From assembly GCA_040381935.1 (NCBI GenBank), contig JBEIGJ010000001.1:32895-96894 (forward strand): a stretch of 64,000 nt of DNA, in the 5' to 3' direction. The translations under genes were made by a program, and so were the position numbers. Below, piece by piece: positions 1 to 64,000 of the stretch; position 1 is the stretch's first letter; each line of letters starts with the position of its first letter. The stretch is from Acidimicrobiaceae bacterium. GTDB lineage: Bacteria; Actinomycetota; Acidimicrobiia; Acidimicrobiales; Ilumatobacteraceae. A model generated the notes under the pieces. It was not told the DNA's origin and did no database searches. It saw nothing but the letters and a program-made list of their open reading frames with translations.

Positions 1-208
1 CGCCCAAACCAATCCAGCAGCGAATGTTCCGCCTCCGTGCACCATCATCATGGGAGTTCGAAATGGTGCTTGGACCAGGGTGTTCCCTGCCCTCGACGCA
101 GCGGACAACAACGGTGAAGGCTGGCACTGCGACCCCGCCGGAGTCGTTGAAATCGTCGGAGATTTTGGTGATGTCAGTAGCGGGATCGATCCGTCCCGGC
201 CCAACTGA
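1..208 (+). CDS. 3' end of a gene entering from upstream; possibly the solute-binding protein of the following Liv-type ABC operon (partial)
   Basis: Frame 2 is open from base 2 to TGA at 206-208 and reads ...TIIMGVRNGAWTRVFPALDAADNNGEGWHCDPAGVVEIVGDFGDVSSGIDPSRPN*. It is on the same strand as the permease gene and ends 72 nt upstream of it. No diagnostic motif; the product is inferred from operon logic only. Confidence 0.4.
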   Translation, partial: AQTNPAANVPPPCTIIMGVRNGAWTRVFPALDAADNNGEGWHCDPAGVVEIVGDFGDVSSGIDPSRPN

Positions 209-280
209 GATTCGTATCGATTCTCGGTCATCAGGCTGTTGCAGTTCACCCATTACTTCGAATCGAGGAATAAGTAATCG

Positions 281-2554
281 ATGCAAGAACTTCTGACGTT
301 CACCATCATCGGCCTATCGACTGGAGCGATCTATGCGGTCGTAGCCAGCGGTCTGGTGGTGACCTACACGACGTCAGGAATCTTCAACCTTGCCCATGGA
401 GCCACCGGCATGTTGGCGGCATTCACCTACTGGCAACTTCGTTTCGACTGGGGACTTCCCGCCCCTTTGGCGTTGATCATCACCTTGTTCATCTTGTGTC
501 CGATCTTCGGCATTCTCACCGAGCGCATCGTCATGCGTGGTCTGCAAGGTACGACTGAGGTTGTCAAACTCTCGGTAACAGTTGCCTTGTTCGCCTTCAT
601 GGTCGGCTTGGCCAACTGGATCTGGCCGAGCGATGCCAGTCGAAAGGCTTTTCTGCGCTTCTTCGATGGCAATATCGTCTCTCTCGGTGGAGTCAACGTC
701 AGTTGGCACAAGATCATCACGTTTGGATGCGCCGTTCTCGTGGCCGTCTTTTTGCGTCTCGTACTCTTTCGCACCCGTATGGGCGTGGCCATGCGTGCTG
801 TTGTCGACGATCGCAACCTGACTGAACTGAACGGTGCACGACCAGACCATGTCGCCATGTTCGCCTGGGCAGTGAGCGCTTGTTTAGCGGGTTTGGCTGG
901 CATTTTGCTGGCTGGTGAACAGCAGTTGAATATCGAGCCCCTGGTGTTGTTGGTGATCAATGCGTACGCAGCGGCGATCATCGGTCGCCTCAAGAACTTG
1001 CCGCTCACCTTCTTGGGAGCTGCGTTGCTCGGATTACTCGACGCCTACTACCTCATGCTCTCTGACGAATCATGGTTCCCGAAGACGTTCTTCGGATTTG
1101 GTCTGTCCGGTCTGCGGGCCTCGATTCCCACCATCGTGCTGTTCATAGCGTTGATCCTCCGTCCTCAAACTCGGCTCCGTACCGGGACAGTGCGATTCCG
1201 CGAAGAGAATCGCGTTCCTGAGTGGACCACGTCACTTCTTGGCGCTGCGAGCCTGATCATCATCACCATTGGAATTTCCGGAATGTTGACTCGTTCCAAC
1301 ACCCTTTTGCTCCTCAACGCCTTCACCTTTGCTATCGCTGCTCTATCACTCGTCCCGCTCACGGGATACGCCGGCCAAATGTCTCTTGCTCCATTGACCT
1401 TCACCGGGCTCGGAGCCATCGCCATGTCAAAACTTCCCGGTGATGGCAATCTGCTTTCCCTCTTGGCGGCCATCATCATCGTGGCGGTCATCGGCGCCAT
1501 CGTCGCATTGCCCGCCTTACGACTATCGGGCATCTACTTGGCACTTTCGACGGCAGCCTTTGCCGTACTCGTCACCAAGTTGGTCTTCAATCAGCGACAA
1601 ACTTTTCAGACCGGCAATATTTCCGTTCCGGTACTCGATTTGCCATTCATCACTATCCAATCACCCCGCGGACGGCTGATTCTGGCCGCATCAGCCTTCG
1701 CTCTGTTGGGCTTGGGTGTCGTTGCCCTCCGACGCAGCCGAATCGGACGCCAACTCATCGCTCTCAAGGACTCGCCGGCCGCTGCGGCCACTTTGGGTAT
1801 GAGCTTGACCCGAGCCAAATTGGTGGCCTTCGCAGTCTCCGCCGGTATCGCCGCGTGCGCCGGTGCCTTGGCCGGAGACAAGGTCAGCCCTCAGCAATAC
1901 GACTTCATGCAAAGCCTTCCCCTGGTTTTGTTGACAGTTGTCGGTGGAGTGGGAACAGTTGGCGGAGCACTTTTTGGCGGATTCCTGCTTGGAGGCAACT
2001 CGGTTCTGGCGGGCATCGTTCCCACCGTCAAGAACCTCACCAAAGTGGGACCCGGAGTCATCGGCGTCACACTTGGCCGCAATCCCAACGGGGCAGCCTC
2101 GCAAACCGCCGACAATTTCCGCACATTGCAACGCCGTTGGAATCTTTTGGCCATTACCGGGGCCGGGGCCGTCGGGATCTGGGCCTTGAATGCCGTTGGA
2201 GCCATCTCGCGCTGGTCTTTTTTCATCGCCGGCGTCTTTTGGTTCTTGGCAGTGACCCCCAATCTTGTTGCCATGACATCCAGTTCCGCCCGACGCCGAT
2301 TGATCGCCATCGTGTATCTCGGTCTGGGCCTGGCGCTGGCAGCTGCCGTGGATTGGAGTACCACTCTCGATGCCACCGGCAAACGCCTGATCGCCATGGC
2401 TTTCCTCATTGCGGTCTTCGGCTTGGGAGCCCAGCGCACCTTGGAATCAACACCGCGCTTACTTCACTCCTCGCCGGATCTGGCCGGTCTGAGCGAACCC
2501 TTCAGCGACGAGGAGATTGCCCGTGCTGAGAGTGGATTAGGGGTGGTGCTCTGA
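281..2554 (+). CDS. Branched-chain amino acid (Liv/HAAT-type) ABC transporter permease, fused LivH-like + LivM-like, with an extra C-terminal membrane extension
   Basis: 757-aa very hydrophobic ORF with many predicted TM segments. AGGAA lies about 10 nt upstream of the ATG. The stop overlaps the start of the LivG-like ATPase gene (TGATG at 2552-2556). Its length equals two Liv permease components plus about 120 further residues containing additional hydrophobic segments. Confidence 0.85.
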   Translation: MQELLTFTIIGLSTGAIYAVVASGLVVTYTTSGIFNLAHGATGMLAAFTYWQLRFDWGLPAPLALIITLFILCPIFGILTERIVMRGLQGTTEVVKLSVTVALFAFMVGLANWIWPSDASRKAFLRFFDGNIVSLGGVNVSWHKIITFGCAVLVAVFLRLVLFRTRMGVAMRAVVDDRNLTELNGARPDHVAMFAWAVSACLAGLAGILLAGEQQLNIEPLVLLVINAYAAAIIGRLKNLPLTFLGAALLGLLDAYYLMLSDESWFPKTFFGFGLSGLRASIPTIVLFIALILRPQTRLRTGTVRFREENRVPEWTTSLLGAASLIIITIGISGMLTRSNTLLLLNAFTFAIAALSLVPLTGYAGQMSLAPLTFTGLGAIAMSKLPGDGNLLSLLAAIIIVAVIGAIVALPALRLSGIYLALSTAAFAVLVTKLVFNQRQTFQTGNISVPVLDLPFITIQSPRGRLILAASAFALLGLGVVALRRSRIGRQLIALKDSPAAAATLGMSLTRAKLVAFAVSAGIAACAGALAGDKVSPQQYDFMQSLPLVLLTVVGGVGTVGGALFGGFLLGGNSVLAGIVPTVKNLTKVGPGVIGVTLGRNPNGAASQTADNFRTLQRRWNLLAITGAGAVGIWALNAVGAISRWSFFIAGVFWFLAVTPNLVAMTSSSARRRLIAIVYLGLGLALAAAVDWSTTLDATGKRLIAMAFLIAVFGLGAQRTLESTPRLLHSSPDLAGLSEPFSDEEIARAESGLGVVL

Positions 2555-3261
2555 TGGCACTCCTGGAAACTCACGCCGTCATGGTTCGCTTCGGAGGGGT
2601 GATGGCCCTCGGCGGTGTCGACATCGTGGTGCCAGCAAGTCAGGTCACCGGACTCATTGGACCCAACGGTGCAGGCAAGACGACATTGTTCAATGTCATC
2701 AGCGGGATCCAAACTCCAACATCGGGATCGATCTCTATCGATGCTGCTGATGTCACCCGAGTCGCCCCACACCGACGAGCGCGATTGGGTTTAGCTCGGA
2801 CTTTTCAGCGACTCGAGCTTTTTGGATCACTCTCGGTGCGCGACAACGTGCGCGTTGCCGCTGAGTTGGCTCGGGTCCCCGATGTGAGTCACTGGGTAGA
2901 CGTGACTCTGTCTCGCGTCGGCCTCAGTGAACTTGCCGATCAAACAGCTGGTGATCTCCCGACAGGTTCAGCTCGGTTGGTCGAAATAGCGCGAGCGTTG
3001 GCGACAAAACCTCGCCTTCTGCTTCTCGACGAACCAGCATCGGGTCTCGATGAATCAGAAACGGAGCACCTTGGCTCCCTTTTGCGCACTCTCACGGCTG
3101 AAGGACTCGGCATCCTATTGGTGGAGCACGATGTGGGTCTGGTGATGCGGGTGTGTGATTCGATTTACGTCTTGGATTTGGGTCTGATCATTGCCCATGG
3201 CACGCCCGATGAAATCAAACACGATCCTCTCGTGCTCTCGGCATATTTGGGGGCCTCATGA
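2554..3261 (+). CDS. ABC transporter ATP-binding protein, LivG-like
   Basis: Walker A GPNGAGKTT, Walker B LLLLDEPASGL, H-loop LVEHDV. The signature region reads LPTGSAR (non-canonical). Its 1-nt overlap with the permease gene and 4-nt overlap (ATGA) with the next ATPase gene link it to both. Confidence 0.9.
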   Translation: MALLETHAVMVRFGGVMALGGVDIVVPASQVTGLIGPNGAGKTTLFNVISGIQTPTSGSISIDAADVTRVAPHRRARLGLARTFQRLELFGSLSVRDNVRVAAELARVPDVSHWVDVTLSRVGLSELADQTAGDLPTGSARLVEIARALATKPRLLLLDEPASGLDESETEHLGSLLRTLTAEGLGILLVEHDVGLVMRVCDSIYVLDLGLIIAHGTPDEIKHDPLVLSAYLGAS

Positions 3262-3962
3262 CCCAGCCCATTTTGGAACTGCGCAACATCCATGCGGCCT
3301 ACGGCACGATCGAAGTGCTCCACGGCATCGATCTGAAAGTGCAAACCGGAGAAGTTGTGGCCCTGCTCGGACCGAACGGCGCTGGGAAGAGCACCACGAT
3401 CAAAGTGATCTGCGGACTCATCAAACCCACTGCGGGACACGTTCTCGTTGCTGGTCGCAACGTCGCTGGTGCCTCGGCCCACACCTTGGCCCGAGCTGGC
3501 CTGTGCACCATTCCCGAGGGTCGTGGTGTCTTCCCCAACCTCACCGTGCGGGAGAACCTGCTGATGGCCACCTACAGCGGACGCCGTCTGAGTGATATCG
3601 AAGAACAGACCTTCAGCCGCTTCCCACGTCTGTCGGAACGTCGACACCAAGTGGCTGGAACCTTGTCGGGTGGAGAACAGCAAATGTTGTCACTCTCGCG
3701 TGCGTTGGCAACGGATCCAGTTGTTCTTCTCCTGGACGAACTATCGATGGGACTTGCCCCCATCGTGGTCGCCGAGTTGTACGAACAAGTTGCAGCGATC
3801 GCTGCTGAGGGTGTCTCGGTACTCGTTGTCGAACAATTCGCGCGCACCGTTCTCGGCATTGCCGATCAAGCCGTACTCGTGGCCCAAGGAAGAGTTCAAG
3901 TCGCCGGGCCCGCACATGAGATCGGTGAAGATGTCTTGGCCGGCGCGTATCTGGGTCGATAG
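3258..3962 (+). CDS. ABC transporter ATP-binding protein, LivF-like
   Basis: Walker A GPNGAGKST, signature LSGGEQQML, Walker B LLLDELSMGLAP, VVEQ H-loop region. Confidence 0.9.
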   Translation: MTQPILELRNIHAAYGTIEVLHGIDLKVQTGEVVALLGPNGAGKSTTIKVICGLIKPTAGHVLVAGRNVAGASAHTLARAGLCTIPEGRGVFPNLTVRENLLMATYSGRRLSDIEEQTFSRFPRLSERRHQVAGTLSGGEQQMLSLSRALATDPVVLLLDELSMGLAPIVVAELYEQVAAIAAEGVSVLVVEQFARTVLGIADQAVLVAQGRVQVAGPAHEIGEDVLAGAYLGR

Positions 3963-4017
3963 CCAAGTATGAACAGCACATATTCCATCATCAACTGCAC
4001 CTGAACGGATAGATCCC

Positions 4018-4386
4018 ATGAACGAAGACCGAATCCAAGCTTTCACTGAAGAAATCGCCACCATGAAGTTGCGCGGTGCCCGAGCCGACCGCGAGCGGAT
4101 CCTGCTGATCCTTGGTGTGGTCGGTCTCGTGGCTGGCGTTGGAATGGCCGTCTTTGGTGGATTTCAAGCCAGTGGTACTGGCGATACGGGGGACCAAATT
4201 GCCTTCTTGGCCACCGGAACTCTGATTGGACTGGCGCTGGTTATTGCTGGCACTGCCATCTTCATCCGATATTCGTTGGCTCGCTTCCTGCGTTTTTGGT
4301 TGGTCCGCTTGGTCCATGAACATCGCACCGAGACCGATCGCGTCATCGCCCAGTTGCATGAGATCGAAAAGAAACTCGGCAATTAG
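4018..4386 (+). CDS. Hypothetical small membrane protein with two predicted TM helices
   Basis: 122-aa ORF. Amphipathic N-terminus, two hydrophobic stretches (ILLILGVVGLVAGVGMAVFGGF and LATGTLIGLALVIAGTAIFI), charged C-terminal helix. No family recognised. Confidence 0.5.
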   Translation: MNEDRIQAFTEEIATMKLRGARADRERILLILGVVGLVAGVGMAVFGGFQASGTGDTGDQIAFLATGTLIGLALVIAGTAIFIRYSLARFLRFWLVRLVHEHRTETDRVIAQLHEIEKKLGN

Positions 4387-4418
4387 GCCACTGAACTGTT
4401 CTCCAACTCTCTGATTGG

Positions 4419-4439
4419 ACCCTCCCCAACGGTGAGGGT
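4419..4439 (+). terminator. Weak hairpin between the small membrane protein gene and etfA
   Basis: ACCCTC-N9-GAGGGT followed by only TT. There is no proper U-tract, so it may not terminate transcription. Confidence 0.2.
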
Positions 4440-4469
4440 TTCCAGCAACAGGCGTAATCTGTCCAGTGC

Positions 4470-5447
4470 ATGATTGCTGTCGTATTGGTTCGCTCGGGCC
4501 AGGTGCCTGCCGGTGCTGAGGAGGCCGTCTCCGAAGCTGGTGGAGATCTCCTCCTGGTCGGTACGGCAACCAATGAGGCAGTACCCGAACTTCGAGCCGC
4601 GACCCGAGTGTGGACCTTGGAAATCGAGTCCCCTTCGGGTTTTTCGTTCGCCGATAGTGCCCGTTCAATTGGCCTGGCCCTGGAAAGCATCGGTCGTCAT
4701 GACGACACCGTGCTTCTACCCGGTAGTCCAGATGGGCGGGATCTGGCTCCGCATCTGGCGCGTCTGCTCGATCGACCCTTCTTTGCTGGAGCGGTGGCAA
4801 TCGATGAATCAATGGTCGGCATCAGCCGTGATGGCGGTCTGCAGATCGCCGAATTTCCACTAACCAGCCCGGTCGTGGCCACCATCCAGGTCGGCAGCCG
4901 TGGTCCGGAAATCGCTGGAACGCCTCCTGTGGTCACCTCATTGGTACTGAACAATCACTCTGAAAGTGTGCCTACTGGCCACGACGGCACAACGCAAAAC
5001 GGCGTGCTGTCGCTATCGGTTCTACCCCCCGATGCCGCCACCATGGACCTCTCCGAAGCCCCGCGCATCATTGGAGGTGGTGCAGGCTTACGAACTCCCG
5101 AGGCATTCCCCGTTCTCGAACAGATCGCCACCGCTCTCGATGCATCCATGGGAGTAACACGAGTCATCACCGACCGTGCGTGGGCCTCCCATGATCGACA
5201 GATCGGAACTACGGGTGTCATCGTCAACCCTCGTTTGTACTTGTCGTTCGGAATCAGCGGTGCAGTGCAACACACCAGTGGGCTCGGTCAGCCAGACCAC
5301 ATCATCAGCGTGAATACCGACCCACACTGTCCGATGATGCAGATGTCGGATTTGGCCATAGTCGCCGATGCCAATCAAGTACTCGACGAATTGGCCACTC
5401 TGCTCGACATCACGTCGCCATCGCTATCGAGTGAACGCGCCTCATGA
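4470..5447 (+). CDS. etfA: Electron transfer flavoprotein alpha subunit (EtfA/FixB-like)
   Basis: The C-terminal FAD domain reads ...RIIGGGAGL...GVTRVITDRAWASHDRQIGTTGVIVNPRLYLSFGISGAVQHTSGL...IISVNTDPHCPMM..., the ETF-alpha signature region. The stop overlaps the fixC start (ATGA at 5444-5447). Confidence 0.9.
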   Translation: MIAVVLVRSGQVPAGAEEAVSEAGGDLLLVGTATNEAVPELRAATRVWTLEIESPSGFSFADSARSIGLALESIGRHDDTVLLPGSPDGRDLAPHLARLLDRPFFAGAVAIDESMVGISRDGGLQIAEFPLTSPVVATIQVGSRGPEIAGTPPVVTSLVLNNHSESVPTGHDGTTQNGVLSLSVLPPDAATMDLSEAPRIIGGGAGLRTPEAFPVLEQIATALDASMGVTRVITDRAWASHDRQIGTTGVIVNPRLYLSFGISGAVQHTSGLGQPDHIISVNTDPHCPMMQMSDLAIVADANQVLDELATLLDITSPSLSSERAS

Positions 5448-6787
5448 CCACCCAACGAATAACCATCGAAGCTTCTCCCCTCGGCCAACGCGACGCCGAT
5501 GTCATTGTTGTTGGCGCCGGACCGGCCGGTTCGTGCGCCGCGATCGCTGCAGCTCGCAGTGGTCGTCGAGTAATCCTTCTTGAACGCGGTCCCTTTCCGG
5601 GATCGAAGAATATGTACGGCGGCGTGGTGTACCCGCGCATTCTCGACGAACTCGTTCCCGAGTGGTGGAAAACAGCACCGATCCAACGCTGGGTCGTACG
5701 CCGCTCGACCATGTTGCTCTCTGAAACTGGTGCTCTCAATATCGATTACCGCAGCCAGTCGTGGGCTGAGCCTCCCTATAACGGAGCGACGGCATACCGG
5801 CCAGATTTCGATCACTGGTTGGCACAGTGCGCTGTCGATGCCGGAGCCGAATTGATCTGTGCCACCACTGCGACGTCGCTGCTCTATGACCAACAGGGTC
5901 ATGTCGTTGGAGTTCGCACTGATCGACCCGATGGCGATCTCACCGCCGATCTGGTCATTGCTTGTGATGGGGTCAATAGCTTTCTGGCCAAACAAGCTGG
6001 CCTGTATCACGCCACTGATGCCTCCAACTTCACATTGGGAGTGAAAGAGACCTTGTCACTACCACGTGAGGTCATCGAGAACCGGTTCGGGATCCGTGAT
6101 AACCATGGCGTCGACATCGAGATCTTGGGTGGAACATCCGGGGTCAACGGCGGCGGATTCATTTACACCAACCTTGACACCGTTGCCCTTGGAGTCGTGC
6201 TCAAACTTCCCAAACTTGCTTCCCAAACCAAACGTCCAGAAGAGATCATTGCTGCCCTCAAAGAGCACCCCGCGATCAAACCCCTGATCGAGGGTGCCGA
6301 AATCCTGGAGTTCTCAGCCCACCTCATTCCCGAGGCCGGACTCGACATGATGCCCAAAATGGTGGCCGATGGACTACTCATCGCCGGAGATGCGGCTGCA
6401 CTGTGTCTCGCGGCCGGCATTTGGCTGGAGGGCGTCAATTTTGCCATGGCCAGCGGTATGTACGCCGGAGAAGTCGCTGCCACGTGTTCTCGGGATGGGT
6501 CGACATCCCGCAAGTCACTTGCTCGTTACGTGGACCGTCTGGAAGGGTCGTTCGTTCTTCAGGATCACCGCAAGTTGCGCAAGATCCCCAACTTGGTTCT
6601 CTCGGATCGCGTTCAGCACCGCTATCCGCAATTCGCCACCGCCGTGGTGGAAAGAATGTTCCGGGTCGACAATCCTCACCCCAAGCCTGGACTGCGTCGC
6701 ATCGTCCGTGAGGAGCGACGTCGGGCTGGCATATCCTGGCGGGAACTCCTGCGCGATGGTTGGACGGGGATGAAGGGATTCGGATGA
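5444..6787 (+). CDS. fixC: FAD-dependent oxidoreductase FixC (ETF-quinone oxidoreductase-like)
   Basis: N-terminal dinucleotide fold VIVVGAGPAGSCAAIAAARSGRRVILLERG. Its 447-aa length, position between ETF genes and the fixX gene immediately downstream fit FixC. Confidence 0.85.
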   Translation: MTTQRITIEASPLGQRDADVIVVGAGPAGSCAAIAAARSGRRVILLERGPFPGSKNMYGGVVYPRILDELVPEWWKTAPIQRWVVRRSTMLLSETGALNIDYRSQSWAEPPYNGATAYRPDFDHWLAQCAVDAGAELICATTATSLLYDQQGHVVGVRTDRPDGDLTADLVIACDGVNSFLAKQAGLYHATDASNFTLGVKETLSLPREVIENRFGIRDNHGVDIEILGGTSGVNGGGFIYTNLDTVALGVVLKLPKLASQTKRPEEIIAALKEHPAIKPLIEGAEILEFSAHLIPEAGLDMMPKMVADGLLIAGDAAALCLAAGIWLEGVNFAMASGMYAGEVAATCSRDGSTSRKSLARYVDRLEGSFVLQDHRKLRKIPNLVLSDRVQHRYPQFATAVVERMFRVDNPHPKPGLRRIVREERRRAGISWRELLRDGWTGMKGFG

Positions 6788-7137
6788 TGAACACAACGTC
6801 AGCGACCTCACAGCCACCCACGACAACGGCGCGCATCGAATCCGATTCATCGTGGAGAGGAATTCCCTTCGAGGAACGAATCGGCACCGCCGAGTTTCGG
6901 ATTCATGAGCGCGCTCACATCACCGTCAACGGAGATTCGTGTCGCGGCTGTACCACCCGCGAGTGCGTAGTCGCCTGTCCCGCCAACCTCTTTGTTCCCA
7001 CCAGTGATGGGGGCATCTTGTTCAATTATGAAAATTGCTTCGAATGCGGCACCTGCTACATGGTCTGCAACCGCGAGGGTGCTATTACCTGGACCTATCC
7101 CGAAGGCGGATTCGGCATCGTCTTCCATCGGACATGA
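6784..7137 (+). CDS. fixX: Ferredoxin-like protein FixX
   Basis: Cys motifs CRGCTTRECVVACPANLF and FECGTCYMVC, ending ...ITWTYPEGGFGIVFHRT as in FixX. I chose the ATG at 6784, which overlaps the fixC stop (ATGA) and follows GAAGGGA. The ORF track begins at an upstream TTG (6760). Confidence 0.85.
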   Translation: MMNTTSATSQPPTTTARIESDSSWRGIPFEERIGTAEFRIHERAHITVNGDSCRGCTTRECVVACPANLFVPTSDGGILFNYENCFECGTCYMVCNREGAITWTYPEGGFGIVFHRT

Positions 7138-7177
7138 ACCCCTCGTTTTCTTTGGCGAATGACTGGGATGGCCCACG

Positions 7178-7996
7178 ATGACCATCGCCGTCTGTCTCAA
7201 ATGGGCGCTGGTGGGAAATGGCGATGAACGTTACGCCGAGCTCTCCTATGCTGACCAAGCCGCATTGGAATTTGCATTGCTGACCGGAGCGCACTTTGGC
7301 CAGCCGGTGCGCGCCGTGACCGCCGGCCCGGTCCAAGCCGACAAAATTCTTCGTCAGGCGCTCGCGGTTGGCGTGCATGATGCGCATCGGATCGAACTCG
7401 ACTCGGATTCGTCGAGTTCCCTCGTTGCCCGCAGTCTTGCTCCTTACGTTGCTGACTGTCAGTTGATTTGGTGTGGGGATTATTCCAGCGACCGGGGTTC
7501 AGGTTCCGTCCCCGCCTTTTTGGCCGCTGAGTTGGATATCGACCAAGCGCTGGGACTGATCAGCGTTGGGATTCCATCGAATACCGATGAACCTCTCCAG
7601 GTACGCCGTCGCCTCGATGGAGGGCGGCGCGAACTGCTAGCAGTGCGCGGACCAGCGGTACTTTCGGTCGAAGGTTCTGCAGCCCGCCTTCGACGAGCAT
7701 CTTTGCGAGCCACGATGGCTGTTGCTGACACTGCCATCACTGCTCGCCCATCGGCTGAGTCGCTCCGCAATCGCGGCGACATCGGGATTGCACCAACCCT
7801 TCGGCCTTTTCGCCCTCGACCACGGGTCATAGAAGCACCCCGGGGCGACAGCGCTCTGGACCGAGTGCGCCAGGTCACCAACCTTGCCCAAGGATCAAGT
7901 GACAAAGGTCGGAGCGAACTGGTCGAACTCGAACCCCAAGAGGCAGCAGCCCGCATTCTTGCCGCTCTTCGACACTGGAATTACCTCGACTCGTGA
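7178..7996 (+). CDS. etfB: Electron transfer flavoprotein beta subunit (EtfB/FixA-like)
   Basis: MTIAVCLKW...YADQAALEFAL...VTAGPVQADKILRQALAVGV...LIWCGDYSSDRGSGSVPAFLAAELD matches the ETF-beta layout. The stop overlaps the mftE start (GTGA at 7993-7996). Confidence 0.85.
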   Translation: MTIAVCLKWALVGNGDERYAELSYADQAALEFALLTGAHFGQPVRAVTAGPVQADKILRQALAVGVHDAHRIELDSDSSSSLVARSLAPYVADCQLIWCGDYSSDRGSGSVPAFLAAELDIDQALGLISVGIPSNTDEPLQVRRRLDGGRRELLAVRGPAVLSVEGSAARLRRASLRATMAVADTAITARPSAESLRNRGDIGIAPTLRPFRPRPRVIEAPRGDSALDRVRQVTNLAQGSSDKGRSELVELEPQEAAARILAALRHWNYLDS

Positions 7997-8670
7997 CATC
8001 TCACAGCCAGCCTGCCCCCATCGATTTCGAGGGTGCACCAATTGTCGTGATTCCAGTCGGCTCATGGGAACAGCACGGCCCGCACCTCCCCTTCGATACC
8101 GATACTCGCATCGCTGAAGCGCTGGTCGACGATGTCATCCAAAAATTGCCACAACTTCGCCGCGGTCCAACAGTGACAGTTGGCGCCAGTGGCGAACATG
8201 CTGGATTCTCCGGCACTTTGTCGATCGGAACCGAGACCACGGCACAAGTCATGATCGAAATCGCCCGCTCTGCTATCTGGAGCAGTGGAGTCGTTTTTGT
8301 CAATGGACATGGAGGGAATCTCGACGCTGTGAACATCGCTCGCCGTTGTCTGCGCGCTGAAGGTCGACGCGTCTTGTTTTGGTCCCCCTCTTCTGATGAT
8401 CAATACGACACCCATGCCGGACACATCGAAACTTCAGTGATGATGACGCTCGCTCCTGAAACCGTTCTTACTGATCGTCTCCAACCTGGCACTCGCCTTC
8501 GGATCTCCGAAAATCTGGAGCACCTACGTGTGCGGGGAGTCATCGGTGTCAGTCCCAACGGCATTCTCGGCGATCCGCGTACAGCCAATGCCGAAGACGG
8601 CCGCCGAATTCTCTCCAGTTGGTCCGAATCTTTACAACTATCTCTCGAGCAATGGCTGCACGAGTCGTGA
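7993..8670 (+). CDS. mftE: Creatininase-family peptidase, mycofactocin precursor peptidase MftE-like
   Basis: VIPVGSWEQHGPHLPFDTDT, GASGEHAGFSGTLSIG, VNGHGGN and HAGHIETS are creatininase/MftE metal-binding blocks as I remember them. A glycosyltransferase with an MftF-like N-terminus follows directly. Confidence 0.8.
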   Translation: MTSHSQPAPIDFEGAPIVVIPVGSWEQHGPHLPFDTDTRIAEALVDDVIQKLPQLRRGPTVTVGASGEHAGFSGTLSIGTETTAQVMIEIARSAIWSSGVVFVNGHGGNLDAVNIARRCLRAEGRRVLFWSPSSDDQYDTHAGHIETSVMMTLAPETVLTDRLQPGTRLRISENLEHLRVRGVIGVSPNGILGDPRTANAEDGRRILSSWSESLQLSLEQWLHES

Positions 8671-8689
8671 AGACGCGAGTCATGAACAC

Positions 8690-10144
8690 ATGACTGGCGA
8701 ACGGATTTCTTCGAGTGCACGTCGAGGTTTCACCACCGATTCTCACTGGTGGCGTCATCGAGCTTCGACGGGTGACACGGTCATCGCCGGTTCACCGTTG
8801 CGGCTCTTTCGATTCGCTCCCGGAGCGCGCCCACTGCTGGCCACCCTTGAGTCTCAACAGTTCGTCGATCTCGAGGATCTACCTCCTGGAAGTGAAGTGG
8901 TTCTCGATCGCTTGATCGAGGCCGATGCCATTCATCCCTTTTTCGCTGCTGATGACCAGCCATCCGTTGTGATTTCCGATCTCACTGTCGTCATACCAAC
9001 CAAAGACACCGACTTATCCACCCTGGTTCGTCTCGTGGATTGTCTTCCTCCGGCACGGCGGATCATCATTGTCGATGACGGATCAGCGATGCCGGTCAGT
9101 GACATCTCCTCGCGGCACGGCGATCGAGTCATTGTCCATCGGATACCAACATCGCGTGGTCCTGCTGCGGCCCGTAACGTCGGAGCTGCCCTCGCTGAAT
9201 CTTCGGTGATTTGCTTCATCGACTCCGATATCGAACTCTCTAGTACAGCTCAACAGAGCACGTTCTGGTTTCCGCTCCTCCATCATTTCGATGATTCACG
9301 CGTCGGACTCATTGCTCCGCGCGTCCAGTCAACGGATGGTTCATCAGTACTCGATCGCTATGAGAAAACTGACTCCCCGCTTGATATGGGTTCACAGCCC
9401 GCTCGTGTTCATCCGCGAGGTCGTCTCTCCTACGTCCCGAGTGCATTGATGCTGATCCGCACCGATGTATTGCGTCGACAGGGTGGTTTCGATGAGACCC
9501 TGCGTTACGGCGAGGACGTGGACTTGGTGTGGCGTTTGATCGATAGCGGCATCGTCTGTCGCTACGAACCGCGGGTGACAGTGCGTCATCGACCTCGGGT
9601 CACGTGGTCTGAACTCGGCCGCCAGCGTTTTCTCTACGGCACATCGGCAGCCCGCTTGGAGGCTCGGCACCCTGGTTATCTTGCACCACTTCGTCTTCAA
9701 TCCTGGACTGCATTGGCATGGTGGACCGGTCTTTGCGGTCTTCCGGCAATAGCCTCAATGATCACTGCTGCATCCGTCGTACGTCTGCACCGTTCAATTG
9801 CACCGGCGGCCCACGATGACTCATGTGGATCCGAGATCATCACGGCGCGCTTATCGATACGCGGCAACCTGCTGGCGGGACAAGCAGTGGCCCAAGCCAT
9901 CAGTCGGACCTGGTGGCCGATTGTTGCCGCCCTCAGTCTCAGATCCTCACGAACCCGTCGGCTCTGGCTGCTTTCGATCCTGGTACCGAATATTTGGCGT
10001 TGGCGACAGCGACAGTCACAACTCGATCCGGCGCGCTACATCGCCGCCAAAGCGTTCGATGACCTCTCCTATGGCGCAGGCGTGTGGTCTGGAGTCATCA
10101 AGACTCGACGCTTCGGTGCCCTGCGACCGCGCCTCATGGAATGA
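8690..10144 (+). CDS. mftF: Mycofactocin system glycosyltransferase MftF-like (GT2 domain plus C-terminal membrane region)
   Basis: N-terminal GSPLRLFRFAPGARPLL box, GT2 core (VVIPTKDT, IIIVDDGS, CFIDSDIEL, GGFDE..RYGEDVDL), then hydrophobic C-terminal segments. The start is set at the first ATG after the mftE stop; the ORF track start at 8528 would overlap mftE by 143 nt. Confidence 0.8.
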   Translation: MTGERISSSARRGFTTDSHWWRHRASTGDTVIAGSPLRLFRFAPGARPLLATLESQQFVDLEDLPPGSEVVLDRLIEADAIHPFFAADDQPSVVISDLTVVIPTKDTDLSTLVRLVDCLPPARRIIIVDDGSAMPVSDISSRHGDRVIVHRIPTSRGPAAARNVGAALAESSVICFIDSDIELSSTAQQSTFWFPLLHHFDDSRVGLIAPRVQSTDGSSVLDRYEKTDSPLDMGSQPARVHPRGRLSYVPSALMLIRTDVLRRQGGFDETLRYGEDVDLVWRLIDSGIVCRYEPRVTVRHRPRVTWSELGRQRFLYGTSAARLEARHPGYLAPLRLQSWTALAWWTGLCGLPAIASMITAASVVRLHRSIAPAAHDDSCGSEIITARLSIRGNLLAGQAVAQAISRTWWPIVAALSLRSSRTRRLWLLSILVPNIWRWRQRQSQLDPARYIAAKAFDDLSYGAGVWSGVIKTRRFGALRPRLME

Positions 10145-10186
10145 CCCACAACGATCCGAACTGATCCGAGACTTACATCAGCCCTC

Positions 10187-10705
10187 TCAATGACCGACGG
10201 TGCTCTGCACTCCTGGTCGACGCGTGATGTCCTGACAGGCTTCACAGACTGATGCCGGGACAACTCCCACTTTCATCAGGGCGGCAAAAATTGTGCACCC
10301 CAGACAAAAACCGACGAAGGCTTCCAAACTCGCTGCCAGCAACAATCCGACCATCAACACGACTGCAACCGATTCAGCCCCCACCCCCCAGGCCAGCAAT
10401 GCTCCCAGTGAAAACAGAGAGCCGATGAATTGAGCAAACCTCTTCGGCGGTCCTGGAACGATACGTTCTGGTCGTCCGAGTCGCGGAGTGATGACCCGAG
10501 TGGCCAACTGACCCAAAGGGCTCAGGGTGGGACCGGATACAACTCGGGCCACGAAGCCGTACGCCAGGGGAAGTAACAGCCACCACTGCCTCCAGGCCAA
10601 AAAGACCAGAACCTGCACCACGACCCCCGTGGCCACGACTCGAGCCGAAATCTCATTGACCGTGGCCGGAAAACCGAAAAGACGATGCGAGGTTTGCTGA
10701 GACAT
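10187..10705 (-). CDS. DUF4395-like membrane protein
   Basis: 172-aa protein with 4 hydrophobic segments and a C-terminal Cys cluster (FCLGCTIF...VCEACQD). The family call is from memory of the DUF4395 layout. Confidence 0.6.
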   Translation of the reverse strand: MSQQTSHRLFGFPATVNEISARVVATGVVVQVLVFLAWRQWWLLLPLAYGFVARVVSGPTLSPLGQLATRVITPRLGRPERIVPGPPKRFAQFIGSLFSLGALLAWGVGAESVAVVLMVGLLLAASLEAFVGFCLGCTIFAALMKVGVVPASVCEACQDITRRPGVQSTVGH

Positions 10706-10789
10706 GGCTTCAGCCTACGGGAGAATTCCCGACCTAACAAGTCGTATTTAGGATCGGCTCTTTTGGGTGATGTCGGTAGCGTCGGGACG

Positions 10790-11770
10790 GTGACCCTGAC
10801 TTTGACCGTCAACGCCGCGGTCTGGAATCGCCACGTCGACTCCACTGCTGCCGACACACCTGGTCTCGTCCCAGTGGTCAAAGGCAACGGTTACGGTTTC
10901 GGCCGTTCTTGGTTGGCCAATCGAGCAGCAACGCTGGCCCCCATCGCCGCCGTGGGTTCGATTTTTGAAGTGGCCGATATTCCCTCGAACTATTCAGCGG
11001 TGGTTCTTAGTCCAGCGCTGAAGTTCCCTTTCCCTCTTCGGGACAACGTGATCCTCACCGTGGGCTCCTTGGCCCATGTCCACGCCGCCCAGCGTGCGCA
11101 TCAGCCACAAATCAGCCGCCAACGCCATGTCATCATCAAGTTGCGCTCCTCGATGTACCGCTACGGCGTGGAACCCACCCAGGCCAAAGAACTGATCGAT
11201 GCCTGTCACCAGGCTGGCTTCAGTGTCGATGGCCTCTCCATTCATCCTCCGATCCATGGTTCGAGTACCGAACATCGACAAGAAATTGAGAACCTCCTCG
11301 CCGCAGCCGAAGCGCACGGTGTCAACTCTTCGCTGCCGGTGTGGGTGAGTCATGTCGATCTCGATGATTACAGACTTCTCCGACAGGAATTTGCTGATCG
11401 ATCCTGGCATCTCCGACTCGGCACATCGCTCTGGCATGGCGACAAGTCGATGTTCACTTTGCAAGCCGATGTTGTCGACGTGGTTGCAGTCAGTGCCGGA
11501 GCGACTGTCGGATACCGCGGAAGTTCAGTTGATCGTGATGGCTACCTGCTCATGATCGGTTGTGGGTCGGCTCATGGTGTGACCCCCCTGTCTGATGGGC
11601 GAAGCCCTTTTCATTTTCGACGTCGACGTCTGGAACTGATCGAGGCCCCGCACATGCACACCTCAATGTGTTTTGTCCCTCATGGCGACCAGTGCCCTCA
11701 AGTCGGCGACCTCATTGACGTTCAGCGTCCACTCACCCAGACCGCAGTGGATGACATCCACTGGGTATGA
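10790..11770 (+). CDS. Alanine racemase-fold (fold type III) PLP-dependent enzyme
   Basis: VPVVKGNGYGFG resembles the racemase PLP-lysine block (V-K-A-N-A-Y-G-H-G). The length fits an N-terminal barrel plus C-terminal beta domain. The start is uncertain: GTG at 10790 was chosen; the ORF track starts at 10685, which would overlap the divergent gene. Confidence 0.65.
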   Translation: MTLTLTVNAAVWNRHVDSTAADTPGLVPVVKGNGYGFGRSWLANRAATLAPIAAVGSIFEVADIPSNYSAVVLSPALKFPFPLRDNVILTVGSLAHVHAAQRAHQPQISRQRHVIIKLRSSMYRYGVEPTQAKELIDACHQAGFSVDGLSIHPPIHGSSTEHRQEIENLLAAAEAHGVNSSLPVWVSHVDLDDYRLLRQEFADRSWHLRLGTSLWHGDKSMFTLQADVVDVVAVSAGATVGYRGSSVDRDGYLLMIGCGSAHGVTPLSDGRSPFHFRRRRLELIEAPHMHTSMCFVPHGDQCPQVGDLIDVQRPLTQTAVDDIHWV

Positions 11771-11841
11771 GCGATGACATCCACTGGGTATGAGAGATGA
11801 CATCTATTGGGTGTGAGAGTTGACATCCACTGGGTATGAGA
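11750..11841. repeat. Four tandem copies of a 23-bp unit (GATGACATCCACTGGGTATGAGN) spanning a gene junction
   Basis: Units at 11750-11772, 11773-11795, 11796-11818 (3 substitutions) and 11819-11841 (1 substitution). Unit 1 encodes the last residues and stop of the upstream gene (DDIHWV*). The ATG of the downstream gene (11843) sits where a fifth unit would begin (GATGAGCAAC). Confidence 0.95.
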
Positions 11842-11842
11842 G

Positions 11843-13024
11843 ATGAGCAACACGACCTTTGATCATCCACCCAGCGGGTTGACATCGCGGGGACGACCAC
11901 GCCACATTGGTCTCGATGTCACGCGCGCCGTGGCCCTGATCGGCGTCGTGGTCATGAACTACCACGGAATGATCAACTTTCGAGGGCCAGCAGTACGGTC
12001 AGACGGACTCATCGAAAGAATTTTCGACATCTCAACGGGAGTTCTATCCACCCGATTTGCGGCCACCTTTGTGGTGGTCGCAGGAATTGCGGTCACGTTC
12101 TTGACCCACCACACCAAGTCAGGCAATCCTCAATTCTCGCTCAACAACGACCGAACGCGTCTTGTTCGCCGCGGACTGATTCTCTTGGCCACCGGCTATT
12201 TCCTGAATGAGGTTTGGCCAGGAACCATCATTTTTTATTACGGGGCATACTTTCTTTGCGCCGCTGTACTCTTTCGCTGGCGTACCAGCCTGCTTTCAGC
12301 AACAGCGGCACTAGTCGCTGCCGGAGGTGTTGGCATCGCGATATGGCGTCGTCTTCGTTTTCAAAATGGCGACTCGACGACATGGATGAATCCATCGGAT
12401 CTCGACTCCCTCGGCAATTTCCTGCTCAGAGTTTTCATTGGGTATACCCATCCCGTCCTTCCGTGGCTTGCCTTTTTCATTCTTGGCATGATTGTCGGCC
12501 GCTGGTGGAACCTCATTGTTGCTCGCTATCGCATTGTCATCGCAGTATCGATGCTGATCGTGGTCGCCTCGTATCTTTTGGCCACCATGGCCCGTCTTTT
12601 TTCCTGGCGTGACCATGCCGTGGTCTACGCAGTGACTTCTCTGCGACCTGACGAACGAGGCTTGCTGTACGTCTCGAGTACTGCCGGGATAGCAATCATC
12701 GCCATTCTCGTCATCAATCAGGTGGCCGAAACATTTCGCCATGTTTCAGTGATCACTCATCTCCAACGAGCCGGACAGATGACCTTGACCTTGTATCTCA
12801 TGCACGTCTTTTATTTCTACCTCGTCGTCGACTGGAGTGGTCTCGTGACCGGCACCGGTCTGACCACGGCTCTTCTCCTTTCGGGAAGCTTTTGGCTGGG
12901 AGCAATTTCGTGGGCCTCATGGTGGCACCATCGGTTGGGTCAGGGACCAGCCGAGCGTCTTTATCGTTGGCTCGGTGGCTGGAACCCCGACCGATCCGGT
13001 TCTGCTCTCACGGCTCGCGATTGA
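11843..13024 (+). CDS. DUF418/DUF1624-type (YeiB-like) integral membrane protein, possible acyltransferase
   Basis: RHIGLDVTRAVALIGVVVMNYHG N-terminal box followed by about 10 hydrophobic segments. The family call is by resemblance only. Confidence 0.6.
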   Translation: MSNTTFDHPPSGLTSRGRPRHIGLDVTRAVALIGVVVMNYHGMINFRGPAVRSDGLIERIFDISTGVLSTRFAATFVVVAGIAVTFLTHHTKSGNPQFSLNNDRTRLVRRGLILLATGYFLNEVWPGTIIFYYGAYFLCAAVLFRWRTSLLSATAALVAAGGVGIAIWRRLRFQNGDSTTWMNPSDLDSLGNFLLRVFIGYTHPVLPWLAFFILGMIVGRWWNLIVARYRIVIAVSMLIVVASYLLATMARLFSWRDHAVVYAVTSLRPDERGLLYVSSTAGIAIIAILVINQVAETFRHVSVITHLQRAGQMTLTLYLMHVFYFYLVVDWSGLVTGTGLTTALLLSGSFWLGAISWASWWHHRLGQGPAERLYRWLGGWNPDRSGSALTARD

Positions 13025-13961
13025 GTCGACGCCACCCCACTGCTGCGGCCCCGATCAATGGACTTTGATCCCCTAAACGAGCGGGAACGATGCGTGCTCC
13101 CCGGGAAAAGGGCAATCGGCAGTGATGATCCAGGGTCAATTGGGCAGCATGAAAAAAAGTCGGTCCGTATCCAAGGGCCACTGATCCGCCCACGACCGCC
13201 AATCGCAAATCGAAGAAATTGCACATACTGGAGACCGCCAATCCCACCATATGACCGGTCCTTTGCATGATGGCATAAGAGGGTTCAGCGGCCGACCGCC
13301 CCGAGATTGCCGCGATTGCCGTTCCCGATGCTTCGGCTTCGAGGCAGCCACGGGCTCCACATCCGCACCGGTTCCCTTGGGGGTTCACAATGACATGGCC
13401 AATATGGCCAGCATTGCCTGATGCCCCATCGAGTAACTGGCCGTCGATGACGATTCCCCCACCTACCCCGGTACTCACCACCATGCCAATGAAGTTGGTT
13501 TCTCCGCGTGCCGCCCCTAACCAACCTTCCGCCAGAGCAAAGGCTTTGGCATCAATGTCTCCGTACACCGGAACCTGGACGATTTCAGCAACTTTGGATC
13601 GCAGAGGAAATCCGTTCCAGGCGGGGATATTGAGAGGGGCAATGGATTCGCAGTCCGCCTCGATAGGGCCGGCCGATCCGATTCCCGTCACCACGATGTG
13701 ACCCCGGTGTCTCCCGCCGGCGCGTTCCTTTTGTCGAATGATCATCTGCCGCAGACCATCGAAGAGATCGGCGGCATTCTTGTCCACATCGGTGCGGATG
13801 ATTTCCCGATCAATCAACTCACCGCGCCGGGTGACCAGTCCGACAGCCAACTTCGTTCCACCGATGTCGATGGCCAGAGCTAATTCGCGCAATTGAGCCG
13901 GGACTACCTCAGCCTCGGTCAACGGCAACGTGAGACGAGTTTCATCGTTTGGCGGCATCAC
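13008..13961 (-). CDS. ROK family sugar kinase
   Basis: ATP-binding N-terminus LAIDIGGTKLAVGLV and ROK zinc motif GHIGH...CGCGARGCLEAEASG. Confidence 0.9.
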   Translation of the reverse strand: MMPPNDETRLTLPLTEAEVVPAQLRELALAIDIGGTKLAVGLVTRRGELIDREIIRTDVDKNAADLFDGLRQMIIRQKERAGGRHRGHIVVTGIGSAGPIEADCESIAPLNIPAWNGFPLRSKVAEIVQVPVYGDIDAKAFALAEGWLGAARGETNFIGMVVSTGVGGGIVIDGQLLDGASGNAGHIGHVIVNPQGNRCGCGARGCLEAEASGTAIAAISGRSAAEPSYAIMQRTGHMVGLAVSSMCNFFDLRLAVVGGSVALGYGPTFFHAAQLTLDHHCRLPFSRGARIVPARLGDQSPLIGAAAVGWRRLNREP

Positions 13962-13983
13962 TTGGGCACTTCATTCGAATCCT

Positions 13984-14958
13984 TCAATCGGCCACCCGAC
14001 GAGCATCTTCAATCAAATTGATCTGATAGAGAACTTCATCGAGAGCATCAGCAGCGCTAATAGTGGAATAACGGGGTGGATTTGCTGGGGTACAACACGC
14101 TGGTACCGGAGCGAGCATCGTCCATGGACGTGGATGGCAAAATTGGACCACGCTGTAGCGCTCTTGATCGAAGCCGGGCGCAGCAATGACTCGATGCCAC
14201 CCAACAGGAAGTACTCCGTTGGTGAGACGCTCGAGCATGATCCCCGTATTGATGATGACTTTTCCCTGAGGTGGCACGGCATCGACCCATGCTCCATCTA
14301 CTTCCACTTGAAGCCCTGGTGCCGTCGCTCGTGGCAGAGCGGTGATGAGATTGATATCGCCGTGCGCACCCGCCCATATGTGACCGCCCTGGGGGGCATC
14401 CTTCATTGATGGATAGCGGATCGCTCGCGTCAGAGTCGGTCCATCACTGACCATGTCATCAAAGAACGTTTCGTGACAGCCGATACCAATGGCGATGATT
14501 CGCAAGAATCGCCGCTGGAGATCGGCGATGGCATCATGGAATTCGTAAAGGACTTTGGAGAGTCCGGGAACTGCGCTGTCCGGAAGAAGCTGGTCGGGAT
14601 AGGAACCGGGAAAGCGACGTCGTAAGGGATGCCCCGACGGAATCGGCGTCGACCAATTCAGCATCTCTTTCCAGTCGGGCTTATCGCTACTGGCAGCGGT
14701 TTCCACCAAGAGCCCGGTATAACCCGTTTGTCCATGGGCACCTGCAGCCACGAATTGTTGTTTGGTCTGCTGATCAAGACCGAAGAACTCAGCCAACATT
14801 CCATAGGCGGTATCAAGCAAATCCTCTGAGAGATCGCTCGAGGTGTAAACGAACCCTGTGGCCAGACTACGACGGACTCCGTCAACCACTGCGGCCCGTG
14901 CCCGTTGATCGCCCTTTTCGAATGCCAGTAGGTCGACGTCCAAAATCGAATCAGCCAT
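13984..14958 (-). CDS. 2-oxoglutarate/Fe(II)-dependent oxygenase (isopenicillin N synthase / ACC oxidase superfamily)
   Basis: DIOX_N-like N-terminus (VDLLAFEKGDQRARAAVVDGVRRSLATGFVY) and an HxD...H facial triad (GAHGDINLITAL ... GWHRV). Confidence 0.85.
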   Translation of the reverse strand: MADSILDVDLLAFEKGDQRARAAVVDGVRRSLATGFVYTSSDLSEDLLDTAYGMLAEFFGLDQQTKQQFVAAGAHGQTGYTGLLVETAASSDKPDWKEMLNWSTPIPSGHPLRRRFPGSYPDQLLPDSAVPGLSKVLYEFHDAIADLQRRFLRIIAIGIGCHETFFDDMVSDGPTLTRAIRYPSMKDAPQGGHIWAGAHGDINLITALPRATAPGLQVEVDGAWVDAVPPQGKVIINTGIMLERLTNGVLPVGWHRVIAAPGFDQERYSVVQFCHPRPWTMLAPVPACCTPANPPRYSTISAADALDEVLYQINLIEDARRVAD

Positions 14959-14988
14959 GACGGGAACGCTAATTGACGATCTCCTCGT

Positions 14989-16089
14989 TCAGACAAGCGC
15001 TTGCTGTAAATCAGACCAGATGTCCTCGACATTTTCGATGCCGACGCTCATTCGAATCAGTCCAGGATCTACCTGAGCGTCACCGGGATACTTCTGGCGA
15101 CGCTCCAAAGTGGTTTCCACCCCGCCGAGACTGGTCGCAGGCACGATGAGTCGCACTCGAGCGCAGACGGCATCGGCCTGAGCGGCGCCACCGCGCATAA
15201 TGAAACTCACCATCGGTCCCACTTGGCGAACCCACGACACCTCTTGGTGACTAGTCAACCGATCACGTAACTGGCGGGCGTTGTCCGATGCAGTCCGATA
15301 GCGCAAGGGCAAAGTACGCAGACCGCGCAATGCGAGAAAGGACTCCAATGCTCCTGGCGTCGACCCGATCAGAGTGCGCGCCTGGCGCAGTTCAGCCAGG
15401 ATCTTGGGGTCCTGCGTTACGGCTAGGCCGATCAGCAGATCACTGTGACCTCCGATGAATTTCGTACCCGCATGCATGACAACCGTGGCCCCATGAATCA
15501 GTGGCTGCTGAGTGACGGGCGTAGCAAAAGTGGAGTCCACCACCGTTGTCACTCCCATATCACTCGCGAGGGAACACAGACTCGCCACATCAGCTTGTTC
15601 GAGAGTGGGATTGGCTGGGGATTCCAGCCATAAGACAATGGACCGATCACTACCGGAGGCTCCGGCGGCAAGCAGCGACTGACGCACATCGTCCACGTCC
15701 AATGCATTGAGGTATCGCACGTCGATGGTGCCGCGCTCTTGCAAGGCCTCGAGTAGGGCGCGCACTCCGAGATAACTCACCGCAGGAATCAACAAGACGC
15801 GCGGTCGCAGAGCGTGGACAATGGCCGAGGCCGCGGCCATCCCACTAGCAAAGGACACACAGTCACCACCCTCCATTGCTCCAATTGCCGTTTCTAAGGC
15901 TTCCCAACTGCGGTTTCCATGGGTGCGGTTGTATTCGGGTCCGTTGCGGAAATTCGAAGCGAGGACAATTGGCTCGTTGAGCGGATCGCCGTCTTTGCTC
16001 GGCCGACCAGCAGTGACAGCAATCGTCTCCATTGCCAGGACTCGAGGTTGATCGGGGCCCCCATTGGATCGTCCTTGTTCACTGGTCAT
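14989..16089 (-). CDS. Cys/Met-metabolism PLP-dependent enzyme (cystathionine gamma-synthase/lyase family)
   Basis: PLP-lysine block HAGTKFIGGHSDLL and C-terminal LGGVETTLERR...IRMSVGIE, typical of the trans-sulfuration family. Confidence 0.88.
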   Translation of the reverse strand: MTSEQGRSNGGPDQPRVLAMETIAVTAGRPSKDGDPLNEPIVLASNFRNGPEYNRTHGNRSWEALETAIGAMEGGDCVSFASGMAAASAIVHALRPRVLLIPAVSYLGVRALLEALQERGTIDVRYLNALDVDDVRQSLLAAGASGSDRSIVLWLESPANPTLEQADVASLCSLASDMGVTTVVDSTFATPVTQQPLIHGATVVMHAGTKFIGGHSDLLIGLAVTQDPKILAELRQARTLIGSTPGALESFLALRGLRTLPLRYRTASDNARQLRDRLTSHQEVSWVRQVGPMVSFIMRGGAAQADAVCARVRLIVPATSLGGVETTLERRQKYPGDAQVDPGLIRMSVGIENVEDIWSDLQQALV

Positions 16090-17092
16090 GTTGAACGAAA
16101 ACCTCCGGATATCCGCCGGTGTGAATGAAGATCACAGCGTCGCCAGTCGACCAGCGACCCGATTGCGCCAATCCGAGAAGACCGGAAAATCCTTTCGCGG
16201 TGTAAACATCATCGAGGATCAGCGCACCATGACGTGCAGCCCAGGTGCGTGCCGCCTGCGACTCGGGAGTGGGGATCGCATAGTCCGAGCCCAACCACTG
16301 TGATTCGACTGTGACATCCTCATCTCGCACTTCACCTTCGAGATGCGCAAGTTTCAACGTTTCCATCGCCAGTGCAGCGACATCGGGCATTCCAGCCACC
16401 ACCCCTTTGGCCACTCCGATAGCTACCACTTCGGGGAGCTGCTGATCGGGAAAACGATGACGACGCCACGCGCGTCCTGCTACGAGACCGGCATGAGTTC
16501 CACCACTCGACGACGTGACCACAACCGCCCGGGGAACAATTCTCAAACTCTCACACTGATCCATCAATTCCTCGAAGGCGACCACGTAACCGAGTGCACC
16601 AACTGCAGTCGAGCCGCCAATGGGAATGGAATAGGGACTCAGTCCTTGTGACGCAAGTTCAGTAGTCAAGTCCTCACGGGCGATTTCCAAAAAACCCCAT
16701 TGGGAAGGTTCGGCACCGGTGAAGTGTTGATGCGCTCCAAGACGGTCAGAGAGTAATTGATTGCCTTGATACTGAGCCGGCCGCTCACCGGACAAGATGA
16801 GATGAGTTTCCATCCCCAAGAGCGCCCCGGCTGCGGCAGTCATTCGACAATGGTTGGACTGCCCAGCCCCCACGGTGATCAAACAATCAGCACCTGCCCG
16901 CAGGGCCGCACCACACAAGAACTCGAGTTTGCGCACTTTGTTGCCGCCGAGAGCTAGACCCGTCAGATCATCGCGCTTCAGCCATAACGCGGTTCCGTTG
17001 GGCAAGGTTGGACCAAGTTCCAACGCCGTTGGTAACGATGCCAACCGCACCCGAGGTTGGCCGAACCAGTTCGAAACGGTCACCGTGCTCAC
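16079..17092 (-). CDS. PLP-dependent ACC deaminase / D-cysteine desulfhydrase family enzyme (fold type II)
   Basis: WLKRDDLTGLALGGNKVRKLEFL (PLP lysine block) and SSGGTHAGL. The stop overlaps the next gene by 11 nt. The start is uncertain: GTG at 17092 was chosen because the 17209 start of the long ORF would overlap ung. Confidence 0.85.
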   Translation of the reverse strand: MSTVTVSNWFGQPRVRLASLPTALELGPTLPNGTALWLKRDDLTGLALGGNKVRKLEFLCGAALRAGADCLITVGAGQSNHCRMTAAAGALLGMETHLILSGERPAQYQGNQLLSDRLGAHQHFTGAEPSQWGFLEIAREDLTTELASQGLSPYSIPIGGSTAVGALGYVVAFEELMDQCESLRIVPRAVVVTSSSGGTHAGLVAGRAWRRHRFPDQQLPEVVAIGVAKGVVAGMPDVAALAMETLKLAHLEGEVRDEDVTVESQWLGSDYAIPTPESQAARTWAARHGALILDDVYTAKGFSGLLGLAQSGRWSTGDAVIFIHTGGYPEVFVQHDQ

Positions 17093-17198
17093 GTCAGGGA
17101 GGTTATTGGTCTGGCACCTACTTCGCCGATAGAGACGACGAGTCGCTCCGATTTCTTCGTTTTCGGGCTCCCTGACCACTTTCGGCCACAATACGAGT

Positions 17199-17867
17199 GT
17201 GCCCACCACCGATTGGAACCGCTTGCTCCGTTCAGAATTCGACGAGCCCTATTGGAAAGAACTTCAGGATTTCGTGGCTAACGAACGTCGGATGGGACCG
17301 GTGTACCCGCCGGCTGGGGACGTTTTTGCTGCACTGCACCTCACCTCTTTTGCCGATACCAAAGTGGTGCTACTCGGTCAGGATCCTTATCACGGTCCGC
17401 GCCAGGCTCACGGACTGTGTTTTTCGGTTCGTCGCGGACAGCCCCTACCCCCCTCATTGCGCAATATCTTTCGGGAACTGCACAGTGATCTTGGCTGTCC
17501 CATCTCGGCCCATGGTTGTTTGGAAAAGTGGGCCCAAAACGGCGTGCTCCTTTTGAACACCACGCTCACCGTCCGTGCCGGTCAGGCAGCATCACATCAG
17601 GGTCGTGGCTGGGAGAAGTTCACCGACCGGGTCATTCGTTGTGTGGCTGAGAAGGATGAACATGTGGTGTTCATTCTCTGGGGAGCACCATCGCGTAAGA
17701 AGCGCAGCTTGATCGATCCTGCCCGGCATTCAATTATCGAGTCTGCGCATCCCTCGCCGCTCTCGGCCCACAATGGGTTCTTCGGATCCCGGCCGTTCTC
17801 TCGAGCCAATGAAGCGCTCGTGAGTCACGGCCAGGATCCGGTGAACTGGTGTCTGGATCAAGACTGA
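17199..17867 (+). CDS. ung: Uracil-DNA glycosylase, family 1
   Basis: Water-activating loop GQDPYH and the HPSPLSA leucine-loop motif. Confidence 0.95.
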   Translation: MPTTDWNRLLRSEFDEPYWKELQDFVANERRMGPVYPPAGDVFAALHLTSFADTKVVLLGQDPYHGPRQAHGLCFSVRRGQPLPPSLRNIFRELHSDLGCPISAHGCLEKWAQNGVLLLNTTLTVRAGQAASHQGRGWEKFTDRVIRCVAEKDEHVVFILWGAPSRKKRSLIDPARHSIIESAHPSPLSAHNGFFGSRPFSRANEALVSHGQDPVNWCLDQD

Positions 17868-17887
17868 TGCCTTACCGGACCGACGGA

Positions 17888-19621
17888 TCAGCCAGCTGGA
17901 CTCGGGTAGCTCTTGGGCTCTTCACCCGGCGGTGGAGCGTCGTAGACGCCGACTGCTCCCTCGGTGATGAAGAGACGATCTTCGGTTCCCCATTCACCAG
18001 GTAGGTAGCGTTTACCGCCGTCAGGGAAAACCAGAATTCCCTTTCCAGGCTTCCGATTTTCGTCCGGACCTTCCGCTTGCGCGTCCCACCAAAAGAGCGT
18101 GGCGTCATCGATGCCGTTGTAGTCCATCTCGTCCCAGATACCTTGCTCTCCCCAAGTCAACCAGGGCTGACTAATCGCTTTCACCGTCTCGAAGCCACGA
18201 ATAGCTGCGGCAAAAGTAGTTGGATTGAGATCCGGTCCGGTGCTCTGCAAAGCCGAGAACAACAGCTGGAAACCGGGCATGAAAACGCCGATCGACTCAT
18301 CCGCCGGGGGCTCTTGTCCGTTGAACCATTTATAGACCGAGTAGATGCCACTGATTTCCGGGTTCACTCGTACCGCAAGACTGGTGACGCCAAATGCGTG
18401 GGCCCACTGTTGCTGGTCATACGAACGACCAAATGCCGTGGTGTCAGTCAATGTCGCCGCTGCTACCAGCCACTCAGGGAAATACTCCTGAGCGGTGGCC
18501 TCCCGGGTGAAATCACGAGGTGCCACCGGATCGGTGGACAAGATGACCGTCGTAACTCCGGCAGCTTTGAGCTTGGCAATGACTTGGGACGCAGTTTGTT
18601 GAATGCTGCCGGGATCCAAAACGTAGGGCAATACCTCGACGGGCCTAGCTCCGACTGCGTCTAGTTTGGCCACCATTTCATCGGCGAGCACCTTGGACTC
18701 AGAACTTCCTTCGACATAGACATAGCCAAATGTGCGCACCGTGTCGGTGAATTGATCTCCAGCATGAATCGCTGGCTTACCCACCAGTTGCTTGCCGATG
18801 AATTCAGCAACATGAACTTGCTTTTGTGCTGCACTTCCATCGATACCCCACACGAAGGGATCGCGTTCGGCGAACCATGAGGCGCTGCCACTTCCACATG
18901 AAATACAGACAACTTCTCGTGCCGCCAATTCGTCAGCAAAAGCATTCGTCAGCGCTGGACCCCCCACGACTACAAAGGGATTGAGTTCTTCAACGATGCG
19001 CTGAGCATCGGCGCGCGCTGTCACTTCATCATTGGCCAACCCCGTACTTTCGTAGCGAACAACCTCAATGGATCGTCCATAGAACTCGTAGTACCGCTCG
19101 AAATACGGAATCAAATTGGCAACAGTGTCAAACTCTTGAGCGTTGGTGTCATCGACTTTGACTGCATCGGTGATGTAGTTGATGATTGGATCATTTTCTG
19201 GCCCTTGATAATGAACAATGGTGATCGTGTCGGCCGTGACACCAGTACTGGTCGCGCCGCCATTGTCACCGCTGAACGGAGCCATGCAAAATGGGGCAAA
19301 GTAATCCACTACCGCTAACCGCCCGCGTTCGACATCACATCGATCTCCCCAGTCAATGGTGTCGACAATGCCCAATTCTTCGGCTTGCGGAAATGAGAGT
19401 GGGTAGGTCCATGAGCCATCATCAGTTTCAGGAGTCGACGACGTCGATTCAGTAGGTGTCGTCGGTGTCGATGACTCCTCATCTCCGCCTCCTGATGTGG
19501 CAATGACGGCAATCACTCCCACAATCAGAACCACGATGACTCCGATCGGCCCCCATTTCCTGAGTGCCCCAGACGAGCCCCCTCCTCTACTTCCTGGATT
19601 TGCGCTGCTTGCAGGTTGCAT
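17888..19621 (-). CDS. ABC transporter substrate-binding protein (Liv/type-1 periplasmic binding fold), membrane-anchored
   Basis: N-terminal anchor WGPIGVIVVLIVGVIAVIATSGGG, a Ser/Thr/Pro/Glu-rich linker, then a soluble domain of about 480 aa. It is the last gene of the operon, 2 nt after the ATPase fusion gene. It is unusually long for this family. Confidence 0.75.
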   Translation of the reverse strand: MQPASSANPGSRGGGSSGALRKWGPIGVIVVLIVGVIAVIATSGGGDEESSTPTTPTESTSSTPETDDGSWTYPLSFPQAEELGIVDTIDWGDRCDVERGRLAVVDYFAPFCMAPFSGDNGGATSTGVTADTITIVHYQGPENDPIINYITDAVKVDDTNAQEFDTVANLIPYFERYYEFYGRSIEVVRYESTGLANDEVTARADAQRIVEELNPFVVVGGPALTNAFADELAAREVVCISCGSGSASWFAERDPFVWGIDGSAAQKQVHVAEFIGKQLVGKPAIHAGDQFTDTVRTFGYVYVEGSSESKVLADEMVAKLDAVGARPVEVLPYVLDPGSIQQTASQVIAKLKAAGVTTVILSTDPVAPRDFTREATAQEYFPEWLVAAATLTDTTAFGRSYDQQQWAHAFGVTSLAVRVNPEISGIYSVYKWFNGQEPPADESIGVFMPGFQLLFSALQSTGPDLNPTTFAAAIRGFETVKAISQPWLTWGEQGIWDEMDYNGIDDATLFWWDAQAEGPDENRKPGKGILVFPDGGKRYLPGEWGTEDRLFITEGAVGVYDAPPPGEEPKSYPSPAG

Positions 19622-19623
19622 CT

Positions 19624-22572
19624 TTATCCCCCTTGCCCGGAACGGGCGATTGCGGCACTGGATGTACCGAGATATGACTCGATCACAATTGGATGGGCAA
19701 GAACCACCGAGGGTGTCCCAGTGGCGATCACCCGACCCTGATCAAGAGCTACCAATCGATCAGCGACCGACGAGATGAAAGGAATGTCGTGCTCGATAAT
19801 CACGATTGCTGATCCCATTTCGGAACGAAGCCGTTCGACCACCGGTGCCAAGGCTTCGACTTCTTTTTGCGCCAACCCGGACGATGGTTCATCGAGCAAA
19901 ATGACACTGGGGCGGTGTGCCACCAAACAGGCCAAGTCAACAATCCGGCGGGTTCCCGTCGACAACTCGCGGATGAACTTCCGCTCGAAATCGCCCAGGC
20001 CCAGTAACTCCACCAACTCATCGACACGCTTGGCAACGGAACTTTCCGCGTCGAAAGCCATCGGAAGATGCATCGCTGCCGCAAGTGCACTCTTATTGGT
20101 GACCCACCGCTCAAGCGATACCGACAATGTCTCGCGCACCGTGAGCTCGGGGAAAAGACGTGCATCTTGAAATGAGCGGCCAAGTCCCGCTGCCGCTCGA
20201 ATGTGCGGTGGAGACGAAGAAACATCCACGTGACCAACTTTGATTCGTCCGCCTTGGGTCGGGGTGAATCCGGAAATGATGTCGAACAGCGTTGTCTTAC
20301 CGGCACCATTAGGACCTATGACCCCGACGATTTCCTGAGAGCGGACGGTCAAGGACACATGATCGACGGCACGAATCCCACCAAAGACGGCTACGACGTC
20401 ATCGATCTGCAGCACCACGTCTTGTGATGGAGAAGACTCAGCGGGCGATCCATCCTGTTTTGCGTCCAGCTCGTCCACCAGAATCTCATGACCATCGGCA
20501 GCACCGGAGAGGAATACCGAGCGCAAAACATCTGGTCGCTCCAAGAGTTCAGCTGTTGGCCCCGAAAATCGGATTTCACCGCGCTCCAAGAAATATGCCC
20601 GGTCGGCGACAGTGAGTGCCACGTTCACACTTTGTTCCACCAGCACGACGGTGACTCCATCAGCCGCTAGACGCTGAATGACCGGAAGCATTTGGCCGAC
20701 TATGACGGGAGCGAGCCCCAAGGACAATTCGTCGATGAGGAGGACTCGGGGTCGCATGATGAAACTCATCGACAACGCCAACATTTGCTGCTGCCCGCCG
20801 GACAAATTGGCGGCTGGCTCGCTGAGACGGCTTTCCAAAATCGGGAACATCTCCATGATCTCAGAACGCGCTTGTGCCACATCTTTCGTACTACGCCGGT
20901 TGGTCCACCCTGCAAGTTCGAGGTTCTCCTTTACGGTGAGAGATCCGAATACTCCAGCTCCACCAGGCATCTGCACGATGCCCAAGGCCGCAATTTCATG
21001 AGGGGGAGCATGAGTGATATCACGACCATCAAAAATGATGGCCCCGCGTTCTGCTTCGACGGTACCGCTGATGGATTTCAGCAAAGTACTTTTACCCGCG
21101 CCGTTGGTACCGAGAAGAGCCACGATTTCGCCTTCTTCAAAATCCAGATTGACTCCCTGAATGACCATTCGACCGTCATAACCCGCATGAACTGCTCGAA
21201 GAAGAAGTAACTTCGCATGACCATGTTGCCGGTCATAGATCGCTTCAGATCGTGCCGCTGCTGATTGCCACACTTGGGTGATGTCTTCCATGATGACATC
21301 ACCGATGGAGCGCTGAATCAGCCCGCCGATGATGAACAACGGGATCATCACCAACATGCCGATGCGAATTGTGAATTGATCAGCCACCCAGCCGATCAGG
21401 GGAAGAACCCCGAGGCCAGGTATGACCCACAAGGAGGCAACAGAGAATCCCGTTGCTCGAACTCGCGGCGGTATCGCCAAAGACAAACCAGAAAAAATCG
21501 CCGGCGCAAGCACCGCCAACGCCGCTGAGATCACGCAGTTGACAGCTACCGCGAGATAGATGTTGGGCGCCAAGGCAAAAGCGGCAGACAAAAAGGCAGC
21601 AGCAATGGCGATCGTTCCACCGACGCGCGTCAATCCGGCCACATTGCCGGCATGTTTCTTAGAAATCCAACGCGCGCCGACAATCAGTCCCACGAGTTGG
21701 AACGGCTCGGCGATAGCTGCGGCCACGCCGCGAGCCCGCTCATCGAGACCAAATTCCTGTTCGTACAAGAGCGAAGCCAAAGTGACGAACCCGATCAGCC
21801 CAGTGGCCAGGAACGGCAAGCTGTACCAAATCCGCTTGAGGGATCGGACCTTGTGCACCGTACGCCAACTCTCGGAAAACGACGGCGGACTCTCCTCGGT
21901 CTCGCTGACTTCAGCACTGGAACCCGCGGCCAGGCGCTCCCACCGACCGCGAACCGGTTCTCGCATCTTGAGAGCGAGCAGGGCGAAGATCACCGTCGGA
22001 ACCATGAACACCAGAAATGGTGTTCGCCAGCCGAAATAGAATGCCAGGAGTCCTGCTGAGAGTGGGCCGACAAAACTCCCTACCGCATTCGCCGCCCGGT
22101 GAACCGAATACACCTTGGTACGCGTCTCGATCGGGTAGTAGTCGGCAATGAGTGAGTTGTGCGTCGGGTCAATCACCGCCTTGCCCAGCGATGAACCACT
22201 CCGGGCTACGGTCAAAACAATGAGACCGGCTGCCAGTCCGGTCAGTCCCGAAAAAACGGCCCAGACCAAAGCCCCTCCGGCTACAAGGGGGATCCGCGGC
22301 GATCGATCAGCCCACTGGGCGATAGGAACCTGCAAGGCCAGAGCCGCAACGCTGGCCAAAGCCACCAACCCCAGCATCGTGCTCAAATCGAGATCGAAAT
22401 GATCACGAATTTCGGGCAACAGAATCCCGAACGCTGCTCGGTCCAATTCATCGACAGCGTTCAATCCGAACAGGATCACCAGTGGGTAGGTGGCCTCCCC
22501 TCCACACAGACGCCGCAGGGCCACCAGCGGATGGAGCAGGACGGCAAATCGCGACGGTTGGCTATCAGTCAT
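19624..22572 (-). CDS. Fusion protein: N-terminal MFS-type 12-TM domain + LivF-like NBD + LivG-like NBD
   Basis: Residues 1 to about 440 are MFS-like (AFGILLPEI..., RSGSSLGKAVIDPTHNSLIADYY, many TM segments). NBD1: GTNGAGKST, LSGGQQQML, LLIDELSLGLAP. NBD2: GPNGAGKTT, LSTGTRR, ILLDEPSSGL, IIEHD. The start overlaps the permease stop (ATGA). Confidence 0.85.
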   Translation of the reverse strand: MTDSQPSRFAVLLHPLVALRRLCGGEATYPLVILFGLNAVDELDRAAFGILLPEIRDHFDLDLSTMLGLVALASVAALALQVPIAQWADRSPRIPLVAGGALVWAVFSGLTGLAAGLIVLTVARSGSSLGKAVIDPTHNSLIADYYPIETRTKVYSVHRAANAVGSFVGPLSAGLLAFYFGWRTPFLVFMVPTVIFALLALKMREPVRGRWERLAAGSSAEVSETEESPPSFSESWRTVHKVRSLKRIWYSLPFLATGLIGFVTLASLLYEQEFGLDERARGVAAAIAEPFQLVGLIVGARWISKKHAGNVAGLTRVGGTIAIAAAFLSAAFALAPNIYLAVAVNCVISAALAVLAPAIFSGLSLAIPPRVRATGFSVASLWVIPGLGVLPLIGWVADQFTIRIGMLVMIPLFIIGGLIQRSIGDVIMEDITQVWQSAAARSEAIYDRQHGHAKLLLLRAVHAGYDGRMVIQGVNLDFEEGEIVALLGTNGAGKSTLLKSISGTVEAERGAIIFDGRDITHAPPHEIAALGIVQMPGGAGVFGSLTVKENLELAGWTNRRSTKDVAQARSEIMEMFPILESRLSEPAANLSGGQQQMLALSMSFIMRPRVLLIDELSLGLAPVIVGQMLPVIQRLAADGVTVVLVEQSVNVALTVADRAYFLERGEIRFSGPTAELLERPDVLRSVFLSGAADGHEILVDELDAKQDGSPAESSPSQDVVLQIDDVVAVFGGIRAVDHVSLTVRSQEIVGVIGPNGAGKTTLFDIISGFTPTQGGRIKVGHVDVSSSPPHIRAAAGLGRSFQDARLFPELTVRETLSVSLERWVTNKSALAAAMHLPMAFDAESSVAKRVDELVELLGLGDFERKFIRELSTGTRRIVDLACLVAHRPSVILLDEPSSGLAQKEVEALAPVVERLRSEMGSAIVIIEHDIPFISSVADRLVALDQGRVIATGTPSVVLAHPIVIESYLGTSSAAIARSGQGG

Positions 22573-24722
22573 CTCAGACCCTTTGTACTCAACGCAGGAG
22601 CCGAGTCGTCGGCTGGAGTCTGCTCATTGGTCTCCATTGAACTTTCAGGGCCATGATTACTTCCACGGCTTTTCCGACTTTCAGCATTGACGTGAAGAGA
22701 TTCGATGCGGCGCGTCAATTCGTCACGGATACGGAAAATGAGAGCCGCAAGACCTCCGGGAAGAATCAAGAGCACCGCAAGAACTCCCACACCAGAGGAA
22801 AGGAATCTCCACTCCGCCGTGGTGACGAACCATTCCACACCGCGCAGGTAGACCGCTCCCAGTACCGCACCAAATGACGAGCCGAGTCCCCCAACGATTG
22901 ATGCAGTAAAGACGTCCAAACTGCGCCCGACTCCATAACTGCTCAGGTCGAAACTGAAGTTCAGATGAGCGAAGAGGCCGCCACCGATACCGGCAATGGC
23001 GCCAGAGATTGCAAAGGCCGTCAGTTTCACCATCGTGCCGGGAATCGCATACGACAAAGCAGTTCGCTCATTGTCTCGTAAGGCAACAATGGCTCGACCT
23101 GTTCGGCTTCGACGAATACCTCTCACTGCCACCAGCACAACCATCAGAATCATCAAACTGAACACGTAAAAGCGAGTGGGCGTCGAAATATCGACAAGGC
23201 CGAAGACCGGGAGGCGCTCGATGCGTTGATTCGGAATCCAGCTGAAAAACCGATCGTTCAGTAACCACGACGTGACGCTGAGAGAAAAGACCAATGTGGT
23301 CACCGCCAAATACAAACCCCGAAGCCGTAACGCTGGAAGACCCACGACGAAAGCAGCGAGAGCACCAGCCACTGCTCCAACTATCAACGCCAAGAGCAGA
23401 TCCATATTCCAAGTCGAGGTGCACTTTGCACTGACTGCAGCGCCAATGGCCACGAAACCGAATTGCCCCAAAGAGATTTGACCGGCCCAACCAGTGAGCA
23501 CGACCAGGGATAGTCCGATGATTGCATAGACCACGATCGCCGAGACTTTGATGATCTGGTCACTTCGAAGAATGACTGGAACCAAAATCAAACCGATTAC
23601 CAACAAAGACCACGCCCCCCATCGCAGGAGTCGGACCAATCCGAGACGGGCAACATCTGGGGCCAGGTCACGAACTTCATCGGCCAAACGCCACGACATC
23701 TGCACGTCTTGATCCAAACGGGTCGTCTCCCGCCGCTGCATGAGAAGTGCCATCATGACCGCAGCCCCGACAAAAGGGGCGACCAGAAGCGGACTGGAGG
23801 CATTCCACTGCACGCCGTACTCAAAGATGCCCAGTGCCACTGCCGCAATAGCCACTGTCGGCAGGTGCCGAAGCCGTCCAATGACCAAAGCCGCCAAGGC
23901 CAGCACCAACGTCGATAATGACAATGCACTGCCCAGGGGAACCCCAAGTATTCCTGCTCGAAGAAACAAAGCGAGAAACGACAGAGCCGCAGCCAACATC
24001 CACACCACCGTGGACAGCCAACCCACCGGAATTCCCAGCAGTGCTGCTCGGTCACTGCGCTCAGCGGCAGCTCGGACTGCAGTACCAAGACTGGTTTGGG
24101 ACAAAAAAAGTCCAACTGCCAACATGGCCAATGGAGCAACGATGACCGCCATCAGATCGTTGGCATTCAAAATGAATGATCCAAGGGTCAATTTCCAGTC
24201 GAAGGGTGCAGGAATACGTTGCGAGGCCGCCGTCTCATCCCAGAGTTTGGGTATTTGCAGTGACAACACCGCCAAGAGTTGAGTAATGCCAATTGTGGCC
24301 ACGGTCAACACGAGTCGCGGTGATCGAACGAATCGACGAACCACGACCAACTCCACCAGTGCTCCGAGAACAATGGATGCCGCCAAACCGACGAACAAAC
24401 CAAAGGCGTAGGGAAGCCCAGAGAACACCACTAACCCAACAGCGAGAACAGTTGGTACGAAACCGAGATCGGCTTGGGCAAAGTTGATGACCCGATTGGC
24501 CCGATAGACCAAGGCCATTCCCACAGCCAAAAGCGCAGTCAAGAGGCCAATCACCGCTCCCCGAATCCAGGCCCCCGCAGGTACCCCGAAAAAGACCATT
24601 TGAACCACTATCAAACTGATAGCCGGTGCGAGCCGCACCACCAACGGCCATCCCGAGGTCACGATCCGATTCACAGTTGTCACGATGCCCCTATCGATCC
24701 CCCTTTGAATAGTTCTCGCCAC
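22569..24722 (-). CDS. Branched-chain amino acid (Liv/HAAT-type) ABC transporter permease, fused LivH-like + LivM-like
   Basis: 717-aa polytopic ORF, paralogous in layout to 281..2554. It is the first gene of a permease-ATPase-SBP chain. Confidence 0.85.
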   Translation of the reverse strand: MARTIQRGIDRGIVTTVNRIVTSGWPLVVRLAPAISLIVVQMVFFGVPAGAWIRGAVIGLLTALLAVGMALVYRANRVINFAQADLGFVPTVLAVGLVVFSGLPYAFGLFVGLAASIVLGALVELVVVRRFVRSPRLVLTVATIGITQLLAVLSLQIPKLWDETAASQRIPAPFDWKLTLGSFILNANDLMAVIVAPLAMLAVGLFLSQTSLGTAVRAAAERSDRAALLGIPVGWLSTVVWMLAAALSFLALFLRAGILGVPLGSALSLSTLVLALAALVIGRLRHLPTVAIAAVALGIFEYGVQWNASSPLLVAPFVGAAVMMALLMQRRETTRLDQDVQMSWRLADEVRDLAPDVARLGLVRLLRWGAWSLLVIGLILVPVILRSDQIIKVSAIVVYAIIGLSLVVLTGWAGQISLGQFGFVAIGAAVSAKCTSTWNMDLLLALIVGAVAGALAAFVVGLPALRLRGLYLAVTTLVFSLSVTSWLLNDRFFSWIPNQRIERLPVFGLVDISTPTRFYVFSLMILMVVLVAVRGIRRSRTGRAIVALRDNERTALSYAIPGTMVKLTAFAISGAIAGIGGGLFAHLNFSFDLSSYGVGRSLDVFTASIVGGLGSSFGAVLGAVYLRGVEWFVTTAEWRFLSSGVGVLAVLLILPGGLAALIFRIRDELTRRIESLHVNAESRKSRGSNHGPESSMETNEQTPADDSAPALSTKGLR

Positions 24723-24740
24723 GGTGGGTGGTGACTTGAT

Positions 24741-24765
24741 CTATCCAACAATTGTTTATGGATAG
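24741..24765. promoter_or_regulatory. Near-palindromic candidate operator in a divergent promoter region
   Basis: CTATCCAACAATTGTTTATGGATAG: arms CTATCCA/TGGATAG flank a self-complementary AACAATTGTT core. It lies in the 103-bp gap between the ABC operon (-) and the SRPBCC-sulfatase pair (+). Confidence 0.35.
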
Positions 24766-24825
24766 CACACCAGCGAAACACCGATATCACTGGCCACCCG
24801 ACTCAAGTAGCGACTCTGAAATGCC

Positions 24826-25278
24826 ATGGGCGAATCTTCTGTCAGGTGGTGTGTAACTACCGGTCAGAGTAGAGTTCCGTCGGTGGGAACGGTACGGCGC
24901 CAGATATTCATCGATGCCCCAGCCGACACCGTGTGGTCCCTGGTCGGCGACCCGGCCCGCCTCCATGAATGGTTTCCAATCACCGACTGCCACGTCGAGG
25001 GCGCCAAACGGTGGATCACCCTGGCCAGCGGTTTGCGCTTTGAAGAAGACATCATCACTCTTGACCATGTCCTTCGACGCTTTCAATATCGAATCGTCAA
25101 CAACCCGATCGTGGCCCACCATCTGGGCACCGTGGACGTCATCCCCGACGGGGACCATCGATGCCTGGTGGTGTACGGCACCGACGTTGATCCCGAGGTC
25201 ATGGCCCTGATCATCGGCGGCGCGGCCGGCGAAGGTCTCGAGCATCTGCACGAACTTTTCACTCCTGGGAGGTCCTGA
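24826..25278 (+). CDS. SRPBCC (START/polyketide cyclase-like) ligand-binding protein
   Basis: VRRQIFIDAPADTVWSLVGDPARLHEWFP is the typical SRPBCC N-terminal block. About 150 aa. The stop overlaps the sulfatase start (TGATG). Confidence 0.75.
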   Translation: MGESSVRWCVTTGQSRVPSVGTVRRQIFIDAPADTVWSLVGDPARLHEWFPITDCHVEGAKRWITLASGLRFEEDIITLDHVLRRFQYRIVNNPIVAHHLGTVDVIPDGDHRCLVVYGTDVDPEVMALIIGGAAGEGLEHLHELFTPGRS

Positions 25279-26831
25279 TGGGTCGGAAGATACTTTTCAT
25301 CACCACCGACCAACAGCGTTTCGATGCTTTGGGCTGTAACGGCGGAACAGTTGCCCGCACCCCCCACATTGATTCCTTGGCAGCCGAGGGCATCAATTTT
25401 CTGCGAGCCCATCCGCAAAGTGTGGTCTGCATGCCCTCACGCTCCACCATGATCACCGGACAGCATGTTGCGACCCATGGAGTGTGGATGAATGGCGTTC
25501 CGTTGCCCATTGATGCTCCCAGCGTGGCTACTACTCTGCACGATGCGGGATACGCCACCGCTCTCATCGGAAAAGCCCATTTCGAACCATTTCTTGATCC
25601 GTTCTTGCGGTTCACCGAAAATCGTCTTGCAGTAACGGGGCAACATCACGACTTCCATGATGGTCACCTACATCGCGGCTTCGATCATATGGAAACGGCA
25701 ACGCACGGAGCTGCGGGTTCTTTCCACTATGCACAGTGGATACTCAAGAACCATCCCGAAGCAATGGGCATGTTCTACCGAGTCCTCGATCAGGAACTCC
25801 AGGTCAATGCCGCCGGCGGCGGAGACACTGGGGCACCTCAGGCCCACCGCAATGACATTGCGCGCGAGTGGTACCACACCGATTGGGTGGCCGATCGCGC
25901 TATTGCTTGGCTGGACGCCCTCGATCAGGAACGTGACTGGTTCTGCTGGGTGAGTTTTCCCGATCCACACCACCCCTGGGATCCGCCCAGTTCGGAACTG
26001 CATCGGGTCCCCTGGCAAGACCTTGACCTTCCTGCTGGATATCCCGCTGATCGCCAGGAACGAGAAGCAATCTTGGACGATAAACCGCGTCACTGGCGGC
26101 AGTGGTACGAAGGCCAGTTCTATTCCAACTATGAAGCGCCAGCCCGGTGGGTTCCAAAAACCTTGACTGATGACCAAGTGCGCGAGATCAACGCCCTGAC
26201 TCATATCGAAAACGAATTGATCGACGAAGCGGTTGGCCGCATTCTTCGGCATATCGAGACCCGGGGCTGGCACAACGACACCGACATCATCTACTCCACT
26301 GATCATGGTGAGTTGCAGGGAGACTTCGGTCTACTTTTCAAAGGTCCTTATCATGTCGATGCTCTCATGCGTCTGCCGTTGATCTGGAAGCCGGCGCCAT
26401 CCGCCGGCGTGCAGTCGGCAACGGTGACCGCACCTGTTGGCCACGTTGCGCTTGCAGCCACGTTTTGTCATATTGCCGGACTTGCGCAACCAACGTATTG
26501 CGAATCAAAACGGCTGCCCATGGACGATGGTGAGGCTTCGGCTCTCGGACACGAACGTGTACTCACCGAATGGGACAGTGTGCTCTTTGGCAAAGAAGTC
26601 CGCTTGCGAACGATCTACCGCGACAATTGGGTGGCGACAACCTGTCTTGCAGGAACGGTGCATGATGGTTCAGAAGGAGAGCTCTACGACTTGGCGGCTG
26701 ACCCGCTGCAACGCGTGAATCTTTGGAATGACGCCTCCCATCGCGCCACTCGCGATGATCTCATTGCCGATCTTTGGGATCACTTGCCGACACCCAGTGG
26801 AGAGCCTCGGCAGGTCGATGCCCCAGTTTGA
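25278..26831 (+). CDS. Formylglycine-type (type I) sulfatase
   Basis: ILFITTDQQR...CMPSRSTMITG contains the C-x-P-x-R FGly motif. A later HGELQGD region fits the family. Confidence 0.88.
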   Translation: MGRKILFITTDQQRFDALGCNGGTVARTPHIDSLAAEGINFLRAHPQSVVCMPSRSTMITGQHVATHGVWMNGVPLPIDAPSVATTLHDAGYATALIGKAHFEPFLDPFLRFTENRLAVTGQHHDFHDGHLHRGFDHMETATHGAAGSFHYAQWILKNHPEAMGMFYRVLDQELQVNAAGGGDTGAPQAHRNDIAREWYHTDWVADRAIAWLDALDQERDWFCWVSFPDPHHPWDPPSSELHRVPWQDLDLPAGYPADRQEREAILDDKPRHWRQWYEGQFYSNYEAPARWVPKTLTDDQVREINALTHIENELIDEAVGRILRHIETRGWHNDTDIIYSTDHGELQGDFGLLFKGPYHVDALMRLPLIWKPAPSAGVQSATVTAPVGHVALAATFCHIAGLAQPTYCESKRLPMDDGEASALGHERVLTEWDSVLFGKEVRLRTIYRDNWVATTCLAGTVHDGSEGELYDLAADPLQRVNLWNDASHRATRDDLIADLWDHLPTPSGEPRQVDAPV

Positions 26832-26848
26832 ACCCGATTGCGCCGGAA

Positions 26849-27286
26849 TTAGATCGATGCCGGTGTACTGAGTACCCCACACAAACGATCGGCAAAAGTT
26901 TCGGCGTGCTGTTCAAGTTTTGCCCGGTGAAGGGCGAGACCGCCGATGACATCGGCTCCTAAGCCAGAAACCGCTCGGTCCATGGCATCAAGGGTACGTC
27001 CAGGATTCAAGGCAAAGGTACAAAACGTGGCCGCCTGTTTGCCGGCCAATGCCGGCAAAGCCCTGATGGCTCCAATACTCCACGGAGCCTGGCCGATCAG
27101 AAAGGCGCCGTGGACCCACGTGCCGATCAAAACGACATCGGCGCGTTGAATGGCCTGATGATCTGGCTGACGCAAGGCTTGTAAACCGGTGATCGTCCAG
27201 CCTTCTTGGGCGAGATTGCCGGCAATCAACTCGGCCGCCTTCCAGGTGTGACCGGTCAAACTCTCTACCAACAACGTTGCTTTCAT
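26849..27286 (-). CDS. Flavodoxin-like protein
   Basis: 145 aa. MKATLLVESLTGHTWKAAELIA plus ADVVLIGTWVHG resembles the flavodoxin fold. Confidence 0.6.
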   Translation of the reverse strand: MKATLLVESLTGHTWKAAELIAGNLAQEGWTITGLQALRQPDHQAIQRADVVLIGTWVHGAFLIGQAPWSIGAIRALPALAGKQAATFCTFALNPGRTLDAMDRAVSGLGADVIGGLALHRAKLEQHAETFADRLCGVLSTPASI

Positions 27287-27390
27287 ACTTGAGATTCAAG
27301 CACGTCTGGACGGACCGGCCCAATATCTCACACCGACTGTTGGCTCCGACGCTCCATCAGGGCCCCTAGTCGTGCACTTCCACTCTGACG

Positions 27391-29724
27391 TCAGGAGATC
27401 TTTTTGAGGGGTGCCCAGGCCAAGAGCAGGTGCTTTCGCCCACGCTCCACGAAGTTCACGACCGCCTCCGTCTTGTCGTCGCTTCCGGTGATGTCGATGA
27501 TCACACCTTCACCGAACACCGCATGTTCGACCGTGTCGCCAATACGTAGGCCCAACGTATGCGAGTTCGATTGTTCCGCTGGACGGCTGCGTTGAGCGAG
27601 GGCCCCAGCCGCAAGAGCCGCGTCGACTTGGCGCTCACGAAACTCATCATCAGGATCGAAACTGGCTACCGCACGACCGCGTCGCGATTCATCTCCTGCT
27701 GAACGGGACGTGGAACGGCGGTTCGGTACCTTGCCCTGATGCTCAACGAGTTCATCGGGAATTTCATCGAGAAATCGTGAGGGTGGGTTGTACTGAGTCG
27801 CTCCGAACTGACTCCGACACCACGCATGAGTCATGAACAGCCGCTCTCGGGCTCGAGTGATCCCGACGTAGGCCAAACGACGCTCCTCTTCTAACTCCGA
27901 CGCATCGGTGAAGGCGCGTACATGGGGAAATAGTCCCTCTTCGACTCCAACGATGACCACGAAAGGAAACTCCAAACCCTTGGCGGCGTGCAGGGTCATC
28001 ATCACGACTTTGTCGTCATCGGCCAGATCATCGGTATCGGCGACCAAGGACACCTGCTCCAAGAACTCATCGACCCGGGCGAATTCGCGCGTCGACTTCA
28101 GGAGCTCTTCAAGGTTTTCCATACGACCTGCAGCTTCGATCGACTCATCATCTTCGAATTCGGCAAGATACCCGGATTTCCGAAGCACACTCTCCAAAAC
28201 AGCTTCTGGATGCTGGTCTTCTTGACTGATGGCCTCTTCAATCGCCTCCAAAAACGATTCGATTCCTCGACGAGCTGCACCAGAGACACCAGCATCTTGG
28301 GATCGACGTAGCGCCTCGAAGAAGCTGATGCTTTCCTGTTTGGCCAGAGCATCCAATCGCCCAACACTGGTTTCGCCAATACCGCGCTTGGGCGTATTCA
28401 AAATACGTTTGATACTGACTTCATCCATCGGGTTGGCGACGACTCGGAGATATGCGACGGCATCTTTTACCTCCCGACGATCGTAAAAGCGAGTTCCACC
28501 AACAACCTTGTAGGGAACCCCGAAGCGCATGAACACTTCTTCGACCATGCGACTCTGGGGATTGGTTCGGTAGAAGACCGCCATCTCTCCCCACGAGCGC
28601 CCCTGAGCATGTAGGGACTGGAAAGTTCGCGCCACGAAAGATGCCTCGTCTCCTTCGTCTTCGGCGTGATAGCGAACGATATTCTCCCCGGGTCCGGCTT
28701 CGGTCCATAGTTCTTTTGGCTTACGGGCGAAGTTGCGAGCAATAACTGCGTTGGCTGCATCCAGGATGGTCTGGGTACTGCGATAGTTCTGTTCCAGTAC
28801 TACGACCGTGACATCTTCGAAAGCATCTTCGAACTGATGGATGTTGCGCAGATCGGCGCCACGAAACGCATAGATGGACTGGTCAGTATCTCCGACGACG
28901 CAGACGTTGTGATGTTTGGCCGCGAGCATGAGAACGATTTCGTTCTGGGCAACGTTCGTATCTTGATATTCATCAACCAAGATGTATTTGAAGCGTTCCT
29001 GATATGAAGCCAAAACACCCGGATTCAATCGGAATAGCCGAACGGTATTCATCAACAAATCGTCAAAATCCATGGCCCCCGCGCGTTGGAGGCGAATCTG
29101 GTATTCCGCGTAGATCTCGGCGTGTTTACGATCGAAAATATGCCCCGCCTGCTCGGCGGCCTCGCGAGGCGAAAGTAGCTCATTCTTCCAATTGGAGATC
29201 ACGGCCTGGACGGCGCGTGGGGCGAAACGCTTGTTGTCGAAACCTAGATCTCGAATGACGTAGCCGGTGAGTCGCTGGGCGTCAGCCTGGTCATAGATAC
29301 TGAAAGATTTGGGATATCCAATGGCTTCAGCATGCACTCGCAAGATCCGTACACACGCTGAGTGGAATGTCGATACCCACATTGACTTGGCAACGGGACC
29401 GATTAGGGACTCGACCCGATGCTTCATTTCCCCAGCGGCCTTGTTGGTAAAGGTGATGGCCAAGATGTTCATCGGATGCACACCATGGTTGCGGATGAGA
29501 TGCGCAATGCGGTGGGTAAGCACCCTGGTCTTTCCACTGCCTGCGCCGGCAACAACCAAGAGTGGGCCCTCGACGTGCTCAGCCGCCTCGCGCTGCATCG
29601 GATTCAGCCCGTCGAGATCGAAGTCACCGCCGCCATTCACCTCGCCGGCACTTGCTGACCAGGTCGATGGTCCCGAACGGGCGGAAAAAGGAGCAGAACC
29701 GAAGAGTTCGTCGTCACTCAACAT
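27391..29724 (-). CDS. pcrA: ATP-dependent DNA helicase PcrA/UvrD (SF1)
   Basis: Motif I AGAGSGKTRVLTHR, motif II ILVDEYQDTN, VGDTDQSIYAFRGA, TLHAAKGLEF and YVGITRA. Confidence 0.95.
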   Translation of the reverse strand: MLSDDELFGSAPFSARSGPSTWSASAGEVNGGGDFDLDGLNPMQREAAEHVEGPLLVVAGAGSGKTRVLTHRIAHLIRNHGVHPMNILAITFTNKAAGEMKHRVESLIGPVAKSMWVSTFHSACVRILRVHAEAIGYPKSFSIYDQADAQRLTGYVIRDLGFDNKRFAPRAVQAVISNWKNELLSPREAAEQAGHIFDRKHAEIYAEYQIRLQRAGAMDFDDLLMNTVRLFRLNPGVLASYQERFKYILVDEYQDTNVAQNEIVLMLAAKHHNVCVVGDTDQSIYAFRGADLRNIHQFEDAFEDVTVVVLEQNYRSTQTILDAANAVIARNFARKPKELWTEAGPGENIVRYHAEDEGDEASFVARTFQSLHAQGRSWGEMAVFYRTNPQSRMVEEVFMRFGVPYKVVGGTRFYDRREVKDAVAYLRVVANPMDEVSIKRILNTPKRGIGETSVGRLDALAKQESISFFEALRRSQDAGVSGAARRGIESFLEAIEEAISQEDQHPEAVLESVLRKSGYLAEFEDDESIEAAGRMENLEELLKSTREFARVDEFLEQVSLVADTDDLADDDKVVMMTLHAAKGLEFPFVVIVGVEEGLFPHVRAFTDASELEEERRLAYVGITRARERLFMTHAWCRSQFGATQYNPPSRFLDEIPDELVEHQGKVPNRRSTSRSAGDESRRGRAVASFDPDDEFRERQVDAALAAGALAQRSRPAEQSNSHTLGLRIGDTVEHAVFGEGVIIDITGSDDKTEAVVNFVERGRKHLLLAWAPLKKIS

Positions 29725-29783
29725 GGAGTGCTCGTACTGAGTTCCCAGGTGCGCATAGGAAGTCCATTGTACGACACGGATAT

Positions 29784-29825
29784 GACATGATCACTGGAAC
29801 GCGATCACCCGGACATGATCACTGG
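29784..29825. repeat. Two 14-bp direct repeats (GACATGATCACTGG) with a 28-bp period upstream of pcrA
   Basis: Copies at 29784-29797 and 29812-29825, with a partial GATCAC between them (29803-29808). They lie 60-100 nt upstream of the pcrA start codon and just downstream of the arylsulfatase stop. Confidence 0.6.
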
Positions 29826-29839
29826 GACACGGCACAGTC

Positions 29840-32164
29840 CTACTGCGAAGAGACACTCGCCCGGAATTCCAGGACTGCAAGTCGACGTTTGTCTTCGGGA
29901 GACAGTTCAGTCAGCCGTTCCAGGGTGACGGACTCGATGTCCGCCTCACAGGCGAATACATGAGGATACGGACCCACCGGTGAACCAGTATCGAGACCGA
30001 CGTCGAAGGTCTCCCCGCTCATCGAGAAAACCACCGGGATCGTGCGCTCGATTCGTACCGAGGAAATACTCTTACCATCAACGGAAACAAATGCCGTTCC
30101 ACCGCCGCCCAGTCCTCCGTCGTAGTCGAATTCCACAACCACTCGATGTCGACCAGGCTTGAGAGCCTCACCTCGCGCGAAAGACAGTTCCCGTCCGAAT
30201 GCGTTGTACAAGTACGTGGGGACACTCGCCTCCAGATACAAACTCCAGCCGGCCATGTTTCCACCTTGACAGCAGATCACTCCAGAGTCCCGCTCACTTC
30301 CAATCACGATGTCGGCCGTAATGCGGTAAGAGCAATTCTTGAGATTCACAACGATTGATTCGGGAATCCGGACATGTGACGGGTTGTACACCATCTTCGT
30401 CGCACCCTTGATGGCTTGCGGTACCGCAAGATTTGGGTCGAGACGAAAACCTGGGTCGCGCAATGGATAGACGCCACAACGTCGGGCTTCGATATCGAAA
30501 ATGGTCTGCAGCTCGTTCAGTTTTTCTGGATAGTCGGCGGAAAGATCATTGCTCTGCGAAAAATCCTGCTGGATGTCGTACAGTTCCCATCGCTCTTGTG
30601 GCCCGTCGAAAGGCATCGAGACGAAACGTACCCATGGCGGCCGACCGTGAAAACACGAGGCCATCCAACCATCGTGGTACACCGCTCGATTACCAAGAAT
30701 TTCGAAGTACTGCGTCGTCCGCCGGCTACGGACGTGGCCATCTTCGAACGTGTAGTTCATTGCGATACCGTCGACCGGGTCTTGTTCGACACCGTTGACG
30801 CTGTGCGGGTACTCGATCCCAGCCGCGGCCAGCAATGTTGGTGCGATGTCCACGACATGATGGAACTGGGACCGGAGTTGTCCTCCCTGGGAAATCCCGG
30901 CTGGCCACTTGATTGCCATCCCGTTACGCGTTCCTCCGAAATGCGAGGCCACCTGCTTCATCCATTGAAATGGAGCATCGAGAGCCCAAGCCCATCCGAT
31001 ATTGAAGTGATTCTCACAACGCGCGGAACCAAAGTCGTCCATGTGGGCGAGCAGCCATTCCTCGTCTTCAGGTACCCCATTCTGAAAGGTTGGGGCGGCC
31101 CATGCTCCATTCACTGTTCCTTCCGCCGATGCGCCGTTATCACCGGTGATGTAAACGACAAGAGTGTTCTCAGCCGCTCCGATTGCGGAAAGATGGTCGA
31201 GGAAACGACCGATATGGAAATCCGTGTGCGCAAGAAAGGCCGCGAAGACTTCCATCAAACGCGAAGCAACCGGCTTCAATCGGTCGGGATAGTCCGCCCA
31301 GGAAGGAACCCCCTCTGGTCGTCCGGTGAGCACAGTCGCCGGCGGAATCACACCCAAAGCAATCTGTCGTTGATAGATCTGCTGGCGTAACTCGTCCCAT
31401 CCCGCGTCGAACTGACCAGCGAACCGAGCTATCCAATCGGGAGGTACATGATGCGGAGTATGTACTGCGGGAGTAGGGAGATAAAGAAAGAAGGGCTTGT
31501 CAGGGGCCGATACCCGCACACGATCGACCCAGGCGATCGACTGGTCGATGAGATCTTCGGTGAGGTGGTAGTCCTGGCGTCCTCGATACGGAAAGACCGG
31601 CGTGGTTTGGTCGTATACCGCCGGTTCGTACTGCGACGCTTCAGCGTTGATGATGCCGTAGAACCGTTCGAATCCCATACCAGTTGGCCAACGATCAAAG
31701 GGACCGGCCGGACCCTGTTCCCATAACGGGGTCAGGTGCCATTTTCCGATGCACGCAGTTGCATAGCCGTTTTGACGGAGTATTTCGGCCACAGTGGACG
31801 TCGATCGCGGAATCACACTGTCGTACGCCGGAAAGGAGTTAGCGCCTTCTGGGATACCACCCATATGCACCGAATGGTGATTTCGTCCGGTGAGCAAGGC
31901 AGCTCGGGTAGGGGAACACAAAGCCGTGGTATGGAACTGGTTGTACAGCAAACCTTCATCGGCCAATGCCTGAAAACGGGGAGTCGGGACCGGGCCACCG
32001 AACGTGCCAAATGAACCAAAACCCACATCATCGAGCATGATCACCACAATGTTGGGCGCTTGGGGAGGGGCCCCGTGACCTTCGAGGCGAGATGCCGTCG
32101 AGTTTTCGATCAATCGTTCGATGTGCCCACCGAACGGCGGCGATGGTTTGGGCAGGACCGTCAT
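29840..32164 (-). CDS. Arylsulfatase, large AtsA-type (formylglycine sulfatase)
   Basis: PNIVVIMLDDVGFG...CSPTRAALLTGRNHH (C-x-P-x-R). The start is set at the ATG at 32164, which overlaps the upstream gene's stop by 1 nt (TGATG); the ORF track start at 32296 lies inside the upstream gene. Confidence 0.9.
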   Translation of the reverse strand: MTVLPKPSPPFGGHIERLIENSTASRLEGHGAPPQAPNIVVIMLDDVGFGSFGTFGGPVPTPRFQALADEGLLYNQFHTTALCSPTRAALLTGRNHHSVHMGGIPEGANSFPAYDSVIPRSTSTVAEILRQNGYATACIGKWHLTPLWEQGPAGPFDRWPTGMGFERFYGIINAEASQYEPAVYDQTTPVFPYRGRQDYHLTEDLIDQSIAWVDRVRVSAPDKPFFLYLPTPAVHTPHHVPPDWIARFAGQFDAGWDELRQQIYQRQIALGVIPPATVLTGRPEGVPSWADYPDRLKPVASRLMEVFAAFLAHTDFHIGRFLDHLSAIGAAENTLVVYITGDNGASAEGTVNGAWAAPTFQNGVPEDEEWLLAHMDDFGSARCENHFNIGWAWALDAPFQWMKQVASHFGGTRNGMAIKWPAGISQGGQLRSQFHHVVDIAPTLLAAAGIEYPHSVNGVEQDPVDGIAMNYTFEDGHVRSRRTTQYFEILGNRAVYHDGWMASCFHGRPPWVRFVSMPFDGPQERWELYDIQQDFSQSNDLSADYPEKLNELQTIFDIEARRCGVYPLRDPGFRLDPNLAVPQAIKGATKMVYNPSHVRIPESIVVNLKNCSYRITADIVIGSERDSGVICCQGGNMAGWSLYLEASVPTYLYNAFGRELSFARGEALKPGRHRVVVEFDYDGGLGGGGTAFVSVDGKSISSVRIERTIPVVFSMSGETFDVGLDTGSPVGPYPHVFACEADIESVTLERLTELSPEDKRRLAVLEFRASVSSQ

Positions 32165-33861
32165 CAGCTGCGCATTCCCTGGTTGTCGAATGCCGAAAGT
32201 GTCGCCATCACCGACGAGACCGATCCTGTCACCAGAGCATTTCCCGAGGCAAGAGCGCCAGAGAACGATATCGATCCGGCCAAAATTCTTGCCCACGTTT
32301 CGAATTGCAGCGCGATGCGGTCACTCGCCCCAACGGCATCGGTGGCCACTGCAACCCCGTTGCGAACATGTAGACCCTGTGCCTCATATCCATCGAAGTC
32401 GAATTCAATGTGGTGGTCGATGCCAGAGGCAAGTTCTGGATCGAGCATGACCCGCAGAATTCGCAATGAGCCATGTGGTCCCAGCGCCAGGATCTGATTC
32501 TCACGGAGGCGATGTTGTCGCAAACGAGACAGATCAGTGGAGCCATCGAGATCTCGGGCGGTGGTAATACACCAGTTGCGAATATTGGCCGCAGCCGATC
32601 GGTACCCCACGTCTCGCAAGACGTCCGCCAGCAACTGTCGGTCGGCTTGGGTCGAATTCGAACGCGTCACCAACCATGAGGCTAATTCGAGTGCCCATCG
32701 CACGTCGTTGTTTTCTCGTGCGGTGTTGACGATATTGACGACTGCTGCGGGCCCCCCGAATCCATCAACGAGGCGATCAGCGCGCTCAGCAGGTGGTAGG
32801 GGAAACAATTTGGCGGGGTCACCGTCGAACCAACCACGAACCCCAGAACAAATCTGACGAACGTGGTGTTCGGCTACTCCGTACAGTTCCTGAGTGAGAT
32901 AATCATCGTCGCAGGAATCGGGAAGTCGCAGACGCGACGCAATCTCGTCTGCCGTCCACCCCTTGTTCAAACCCCGTACGGTTTGATCCCACAAGAATTG
33001 AATTGCATCCTTGGCACCCGTGATGCGCCGGAGAATGTCCGACTGACCCATCATCGGCGGGCCGTGGGTTCCAGCCAGGTATTCAGGAGCGAGTGAGGCA
33101 ATGTGCTCGATACCTCGCAACAGGACCTGCGGATCTCGGTATTCCTCGCCGCGAATTGCAAAAATGTTGAACAACACCGGCCAGATGATGTTGTGAACAC
33201 AGGTCTCAAGTTCGGGGAACCATAGCGTTACCGAGTCATCGGCATCAGATGGTGCATGCGTAACCTCGACCCGAGTACCGGCAATCGTCATCGATTCGCC
33301 TCCTCGCCACTCAACTGTGGGAGCAACAAAGCCGTCAGTGAAAGGATGATGATCGGGATTGCGATAGAACATTCCCAAACCGACACTGACTATTCCGTCT
33401 GGTCCCTCGAGCGGCATGGCCGTCCCGAACTGGTAGACGAGCCCCCGAGCGTATGCCGGCCCAATCTCGGACATCGCCCTGTTGCGATTGTGAGTAATCC
33501 GCTCGTGTCCGTAGATGGGAATGTCGGACCCGTATTCGCGCAGGATTTCCGTCGTACCACTGACGTAATGAAAATGCGTATAGACGACCGCAACAATGGG
33601 TCGGTCGGTCACTTGACGCAGATCCCGAAGAGCGGATCGCATCTCCTCGACTGATTCGCCGGTGTCGATGGCAATGATGCCCTCGGGCGCATCGATGAAT
33701 GTCTGGTTGGAAAGACCGTTCCCGACCAGAGTCCACACGCCGGGACGCACATTAAACAGTTTCCTTTCGAAACGGAGAGTGTGTTCCAATGCATCACCAT
33801 GGACGAGTTGCCCACGGTCTGCGGTCACCACCGAATCTGGTTGAGGGTCAAAAGATCGCAT
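32164..33861 (-). CDS. SdsA1/Bds1-like alkylsulfatase-family protein (MBL fold + dimerisation + SCP2-like C-terminus) with a degenerate metal-binding motif
   Basis: Overall collinearity with SdsA1 as I remember it (GVWTLVGNGLSNQTFIDAPEGIIAIDTG..., FAIRGEEYRD, YGVAEHHVR, RWALELASWLV, NIRNW, and a C-terminal SCP2-like region). The HxHxDH position reads THFHYVSG. Confidence 0.7.
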   Translation of the reverse strand: MRSFDPQPDSVVTADRGQLVHGDALEHTLRFERKLFNVRPGVWTLVGNGLSNQTFIDAPEGIIAIDTGESVEEMRSALRDLRQVTDRPIVAVVYTHFHYVSGTTEILREYGSDIPIYGHERITHNRNRAMSEIGPAYARGLVYQFGTAMPLEGPDGIVSVGLGMFYRNPDHHPFTDGFVAPTVEWRGGESMTIAGTRVEVTHAPSDADDSVTLWFPELETCVHNIIWPVLFNIFAIRGEEYRDPQVLLRGIEHIASLAPEYLAGTHGPPMMGQSDILRRITGAKDAIQFLWDQTVRGLNKGWTADEIASRLRLPDSCDDDYLTQELYGVAEHHVRQICSGVRGWFDGDPAKLFPLPPAERADRLVDGFGGPAAVVNIVNTARENNDVRWALELASWLVTRSNSTQADRQLLADVLRDVGYRSAAANIRNWCITTARDLDGSTDLSRLRQHRLRENQILALGPHGSLRILRVMLDPELASGIDHHIEFDFDGYEAQGLHVRNGVAVATDAVGASDRIALQFETWARILAGSISFSGALASGNALVTGSVSSVMATLSAFDNQGMRS

Positions 33862-33990
33862 ATCCGATCATTCCATACGAATGCCAGAGGACATTCATCT
33901 ACCAAAGACGGTGGTGCCCGCAGCCTCTTGGATCACACTTGCGCTTCAAGATGCACGAGAAGCGTTCGTCATTCGCACTGACGACTCAGG

Positions 33991-34536
33991 TCACGAGGTT
34001 CGACGGGGACCGAGCTCGCCATCCACCAGTCGGGGCAAAAACTCGTTCAACTTCTCGGTCACCGAATCGATCATCCCGGCCAAGAGTGCCGCAATCAAAT
34101 CGTCCCGAGACTTGCCCTGCTCCTCAGCAATGCTCGCCAAAGTCGAACCATCTCGCAGTTCTGCTCGAAGGTCCTCCGGGCTCATGTCCAGGAAAGTGGA
34201 TGCAGCCTCTACGAGTCCAGTTCGCATACCTTCCCGCCGAATACCGGCCAGTGGGCCATGCCCGTCCCGTTCACGTCGGGGAGAATCGAAGTTCCCACCC
34301 AGAGCGTTCCGACGACCGTGGCCGTCTCGGAACCCGTCACGCGCAATGTCGCGAGCGTCATCGATCTCTGAATCAACCGAGGCCGCCGCTGAAAATGGCG
34401 ATGCTGCAGTCATACTCAATCCCGTTCCGGCGATGAGACCAAGGGCCAGTCCGGCCGCTGTCCAATTCCGAATACGACGGGAACCTCGCTTCGTCTCAGG
34501 TATTTCTGACTGATGATGGTTTTCGTGAGATGTCAT
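33991..34536 (-). CDS. Secreted hypothetical protein with a twin-arginine-like signal
   Basis: AAGGAG lies 7 nt upstream of the ATG at 34536. KRGSRRIRNWTAAGLALGLIAGTGLSMTAASPFSAAAS is signal-like, and the mature part is charged and helical (MSPEDLRAELRDGSTLASIAEEQGKSRDDLIAAL). It lies downstream of the two-component genes. The ORF track's 263-aa version is an N-terminal over-extension. Confidence 0.6.
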   Translation of the reverse strand: MTSHENHHQSEIPETKRGSRRIRNWTAAGLALGLIAGTGLSMTAASPFSAAASVDSEIDDARDIARDGFRDGHGRRNALGGNFDSPRRERDGHGPLAGIRREGMRTGLVEAASTFLDMSPEDLRAELRDGSTLASIAEEQGKSRDDLIAALLAGMIDSVTEKLNEFLPRLVDGELGPRRTS

Positions 34537-34675
34537 CGGTTGTACTCCTTGATTTCGCATTGATGGGTAGCCGATTCGGTTGATCCGGCTGCAGTAACCA
34601 TCACAGGTCCAGTTGAGAATGGAACAACATCTCGGTGAGAAATCGGTGTGAACTGAGTTTGCTCTGATTCGATAT

Positions 34676-36067
34676 TCACGACATTTGCTCGAACAATGGC
34701 AAAGAAATCCCCACTTCGGCTCCTCCATCAGGACGATTGCGGGCGAAATACTCTCCGTGATGCAAGCGGGCAGCGTCGGCAACTATGGCCAACCCCAGTC
34801 CGGAGCCCGGCAAACTGCGCGCCTCGACGGCACGATGGAACCGCTCGAAGACGTGCTCCAACTCTTCAACTGGGATTCCGGGCCCTCGGTCGAGAACTGT
34901 GACCGTGCCACCGTCGATAACGACATCGATTGGGGCCTCGGAGGAATCGAACTTGAGGGCATTGTCGACAAGATTCGAAATAGCCCTCTCGATGAGTGGT
35001 CGCTGCCCCAACACCACCAATGGCCCACTACGACGCTCATCGTCTGTGGGTTCAAGGACATGTATCGTCCGTCCAGTACGCCTTTGGGCTCTGTGTACGC
35101 GGTCCACGACCAATGCACGTAGATCAATGACCTCGACGGGATGACCGTGCAAACTCGTCGTTGAGTCCGATGCCAATGAAAGGACCTCTTCGACCAATTG
35201 AGCCAATTCGTCCGCGTCCCGATTCAAGTCGTCGAGAACTTGAACCCGTAACGCCTCACTCAGATCACTGTGCCGACGAAGTACGTCGAGGTTCATTTTC
35301 AGACTGGTCAACGGCGTGCGCAGTTCATGGCCGGCATCTTGTACTAGTTGCTGCTGTTGTCTTTTCGAAAGCGACAGAGCCTGCAACATCCCACGAAACG
35401 AGCGGGCCAGTCGGCCAACTTCATCAGATCCAGTCATCGGAACTTCGATATCGAGACTGGCAGTATCGGCAATTTCCTCGCTCACCGTCGACAATCGACG
35501 AAGTCTCGAGGTCAATCCCGTGGCGATCAACCAACCGGCAATCGCACCGGCCAGAGCAAAGACCGCGCCGACAACCAAAATACGGCGTTGTAGATCCCGC
35601 AGAACATTGGCGGTCTCGGAAAGATCTCGGCCGAGTTGCACTACGGCCCGGACCGATGGACCGATCTCTACGATGACCGAGCGCACCCGATACTGCTGAC
35701 CTTGTAAGGAGTTCACCGTTTCGACTACGGCTTGATCCGAACTGGACCAGCGCTCGAGTTCAACAGTCGGCAACTCCACATCGGTCGAAGCCGCAAGAAT
35801 CGTTCCCTGATCATCGGTCACCTGAACAACGAACTGCTCGATACCCAAGGGACGATCCGGAACAGTCACGATCACCCTTCCCCTTGGACCAAAGCGCACG
35901 GCCGCATTCGAGCGGCTGAGAAAACGGTCGGTGGCTTGAATCAGCGAACGGTCGATTTCAGTCATGAGTCGCGACTCGAGGGTCCAAAAAGAAATGGCCC
36001 CAATCGATGCCGAGGATATGACCACGACAACCGCCAGCAACGCCGTCAGTTTCCAGCGCAGACTCAT
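34676..36067 (-). CDS. Sensor histidine kinase (2 TM, HAMP, HisKA, HATPase_c)
   Basis: H-box DAGHELRTPLTSL, N box NLVDNALKF, G boxes DRGPGIP and GSGLGLAIV. The ATG at 36067 lies 8 nt after the regulator's stop; a TTG at 36085 is the alternative start. Confidence 0.9.
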   Translation of the reverse strand: MSLRWKLTALLAVVVVISSASIGAISFWTLESRLMTEIDRSLIQATDRFLSRSNAAVRFGPRGRVIVTVPDRPLGIEQFVVQVTDDQGTILAASTDVELPTVELERWSSSDQAVVETVNSLQGQQYRVRSVIVEIGPSVRAVVQLGRDLSETANVLRDLQRRILVVGAVFALAGAIAGWLIATGLTSRLRRLSTVSEEIADTASLDIEVPMTGSDEVGRLARSFRGMLQALSLSKRQQQQLVQDAGHELRTPLTSLKMNLDVLRRHSDLSEALRVQVLDDLNRDADELAQLVEEVLSLASDSTTSLHGHPVEVIDLRALVVDRVHRAQRRTGRTIHVLEPTDDERRSGPLVVLGQRPLIERAISNLVDNALKFDSSEAPIDVVIDGGTVTVLDRGPGIPVEELEHVFERFHRAVEARSLPGSGLGLAIVADAARLHHGEYFARNRPDGGAEVGISLPLFEQMS

Positions 36068-36074
36068 CGTCGAC

Positions 36075-36815
36075 TCACGAGGCAATCCGGGCTGTGTACC
36101 CGACTCCGCGCACGGTATGAATCAATGGCCGTTCACCTTGGAAGTCGATCTTGCGTCGGATGTAGCCGATGTACACCGCCAGATTCTTCGACTCGGGACC
36201 AAAGTCGTATCCCCAGATTCGATCGTAAATGGTCGCATGATCAAGGACGATTCCCTGATTGCGAACCAGCAACTCCAAGAGGTCGAACTCAGTTTTCGAG
36301 AGTTCGATTTCTCTCAGCCCCCGCTTCACTCGGTGGGCCGCAATATCTATCGATAGATCATCGAGTACGAGCAGCGAGCTCGGATCTCCACTTTGCCAGT
36401 TGGACCGGCGAAGCAAAGCGCGAATCCGAGACAAGAGTTCATCCAAGTCAAAGGGTTTAGGCAGATAGTCATCAGCCCCAGCATCGAGTCCGGCAACTCG
36501 ATCACCGGTCTCGGTCCGGGCAGTGAGCATCAAAATCGGAATCGTATTCTTCTCGGTTCGAAGCACCCGGCAGGCCGTTATCCCATCGATGTTGGGCATC
36601 ATCACATCAAGAATGACCAAGTCGAATGAATTGTGGTCGGAAAAATCGCGATCGCCGGTATCACGACGAAGTTCGTCGAGAGCGGCTGCTCCATCGGTGA
36701 CGGCAACTGTGTCATAGCCCTCAAGGATGAGTGCTCGATCTAGCGATTCTCGAATTGCTCGATCGTCGTCGGCGATGAGGATTCGTCCGTGTTGCTGCTG
36801 GCCCTTTTGGCTCAC
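36075..36815 (-). CDS. OmpR/PhoB-family response regulator
   Basis: Receiver domain RILIADDD...LVILDVMMPNIDG...LTAR.., winged-helix C-terminus LSKTEFDLLELL...IHTVRGVGY. The start is set at GTG 36815; the 340-aa ORF-track version carries an implausible 94-aa leader that overlaps the divergent gene. Confidence 0.88.
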   Translation of the reverse strand: MSQKGQQQHGRILIADDDRAIRESLDRALILEGYDTVAVTDGAAALDELRRDTGDRDFSDHNSFDLVILDVMMPNIDGITACRVLRTEKNTIPILMLTARTETGDRVAGLDAGADDYLPKPFDLDELLSRIRALLRRSNWQSGDPSSLLVLDDLSIDIAAHRVKRGLREIELSKTEFDLLELLVRNQGIVLDHATIYDRIWGYDFGPESKNLAVYIGYIRRKIDFQGERPLIHTVRGVGYTARIAS

Positions 36816-36890
36816 AACCTGGAGTCTGCCCCGATTTGGTAAGAGACAGGTGATAATTCGCTTTCTCCATCGACCAGTTAGCGTTGTCCC

Positions 36891-38165
36891 GTGATTCGAC
36901 TCCGCACCACACCACTCTTGGCGGTGACGCATGCACTGGCTATCACTGTTGGTGCGGTAGTCGTCGGGATCATCACTGGCGGGAGCTCCTGGCTCCTTTT
37001 CGAGGCCCTCGATCACGCCACTGAACTGCGCTTGGCTACCACTTGGCTGGTGTGGACCTTGCCCATAGTGGCCTTCGGGCTCGGCTTGGTCTACCACTAT
37101 GGCGCTGGTGTCAGTCGCCAGGGCACTTCTCTGGTCATTTCCCGCTCACTACCTCCGCTGGACGATCAACACCAGCCCGGCCCCGAACCCGTCGTCCCCT
37201 ATCGCTTGGCCCCGCTGATCTTCGCCTCGACATATGTCGCCCAGATGGCTGGAGCATCGGTTGGCCGTGAAGGGGCCGCCCTACAAATCGGTGGATCTCT
37301 CACCAGCTTGGTCTTTCGTCCCCTCCGGCTCGATCCCCGGGACTCCCGCCTTCTGCTCGTGGCCGCTATGGCCGGAGCCTTCGGAGGTGCCTTTGGTGTG
37401 CCAGTGGCCGGGGCCATTTTCGGTTTGGAAGTGCAGCAGACTGGACGATTGCGGTACGAAGGTTTGGCTCCCGCACTGGCCGCTTCCGTCACCGCCGATC
37501 GCGTCGTAGAAGCCCTCGGTCGATCGACCCCCATCGTCGATCTGCCGGTGGATGTGAACTCTGCTCTCTTACTGCGCCTGGTTCTCGTCGGGCTCTGCGC
37601 TGGTCTGGCGGCGCGTTGGTTCATTGCGCTCACGGATTTCATTCGTCATGGTTTACAGCGGTGGATATCGTGGGCTCCGTTACGACCCACCGCAGGAGCC
37701 TTGGCCACCTTGATGCTGATGATCCTGTTCGGGAGGGACTATCTCGGTTTGTCACTGCCGCTGATCGATCAGGCTCTCGATGGCTCACTGGCCGACTGGT
37801 GGGATCCGGTGCTGAAAATCCTGTTCACTGCGGTAGCTCTCGGGAGTGGTATTCCCGGTGGAGAGGTGACACCCCTTTTCGTCATTGGCGCCACATTGGG
37901 ATCGGTACTCGCTGGACCACTCGATATCCCGCCAATGTTGGCTGCCGCTGCTGCTTTGGCTGCGGTCTTTGGCGCCGCTGCCAATACTCCAATTGCTTGC
38001 GCTGTGCTCACTATGGAACTTTTCGGTGCCGCCATGATCGTTCCCAGCGCCATTGTCTGTATCACGGCCTATGCAGTGTCACCAGAGCGCGGCATTTACC
38101 AAGGCCAATGGCCTGGTTCTACGAAAGATCTCCGGGCCACCGCAAGACAACAACCTCCCGCATGA
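36891..38165 (+). CDS. Voltage-gated chloride channel (ClC/EriC family)
   Basis: Selectivity-filter-like blocks GASVGREGAALQIGG and GSGIPGGEVTPLFVIGA; polytopic, 424 aa; GTG start. Confidence 0.85.
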   Translation: MIRLRTTPLLAVTHALAITVGAVVVGIITGGSSWLLFEALDHATELRLATTWLVWTLPIVAFGLGLVYHYGAGVSRQGTSLVISRSLPPLDDQHQPGPEPVVPYRLAPLIFASTYVAQMAGASVGREGAALQIGGSLTSLVFRPLRLDPRDSRLLLVAAMAGAFGGAFGVPVAGAIFGLEVQQTGRLRYEGLAPALAASVTADRVVEALGRSTPIVDLPVDVNSALLLRLVLVGLCAGLAARWFIALTDFIRHGLQRWISWAPLRPTAGALATLMLMILFGRDYLGLSLPLIDQALDGSLADWWDPVLKILFTAVALGSGIPGGEVTPLFVIGATLGSVLAGPLDIPPMLAAAAALAAVFGAAANTPIACAVLTMELFGAAMIVPSAIVCITAYAVSPERGIYQGQWPGSTKDLRATARQQPPA

Positions 38166-38964
38166 ACTGCGGCGGATGATCCCGCAACCATTGCTCAATC
38201 TCTCCATCGCGTGATGAGGGGAGACAGAGTCGTCGACGCGCCGACACCACTAACGAAGAAGGATCGTCGGCGAGTCGAGACATCGGCGGCCGGGGAACAA
38301 CGACTATCTCTGGTTCGATGCCCAAAGCCTGAAGAACTGCAACCGCATCATCCGATGTGGGACCGACGGGTCGATCCAAATTCCAAAAATGTTTCCACGC
38401 CTGATTCCACGCCGACAAAGGGTGATGTGTTGGCAAAACCACAACGACTCCGAGACGGGCTTTTGCGGTCAGGGCCACGACGAAGGGTTCGAGATCGGCA
38501 ACATTGAAAAAGACGTGATGACAGACCACGACATCACAAGGCTCGATCGGATCCCCCGAGAATTCCCGAGCGATTGCCACATCGGGCCATCGGCCTTGAA
38601 TCTCTTGGAATTCAACGCCAGCCTCCAAGGCAGCCTGGGCGAAACGGGCCAACATGGCTGGATTTTCATCTACCCCGACCAATCGATTGGCTCGAGGAAC
38701 CAATGGCAACGACGAACGACCTCCGCCACAGCCGATATCCATCACACTGCCACCCTGGGGCGGCAAGAGTTCGCGGGCCAACTCAAAAATGGGACTCGTC
38801 ACATCAATGGTTTCATCAACTGCGAATGTTGCCGGATCGTGGGCCCAGGGTGGGACTTCGGCTTGAGCCAGGATCTCGTCTGGTATCGCCCAAGCCAAGA
38901 GTTGAGTACGCCAATACTCCCCAACTGCACTCATTGCCCCAGGTAGCGATGGCGACATTGACAA
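38119..38964 (-). CDS. Class I SAM-dependent methyltransferase
   Basis: Motif I VMDIGCGGGRSS followed by LVGVDENP. Its 3' end overlaps the convergent ClC gene by 47 nt. Confidence 0.8.
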   Translation of the reverse strand: MSMSPSLPGAMSAVGEYWRTQLLAWAIPDEILAQAEVPPWAHDPATFAVDETIDVTSPIFELARELLPPQGGSVMDIGCGGGRSSLPLVPRANRLVGVDENPAMLARFAQAALEAGVEFQEIQGRWPDVAIAREFSGDPIEPCDVVVCHHVFFNVADLEPFVVALTAKARLGVVVVLPTHHPLSAWNQAWKHFWNLDRPVGPTSDDAVAVLQALGIEPEIVVVPRPPMSRLADDPSSLVVSARRRLCLPSSRDGEIEQWLRDHPPQFMREVVVLRWPGDLS

Positions 38965-38970
38965 GAGGTC

Positions 38971-40218
38971 CTAGAGCGCTGCGGTGTCGAATACCCGAAT
39001 AGGGAGTTCTCGTGGTCCGCGAATTTGGCCTACGCTCCACACCACATCGTCTTGGGTACCGTCGATCTCGAAATTCGGAAAACGGTCAAGGAACTCCTCG
39101 ACCGCCACCCGCAGTTCGAGTCGGGCCAAATTAGAGCCAAGACAGCGATGAATTCCGAGACCAAAGGCGGCATGCCGGTTTTCCTCGCGATCAATGAGAA
39201 CCTTGTCGGCATCAGCGAATTCCGTGGGATCGAGATTGGCGGCGGGGAACGGGAGCAGAACCCATTCATCTTTTTTCATGGGACAGCCGTGAAAATCATG
39301 ATCCTTGGCTACCAGGCGAGCCATTGTTACCGGAGCATAGGCTCGGAGAAACTCTTCGATTGCCGTCGTCATCACCTCAGGCTCCGTTACCAGCCGCTGC
39401 CGATCAGCCGGGTGTGTTGCCAGGTGCCAGATACTCGACCCGATGGCACTCCATGTGGTGTCGATGCCCGCAACCAGAAGGAGCAGAATGACTCCCCCAA
39501 CCATGGCGTCGGGAAGTTTTTCGCCGTACATCTCAACATCCATGAGATACGAAGTCAGATCCTCACGGGGGTTATGGCGATGATCTTCGATCTGGGCCAA
39601 GAGATAGGCATCAATTCGCTCAAATGAGCGAATACGTTCTTCAGGCTCTCCGTTAATGCTTTCGAGGATGTCGTGCACGAACTCACGGAAGAGATCGTCA
39701 TCCTCCAAAGGGAAACCAAGCATCCGTGAAATCACATTGACCGGGATGTGCTGGGCGTAATCAAGGGCGGCGTCGATCGTCTCTCCTGCTTCAATCTTCG
39801 CCTGCATACGATCGAGTAGGCCACGGCACAAGATCCGCACTTCGCCTTCCCATTCCGCAATCTTTTTTGGGGCAAAGGGTGGAAGAAGTAGCCGGCGGGC
39901 ATCGTGGTGGAAGGGTGGATCACTGGTTATTGGAGGTGCTCCACCAATTGGTGCTTCATCTTCAGGGACGACTGTGCTCACCACGACGGACCGGCTGGTG
40001 AAATTCTCGGTGTCGTAGGCGACTTCACGAACAGTCTCATGGGTAACGGGAAGCCAGGTACCGCCGTAACGGTTGCTATGCGCCACCGGACATTGCTCCC
40101 GGAGATCGGCCCAAATTCGATGAGCATTTCGGTTGTACTCGGGATCAGCGTGATCGAAATCAGTAGCCCAGTCGCTCACCGGTCCATAAATCGACGCCGG
40201 AGGATCGTACACAGCCAT
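38971..40218 (-). CDS. Cytochrome P450
   Basis: Heme-thiolate loop FGLGIHRCLGSNLA, ExxR (EEFLR), I-helix-like AGIDTT. Confidence 0.95.
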   Translation of the reverse strand: MAVYDPPASIYGPVSDWATDFDHADPEYNRNAHRIWADLREQCPVAHSNRYGGTWLPVTHETVREVAYDTENFTSRSVVVSTVVPEDEAPIGGAPPITSDPPFHHDARRLLLPPFAPKKIAEWEGEVRILCRGLLDRMQAKIEAGETIDAALDYAQHIPVNVISRMLGFPLEDDDLFREFVHDILESINGEPEERIRSFERIDAYLLAQIEDHRHNPREDLTSYLMDVEMYGEKLPDAMVGGVILLLLVAGIDTTWSAIGSSIWHLATHPADRQRLVTEPEVMTTAIEEFLRAYAPVTMARLVAKDHDFHGCPMKKDEWVLLPFPAANLDPTEFADADKVLIDREENRHAAFGLGIHRCLGSNLARLELRVAVEEFLDRFPNFEIDGTQDDVVWSVGQIRGPRELPIRVFDTAAL

Positions 40219-40229
40219 GGAACGACCTC

Positions 40230-40424
40230 CTATTCGGTCATCGTGATGGCGAACTCGGGGCAGTTCGCCACGGCGAGCTTGGCTCGCTCGACCAAATCAG
40301 GACTGACCGACCCATCGCCGATCACCACGGCATTGCCGTAGTCGTCCACGTCGAAGAGTTCTGGAGCCAGGGCATAACAGCGATTGTGCCCCTGACATTT
40401 ATCGGCATCAACATGAATTCGCAT
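40230..40424 (-). CDS. Small ferredoxin (single [3Fe-4S]/[4Fe-4S] type), P450 redox partner
   Basis: 64 aa, CQGHNRC...ANCP pattern, located 11 nt upstream of the P450 gene. Confidence 0.85.
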   Translation of the reverse strand: MRIHVDADKCQGHNRCYALAPELFDVDDYGNAVVIGDGSVSPDLVERAKLAVANCPEFAITMTE

Positions 40425-40499
40425 ACGCCCACAGTATCGCCCGAACCAATGAGGCGTACCGTTTGGCGAAGTAGGTCAACATGCACTTGACTACACACC

Positions 40500-41237
40500 G
40501 TGTCGACCTCGAAGCCTTCTCGAACTACCGGTGGACTGGCAATCCTCCTTCCCCCATCAGAAGGTAAAGCCACCGGAGGAAGCAGCCCGAAATGGAGTGT
40601 GGGTTCGGGAAATTTTGGACGCCAGCTCGGTCCTTCACGGCGCGCCATTGTGGAGCACCTGAATGCGCTGAATGGCGGAGACTCTCGACTGCTGGGCGTG
40701 AGCGGTGCCCATCTGGACAGAGCGCGAGATGCCAACTCCCACCTCATCGGAGCACCCACCCGACCGGCATGGCAGCGATATACCGGAGTGGTCTGGGATC
40801 ATTTGGATCCAACCACCCTGTCGCATTCGGCTCGGGTACGAGCCGAGGAATCCATCATCGTCTTTTCCGGACTTCTCGGACTGGTGGGCTTCACTGACCG
40901 CATCCCCGATTACAAACTCAAGATGGGAGCGTCACTGCCAGAGATCGGAAAACTCTCAACGTGGTGGCGACCCATGTTGTCAGCAGCCCTGAACTCATGG
41001 TTGCAACATCGCGTGGTGATCGACCTCCTGGCTCAGGAACAGCGCCACGCATGGTTGCCGGACCAAAACCTTCACCATCGCGCTGTGACCTTTGTGAATG
41101 ACACAGGCCGCCCTGTTGGACATGATGCAAAGGCTGCCAAAGGACTCCTGGTACGTCATCTACTCGAATCGAAAGACGCACCCGAAAAGGCTCTGGCCAC
41201 GTGGAAGCACCCACAGTTCACCATCGACGTTTCCTAA
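40500..41237 (+). CDS. yaaA: YaaA-family (UPF0246/DUF328) peroxide stress protein
   Basis: LAILLPPSEGK N-terminal motif, AWQRYTGVVW, and 245-aa length; GTG start. Confidence 0.8.
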   Translation: MSTSKPSRTTGGLAILLPPSEGKATGGSSPKWSVGSGNFGRQLGPSRRAIVEHLNALNGGDSRLLGVSGAHLDRARDANSHLIGAPTRPAWQRYTGVVWDHLDPTTLSHSARVRAEESIIVFSGLLGLVGFTDRIPDYKLKMGASLPEIGKLSTWWRPMLSAALNSWLQHRVVIDLLAQEQRHAWLPDQNLHHRAVTFVNDTGRPVGHDAKAAKGLLVRHLLESKDAPEKALATWKHPQFTIDVS

Positions 41238-41293
41238 ATCTCCACCTACCATTTCCGATACCGCTGCACCGTGCCGTGGTTTGAGGATGACTT

Positions 41294-42067
41294 CTACTGA
41301 GTCGCTTTCAACTTGTCGCCAAAAAATTGCAGGACTCGTTGCACACTGGGGTCATGACGATGTTCCGTCAGCACCGAATGATCGGACTTTTTCGTAGAAG
41401 GCAATTCGATAGCGATGAATGCGTCTCCCAGCAGTTTTCGCAAAGTATCGAAGCGTGTTCCAACGAGGCGGTCTCCGGTGTACCGCAGTCCGAGAACCTC
41501 ACACCCCTCACGTGCTCGTCGCACCACGACTTCTTGATCATCAGGCGACAAGTTCAGATCGGCCGCTCGCGCCGAGCCGATACTGAAAGGCATCGAGGGC
41601 TGACTGAGAACCGGAGCAATCACATGATCGTCCACCATCAATCCGAGAGCGAAGCCTCCACTGAAACACATGCCGAGCGCTCCAATTCCCGGGCCACCGA
41701 TGTCATCATGCATGTTGCGACCCAACGCCCGCAACCAAGCGATGATCGGCGAGGTTTTTCCGGTGGCCATGGTGACGAATTCACGGGAGATGCACACTTT
41801 GGCCATTGATGTGGCTATATACGGAGCCGATGGCGCCTTTCCTGGAGTCCCAATGAGATCGGGCATGACAACTGTGAATCCTGCATCCACCAGTTCAGTG
41901 GCAAAGCGAAGAACCTCGGGTGTAATTCCCGGAATTTCATGAACGACGATGACTCCCGGACCGGTACCTCGTCGATACGTGTCGTGAGTGATACCGGCGG
42001 CAGTGAATGATCCTTTGGACCATTGGGCCATAGTGTCCACCGATCCATCTCTTGATGCCGATGTCAT
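41294..42067 (-). CDS. Dienelactone hydrolase family protein
   Basis: PGVIVVHEIPGI, nucleophile elbow GMCFSGGFAL and a C-terminal His region fit the alpha/beta hydrolase DLH layout. Confidence 0.8.
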   Translation of the reverse strand: MTSASRDGSVDTMAQWSKGSFTAAGITHDTYRRGTGPGVIVVHEIPGITPEVLRFATELVDAGFTVVMPDLIGTPGKAPSAPYIATSMAKVCISREFVTMATGKTSPIIAWLRALGRNMHDDIGGPGIGALGMCFSGGFALGLMVDDHVIAPVLSQPSMPFSIGSARAADLNLSPDDQEVVVRRAREGCEVLGLRYTGDRLVGTRFDTLRKLLGDAFIAIELPSTKKSDHSVLTEHRHDPSVQRVLQFFGDKLKATQ

Positions 42068-43095
42068 TGCAGTCTCCTCACTGCTTCAAGGGCCCGTTCC
42101 GCCAATCCTTCGGGGCCGAGTTTCATATTGCTGAGATCGATCCCGCTCTGGTCTCCCATTGCTCCGTGCAAGTAGCGGGCATACACACCTTCACTGATGA
42201 CCGCCAGACGCCAGCAGGAAAAGGCCACGTAGTATTCGACTCCGCTGACATCGCGTCCGGTTTTTTCGGCGTAACGATCCACTAGTTGGCGATACAGAGC
42301 AAATCCACCCGCTGGTGTGGGGTCATTGGCCCGGAGGGCACTCGAGGGACCATCACTCCAATAGACGCCAAGATAACCCAGATCGGCGAGCGGATCTCCC
42401 AACGTACACAGCTCCCAATCCAAAACTGCTGCGATACGACCGGTGCGCACATCGGTGAGGCAATTCCCGAATCGGTAATCACCATGAGCAATAACAACTC
42501 CCTGTTGTTTGGGAATCTTCTGCGCTAGTCGTCGCGAGACTTCGTCGATAGCCGGCAACTCACGCGTTTTGGAATTTTCCCATTGTGCGCTCCACCGTTT
42601 CAGCTGGCGCTCGATGTATCCATCACGGCGTGCCAAATCCCCAAGTCCGACGGCGTCGATATCCACGGCGTGGAGATCAGCGAGTACGTCGATCAGATTG
42701 ATCGAAGCCGCGTGGCGTAACGACGGATCCAGGAGTGCGGCTTTTTCGGCACTATCCAAGACCACACCGTCGACATAGGACATGACATAGAAAGGCGCCC
42801 CGTTGACTTCGTTGTCGATACACAATCCAAGAGCCCGGGGCACCGGAACATTGGTAGAGCCCACCGCCGCAATGATCCGATACTCCCGCGCCATGTCATG
42901 GGCCGTGGCCAAAACGTGCCCCAAAGGCGGACGCCGAAGAACGAATTGACGATCAGTTGAGTCAGTCACTCGATACGTCAGGTTGGATCGGCCCCCGGCA
43001 ATCAAATCGAACTGGAACGGCCCCACAGCATCGGGAATGTTTTGGGTCAACCAGGCCGAAACCACGTTCTGATCGATTCCCTGGACACTGTCCAT
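42064..43095 (-). CDS. Phosphotransferase (APH/choline kinase-like) family protein
   Basis: GGRSNLTYRV, FVLRRPP, catalytic HGDYRFGN and LDWE Brenner-like blocks. It has a 4-nt overlap with the downstream DLH gene. Confidence 0.85.
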   Translation of the reverse strand: MDSVQGIDQNVVSAWLTQNIPDAVGPFQFDLIAGGRSNLTYRVTDSTDRQFVLRRPPLGHVLATAHDMAREYRIIAAVGSTNVPVPRALGLCIDNEVNGAPFYVMSYVDGVVLDSAEKAALLDPSLRHAASINLIDVLADLHAVDIDAVGLGDLARRDGYIERQLKRWSAQWENSKTRELPAIDEVSRRLAQKIPKQQGVVIAHGDYRFGNCLTDVRTGRIAAVLDWELCTLGDPLADLGYLGVYWSDGPSSALRANDPTPAGGFALYRQLVDRYAEKTGRDVSGVEYYVAFSCWRLAVISEGVYARYLHGAMGDQSGIDLSNMKLGPEGLAERALEAVRRLQ

Positions 43096-43183
43096 CTGGT
43101 GGCCTCCCCCCGGCTGACGTCGGTGAATGAAAAACGAAACGCCATCATCATCCAGCTCGAATCAGCTGGTCAAAACGATTTGA

Positions 43184-44275
43184 TCACCCAGGGCGCGTCG
43201 CGCCAACAACTTTGTTCCAACTGATGGCCGTCAGGCGCACATCACGCCCGACACCAGGGGCGTCCACCATCATGCCGTCACCGACATAAATTCCCACGTG
43301 GGTGATTGGGGTATAGAAGAAAACGAGATCTCCCGGCTCCAGATAGGCCAAAGGAACCTTGGGGGATGCCCGGAACTGCAAACGGGATTGGTGAGGAAGC
43401 GAAACTCCGGCCTGACGCCAGGCCCACATGGTCAGACCCGAACAATCGAATGAGACACCTTCGATCGCCGTGGCATAGCGGTAGGTCACCCCGATCTGAC
43501 TGCGGGCTGCGGCTACCGCAATGGAGCCACGCGAACTACTCGGTGGGACCGATGCTGGGTTGAATGCCGCTTTGCTGCTCTGAGAGGTGACCTGACTGGC
43601 TTGAGCCCGAGAGCGAGCGGCCGCCTCAGCCGCTCGGCGCGCCCGTTCCTCAGTGATCTGACGACCAAGTTCCCTCTCGGCTTTGGCCTTGAGTTCGGTG
43701 TACTGGGCGATCTTTTCTTCGGCCTTGACGCGATCGTTCTCTAAACGCTCGGCCAGCTCACCCGCTCGCTTGCGATCACGTTCGAGTTTCTTCTGCAAAT
43801 CATTGAGGTCAGTGATCAGAGCATCGAGTTTGTCCGAATTGCCAAAGGCCACGTTCAAAGCGATCTCGGTCAGGTATTGACGTTGCACCGACTCATTGGG
43901 TCCGCCGCCCGGCGATAGCAACCCGGTCAAACTTCCGGTTCGACCACCTCCGACGAAAGCTTCGACCGCCAGATCGGACATCTCGGCCTCGACCCCGCTG
44001 AGCTCGGCCTTTTTAGCCTCTATTTCCAGCAGTGTGGCGGCGATTTCTTCTTCCAATCGGACTTTGTCGTCTTCAGTGATCCGCAACTCTTCGCTCAGCC
44101 GGTCGACTTCTTCCTCGGTGGCCTCCAGCTGGTCAACAATTTGCTGCACTTTGCGTCGAGCTGAGTCCACCGAGCCAGCCTGAACCGGGTTACTCACCAA
44201 ACCGCTACCGATCGAGCCCATGAGCAGCGTCAGGGCCAGGGCCGAGGCAGGACGACGAAGAGGGGTGCCAAACAT
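43184..44275 (-). CDS. Secreted NlpC/P60 (C40) peptidoglycan endopeptidase with N-terminal coiled coil (RipA-like)
   Basis: Signal peptide, a long heptad-rich region (EEVDRLSEELRITEDDKVRLEEEIA...), a catalytic Cys (FDCSGLTMWAW) and His (HVGIYVGDG). Confidence 0.9.
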   Translation of the reverse strand: MFGTPLRRPASALALTLLMGSIGSGLVSNPVQAGSVDSARRKVQQIVDQLEATEEEVDRLSEELRITEDDKVRLEEEIAATLLEIEAKKAELSGVEAEMSDLAVEAFVGGGRTGSLTGLLSPGGGPNESVQRQYLTEIALNVAFGNSDKLDALITDLNDLQKKLERDRKRAGELAERLENDRVKAEEKIAQYTELKAKAERELGRQITEERARRAAEAAARSRAQASQVTSQSSKAAFNPASVPPSSSRGSIAVAAARSQIGVTYRYATAIEGVSFDCSGLTMWAWRQAGVSLPHQSRLQFRASPKVPLAYLEPGDLVFFYTPITHVGIYVGDGMMVDAPGVGRDVRLTAISWNKVVGATRPG

Positions 44276-44402
44276 GCTGGGGAGAGACTAACCAATGAGT
44301 GCCCGTTAAAAGCGCCGCCCCGACCTACCTACCGGGCAAACAACCTGCACAGCGGCTAGAAATCAGCCAAACGTGACATGTGATTCGCCTGCTTGTGTTC
44401 AC

Positions 44403-44429
44403 CTATTCCCACTCATCTATTCCCACTCA
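44403..44429. repeat. Tandem duplication of the last 13 nt of guaA, including its stop codon
   Basis: CTATTCCCACTCA occurs at 44403-44415 and 44417-44429. On the coding strand this is GAGTGGGAATAG (E-W-E-stop) followed, one base later, by a second GAGTGGGAATAG. Confidence 0.9.
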
Positions 44430-45964
44430 ATGGTCCCCGGTGGTTTCGAGGTGATGTCGTAGGCCACCCGATTGATTCCTGGTACCTCACTGATGATGCG
44501 ACTCGCCATCTGATCGAGCAAGTCGTGGGGCAACCTGGCCCAATCGGCAGTCATCGCATCATCACTGGTCACGGCCCGAATGATGACCGGATAGGCATAG
44601 GTTCGTTCATCACCCATGACTCCGACCGATTTGATGTCTGGCAGAACTGCGAACGCCTGCCAGATCTCGCGGTCCAACCCAGCGCGATGAATCTCCTCGC
44701 GAACAATGGCATCGGCTTCCTGCAAGATAGCCACTTTGTCCCGAGTGACTTCTCCAATGATGCGCACACCGAGTCCTGGTCCAGGAAATGGCTGACGCCA
44801 CACGATTTCATCTGGCAAACCCAGTTCGGTCCCCAAGCGACGTACTTCATCTTTGAACAATGAACGAAGAGGTTCCACCAATTTCAATGTCATGTCTTCG
44901 GGCAACCCGCCCACATTGTGATGACTCTTGATGACCGATGCCGTACCGTCGTTCCCTCCGCTCTCGATGACATCGGGATACAATGTTCCTTGAACCAGGA
45001 ACTCAGCATCGGTAACTCCTCCCGTGTGATTTTCGAAGATGCGCACGAACAGCTCACCAATTGCTTTCCGCTTCGACTCCGGCTCAGTCAGACCCTGCAG
45101 CCGATCGAAGAATTGATCACCAGCGTCGACGTGAATCAGTTCGATACCCAAAGTTCGGCGAAAGGTTTCCACGACTTGGGCGCTCTCCCCTTTGCGCATT
45201 AGCCCGGTGTCGACATAGACGCACGTCAATTGGGAACCAATGGCGCGTTGCACAAGTGCCGCCGCAACGCTGGAATCAACGCCGCCCGACAGACCGCAGA
45301 TCACACGCTTTGCGCCCACCTGCTGACGAACGGCCTCAAGTTGCTCATCGAGAATCGATCCCATCGTCCACGAGCCGTCACAGCCCGCCAGATCGTGGAG
45401 AAAGGTTTTCAAAACCGCGTGACCGAACGGAGAATGCACTACTTCGGGGTGATATTGCACTCCCCAGATGTGTCGTTGCGGATTCTCCAAAACCGCCACC
45501 GGTGCTTGCGGGGTCGAGGCAGTGGCAATGAAACCCTCGGGAACCTGCGTGATGGCGTCAAAGTGACTCATCCATACGGTCTGCACATCGGGGACATTGT
45601 TCAGCAATGAAGAATCGGCGCCCGCAATACGCTGCATCTCTGTTCGGCCGTACTCTCCTCGGTCGCCCCGTGACACCTGTCCACCCAATTGCTGGGCAAT
45701 CAACTGAGCTCCGTAGCAAATCCCCAAGATCGGAATTCCCAAGTCATAGAGTCCCGCTGCGAGACGAGGTGCTCCCTCGACATGAACGCTCTTTGGACCC
45801 CCGGACAAAATGATCGCCTGTGGCTGGCGCCGAACTATCTCGTCCACTGTCACGGTATGGGGCACGATCTCGGAGTACACCCGGTGCTCGCGAACCCGCC
45901 GAGCAATGAGTTGGGCATATTGCGCCCCGAAGTCAACTACTAGAACCGTTTGACGTTGGGTCAC
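44417..45964 (-). CDS. guaA: GMP synthase (glutamine-hydrolysing)
   Basis: GATase nucleophile GICYGAQL, P-loop SGGVDSSV, C-terminal ...KPPGTIEWE. The start is set at GTG 45964 ([16 protein letters not shown]); the ORF track's 589-aa form has a non-homologous 74-aa leader. Confidence 0.95.
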
Positions 45965-46041
45965 GACTCGATCGTAGCCGTGGCAGCGATTATCACCCGT
46001 ATGACTACCTCGGTAGGCAGAGGAGATGACACGATGAACAG

Positions 46042-46440
46042 GTGATATCAACGCTGCGTGTTCTGGTACCAACGATGGTTGTGGCACTGACCATGCCCTT
46101 CGGCGTCGCCGATCCTGTTCAGGCCGGTGTGATCTACCCAATGATTCGGAGCACGACGTCCCAGCAGACTTTCGCTCCCGATACAAGCATTTCCGCCGAT
46201 GCCACTCCCAACGATTTCATGGATCTCGAACGGGACTTGACTCAATGCATCAGTTCCAATCCGTTACCCGGATGCGGGCGTGAACCCACCAGTCCTGGTG
46301 ACCGCGGCGGGTGGCAGCAGTTCTTGCTTTTCGGCATCATGGTGACCGGTATGGGCATCATTTTTTGGCGCGTAGGACGGTCGATCCGAGCCCGTGACCG
46401 CGTCGTGCCCGCAGGCGAAACTGAAAAAGCGAGAACCTAA
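46042..46440 (+). CDS. Hypothetical exported protein with a C-terminal membrane anchor
   Basis: N-terminal signal-like [22 protein letters not shown] and a C-terminal TM segment [22 protein letters not shown] start, no family recognised. Its 4-nt 3' overlap with the convergent gene is unremarkable here. Confidence 0.4.
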
Positions 46441-48248
46441 CCGGCGCGGACCAAACGACCGGGGCGTGCGCCAGTCGGTTCACCATCGGCAAAAGTCTGT
46501 TCACCTTTGACGAATGTGGCCCGATATCCGTCCACCCTTTGCACCAGTCGGCGTCCCTGAGCCGGGAGGTCGTAGACCATCTCAGGCTCATGGAGACGAA
46601 GCCCGTCGAAATCGATGAGATTGAAATCGGCGCGCTTACCGATCTCCAGACTCCCCCGATCCGTGAAGCCGTAGACATTGGCGGTGCGCTGCGTCTGCAT
46701 ATGAACCGCATCCTCGAGCGAAATCCGTTCTCCACGGTTTCGATCACGCACCCAGTGTGTCAAGAGATAACTCGGCATCGAGGCATCGCAAATCAGTCCG
46801 CAGTGAGCGCCACCATCGGACAAACCAAGAACCGTGGTCGAATGGGTCATGAGTTCCCGAATGGCATCGTGATTGTGATCGGCGTAACTGGCAAGCGGCA
46901 CAAAGATCAGCGCCTCACCATCTTTTTCCAACATCCAATCCAACATCACTTCCTCACCACGACAGCCACGCCGCTCCGCTTCAGCCTTGGCACTTGCTTC
47001 GTACGGAGGTTCGTAATCCGGCGGATCGCCCAGCGGAAACATCTGATCCCAGCGAGTCATCAAAGACAAGACGATTTTTTTGTCGGTACCCGGACCTTCC
47101 TCCACGAGTCGAGCCCGAACCTCGGGGTCACGCAGAGCGGCAATTCTTTCGGCGAATGGCTTGTCGGCCAGGGCACGATAGGTGGGATGCGTGACGAAGG
47201 GGTGAAGCGACGAACGAAAACCGAACAACATGCCCGTTGGTCGGTTGCTGACTTGGGGAACCACGTTCAGTCCCTCAGCCTGTAATGCTTCGGCCTGTTC
47301 GAGTGCCGCTCGATATCCCCGCGGTTGACCTGGGTTCTGGGCCAAGGCGTAGGTCACCGTGGCTCCTGTGCGACGAGCCACATCACCCAGCCAGCCATCG
47401 GCTGCCTCATTGGGTCCGTCGTCACCAACCATTTCCACGACCCGGTGACCAACTCGGCCAATGGCATCACAGATTGCAATCAACTCATCGGGCACCGCAT
47501 AAGTACCCGGGACCAAACCATGTTTCGACCGGTGCAGGATTGTCCGTGAAGTAGAAAAGCCCACTGCACCAGCACGTAGCCCTTCCTCAGCCAAATGAGC
47601 CATCTGCGCGATCTCATCGACTGTCGGCTCTTCATGGGCCCGGTCACCCATGACATAAGCCCGCAATGCAGCGTGGGGCACCTGTGCTGCAACATCAAGG
47701 ACGCGCGGCATCGAGTCGACAGCATCGAGATATTCCGGGAACGACTCCCAGGTCCAATCAATTCCTTCGCTCAGAGCGGTTCCTGGAATGTCTTCGACCC
47801 CCTCCATCAGTTCGATCAGAAACTTCTCCGCACCAGGCTTCACCGGGGCGAATCCGACACCGCAATTACCCATGACCAAAGTTGTGACACCGTGCCACGA
47901 ACTTGGCGTCACTTCGGGGTCCCAAGTCACTTGGCCGTCATAGTGCGTATGGATATCCACCCATCCTGGAGTCATCAACAGACCTTGGGCGTCAATTTCC
48001 CGCTTGGCATCAGCCAGCAATCGACCGTCATTATCGGAAGTGCCAATAGCGGCGATCACACCATCTTTGACTCCCACATCGGCAAGACGTGCCGGCGCTC
48101 GGGTGCCATCGACGAGAGTGGCTCGACGAACGATGAGATCAAAAGTTGCACCTTGATCAACCGGTCGATCACCGGGCGATCGACGAGACGACGATGATTG
48201 ATTTCGGTCCGCAGGCTGATCGGCAATCTCATTCGAAGTCTGATCCAT
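46437..48248 (-). CDS. N-acyl-D-amino-acid deacylase (D-aminoacylase) family amidohydrolase
   Basis: [13 protein letters not shown]...[12 protein letters not shown]...[13 protein letters not shown] (metal HxH) and a later SDGGAH block. Confidence 0.85.
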
Positions 48249-48293
48249 GCACGGATCATAATGACGGCACCTAGCCGACTTTGGGTCCTGGAA

Positions 48294-49070
48294 TCATTGC
48301 CCGATGAAACGCGGTGGTCGCCGTTCCCGAAAGGCTTGGCGTCCTTCCACAGCATCGGCACTTGACCAGGCAGCAAGGCGGGCCTCTTCGACGAAATTCG
48401 GGGATGGGCCATGACCATCGATATCCGATCCCTCCACGGCCTGAACCGAGGCGATCGCCAACTTATGGGCCCGAACTGACAGTGGAGCCAAGGCACTGAG
48501 TTGCTCGGCCCATTGGCGCGCCGCGTCCTCTGGGAGTTCTTCATCATCGAGGAGTCGGTGAACAAAAGTGCCCACCAGATCACGAGCGGGAATCGCTTCT
48601 CCCGTCAACAAGACGCGTCGGGCCACATGCCATCCAGCCTCCTGCCCCAGACGTCGAATCGTCCAGGAGTCGACGGCCAAACCCAATTTCACCGCCGGAA
48701 TACCGATCGGACTGGCCGGAGTCGCCACTCGCAAGTCACAGGCCGATGCCAATTGCATTCCAGCGCCTAGGGCCGGCCCATCGATCAAAGCGATCGTCAG
48801 GCAGGGTAGATCGACCAAGGCCTGAAGCACTTGCGACAAAGTGTCGGTGAACTCACCCAGTTCGACTCCGTCAAGATCCGCTCCACTGCAAAATGCTGGA
48901 CGAGCACCGCACAGAACCAGGACTCTGGCTTGCTGAACTTTGATGTCGTCCAGGAGCCGTCCTAGTTGCTGCAACGTAGCCATGTCCACAGCGTTACGTT
49001 TTTCCGGTCGGTCAAGGGTGACAAGGACGCAGCTCTTGGACTCGCCGAACCATTCGATGCGAGGTGACAT
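48294..49070 (-). CDS. Enoyl-CoA hydratase/isomerase (crotonase) family protein
   Basis: LDRPEKRNAV, FCSGADL and IDGPALGAGMQLASACDLRVA. Confidence 0.88.
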   Translation of the reverse strand: MSPRIEWFGESKSCVLVTLDRPEKRNAVDMATLQQLGRLLDDIKVQQARVLVLCGARPAFCSGADLDGVELGEFTDTLSQVLQALVDLPCLTIALIDGPALGAGMQLASACDLRVATPASPIGIPAVKLGLAVDSWTIRRLGQEAGWHVARRVLLTGEAIPARDLVGTFVHRLLDDEELPEDAARQWAEQLSALAPLSVRAHKLAIASVQAVEGSDIDGHGPSPNFVEEARLAAWSSADAVEGRQAFRERRPPRFIGQ

Positions 49071-49129
49071 GTCTCCACCGTAGCGGTCCGACTTTTCCCC
49101 GAGGGCTTCCGTCTGCCAGGGTTCTCCCG

Positions 49130-49408
49130 ATGCACAACGCCAGTGGACCCGAGAACGATCCTGTTCGACGTCGCCGAAAACTCATTGCGGTTTGGACTCG
49201 TCGGGCCAATCGGTTCGGCTATCTCTTTTTTCTACTGGCCATGGTGTTGTTCATCATTGCTTTCACCACTGACTTTTCGGAAACATTTGCGACGCTCATC
49301 ACCGTCTCATTGGTGATCGGCTCCGTTCTTCTGGCCCCAGCCATCGTCCTCGGTTACGCCATCAAGGCCGCTGAGAAGGAAGACCCCGGTCCTCGTCAGA
49401 GGGGATGA
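49130..49408 (+). CDS. Small membrane protein with two TM segments
   Basis: Translation from ATG 49130 gives MHNASGPENDPVRRRRK..., then YLFFLLAMVLFIIAFT and LITVSLVIGSVLLAPAIVLGYAI. No family recognised. Confidence 0.45.
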   Translation: MHNASGPENDPVRRRRKLIAVWTRRANRFGYLFFLLAMVLFIIAFTTDFSETFATLITVSLVIGSVLLAPAIVLGYAIKAAEKEDPGPRQRG

Positions 49409-49418
49409 CACCGTCGGA

Positions 49419-49454
49419 AAGTGACTGGTATCAGAGCCGAAATCACAAGTGACT
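49419..49454. promoter_or_regulatory. Pair of 8-bp direct repeats (AAGTGACT) upstream of the TetR gene; candidate operator/promoter elements
   Basis: Copies at 49419-49426 and 49447-49454, 19-54 nt upstream of the TetR-family start codon. GTGA...TCAC inverted elements lie between them. Confidence 0.25.
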
Positions 49455-49472
49455 TCGCAAACGATACGGTAG

Positions 49473-50060
49473 ATGGCCATGTCCATACGTTTGCCTGCTG
49501 CGGCACGCCGGGAGCAACTTGTCGAATCCGCGATGGAGATATTCGCATCGCAGGGCTTTCATGAAACCTCGATGAATGATGTGGCCTTGGCTGCTGGTGT
49601 GACCAAACCGGTTTTGTATCAGCACTTCGATTCCAAACGTGATCTGTATATGGCGCTCATCGACGAAGCTGGATCACGTCTGATGTCGGCAATCACTGCT
49701 AGTCCCATTGCCCAAAGCAGCGGACGTCAACGCACCGAACTGGGTTTTCGCGCCTATTTCGAATGGGTCCGTCACGATAACGCAGCCTTCACGTTGCTCT
49801 TTGGAAGTTCACGTCGAGATGCAGAGTTCAGTGAAGCGGTAGAGCGATTCACCTCTCAAGTAGCTGATGCCATTGAACCGTTGATTACCGCCGATATCGA
49901 TACCGAGCACCGGCGAACACTCGCTCATGCCATTGTCGGCCTCGCCGAAGGCGTCTCCCGTCGTCTGGTACGACAGGGCGGAAACTTCGATGCCCACATC
50001 GTTGCCCGTCAGGTGAGTGACTTGGCTTGGGCTGGTCTGCGCGCTGCTCAACGGGCCTAG
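49473..50060 (+). CDS. TetR/AcrR family transcriptional regulator
   Basis: HTH region FHETSMNDVALAAGVTKPVLYQHFDSKRDLY. Confidence 0.9.
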   Translation: MAMSIRLPAAARREQLVESAMEIFASQGFHETSMNDVALAAGVTKPVLYQHFDSKRDLYMALIDEAGSRLMSAITASPIAQSSGRQRTELGFRAYFEWVRHDNAAFTLLFGSSRRDAEFSEAVERFTSQVADAIEPLITADIDTEHRRTLAHAIVGLAEGVSRRLVRQGGNFDAHIVARQVSDLAWAGLRAAQRA

Positions 50061-50093
50061 GGCCGACGCCACGTTCGACCCGATCAGATCTGG

Positions 50094-50729
50094 CTAAAGG
50101 CGGCGCAGTATTCGCAAACTTCCTTCAGCCGCCACTTCTTCATAGTCGCCGCTGTCGATTGCCGGTCGGTAGATCTCGTCATAGGGAGCCTGACCTCCCA
50201 GAGCTGGATCCATGAAGACATCGTGAATAGCCAAAATTCCACCGCCAGCCACGAACTTTGTCCAACCCAAATAATCGCGACGAGCAATGTCGGCACCATG
50301 ACCGCCATCGATGAACAAGAAAGCTACCGATGACGTCCAGTAGCGGGCCACCGTCGGTGATTCTCCCACGACAGCGATCACCCATGGTTCGAGTCCTGCA
50401 TCGAACACGTTACGACGAAAAATTGGCAGGGTGTCCATCTTGCCGACCGCCGAATCCACCAACGTCGGATCGTGCCACTCCCAACCCTCTTGGTTCTCCT
50501 CTGATCCGCGATGATGATCAATGGTGAACAGAACAGTTTCGCTGTGCCGAGCGGCGTCGCCGAGCCAGATCGTTGAACGACCGCAATAGGTGCCGATCTC
50601 AACAAAGGGAAGATGTGGCACATCGGCACCAGCAGTCAGAGCCGCTGCGTGCAGTGCATCACCTTCGTTGCCCGGCATGAAGCCCTTAGCGGCCAACGCC
50701 ATTTGGCGGAGGTCATGAGCAAGAGGCAA
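50094..50729 (-). CDS. Class I SAM-dependent methyltransferase (Methyltransf_24 / O-methyltransferase-like)
   Basis: FVEIGTYCGRSTIWL, FLFIDGGH, ILAIHDV. Confidence 0.7.
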   Translation of the reverse strand: MPLAHDLRQMALAAKGFMPGNEGDALHAAALTAGADVPHLPFVEIGTYCGRSTIWLGDAARHSETVLFTIDHHRGSEENQEGWEWHDPTLVDSAVGKMDTLPIFRRNVFDAGLEPWVIAVVGESPTVARYWTSSVAFLFIDGGHGADIARRDYLGWTKFVAGGGILAIHDVFMDPALGGQAPYDEIYRPAIDSGDYEEVAAEGSLRILRRL

Positions 50730-50735
50730 TGCTGC

Positions 50736-51440
50736 TCACCAACTGTCCCAATGGATGATGGATTCCGGTTCCGGTCGGGCTGCTGGTTTGAAATCCGTTC
50801 CTTGGGTAAATGCCAGAGGCGTCAGACAAACTTGTTGAACAGTGTCATAGGGAATACCCAAGATCTCAGCGACTTGCTGTTCCATCATGAGATGGACCGT
50901 GGTCCACGATGTGCCCAAACCTCGGGCCCGGGCCGCCAACATGAAACTCCACATGGCGGGAAGAACGTTGCCCATCACCGACGACACCATCATGCCCATA
51001 CCACCGGTGGCGTCGGTCCTCATCCCCTCGTTGCACCCAATCACCAAGGCCGGAGCTCGTCCCATATTGTCACCGAGGTAATCCGCTGAGTCCGCTGAGC
51101 GTTGCTGTTGAGCGTTCGCCTCCGCATCACCCTTGTCAATCGAGCGGATATAGACCCCGTCCATCTGCTGATACATGGAATAACACTGGCGATAAATCTC
51201 ACCGATTGCAGCACACTTGGCCGGGTCCTTGACCACCATGAACTGCATCGTCATATTGTTGGATCCAGACGGAGACTGCATCGCTAAGGCCACGCACTCG
51301 CGAATCAAATCATCGGGAACTGGACGGTCGAAATCGAGTCGCTTGCGGACCGCACGAGTGGTGGAAAGTAACTGATCGGGGTTCAAAGGAAGAAGTGCCA
51401 CGTCCGCGACCCTAGTCAGCATGTGGCCCGTTCCATTCAC
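50736..51440 (-). CDS. Nitroreductase family protein
   Basis: TTRAVRKRLDFDRPVPDDLIRECVALAMQSPSGSNNMTMQFMVV is the typical nitroreductase N-terminal block. Confidence 0.85.
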   Translation of the reverse strand: MNGTGHMLTRVADVALLPLNPDQLLSTTRAVRKRLDFDRPVPDDLIRECVALAMQSPSGSNNMTMQFMVVKDPAKCAAIGEIYRQCYSMYQQMDGVYIRSIDKGDAEANAQQQRSADSADYLGDNMGRAPALVIGCNEGMRTDATGGMGMMVSSVMGNVLPAMWSFMLAARARGLGTSWTTVHLMMEQQVAEILGIPYDTVQQVCLTPLAFTQGTDFKPAARPEPESIIHWDSW

Positions 51441-51475
51441 GCTAGGTACCCGGCCGTACGGCGTCTCTGAGAATC

Positions 51476-52348
51476 ATGTGGCAAAATGACTCCGTGTACA
51501 GCGCCCTCGACGACCTCATTTCGCTCCTCGATCTGGAACCGATCGAGGTGAACATCTTTCGAGGTCGATCCCCCCAAGAGAACCGCCAACGAGTCTTCGG
51601 TGGTCAGGTGGCTGGGCAGGCATTAGTGGCCGCTTCTCGCACCGTTGATGACCGTGACCGCCGAGTTCACTCACTTCACGCCTATTTCCTGCGACCTGGT
51701 GATCCAACCTCGCCCATCCTCTATGACGTGGATCGCATTCGAGATGGGAAGAGTTTTTCGACCCGCCGGGTGGTCGCCATCCAACACGGACAGGCCATCT
51801 TTAACCTGCAGGCCAGTTTCCACGCTCCCGAAGAGGGATTCGACCATCAGGTCCCCATGCCCGCAGTACCAGATGCCGATTCATTACCCGACTTCAAGAC
51901 CCGCATGGCTCCCCATAAGCACCTACTCGGTGACTGGTATGAGCGACCGCGTCCGATCGATATTCGTTACGTCGATGGTGACCCCATGTCGCGACCTCGT
52001 ACTCCGACCGTCAGCCAAAGAGTCTGGCTCCGGGCCGATGGTCACCTCCCCGACGATCCGACATTGCACGCCTGCATCGTCACCTATGCCAGCGATATGA
52101 CCCTGCTCGATACAACGGTGCTCCCTCACGGGTTGAACTGGACCGACAGCGGCATTCAAATGGCCAGCCTCGACCACGCCATGTGGTTCCACCGTCCATT
52201 TCGAGCCGATGATTGGTTGCTCTACGACCAAATGACCCCGACGACTTCAAGTGCCCGGGGTTTGGCGACCGGATCTATCTTCACCAAGTCGGGTGACCTC
52301 GCCATCACGGTGGTTCAAGAAGGTCTCATTCGACGCGAACGTCCGTAA
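51476..52348 (+). CDS. tesB: Acyl-CoA thioesterase II
   Basis: LLDLEPIEVNIFRG...VFGGQVAGQAL...HSLHAYFLRPGDP and a second hotdog half with HAMWFHRPF. Confidence 0.9.
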   Translation: MWQNDSVYSALDDLISLLDLEPIEVNIFRGRSPQENRQRVFGGQVAGQALVAASRTVDDRDRRVHSLHAYFLRPGDPTSPILYDVDRIRDGKSFSTRRVVAIQHGQAIFNLQASFHAPEEGFDHQVPMPAVPDADSLPDFKTRMAPHKHLLGDWYERPRPIDIRYVDGDPMSRPRTPTVSQRVWLRADGHLPDDPTLHACIVTYASDMTLLDTTVLPHGLNWTDSGIQMASLDHAMWFHRPFRADDWLLYDQMTPTTSSARGLATGSIFTKSGDLAITVVQEGLIRRERP

Positions 52349-52429
52349 ATCGGTCCAGCGGTGGTTCACAACGTACCGAAGAACTAAACCCGTCAACCGT
52401 TCCTGAAAACCCCACCAAGGAAAAGCCTC

Positions 52430-53635
52430 GTGCCCGACAAAGTCATCTTCTCGTTATGTTGCGCTCTGACCTTCATGGTGGTCGCCTGCGGTGCCAACGA
52501 CGCAACAGCGCCATCGGTCGTTTCCCCAAATGAAGTGATGCCAGTCGATACCGGGTCACCTGCCAAAGATTCGTCACCGACGAAAGAACCATTCCTGGCG
52601 GCAACTCTTGGAGAACCCATCAGCGGATACCAAACCCCAGTCGACATGGCGATTCGGAGAACGACAGGATCAACTTCCGCTCAAACATATATCGCTGAAC
52701 AACAGGGACTCGTTCGCGAGGTCTCACCTGATGGACGTCCTGGACGAGTCGTGGCCGATCTCACTGCCTTAACCCAGGCCGACGGGGAACAAGGTCTGCT
52801 TGGACTGGCCTTCGACAACGCAGGCAGTCGAGCCTTTGTCAACTACACCGATTTGGATGGCAACACCAAAGTCGACCAACTAGCGCTCGATGCTGACGGC
52901 ACCTTCGCCGGTGAGTCTCGACAAAACCTGTATACCGTGGATCAGCCCTATGGCAATCACAATGGTGGTGACTTATTGGTGATGCCTGATGGCAATTCGC
53001 TGTTGATCTTCAACGGCGATGGTGGTTCATCCGGCGATCCGGAACGTCGAGCACTCGATCCAAGTAGTGATCACGGCAAGATCATGCAAATCGATATCTC
53101 ATCGTCAAATTCCGCGCCGCGCTTTTGGGCTCGAGGACTACGCAATCCTTGGAGAGCTTCCTACGATGAGCGCACCCAGAGCCTCTGGATTGCTGATGTC
53201 GGCCAGCGAATGTGGGAAGAAATCAACGTCGTTGCTCTTGAAAGATCTGAAGGTGCGAGTTTTGGATGGAGCGCCCGCGAAGGCGCTCAGGCCTTCAATG
53301 ATGACCAAGAGGAAATCCACACCAGCGTGACGGCGGTCGATCCTATTTTCGTCTACCCACACGAGAATGGCGACTGTTCAATATCGGGTGGTTTTGTGTA
53401 CCGAGGTACTGAAATCCCGCATGTTGGTTCGTGGTACTTCTTTGCCGACTACTGCAGTGGAGAAGTCCGTGCCCTGTGTGTGCTCGATGCTGACCCCTCT
53501 GGTGAGATCGCGACGTGTGGTGTCATCTCACTTGGCAAAGTAGAAAATCCCGTGGGCATCATGCCTGATGCGTCGGGCCGTCCCTGGGTTCTGTCGCACA
53601 GCGGATCAATTGTGCCTATCGTCCCGGCCAGTTGA
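52430..53635 (+). CDS. PQQ-dependent sugar (glucose/sorbosone) dehydrogenase family lipoprotein
   Basis: Lipobox-like FMVVACG, GLLGLAFD, NHNGGDL, RNPWR and ADVGQ..WEEIN beta-propeller blocks. GTG start preceded by AAGGAAAAG. Confidence 0.85.
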   Translation: MPDKVIFSLCCALTFMVVACGANDATAPSVVSPNEVMPVDTGSPAKDSSPTKEPFLAATLGEPISGYQTPVDMAIRRTTGSTSAQTYIAEQQGLVREVSPDGRPGRVVADLTALTQADGEQGLLGLAFDNAGSRAFVNYTDLDGNTKVDQLALDADGTFAGESRQNLYTVDQPYGNHNGGDLLVMPDGNSLLIFNGDGGSSGDPERRALDPSSDHGKIMQIDISSSNSAPRFWARGLRNPWRASYDERTQSLWIADVGQRMWEEINVVALERSEGASFGWSAREGAQAFNDDQEEIHTSVTAVDPIFVYPHENGDCSISGGFVYRGTEIPHVGSWYFFADYCSGEVRALCVLDADPSGEIATCGVISLGKVENPVGIMPDASGRPWVLSHSGSIVPIVPAS

Positions 53636-53639
53636 CGCG

Positions 53640-54443
53640 TCACCGTCCCGTGAATCGAGGAGGACGCTTTTCCAAAAATGAGCGTACCCCCTCACGATGA
53701 TCTTCGGTAGCAAAGAGTTCGCCCAGGGACTGAGAGACCCACCGTCCCAAGTCCGCCCAATCAGGATCCAGAGCGCGACGTAGTCCCTCCTTTATCTTGC
53801 GGATCGCCAAGGGAGGATTGCCGGCAATACGCACGGCAAGGGCTGAAGCCGTTTCCACGAGCTGCTCATGCGGGACGACCCGGGATACCAAGCCGATCTC
53901 GCGGGCAGTTTCAGCATCGATGATCTCCCCCGTCAACAGCAATTCGACGGCTCGTTCACGTCCTACCAATTGCGCCAATCGGCCAATACCGGCAACATCG
54001 CTCACCAAACCACGAAGGACGAAGAGCTCACCGAATCGGGCCCGCTCACTGGCGACACGGATATCAGCCATGAGACTCAGTTCCATCCCCCACCCGACTG
54101 CAGCCCCGTTTACCGCTGCAATAATCGGGACGTTGGTATGTAGAAGAGCGTCGGCGGCGGGGGTCAATTGCGCCTCACGGCTGATGGTCGAAAGAGTGGG
54201 GGTTCGACTTTTTTCTCCGCCACCCATCACCTGTCGAACATCATCCCCACTACAAAACACCGGATCCACGGCAGTGATGACCAGACATCGAACTCCGGAA
54301 GGCTCGGCCTCGCGTACCAATCGTTCCAGATCGGCATACATCTCGTGCGTGAGGGCATTGCGCGCCTCGGGCCGATTGAGGGTGATGATGCCGATGTCGA
54401 CACCTTCTTGGGGACTGAATCTCGAATAATCGAGATCTGCCAT
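53640..54443 (-). CDS. Enoyl-CoA hydratase/isomerase (crotonase) family protein
   Basis: LNRPEARNAL, FCSGDD and VNGAAVGWGMELSLMADIRVA. The start overlaps the mreB stop by 1 nt. Confidence 0.88.
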   Translation of the reverse strand: MADLDYSRFSPQEGVDIGIITLNRPEARNALTHEMYADLERLVREAEPSGVRCLVITAVDPVFCSGDDVRQVMGGGEKSRTPTLSTISREAQLTPAADALLHTNVPIIAAVNGAAVGWGMELSLMADIRVASERARFGELFVLRGLVSDVAGIGRLAQLVGRERAVELLLTGEIIDAETAREIGLVSRVVPHEQLVETASALAVRIAGNPPLAIRKIKEGLRRALDPDWADLGRWVSQSLGELFATEDHREGVRSFLEKRPPRFTGR

Positions 54444-55447
54444 CAGCGGCGTTGCCCCATGAACATTCGCTTGAGAGCGTCGTAGTTCTCGATACAGTGA
54501 CCGGCTCCGAGCACGACGGCTTCCAGTGGCATGTTCGACATCCGGACTGGGACTTGTGTTTCGCGTTCGATCCGTTCAGCCAACCCGCGCAAAAGGCCTC
54601 CGCCACCAACGAGATACATACCACGAACCAAAAAATCCTGGGCTAGTTCAGCAGGTGCTTTGGCCAAACATCGAACAACGGATTGAACAATCTGCGAAAC
54701 GACATCATCGATGGCGTAGCGAATTTCCTCAGGCGTGAGAACAACCGTTTTCGGCAATCCCATCATCAAATCGCGACCACTCACTTCAGCTTCGACTTCA
54801 TCAGGAGTCTCGGCTGCTGAACCAATTGCCACCTTGATTTCCTCTGCAGTGCGTTCACCAACGGCAATACCGTGTTCACGTCGCACATAGTTTTGGATGG
54901 CATTGTCGATATCGAAACTGCCGACGCGGACCGCTTCCAAGGCCACGATGCCACCAAGGCTGATGACGGCGGTCTCGCTGGTTCCTCCACCGATATCGAT
55001 CACCATGTTTCCAATTGGTTCATCAATCGGCAGTTGCGCTCCGATGGCGGCAGCCATTGGTTGCTCGATCAGTTGCGCATCGGCAGCACCGGCACGGCGG
55101 GCGGCATCGGTCACAGCACGCCTCTCGACTTCAGTAATGGCAGACGGTACACAGATGACAACTTTGGGCCGAGTAAAGCGGCTCACTCCGACTCGCTGCA
55201 AAAGGAGGCGAATCATTCGCTCGGTCACATCGAAGTCGGTGATTGCACCGCCACGAAGCGGACGGACTGCCACGATGTAACCCGGCGTACGGCCGATCAT
55301 GTGCCAGGCCTCGTGGCCCGTGGCAAGCACCTCACCGGTTTGACGATTCAAGGCGATCACCGATGGTTCGTTGAGGACGATACCGCGACCCTTCATATAG
55401 ACCAGGGTGTTAGCCGTGCCAAGATCGATTGCTAGGTCACGTGCCAT
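54443..55447 (-). CDS. mreB: Rod shape-determining actin homologue MreB
   Basis: DLAIDLGTANTLVY, EPSVIA, VVICVPSAITEVERRA, VIDIGGGTSE and LVGGGGLLRGL. Confidence 0.95.
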   Translation of the reverse strand: MARDLAIDLGTANTLVYMKGRGIVLNEPSVIALNRQTGEVLATGHEAWHMIGRTPGYIVAVRPLRGGAITDFDVTERMIRLLLQRVGVSRFTRPKVVICVPSAITEVERRAVTDAARRAGAADAQLIEQPMAAAIGAQLPIDEPIGNMVIDIGGGTSETAVISLGGIVALEAVRVGSFDIDNAIQNYVRREHGIAVGERTAEEIKVAIGSAAETPDEVEAEVSGRDLMMGLPKTVVLTPEEIRYAIDDVVSQIVQSVVRCLAKAPAELAQDFLVRGMYLVGGGGLLRGLAERIERETQVPVRMSNMPLEAVVLGAGHCIENYDALKRMFMGQRR

Positions 55448-55646
55448 CTTTGGGTTCCCGGTCTTGTTCTTCCTTTTTCTTCAACGCTTCAACGATTGGT
55501 CGACGAGCCTCGGGGGACAAGGCGTTGAGATGGCGTTTGAAATCGGCAACACCATCATCGCTCATTGGCGATCGACGGAAGAGCGTCATACCCAGCAGAA
55601 CAAGTCCGCTCACGATGACGACACCGATCAACACCCCAACGATCAT
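55437..55646 (-). CDS. Small single-TM protein
   Basis: 69 aa. N-terminal TM segment MIVGVLIGVVIVSGLVLLGMTLF, then a charged tail. The ATGA overlap with the moaE stop and an 11-nt overlap with the mreB start suggest translational coupling. Confidence 0.5.
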   Translation of the reverse strand: MIVGVLIGVVIVSGLVLLGMTLFRRSPMSDDGVADFKRHLNALSPEARRPIVEALKKKEEQDREPKDGT

Positions 55647-56197
55647 GATTTCATCTCACTAGCAGAAGAGACATTGCGAGCTTCGTCGATCAATTCCCCA
55701 CCGAGACCCCAATCGCTTCCTCCTTCCCACACCTCACGCTTCCAGATAGGAGCTGAAGCTTTCAGGGCATCAATACAAAATCGGCCCGCAGCAAATGCCT
55801 CCGGTCGATGTGGTGCCGAAACCACCGACAAGACCGAACTTTCCCCCAACTCGATCCGGCCCACCCGATGAATCAAAGCAATACGACCAACACTCGTCCA
55901 ACGACGGCGACTTTCATCGGCGATCGCCCGCAATCGAGGGACGACCTGCGATGCATAGGCTTCATACTCCAAGAACTCCACACCGGCTCGATGCTGGCCC
56001 TCGTCAATGGCATGATCTCGGACGGTTCCCGAGAAAAGAACAACGGCTCCGCAGTCGGGACGAATCGCCCAGTCATGGACAAGACCAGCGTTCAAAGGCT
56101 GGTCCGTGATGGCCAGCCACTCATCTGCGGTTCGATCCTCATAGACAGCCCCGTACACAACCAGGATCGTATCGTTGCTAGACCGCCAGGCGGTCAA
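55643..56197 (-). CDS. moaE: Molybdopterin synthase catalytic subunit MoaE
   Basis: GAVVLFSGTVRDH...EYEAY...IALIHRVGRIELGESSVLSVVSAPHR.EAF.A....ID.LK...PIWK. The annotated start is a TTG, and the N-terminus may be shorter. Confidence 0.85.
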   Translation of the reverse strand: MTAWRSSNDTILVVYGAVYEDRTADEWLAITDQPLNAGLVHDWAIRPDCGAVVLFSGTVRDHAIDEGQHRAGVEFLEYEAYASQVVPRLRAIADESRRRWTSVGRIALIHRVGRIELGESSVLSVVSAPHRPEAFAAGRFCIDALKASAPIWKREVWEGGSDWGLGGELIDEARNVSSASEMKS

Positions 56198-56299
56198 AGT
56201 GCCTCGTTACCGAATCCGATGTCTCCCAAGCCGACCCGATCGCTCCCGCACGCTCCCCGCGACCCCTCCAGCCCAAAAAGTCACTAGCCTTCGTTTTTT

Positions 56300-57211
56300 G
56301 TGGGCCGAAACGATGACTTCGATGACGGCGATGACCTCGACGGCTCAAATGGCCCGCCAAAGATTTCCTACCCCTCAGGACCGGTCCCCCCACACGAGCG
56401 CATTTGGCGTCACCCCTCGGAATTGGGTTTCGCCACAGTGGCGGCCGCCGATGCAGCGCCGGTGAACATCGGCCGAACCGGGCGAAGTTTGCTCGGGATC
56501 GCATCCGTCGGTGGTGCCTTTTTAATCGCTGTTCTGTTTGTCGCACTTCAACCAACCGCGCCTGAGCCTGACGCCCAAGATGTCATTGCACTCACCAGCT
56601 CTCAATTGCGGGTTGCGTCTCTCGATCATCCGGGAATCAATCGCGTGGAAGCGAATACGGGCCTGCCCGATCATGCTTCGCGCCGAAACAATGACGCTGT
56701 TGGAATTCTGCTTCCCAATGGCCAATTCCTCATTACAACGATGTCAGCCATCGCCGAGGTAGAAGCCATCGATGTTCGTCTCACTGGTGGTCGAACTGTC
56801 AGTGCACGCGTCGTGCAGACGTACCCCGAACTCTCGATTGCCGTTTTGTCCGTATCAGAGAATTCGACTTCGGCAACCTTCCCGGAAATCGATGTGATGA
56901 GTATCGTTCCGCGCGGTGTGACATTTTCACCAGGGCAAGTAGTCATGGCTCTGGTCGATGTGCCACGACAGCTGACAGTAAGTGAAAAAATCACCGATGT
57001 CTTGGTGTCGCTGCGATCCTCATCAGAGACAGTTGGTGACGTTGCCCGGGTCGCCGAAGGTGCACCAATTGTCGACAAATCAGGCCGACTGATTGGTCTC
57101 TGTACCTATCTGGCCGGTGATCTGGGCTTCATTCCATTCACTGAAATCGAAGCAGCATTGGCGACCTGGATCACCGACGCCGATGTCGTCGAAGGAGAAA
57201 CAGGGCGCTGA
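56300..57211 (+). CDS. Membrane-anchored trypsin-fold (HtrA-like) protein lacking the catalytic triad (predicted pseudoprotease)
   Basis: Cytoplasmic N-terminus with ERIWRHPSELG, a TM segment LLGIASVGGAFLIAVLFVAL, then a domain collinear with S1C proteases. The His, Asp and Ser positions read ITTMSAI, ELSIAVL and VAEGAPIV. GTG start. Confidence 0.6.
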   Translation: MGRNDDFDDGDDLDGSNGPPKISYPSGPVPPHERIWRHPSELGFATVAAADAAPVNIGRTGRSLLGIASVGGAFLIAVLFVALQPTAPEPDAQDVIALTSSQLRVASLDHPGINRVEANTGLPDHASRRNNDAVGILLPNGQFLITTMSAIAEVEAIDVRLTGGRTVSARVVQTYPELSIAVLSVSENSTSATFPEIDVMSIVPRGVTFSPGQVVMALVDVPRQLTVSEKITDVLVSLRSSSETVGDVARVAEGAPIVDKSGRLIGLCTYLAGDLGFIPFTEIEAALATWITDADVVEGETGR

Positions 57212-58241
57212 GTAGCCCGGTGACGACTCCGGTTGCCATTGCCCCCAAAGCAATTTCCTGTTTTCGTTTCGGAGTGAGCATCGTCCACCATTTGGCATCA
57301 GTGCCTTCGACGAATGCTTGCTCATTGGTCACCGTTGGAATCCATCCGGCATTTCGCAGTCGTCCATTGGAGACCAACCAAGGTGATCGCACATAAGGCC
57401 GCAATCCCGGAGGAATGGGACCTCTTTGAAAACGCCACTGCAGATCGGCGACAAACTCTCCAAGGCGGTCGGGCAGCCTGATCCGAGGCACCATTCCTGA
57501 TAACGCCCGCACTCGCGACCCCGGTACGAAACCATCGGGAGCGACATTGAATACGCCACCAAGTTCATTTCGAATACAAAGAACAACTGCGGCTGCGACA
57601 TCGTCCAGATGCACGAACTGTGCTGGAACGTCATCGACACCGAGCCGTCCCCCCATGCCAGCAGCCAACGCACGTACCAGGCTCGATGTGCCATCAAAAG
57701 CCATTGCCGGTACCGGTCGAAGTATGCAGGCCATCCGGTTCGTATCAGCGCTTCGCCAATCATCCACCAGTTGTTCCGCAGTGGCTAGCTGTCGCGCAAA
57801 GGCAAACCCATAGTCAGGTCGCAATGTCGCATCTTCGGTCAGTGGGATCGGGTTGTTCGGCCACGCCCCATAGACCATGGCCGAAGAGAGGAGAAGGACG
57901 TACCGAACCCCACAATGCGCGGCCTGTGCAAGGATTTCCGGTGTACCAACAACAGCACTACGTCCACGCGCTACGAGAGCGTCGTGATCTCCAGGCGCAA
58001 GGTGCACCAGTACATCTAATGGTTCATGTATCGGCCATACGTCGCGACGAGCTTCGTAGACAATGAACTGCTCGCCGTTCGGATCCTCACTTCGGAGGCG
58101 CTCGACCACTCGCCGGCCGAGCGGCCACGTGGCCCCGGTGACGAGTATTTTTCTGGGGCCCTGCAACTGTTCGACGACATCGTGTACCCGCTCTGGGAGT
58201 TCGACTCCATCGATCGAAATCAGGCCAGTGGGCGATGACAT
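57171..58241 (-). CDS. NAD-dependent epimerase/dehydratase family protein with a C-terminal TM anchor
   Basis: Rossmann motif ILVTGATWPLGRRV and C-terminal IALGAMATGVVTGLLSALFLL. The start is set at ATG 58241; the longer ORF would overlap the divergent gene. Confidence 0.75.
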   Translation of the reverse strand: MSSPTGLISIDGVELPERVHDVVEQLQGPRKILVTGATWPLGRRVVERLRSEDPNGEQFIVYEARRDVWPIHEPLDVLVHLAPGDHDALVARGRSAVVGTPEILAQAAHCGVRYVLLLSSAMVYGAWPNNPIPLTEDATLRPDYGFAFARQLATAEQLVDDWRSADTNRMACILRPVPAMAFDGTSSLVRALAAGMGGRLGVDDVPAQFVHLDDVAAAVVLCIRNELGGVFNVAPDGFVPGSRVRALSGMVPRIRLPDRLGEFVADLQWRFQRGPIPPGLRPYVRSPWLVSNGRLRNAGWIPTVTNEQAFVEGTDAKWWTMLTPKRKQEIALGAMATGVVTGLLSALFLLRRHRRR

Positions 58242-58295
58242 ACGACGAACGCTAGTGCCCTGCCGATTGAATCGCTTTGGCCCTAGGCTCGAACT

Positions 58296-59525
58296 GTGGC
58301 TGCCGATGACGAGAATGCCAACAACGACGATGCGCCCAATCCCTTTGGCGGCCTCTTTGGCGGTGGCGCCATGTTTGGCGACATGATGAAGATGTTCTCT
58401 CAGCAAGGGCCCATTCACTGGGACACCGCTCAGCAAATTGCCGCCATGACCTCGACGGGTGGACAATCCGAATCGAATGTTGATCCCGCCCTTCGTTTGG
58501 CGTTCAACGACCTTGCCCGTATTGCGGCCCAGCACGTACACGACATCACCGGACTTGGTGATCCCACCAAAGTGCTGTCCACCGAACCCATATACGTAAC
58601 CCCGGGAGAATGGAGTCGCCGAACACTGGAGGACTACCGACCTCTTTTCACCGACCTCGCCCGGGCATTGAGTTCACCGGCCAGCGAATCAAACAACAGT
58701 TCCGATTCCGATTCCGATCCATTTTCAGCCTTCTTCACCAGCATCACCAACTTGATTGCGCCGATGACCATGGGAATGACTATCGGTTCGATGGTCGGTC
58801 TTCTGTCGAAAAAGTCCTTCGGTCAGTACGACCTGCCACTTCCCCGACCCGAGGATCGAGGCTTATTGATCATTCCGGGAAACGTCGACGCGTTTGCCGA
58901 CAGTTGGGGCTTAGATCGCAACGAAGTACGAATGTGGACCTTGATTCGAGAACTGGTCATTCACTCGGTCTTCAGCCTCCCGCATTTCCGAGATGCCGTG
59001 CAGACTCTGGTACGCGACTTCGTTGCCGCATTCCGACCAGATCCGCAGGCCATCACTGAGCGATTGACGAACCTCGACAGCGGAGACCCGCAAGACATGA
59101 TGAAGTCACTGCAGCGTCTGCTCAGTGATCCCGAACTTCTCTTGGGAGCTGTTCGCTCCCCCGAACAAGAGCGACTACAGCCACGTCTCGACGCCATTTT
59201 GGGTCTGGTCATTGGATGGTCGGACCACATGACCGACACCGTCGGATCGTTGGTTCTGGGCAATCCCTCGCGCATAGCCGAGGCCGTCAGACGCCAACGC
59301 GTTGAGGCTGGAGATGAGACTGTTTTCGTTGAAAAACTCTTCGGGCTTCATCTCAATCGACGACAAGTCGATCGCGGACGCGCCTTTGTGTCCGGAGTAT
59401 TGGAACGCTCCGGGGACGATGGACTTCGACAGATCTATCGCGGTTCGCAATATCTGCCAACCGCTGCAGAGATTGACGCTCCCGGACTCTGGCTGGCTCG
59501 TATCGAAATTACGAAGGACGACTGA
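58296..59525 (+). CDS. DUF2342/Zincin_2-like protein (family usually annotated as zinc-dependent metalloprotease); no HExxH present
   Basis: N-terminus NPFGGLFGGGAMFGDMMKMFSQQGPIHWDTAQQIA and overall layout match the family as I remember it. The expected HExxH position reads IRELVIH. Confidence 0.6.
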   Translation: MAADDENANNDDAPNPFGGLFGGGAMFGDMMKMFSQQGPIHWDTAQQIAAMTSTGGQSESNVDPALRLAFNDLARIAAQHVHDITGLGDPTKVLSTEPIYVTPGEWSRRTLEDYRPLFTDLARALSSPASESNNSSDSDSDPFSAFFTSITNLIAPMTMGMTIGSMVGLLSKKSFGQYDLPLPRPEDRGLLIIPGNVDAFADSWGLDRNEVRMWTLIRELVIHSVFSLPHFRDAVQTLVRDFVAAFRPDPQAITERLTNLDSGDPQDMMKSLQRLLSDPELLLGAVRSPEQERLQPRLDAILGLVIGWSDHMTDTVGSLVLGNPSRIAEAVRRQRVEAGDETVFVEKLFGLHLNRRQVDRGRAFVSGVLERSGDDGLRQIYRGSQYLPTAAEIDAPGLWLARIEITKDD

Positions 59526-60861
59526 AGCGACTGCGGAGTTGACCAAAAATGGTCTTTGGATCATCGCCACGCGCCAATTGACGTAATCCGACCCAGTACA
59601 CACCAGCACCCGAAAAGCCGATACCGGCCACGATGGCGAATCCCAGCGCACCGGGCAGATTCAAGAGCACTGGCACAATGCCAGCGGCCACCCACATCAA
59701 TTGAAACCGCGTGTAATAGTTCGCCAGAGCACGGCCACGATTGGCATCTGGAGCATCACGTTGAACAATGGACTCAAAGGCCATATTGCCCACGGCTGCG
59801 GCATAATTCACGAACATCATCAAGAGCAATGCAGTAATCGTGGTAGCAGTGAGAGCGGTGAATATCCCCGCTGCCCCGATGAACAGTAGTCCCCCGACAA
59901 TGAGCAATTCGATGGGCTGCACTTTGCTCAAACGCTTGGCGCTGAGATTTCCAGCCAAAGATCCCACTGCGGCCATACTCACCGCAATTCCGAACCACAT
60001 AGTTCCGAATTGTGGACCAAAGTGATATTGCACTTGTGTCCACCGACCATCAGAAGCCAAGCCAATGACTTCCATTCGCTCGGGATCAGCGAACCAAAAC
60101 GCCATATGGAAAAAGATGAAACCGACACTGGCGCGAATCAAGCTCATCGCCGACACGGCAATGATCACCCCCGGTCGGTGGAGTTCCTCGATCTCCAATT
60201 CGGCCGGTGCATCCCGGGCCACTGTCTTTTTCGGAAGACGGGTGGCGTTGAGGGAGGCCAATGTGAAGATGACTGCACCAAAAACCAACGTCAGTTTCGG
60301 TGAGATCAAGCTCAAGAGACCTGCCGGTGCCGCAGCGACAAAACCCACCAGACCGGCAGTCACGCCCAATTTGGCATTGGCTTGAACGAGGTCCTTTTCT
60401 GATCGAAGCAGAGATGGGACGAGTGCCGACTTCGAAACGGCATACGTCTTATTCAGAACCATGGCCAAAAATGCGAGTGGAAAGAGCAAGAGTGAATCCA
60501 ATTGCGAGATCATCAACAGCATGACCACGGCGCGGATCGCCGCAATGATGGTCACCAAGAGCCGTCGTCCCCCGGGAATACGGTCGATGACCGGTCCGAT
60601 GAACCGCGCCAAAATCACGAATGGGGCGAAACTGATCGCCAAGAAAAGCAGGACTCGGCTCCGGGCCTCTCCGGGCGTGATCGACAAGAACAGCGAGTCG
60701 GCCAAAGCAACGGCCATCGAGGCCTCTCCGGCCGCCATCATGGCGTGGACTCGGACGAGACGGGTGAAGGGTTGCGGGACGAAGCGATGCTGACGGGCCG
60801 GTGGAACATAGTCCCGTCCCTTGCCCCGTCCCGGAAGCGAAGATCTGGGATCGTCAGTCAC
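59509..60861 (-). CDS. MFS transporter
   Basis: 450 aa with about 12 hydrophobic segments and a central charged loop. The family call is from topology only. Confidence 0.65.
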   Translation of the reverse strand: MTDDPRSSLPGRGKGRDYVPPARQHRFVPQPFTRLVRVHAMMAAGEASMAVALADSLFLSITPGEARSRVLLFLAISFAPFVILARFIGPVIDRIPGGRRLLVTIIAAIRAVVMLLMISQLDSLLLFPLAFLAMVLNKTYAVSKSALVPSLLRSEKDLVQANAKLGVTAGLVGFVAAAPAGLLSLISPKLTLVFGAVIFTLASLNATRLPKKTVARDAPAELEIEELHRPGVIIAVSAMSLIRASVGFIFFHMAFWFADPERMEVIGLASDGRWTQVQYHFGPQFGTMWFGIAVSMAAVGSLAGNLSAKRLSKVQPIELLIVGGLLFIGAAGIFTALTATTITALLLMMFVNYAAAVGNMAFESIVQRDAPDANRGRALANYYTRFQLMWVAAGIVPVLLNLPGALGFAIVAGIGFSGAGVYWVGLRQLARGDDPKTIFGQLRSRFSRPS

Positions 60862-60904
60862 GGCAACACTCTAGAAGGGAACCAACTCTCGGAATCGTTT
60901 CACT

Positions 60905-61615
60905 TCAGTTTCGACTACGTTCGAACTTATAGCCCAGTCCACGGATGGTGACTATTCGAGATGGTGCTGCTGGATCGTCTTCAATTTTCCCGCGCAATCT
61001 CTTGATATGGACATCGAGCGTTTTGGTATCACCGACATAGTCATTTCCCCAGATCCGGTCGATCAGAACTTCTCGAGTGACCACTCGACCGGCATTGGCC
61101 ATCAGGACATGTAGCAACTCAAATTCCTTCAGCGGCATAGGAACCTCGACTTTGTGCACCAAGACAAGGTGCTGTTCAGGATCGAGCGTGACATCACCCA
61201 CGGTGATCGACATCGGCGTATCGATTTCAGCAGAAGCTTCTATCTCCGGTGAGAACCGCCGAAGCACCGCATTCATTCGAGCGACAAGCTCGCGCAGACG
61301 GTAGGGCTTGGTGATGTAATCATCAGCACCGACTTCCAGCCCCACAACCGTGTCGATCTCGGCGCCTTTGGCAGAGACCATGATGATTGGCACACGAGTC
61401 TTCTTGCGGAGTTGGCGACATACATCAAGCCCCGACATTTTTGGCAACATGACATCGAGAAGAACGAGATCGGGTTGAATAGCATCGAATCGCTCTAACG
61501 CTTCCAGACCATCTCGAGCCACTTCGACGCGAAATCCCTCGAGACTGAGCCCTACGCTCAAAGCGTCGATGAAGCTCTCCTCATCCTCCACCAGCAGGAT
61601 CGTTTTCTCAGTCAT
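60905..61615 (-). CDS. regX3: OmpR/PhoB-family response regulator, RegX3-like
   Basis: ILLVEDEESF...LVLLDVMLPKMSGLD...MVSAKG..., C-terminal LKEFELL...IVTIRGLGYKF. The start overlaps the kinase stop (4 nt). Confidence 0.88.
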   Translation of the reverse strand: MTEKTILLVEDEESFIDALSVGLSLEGFRVEVARDGLEALERFDAIQPDLVLLDVMLPKMSGLDVCRQLRKKTRVPIIMVSAKGAEIDTVVGLEVGADDYITKPYRLRELVARMNAVLRRFSPEIEASAEIDTPMSITVGDVTLDPEQHLVLVHKVEVPMPLKEFELLHVLMANAGRVVTREVLIDRIWGNDYVGDTKTLDVHIKRLRGKIEDDPAAPSRIVTIRGLGYKFERSRN

Positions 61616-62787
61616 CTCGTTCCTTCAAAACTTTCGACTACAGCATCCAGACTGCTGGGGGGCGTCGCACTCGGGAAAGTCAAAGTGAAAGTGGAGCCTT
61701 CACCTTCTTCGCTGGCAACCGACACCTGGCCCCCATGGTTGGTAACAACGTGACGAACAATGGCAAGACCCAGTCCCGTCCCGCCTGTTTCTCGCGAACG
61801 AGCCCGGTCAACACGATAAAAACGTTCGAATATTCGATCGATATCTTTTGCTGGAATCCCCATGCCGAAATCTCGCACCGCCATCACTACCATTCCACCC
61901 TCTTGTGCCGCCGTCAGATGAACGCGACCCCCGGACTCGGAATACTTAATGGCATTTTCGATCAGATTGCCCAGAGCCGAAACCAATTGCCGCCGATCGC
62001 CACGAACTTGCAGAGGTCCATCGCCGGCGGGATTTTCCATTCCTCGCTTGTAGGTCACTGTGATCGAACGACTCTCCGTATAAGCCTGAGTGCGACCGAG
62101 AGCCTCCACAATGACAACATCGATATCAACGACATCTTTAACTGACTCACCACCAAATTCGATACGCGATAGCTCCAGCAAGTCATCTATTGTCCGGCCA
62201 GCGCGAATTGCCTCATCGGCGATTTTGTCGGACAAGCGTTTCACGACTGCTGGATCATCAACTTGTGAAAGTGCCTCGGCCAAAACCGCTAAGGCCCCCA
62301 CGGGGGTTTTGAGTTCATGACTGATATTGGCTACGAAATCAGTTCGAACTGCGTCAACCAATGCCCGTTCAGTGATGTCTTCTACAAGGACAACAGCACC
62401 TCCATTGGCTAATGGAGAAGCCAAAACCGATACCACCCGACGCGGCGGACCATAAAGGTCCAAAGTCTGCTGGCCTATCCGCCCACTGCGCGCCAGATGC
62501 ACATGGCGATCGACGGCCTCCTCCACGAGCAGATCTGAATGAACTGCTCCTGTTGGAGTGCAGGCCTGATTATTGCGATAGATAATTTCACCGTCTGGTG
62601 AGGCAATGGCTAAACCGATGGCGATGGAATCCAATGCCTCAGCGAATGGCACAACGGATACGTCACTCTCGAATTCGGCCTGAGATACCAGCGGCCAGCT
62701 CGAGCGTTGCCTGCTCCTGACCCACATGCCAACCACAACACACCAACCAAGAATGGCACTCACCGTCAAGAGTGTCGTACTCGACAT
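61612..62787 (-). CDS. senX3: Sensor histidine kinase, SenX3-like (TM, PAS-like, HisKA, HATPase_c)
   Basis: H-box ANISHELKTPVGAL, NLIENAIKYS, DFGMGIP and GTGLGLAIV. The ATG at 62787 is preceded by AGGAAAGG; the ORF-track start at 62853 would overlap phoU. Confidence 0.88.
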   Translation of the reverse strand: MSSTTLLTVSAILGWCVVVGMWVRSRQRSSWPLVSQAEFESDVSVVPFAEALDSIAIGLAIASPDGEIIYRNNQACTPTGAVHSDLLVEEAVDRHVHLARSGRIGQQTLDLYGPPRRVVSVLASPLANGGAVVLVEDITERALVDAVRTDFVANISHELKTPVGALAVLAEALSQVDDPAVVKRLSDKIADEAIRAGRTIDDLLELSRIEFGGESVKDVVDIDVVIVEALGRTQAYTESRSITVTYKRGMENPAGDGPLQVRGDRRQLVSALGNLIENAIKYSESGGRVHLTAAQEGGMVVMAVRDFGMGIPAKDIDRIFERFYRVDRARSRETGGTGLGLAIVRHVVTNHGGQVSVASEEGEGSTFTLTFPSATPPSSLDAVVESFEGTR

Positions 62788-62833
62788 GATCAAGACCTTT
62801 CCTGACGGGCCGAAAACACCGGAGTCGGATTGC

Positions 62834-63547
62834 TCACACGCGAATTCCGCCAACTTCGTCGAGAGAACCGGGGTTTGGATAACCGCGACGCAACTCAGAA
62901 AGGGCTGGCAGTTCTCCTGTCAGGAAGAATCGAATGAAATCAGCGATATTCACCGCATGATCGCCAATGCGCTCATAGAACCGAGCAGTTATGGCCATGT
63001 GCACCGCTACTGGTAAATCGATGGTCCCGTTTCGGTGTGCTTCGAAGATGGACTGAATGAAATGCTTGTGCAGCGAATCGAGATGCATATCCATGTCCCG
63101 CACCGCATTGGCCTTTGGTAGATCGAAGGCCCCATAGGCGTCAAAACTCTGTCGTAGGAGCAACTGAGCCTGCTGGCTCATGGCACCAATGAGTTCCCTC
63201 AAGGTGGGATCTAGTGGATAGCCATGGATTCTTCGAGCCACTTTGCAAAGGTTCTTTACCAAATCAGAAGAACGTTCGATATCGGCTGACATTTTCATGA
63301 TGGCTACGGCATGACGAAGTTCGCCGGCCACTGGTGTATGAAGGGCCATGAAAGAAACACAGCGTTCCTCCAAAATCAGAGTGCGGGCATCCATTTCGTC
63401 GTCGGACAAGATTTGGTACTCAGCACCTTCCAGATCTTGATCGAGCAAAATCTGTGTCGCTCTTGGAACGCTGGCAATCAAGATTTCGCCGAGTTCCAAT
63501 GCTTCTGCTCGGAGACTCTGAAGTTCATCGTGAGCGGCTCGATTCAT
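62834..63547 (-). CDS. phoU: Phosphate signalling complex protein PhoU
   Basis: Two PhoU repeats; FYERIGDHAVNIADF and an earlier IERSSDLVKN block. Confidence 0.9.
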   Translation of the reverse strand: MNRAAHDELQSLRAEALELGEILIASVPRATQILLDQDLEGAEYQILSDDEMDARTLILEERCVSFMALHTPVAGELRHAVAIMKMSADIERSSDLVKNLCKVARRIHGYPLDPTLRELIGAMSQQAQLLLRQSFDAYGAFDLPKANAVRDMDMHLDSLHKHFIQSIFEAHRNGTIDLPVAVHMAITARFYERIGDHAVNIADFIRFFLTGELPALSELRRGYPNPGSLDEVGGIRV

Positions 63548-63586
63548 ATTCTTCTTCCACCTCCATTCGATTGAACAACGCTCTCA

Positions 63587-64000
63587 TCAAGAACCCTTCT
63601 CCGGATAGGACTCGACGATGGGAATGCCACCAATGGGCGTTGGATCGCCAAGTACACGTTCGTGATGTCGAGCAGCTCCGAGATGCTCAGGCAACCATCC
63701 CGACACCTGGAAACGAACCTTCTCTCCAATGTTCACCGCATGGTCGCCAATACGTTCATAAAAACGTGCGACGACTGCCAACTGGATTGCAACCTGCAAA
63801 TCGATACGTCCTCCGGCATGGGATTCAAAAATCGCCTGGATGAATTGACGTTGAAGATCGTCCAAAAATGAATCCATGTCATCGATAGCGGCTGCGCGAG
63901 CGGCATCCATTGTGAGATAGGCACTTGTCGCTTCACTAAAGAGATGACGAGCCTGGTCGGACATTCCCATGACCAGAGTGCGCAATTTTGGGTCGAAGTC
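63587..64000 (-). CDS. Second PhoU-family protein (3' part; gene continues beyond the window end)
   Basis: FYERIGDHAVNIGEKV and FIQAIFESHAGGRIDLQVAIQLAVV are paralogous to the adjacent phoU. The frame stays open to base 64000. Confidence 0.8.
   Translation of the reverse strand, partial: DFDPKLRTLVMGMSDQARHLFSEATSAYLTMDAARAAAIDDMDSFLDDLQRQFIQAIFESHAGGRIDLQVAIQLAVVARFYERIGDHAVNIGEKVRFQVSGWLPEHLGAARHHERVLGDPTPIGGIPIVESYPEKGS

Follow-up and report, generated by a model that had tools for sequence, protein, structure and literature searches.

Mycofactocin-associated ETF and FixCX genes next to mftE and mftF in an Acidimicrobiia lineage: a putative electron conduit to menaquinone

The pairing of an electron transfer flavoprotein (ETF) with mycofactocin genes is already known to annotation through the NCBIfam models for the "mycofactocin-associated ETF alpha/beta subunit" (NF038209 and TIGR04503), and close homologues of the proteins described below carry this name in NCBI metagenome-assembled genomes. 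The preliminary description of this DNA had supposed as much, and its remark that no biochemical characterisation was known agrees with our literature search, which found no paper joining mycofactocin with an ETF. The closest complexes in subunit composition are the bifurcating EtfABCX of Thermotoga maritima and FixABCX of Azotobacter (PDB ID 7KOE), which have the same four subunits as the system described here. The trimethylamine dehydrogenase (TMADH)-ETF pair of Methylophilus methylotrophus (PDB ID 1O94) is relevant for the electron donor, TMADH being a structurally proven donor to an ETF. In mycobacteria, the GMC flavoenzyme MftG is the mycofactocinol dehydrogenase (PMC11778925), and the role that we propose for the ETF system, passing mycofactocin electrons to the respiratory chain, is the same, although there is no homology and MftG is one protein where the ETF route would take three to five.

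The locus lies in the 64-kb stretch of DNA from an uncultured bacterium that was analysed (the window) and consists of six genes on the + strand. The gene etfA (4470-5447; 325 aa) encodes a FixB-type large ETF subunit of the mycofactocin-associated family, fixC or etfC (5444-6787; 447 aa) a FAD-dependent ETF:quinone oxidoreductase subunit, fixX or etfX (6784-7137; 117 aa) a ferredoxin-like protein with two 4Fe-4S motifs and a low-complexity N-terminal region of about 30 residues, and etfB (7178-7996; 272 aa) a FixA-type small ETF subunit of the mycofactocin-associated family. They are followed by mftE (7993-8670; 225 aa), a creatininase-family mycofactocin peptidase, and mftF (8690-10144; 484 aa), a GT2 mycofactocin glycosyltransferase. 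Read from the sequence, etfA/fixC and fixC/fixX overlap by ATGA (5444-5447 and 6784-6787), the GTG start of mftE overlaps the etfB stop in a GTGA (7993-7996), and 40 nt (7138-7177) and 19 nt (8671-8689) separate fixX from etfB and mftE from mftF. ORFs and sequence reading thus reproduce the coordinates and junctions given earlier. This compact arrangement suggests that etfA-fixC-fixX-etfB are probably co-transcribed with mftE and mftF, and no promoter- or terminator-like signals beyond shuffled expectation were found in 3800-10900. The mftF ATG start at 8690 matches the public gene call, and fixX is absent from the public gene calls of identical contigs, where an antisense 93-aa ORF is called in its place.

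The gene identities proposed from the sequence hold up in the NCBIfam comparison, with the creatininase and GT2 proteins as well as both ETF subunits scoring above the mycofactocin-specific cut-offs, and with FixC and FixX matching 7KOE. MftE reaches 239.2 bits with TIGR03964 (cut-off 172), matches the Pfam Creatininase family at 2.4e-53 and shows the motifs EQHGPHLP and NGHGGN; MftF, with the Pfam domain Glycos_transf_2, reaches 369.8 bits with TIGR03965 (cut-off 280). EtfA scores 336.5 bits with mft_etfA (NF038209, cut-off 240) and EtfB 202.6 bits with mft_etfB (TIGR04503, cut-off 200). Both adjoin mft genes, but the EtfB margin is only 2.6 bits and its N-terminal loop is shorter than in most of this annotation family, and the ETF genes of the window's lineage stand apart from mftABC and the OYE genes.

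In EtfA, residues 193-272 correspond to the Pfam ETF_alpha FAD domain, and the ET-FAD motifs (TR231V...GISGAVQH) align with CarE and the A. fermentans EtfA. The AlphaFold2 model of EtfB (pLDDT 87.5) has the ETF-beta fold, and its top PDB sequence match is the M. methylotrophus ETF-beta (1O94_C), whose recognition-loop Leu194 aligns with L176 of EtfB; the loop "ARLRRAxL", including L176, is conserved across the EtfB family. The match to the T. maritima subunit (7KOE_A) reaches only E = 2.4e-5. A housekeeping-ETF profile does not fit EtfB, because its score with the general ETF-beta model is only 45.7 bits (cut-off 350) and its homologues make up only 1354 clusters at E < 1e-3. At E < 1e-30 there are just 168 clusters (50% identity) among 1.84 billion representatives, and their taxon-named members are all Acidimicrobiales. 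EtfA and EtfB appear to form a specialised ETF heterodimer of highly divergent paralogues.

To our knowledge, every biochemically characterised complex of an ETF with FixCX or EtfCX bifurcates. The same could hold here, with mycofactocinol replacing NADH at the second FAD and one electron going to menaquinone, through FixCX, and the other to ferredoxin or flavodoxin; the closeness of FixC and FixX to the T. maritima complex and the general behaviour of such complexes (compare PMC10734219) point that way. The ETF subunits themselves argue against it. The group-2 motifs RxGV and GxxSPTxV are not found in EtfB and RPxFGG is not found in EtfA, so that all three bifurcating-ETF motifs are missing. 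Where bifurcation depends on an Arg, EtfA has the acidic E128 at the aligned position (the family consensus has D), and the N-terminal loop of EtfB that would bear RxGV is shorter in the window's lineage than in most of the family. EtfAB therefore carries no recognisable sign of bifurcation, NADH would not be the expected donor as in Thermotoga and Azotobacter, and we consider a bifurcating ETF very unlikely.

FixC and FixX are clear homologues of the Thermotoga EtfC and EtfX. Residues 18-420 of FixC align with T. maritima EtfC (7KOE_C; E = 4e-74), and the FixX counterpart is 7KOE_D (E = 2.5e-14); both proteins stay under the cut-offs of the E. coli-type FixC/FixX models in NCBIfam, FixC with 316 bits against 466 and 610. 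FixX has eight Cys in two 4Fe-4S motifs, CRGCTTRECVVACP and CFECGTCYMVC. Together the two proteins match the FAD and 4Fe-4S parts of the ETF:quinone oxidoreductase ETF-QO (PDB ID 2GMH; E = 7.7e-18 for FixC and 5e-3 for FixX), with weak Pfam matches to ETFQO_UQ-bd and Fer4_ETF_QO, but here the function would be split between two polypeptides, there are two clusters where ETF-QO has one, and the host is expected to be of the menaquinone type. Across related loci, FixC has a median identity of 75% (range 57-89%) and FixX an identity of 64-91%.

The gene order alpha-C-X-beta differs from the fixA-fixB-fixC-fixX order of Thermotoga and Azotobacter, and had been described as an unusual permutation. 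In genomes of other species, it proves to be the norm, being present in 66/66 Acidimicrobiia loci with a full set of the four ETF/Fix genes, and it is the standard order of this ETF family. All six genes occur in the same order in 48 loci, and mftE and/or mftF lie downstream of etfB in 50 of the 55 loci whose downstream sequence extends to 3 kb or more. Given this conservation, the six-gene arrangement is no chance event. The etfB/mftE overlap is specific to the window's lineage, the gap in relatives having a median of about 39 nt and 12 loci carrying an insertion of 1.2-2.6 kb.

Such a neighbourhood could be conserved without functional coupling, the ETF/FixCX set being a general catabolic electron acceptor (for example for acyl-CoA or other flavin dehydrogenases) that lies beside mftE-mftF in a slowly rearranging block. 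The shared synteny also takes in apparently unrelated genes, an alr-like gene (47 loci) and a DUF418 gene (42 loci), so the adjacency may partly reflect shared ancestry; neither mftE nor mftF follows etfB in 5/55 loci, the ETF operon of the window has no mftABC or OYE genes nearby, and all pairing data come from one class, Acidimicrobiia, with no independent recurrence among them. We nevertheless regard this explanation as unlikely, since the divergent ETF paralogues, with the low general-model score and narrow distribution of EtfB, do not look like a housekeeping system, the ETF-mftEF adjacency outlasts several independent upstream rearrangements and the etfB/mftE insertion, and the NCBIfam curators based the mycofactocin ETF families on this very association.

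The upstream side differs between the window and its relatives. In most relatives, etfA is directly preceded by mycofact_OYE_2 and a DedA gene (OYE_2 in 48 of the 56 loci whose flank reaches 3.5 kb or more), and 10-11 of 38 loci have mftA (ending in IDGMCGVY), mftB, mftC and OYE_1 further upstream; the window has an ABC transporter instead. None of mftA, mftB, mftC, mftD, MftG, OYE_1, OYE_2 and DedA was found within the 64 kb. The window holds the downstream half of an Acidimicrobiia-type mycofactocin cluster, which is split in its own lineage. That mftG is lacking had been noticed before and agrees with the NCBIfam scan, in which no GMC/MftG-family match was found among the scanned ORFs (most of those above about 230 aa), and with the published co-occurrence table, which lists MftC but not MftG for four cultured Acidimicrobiia (Ilumatobacter coccineus, Iamia sp. 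and two strains of Aquihabitans; PMC11778925).

Like TMADH (1.9e-51), the OYE_2 of the relatives is a member of the FMN / 4Fe-4S / ADP-domain family; it has one GxGxxG and the cluster motif CxxCxxxC…C, and no NAD(P)H motif was found in its sequence. The C-terminal domains of OYE_2 find their counterparts in histamine dehydrogenase, TMADH and NCR rather than in the NADPH domain of FadH. The FMN domain is closer to NCR and FadH than to TMADH. Given its resemblance to TMADH and histamine dehydrogenase and the lack of an NAD(P)H motif, OYE_2 is a plausible protein donor to this ETF, and the presence of this Fe-S flavoprotein upstream in relatives makes a protein donor likelier than an ETF that oxidises mycofactocinol itself.

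Electrons might also run the other way, from the quinol pool or ferredoxin through FixCX and the ETF to OYE-type reductases, with mycofactocin as a further partner. E. coli FixABCX is thought to run reductively, in carnitine reduction, and this role would be similar. In the PDB, OYE_2 is closest in sequence to reductases (2-naphthoyl-CoA reductase, 2.6e-74; 2,4-dienoyl-CoA reductase, 1.2e-72), and OYE_2 reads SAHLTNF, without Cys, at what we take to be the position of the covalent-FMN Cys of TMADH. On the other hand, driving a low-potential reductase from menaquinol normally needs bifurcation or confurcation, for which the motifs are missing, and relatives including freshwater acIV and Ilumatobacter live aerobically, which makes delivery to the quinone pool the simpler interpretation. 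We rate reverse flow as rather improbable.

The mycofactocin link could also be biosynthetic, OYE_1, as an OYE-type amine dehydrogenase, replacing MftD in the oxidative deamination that yields premycofactocin and ETF/FixCX taking up those electrons. OYE_1 directly follows mftC in relatives, C-N bond oxidation is known from enzymes related to TMADH and histamine dehydrogenase, and a motif search found no MftD-like FMN dehydrogenase within 10 kb on either side of 80 loci, including 10 with mftC. However, this search was motif-based only and MftD may be encoded elsewhere, and a four-protein respiratory conduit seems disproportionate for one step of cofactor biosynthesis, which makes such a sink most improbable.

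The reading that we prefer, and to which we give about even chances, is that ETF and FixCX form a non-bifurcating conduit through which the mycofactocin system passes electrons to the menaquinone pool, encoded in the downstream half of a mycofactocin cluster. A flavoenzyme of the mycofactocin system would dock on the EtfB recognition loop and reduce the ETF FAD, the obvious candidate being the mycofact_OYE_2 encoded directly upstream in relatives, though not in the window. From the ETF, electrons would pass to FixX and FixC and on to menaquinone, FixC (FAD) and FixX (two 4Fe-4S clusters) acting as a split ETF:quinone oxidoreductase whose genes lie between etfA and etfB. Which way the electrons run, which protein donates them and how this ties in with mycofactocinol oxidation are inferred. 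A respiratory link of mycofactocin by this route is plausible, and in a lineage without MftG it would fill the role that MftG has in mycobacteria; if so, ETF/FixCX may show how mycofactocin is recycled in bacteria that lack MftG.

Variation among strains shows that fixC, fixX, etfB and mftF are under purifying selection. The variants are synonymous only in fixC and fixX (one to three synonymous, none nonsynonymous in fixX), mftF has 14-15 synonymous and 3-5 nonsynonymous ones, and mftE, with four and five, is more relaxed than the adjoining genes.

Directly 5' of etfA lies a gene for a predicted membrane protein of 122 aa (4018-4386, + strand), for which Pfam and NCBIfam searches gave no match. 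It is seen only in nine window-like loci (L001-L009), of which the more distant L007-L009 have copies 81-84% identical to it. It marks the edge of the operon in the window's lineage and is probably not part of the system. The 3' end of the + strand operon is set by a DUF4395 membrane protein gene (10187-10705, - strand; PF14340 at 4.6e-34), which is convergent with mftF and occupies the same position in 31 related loci.

The genes etfA (window positions 4470-5447), fixC (5444-6787), fixX (6784-7137), etfB (7178-7996), mftE (7993-8670), and mftF (8690-10144) are all present as open reading frames (ORFs) on the plus strand, as proposed in the preliminary description, and the junctions given there can be read from the sequence, being ATGA overlaps at 5444-5447 and 6784-6787, a GTGA overlap at 7993-7996, and gaps of 40 nt before etfB and 19 nt before mftF. 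The co-oriented block ends at mftF, because the downstream DUF4395 gene (10187-10705) lies on the opposite strand. A consensus scan of 3800-10900 yielded no promoter-like site, terminator-like sites in the same region show no excess over shuffled sequence, and no Rfam RNA families were found in the window.

The assignment of these genes to mycofactocin families is borne out by the HMM searches, in which MftE, MftF, EtfA, and EtfB all score above the respective family cutoffs. EtfA matches the mft_etfA family (NF038209) with 336.5 bits against a curated cutoff of 240, with residues 1-312 aligning to profile positions 1-302 of 303, and EtfB matches mft_etfB (TIGR04503) with a marginal pass of 202.6 bits against a cutoff of 200, the alignment beginning at profile position 24. 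MftE reaches 239.2 bits on TIGR03964 (cutoff, 172), is matched by the Pfam Creatininase family (2.4e-53), and carries both metal-binding motifs of the creatininase fold, EQHGPHLP and NGHGGN. MftF reaches 369.8 bits on TIGR03965 (cutoff, 280), and its GT2 domain corresponds to Pfam Glycos_transf_2.

FixC, with the FAD motif GAGPAG at residues 24-29, matches the Thermotoga maritima EtfC protein (PDB ID 7KOE:C) over residues 18-420 (E = 4e-74) and was judged to be a full-length homologue, ETF-QO being a more distant relative. The score on the Escherichia coli FixC subfamily models is 316 bits, below the cutoffs of 466 and 610, placing the protein therefore outside those narrow subfamilies. The eight cysteines of FixX form two 4Fe-4S motifs, and the protein matches T. 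maritima EtfX (PDB ID 7KOE:D) with an E value of 2.5e-14, while remaining at 52 bits on NF011993, below the threshold of 166 for the E. coli FixX subfamily. Public annotations of identical contigs call an antisense ORF of 93 residues (6847-7128, minus strand) in place of the plus-strand fixX. The fixX gene adjoins fixC, its identity across related loci is 64 to 91%, and its differences among near-identical strain contigs are all synonymous. Together with the Fe-S motifs and the EtfX match, this conservation and strain variation make fixX clearly a real gene, one that automated annotation will often leave out of this cluster.

For the comparison with relatives, one genome per species was scanned, resulting in 80 loci, and nearly all of those with a consistent taxon name belong to metagenome-assembled genomes (MAGs) of Acidimicrobiia, mainly Ilumatobacteraceae. 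The gene order had been described as unusual and permuted, which does not hold within the family, where the permuted order is the norm, because all 66 loci holding the four ETF/Fix genes share etfA-fixC-fixX-etfB. All six genes in the order of the window are carried by 48 loci. The ETF genes adjoin the mycofactocin genes in the window, where etfB and mftE overlap and mftF comes next, and mftE and/or mftF follow etfB in 50 of the 55 loci whose downstream sequence extends for 3 kb or more, being missing there in the remaining 5. The GTGA overlap of etfB and mftE was rejected as a conserved feature; it is lineage specific, with a median spacing of about 39 nt in relatives. Twelve loci have an insertion of 1.2 to 2.6 kb between etfB and mftE, and for at least six of these the insertion codes for a PQQ-like beta-propeller protein. 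The inserted protein has 513 to 651 residues with a C-terminal PQQ/BamB-like beta-propeller (positions 13321-14862 in locus L036 and 13946-15901 in L061, also present in L030, L034, L065, and L066) and is matched only weakly by NCBIfam models. After mftF, the window encodes the minus-strand DUF4395 protein, an alanine-racemase-like PLP protein, and a DUF418 membrane protein (together 10187-13024), which also follow mftF in most related loci. All of the comparative evidence is drawn from one class, Acidimicrobiia, and adjacency by itself is a weak indicator of function, because synteny in this class also takes in the alr-like and DUF418 genes.

The mycofactocin genes of the window are limited to mftE, mftF, and the two ETF genes. 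In relatives, the gene for OYE_2, an OYE-type oxidoreductase, and after it a gene for a DedA-family membrane protein lie directly upstream of etfA in 48 of the 56 loci whose flanking sequence is long enough (for example, at 7186-9900 in L026 and 6861-9938 in L036). OYE_2 belongs to the family "mycofactocin system FadH/OYE family oxidoreductase 2" (TIGR03997; 950 bits in L026) and is 77 to 98% identical between loci. Further upstream on the same strand, 10 to 11 of the 38 loci whose flank reaches 9 kb or more encode MftA (ending in IDGMCGVY), MftB, MftC (628 bits), and a second OYE-type enzyme, OYE_1 (TIGR03996). The breakpoint of the cluster in the window lies at 281-4386, where a Liv/Urt-type ABC transporter and a 122-residue membrane protein, the latter with no family match, are encoded instead of OYE_2 and DedA; these upstream genes are shared with the closest relatives (L001 to L009). 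Within the 64-kb window we found no peptide ending in CGVY as expected for MftA, no ORF of more than 150 residues with the CxxxCxxC motif of MftC, and no MftD-like motif, and tblastn with MftB, MftC, OYE_1, and OYE_2 of relatives gave no match. The combination of mftA, mftB, mftC, and mftD in one locus, by which a complete mftA-F cluster is recognized, does not occur in the window, and motif scans, tblastn, and NCBIfam scans of its ORFs revealed no mycofactocin-coupled SDR or ADH enzymes. Because the window has the ETF-mftE-mftF part without the upstream OYE_2/DedA and mftABC genes of relatives, the locus appears to be the downstream half of a mycofactocin cluster that is split in this lineage.

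Differences among near-identical strain contigs suggest that the operon genes are still under selection, with 5 to 8 synonymous and no nonsynonymous differences in fixC, 4 to 6 and none in etfB, and 14 to 15 and 3 to 5 in mftF. The mftE gene, with 4 synonymous and 4 to 5 nonsynonymous differences, is more relaxed than fixC, fixX, and etfB, and constraint on it may be relaxed in the split-cluster lineage.

EtfA has a well-conserved FAD-binding domain, in which R231 and the GISGAVQH motif align to CarE and Acidaminococcus fermentans EtfA. EtfB is very divergent, and the general ETF-beta model, with a cutoff of 350, gives it 45.7 bits. A search of 1.84 billion clusters at 50% identity returned 1354 EtfB matches at E < 1e-3 and 168 at E < 1e-30, and the taxon-named members of the family come from Acidimicrobiales only. 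The AlphaFold (AF2) model of EtfB (pLDDT 87.5) has an ETF-beta fold according to the fold search, which does not tell canonical and bifurcating structures apart. Three motifs lie around the bifurcating FAD of group 2 ETFs (PMC10734219); the small subunit contributes RxGV and GxxSPTxV, and the large subunit contributes RPxFGG. A motif search found none of the three in either ETF subunit of the window. The residue of EtfA aligning to the bifurcation-essential arginine of CarE and A. fermentans EtfA is E128, with aspartate as the family consensus, and the N-terminal loop where RxGV would lie is shortened in EtfB. With the three motifs absent, an acidic E128, and a short loop, a bifurcating function of the window ETF therefore finds no support in the sequence. 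Among PDB sequences, EtfB is matched best by the ETF-beta of Methylophilus methylotrophus, and L176, within a conserved ARLRRAxL stretch, aligns with the recognition-loop anchor Leu194 of that protein, suggesting that EtfB docks in the classical manner to a protein dehydrogenase.

The reoxidation of mycofactocin was recently explained for mycobacteria, where the GMC flavoenzyme MftG links mycofactocinol oxidation to respiration; mftC was found in 311 genomes and mftG in 235, about a quarter of MftC genomes lacking MftG (PMC11778925). The supplementary table of that study includes four cultured Acidimicrobiia with MftC and without MftG, namely Ilumatobacter coccineus, Iamia sp. SCSIO 61187, and two Aquihabitans strains. 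The preliminary description had presumed a lineage without MftG, which agrees with these four organisms and with the window, where no ORF scanned against NCBIfam matches the GMC/MftG family. A motif scan likewise indicated no GMC gene within 10 kb on either side of any locus; its sole match, FixC, was rejected as a GMC protein, being a false positive of the pattern. The ETF/FixCX module together with OYE_2 is a reasonable candidate for an alternative to MftG.

The OYE_2 proteins of relatives belong to the family of 2-naphthoyl-CoA reductase, 2,4-dienoyl-CoA reductase, histamine dehydrogenase, and trimethylamine dehydrogenase (TMADH), and contain a single GxGxxG along with a CxxCxxxC…C cluster motif. 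For their C-terminal domains, the alignment to histamine dehydrogenase and NCR runs from one end to the other, with VVVVDEIGFHH in OYE_2 aligning to VVVYDDDHYY in histamine dehydrogenase, whereas the NADPH domain of FadH shows no alignment with them. TMADH is the textbook electron donor to an ETF (PDB ID 1O94). As TMADH hands electrons to an ETF, the most economical reading, drawn from the relatives rather than from the window, is a chain in which OYE_2, an FMN/4Fe-4S enzyme resembling TMADH and lacking a predicted NAD(P)H site, would reduce EtfAB, which would pass electrons to FixX and then FixC, and FixC would deliver them to menaquinone. A mechanism leading from mycofactocin to respiration probably needs such an intermediary dehydrogenase. 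Only tentatively do we suggest that in Acidimicrobiia the five-protein chain from OYE_2 through EtfAB, FixX, and FixC to menaquinone replaces MftG, coupling mycofactocinol or a mycofactocin-dependent substrate to respiration.

A minor alternative is that an OYE enzyme and the ETF serve mycofactocin biosynthesis, for which there is room because no MftD-like gene lies near any cluster, the MftD-like FMN dehydrogenase motif being absent within 10 kb on either side of all 80 loci. Either mftD is located elsewhere or the premycofactocin-forming step differs in this class. In relatives with mftA-B-C, namely L026 (2153-5709), L036 (208-5279), and ten further loci, mftC is immediately followed by the OYE_1 gene rather than by mftD.

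The guess that the co-occurrence of ETF and mycofactocin genes is already catalogued proved correct, as NCBIfam names both ETF families "mycofactocin-associated", and this name is already found on homologues in NCBI MAG records of Ilumatobacteraceae and Acidimicrobiales. Our literature search found no paper joining "mycofactocin" with "electron transfer flavoprotein", citing the mft_etfA or mft_etfB model accessions, or discussing such an ETF, and ETFs are absent from the discussion in the MftG paper (PMC11778925). The locus is a further case of a catalogued, uncharacterized kind and alone contributes little new fact, because NCBIfam already encodes the gene pairing; the value of the case lies in a hypothesis open to testing rather than in the locus. 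Acidimicrobiia include abundant freshwater and marine lineages. For the members of this class without MftG, the ETF/FixCX module is a clonable candidate for the missing reoxidation route, and the conserved OYE_2 neighbor supplies a testable donor. If the OYE_2-ETF-FixCX route is true, it would answer how mycofactocin producers without MftG regenerate their cofactor and would be the first case of an ETF with physiological input from a peptide-derived (RiPP) redox cofactor system. Its confirmation would also widen the client range of ETFs and provide a non-bifurcating complex of the FixCX type.

Elsewhere, the window encodes two distinct ABC systems of the Liv/Urt type that contain fused components (281-2554, 19624-22572, and 22569-24722). 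Their permeases (757 and 717 residues) match UrtB- and UrtC-type models alike, and a 982-residue protein consists of an N-terminal region of about 450 residues followed by two ATPase domains. A cystathionine gamma-lyase-like gene adjoins a gene for a D-cysteate sulfo-lyase/CuyA-like PLP enzyme, with two sulfatase-family genes further on (regions 14989-17209 and 25278-32296), suggesting organosulfur scavenging by the organism.
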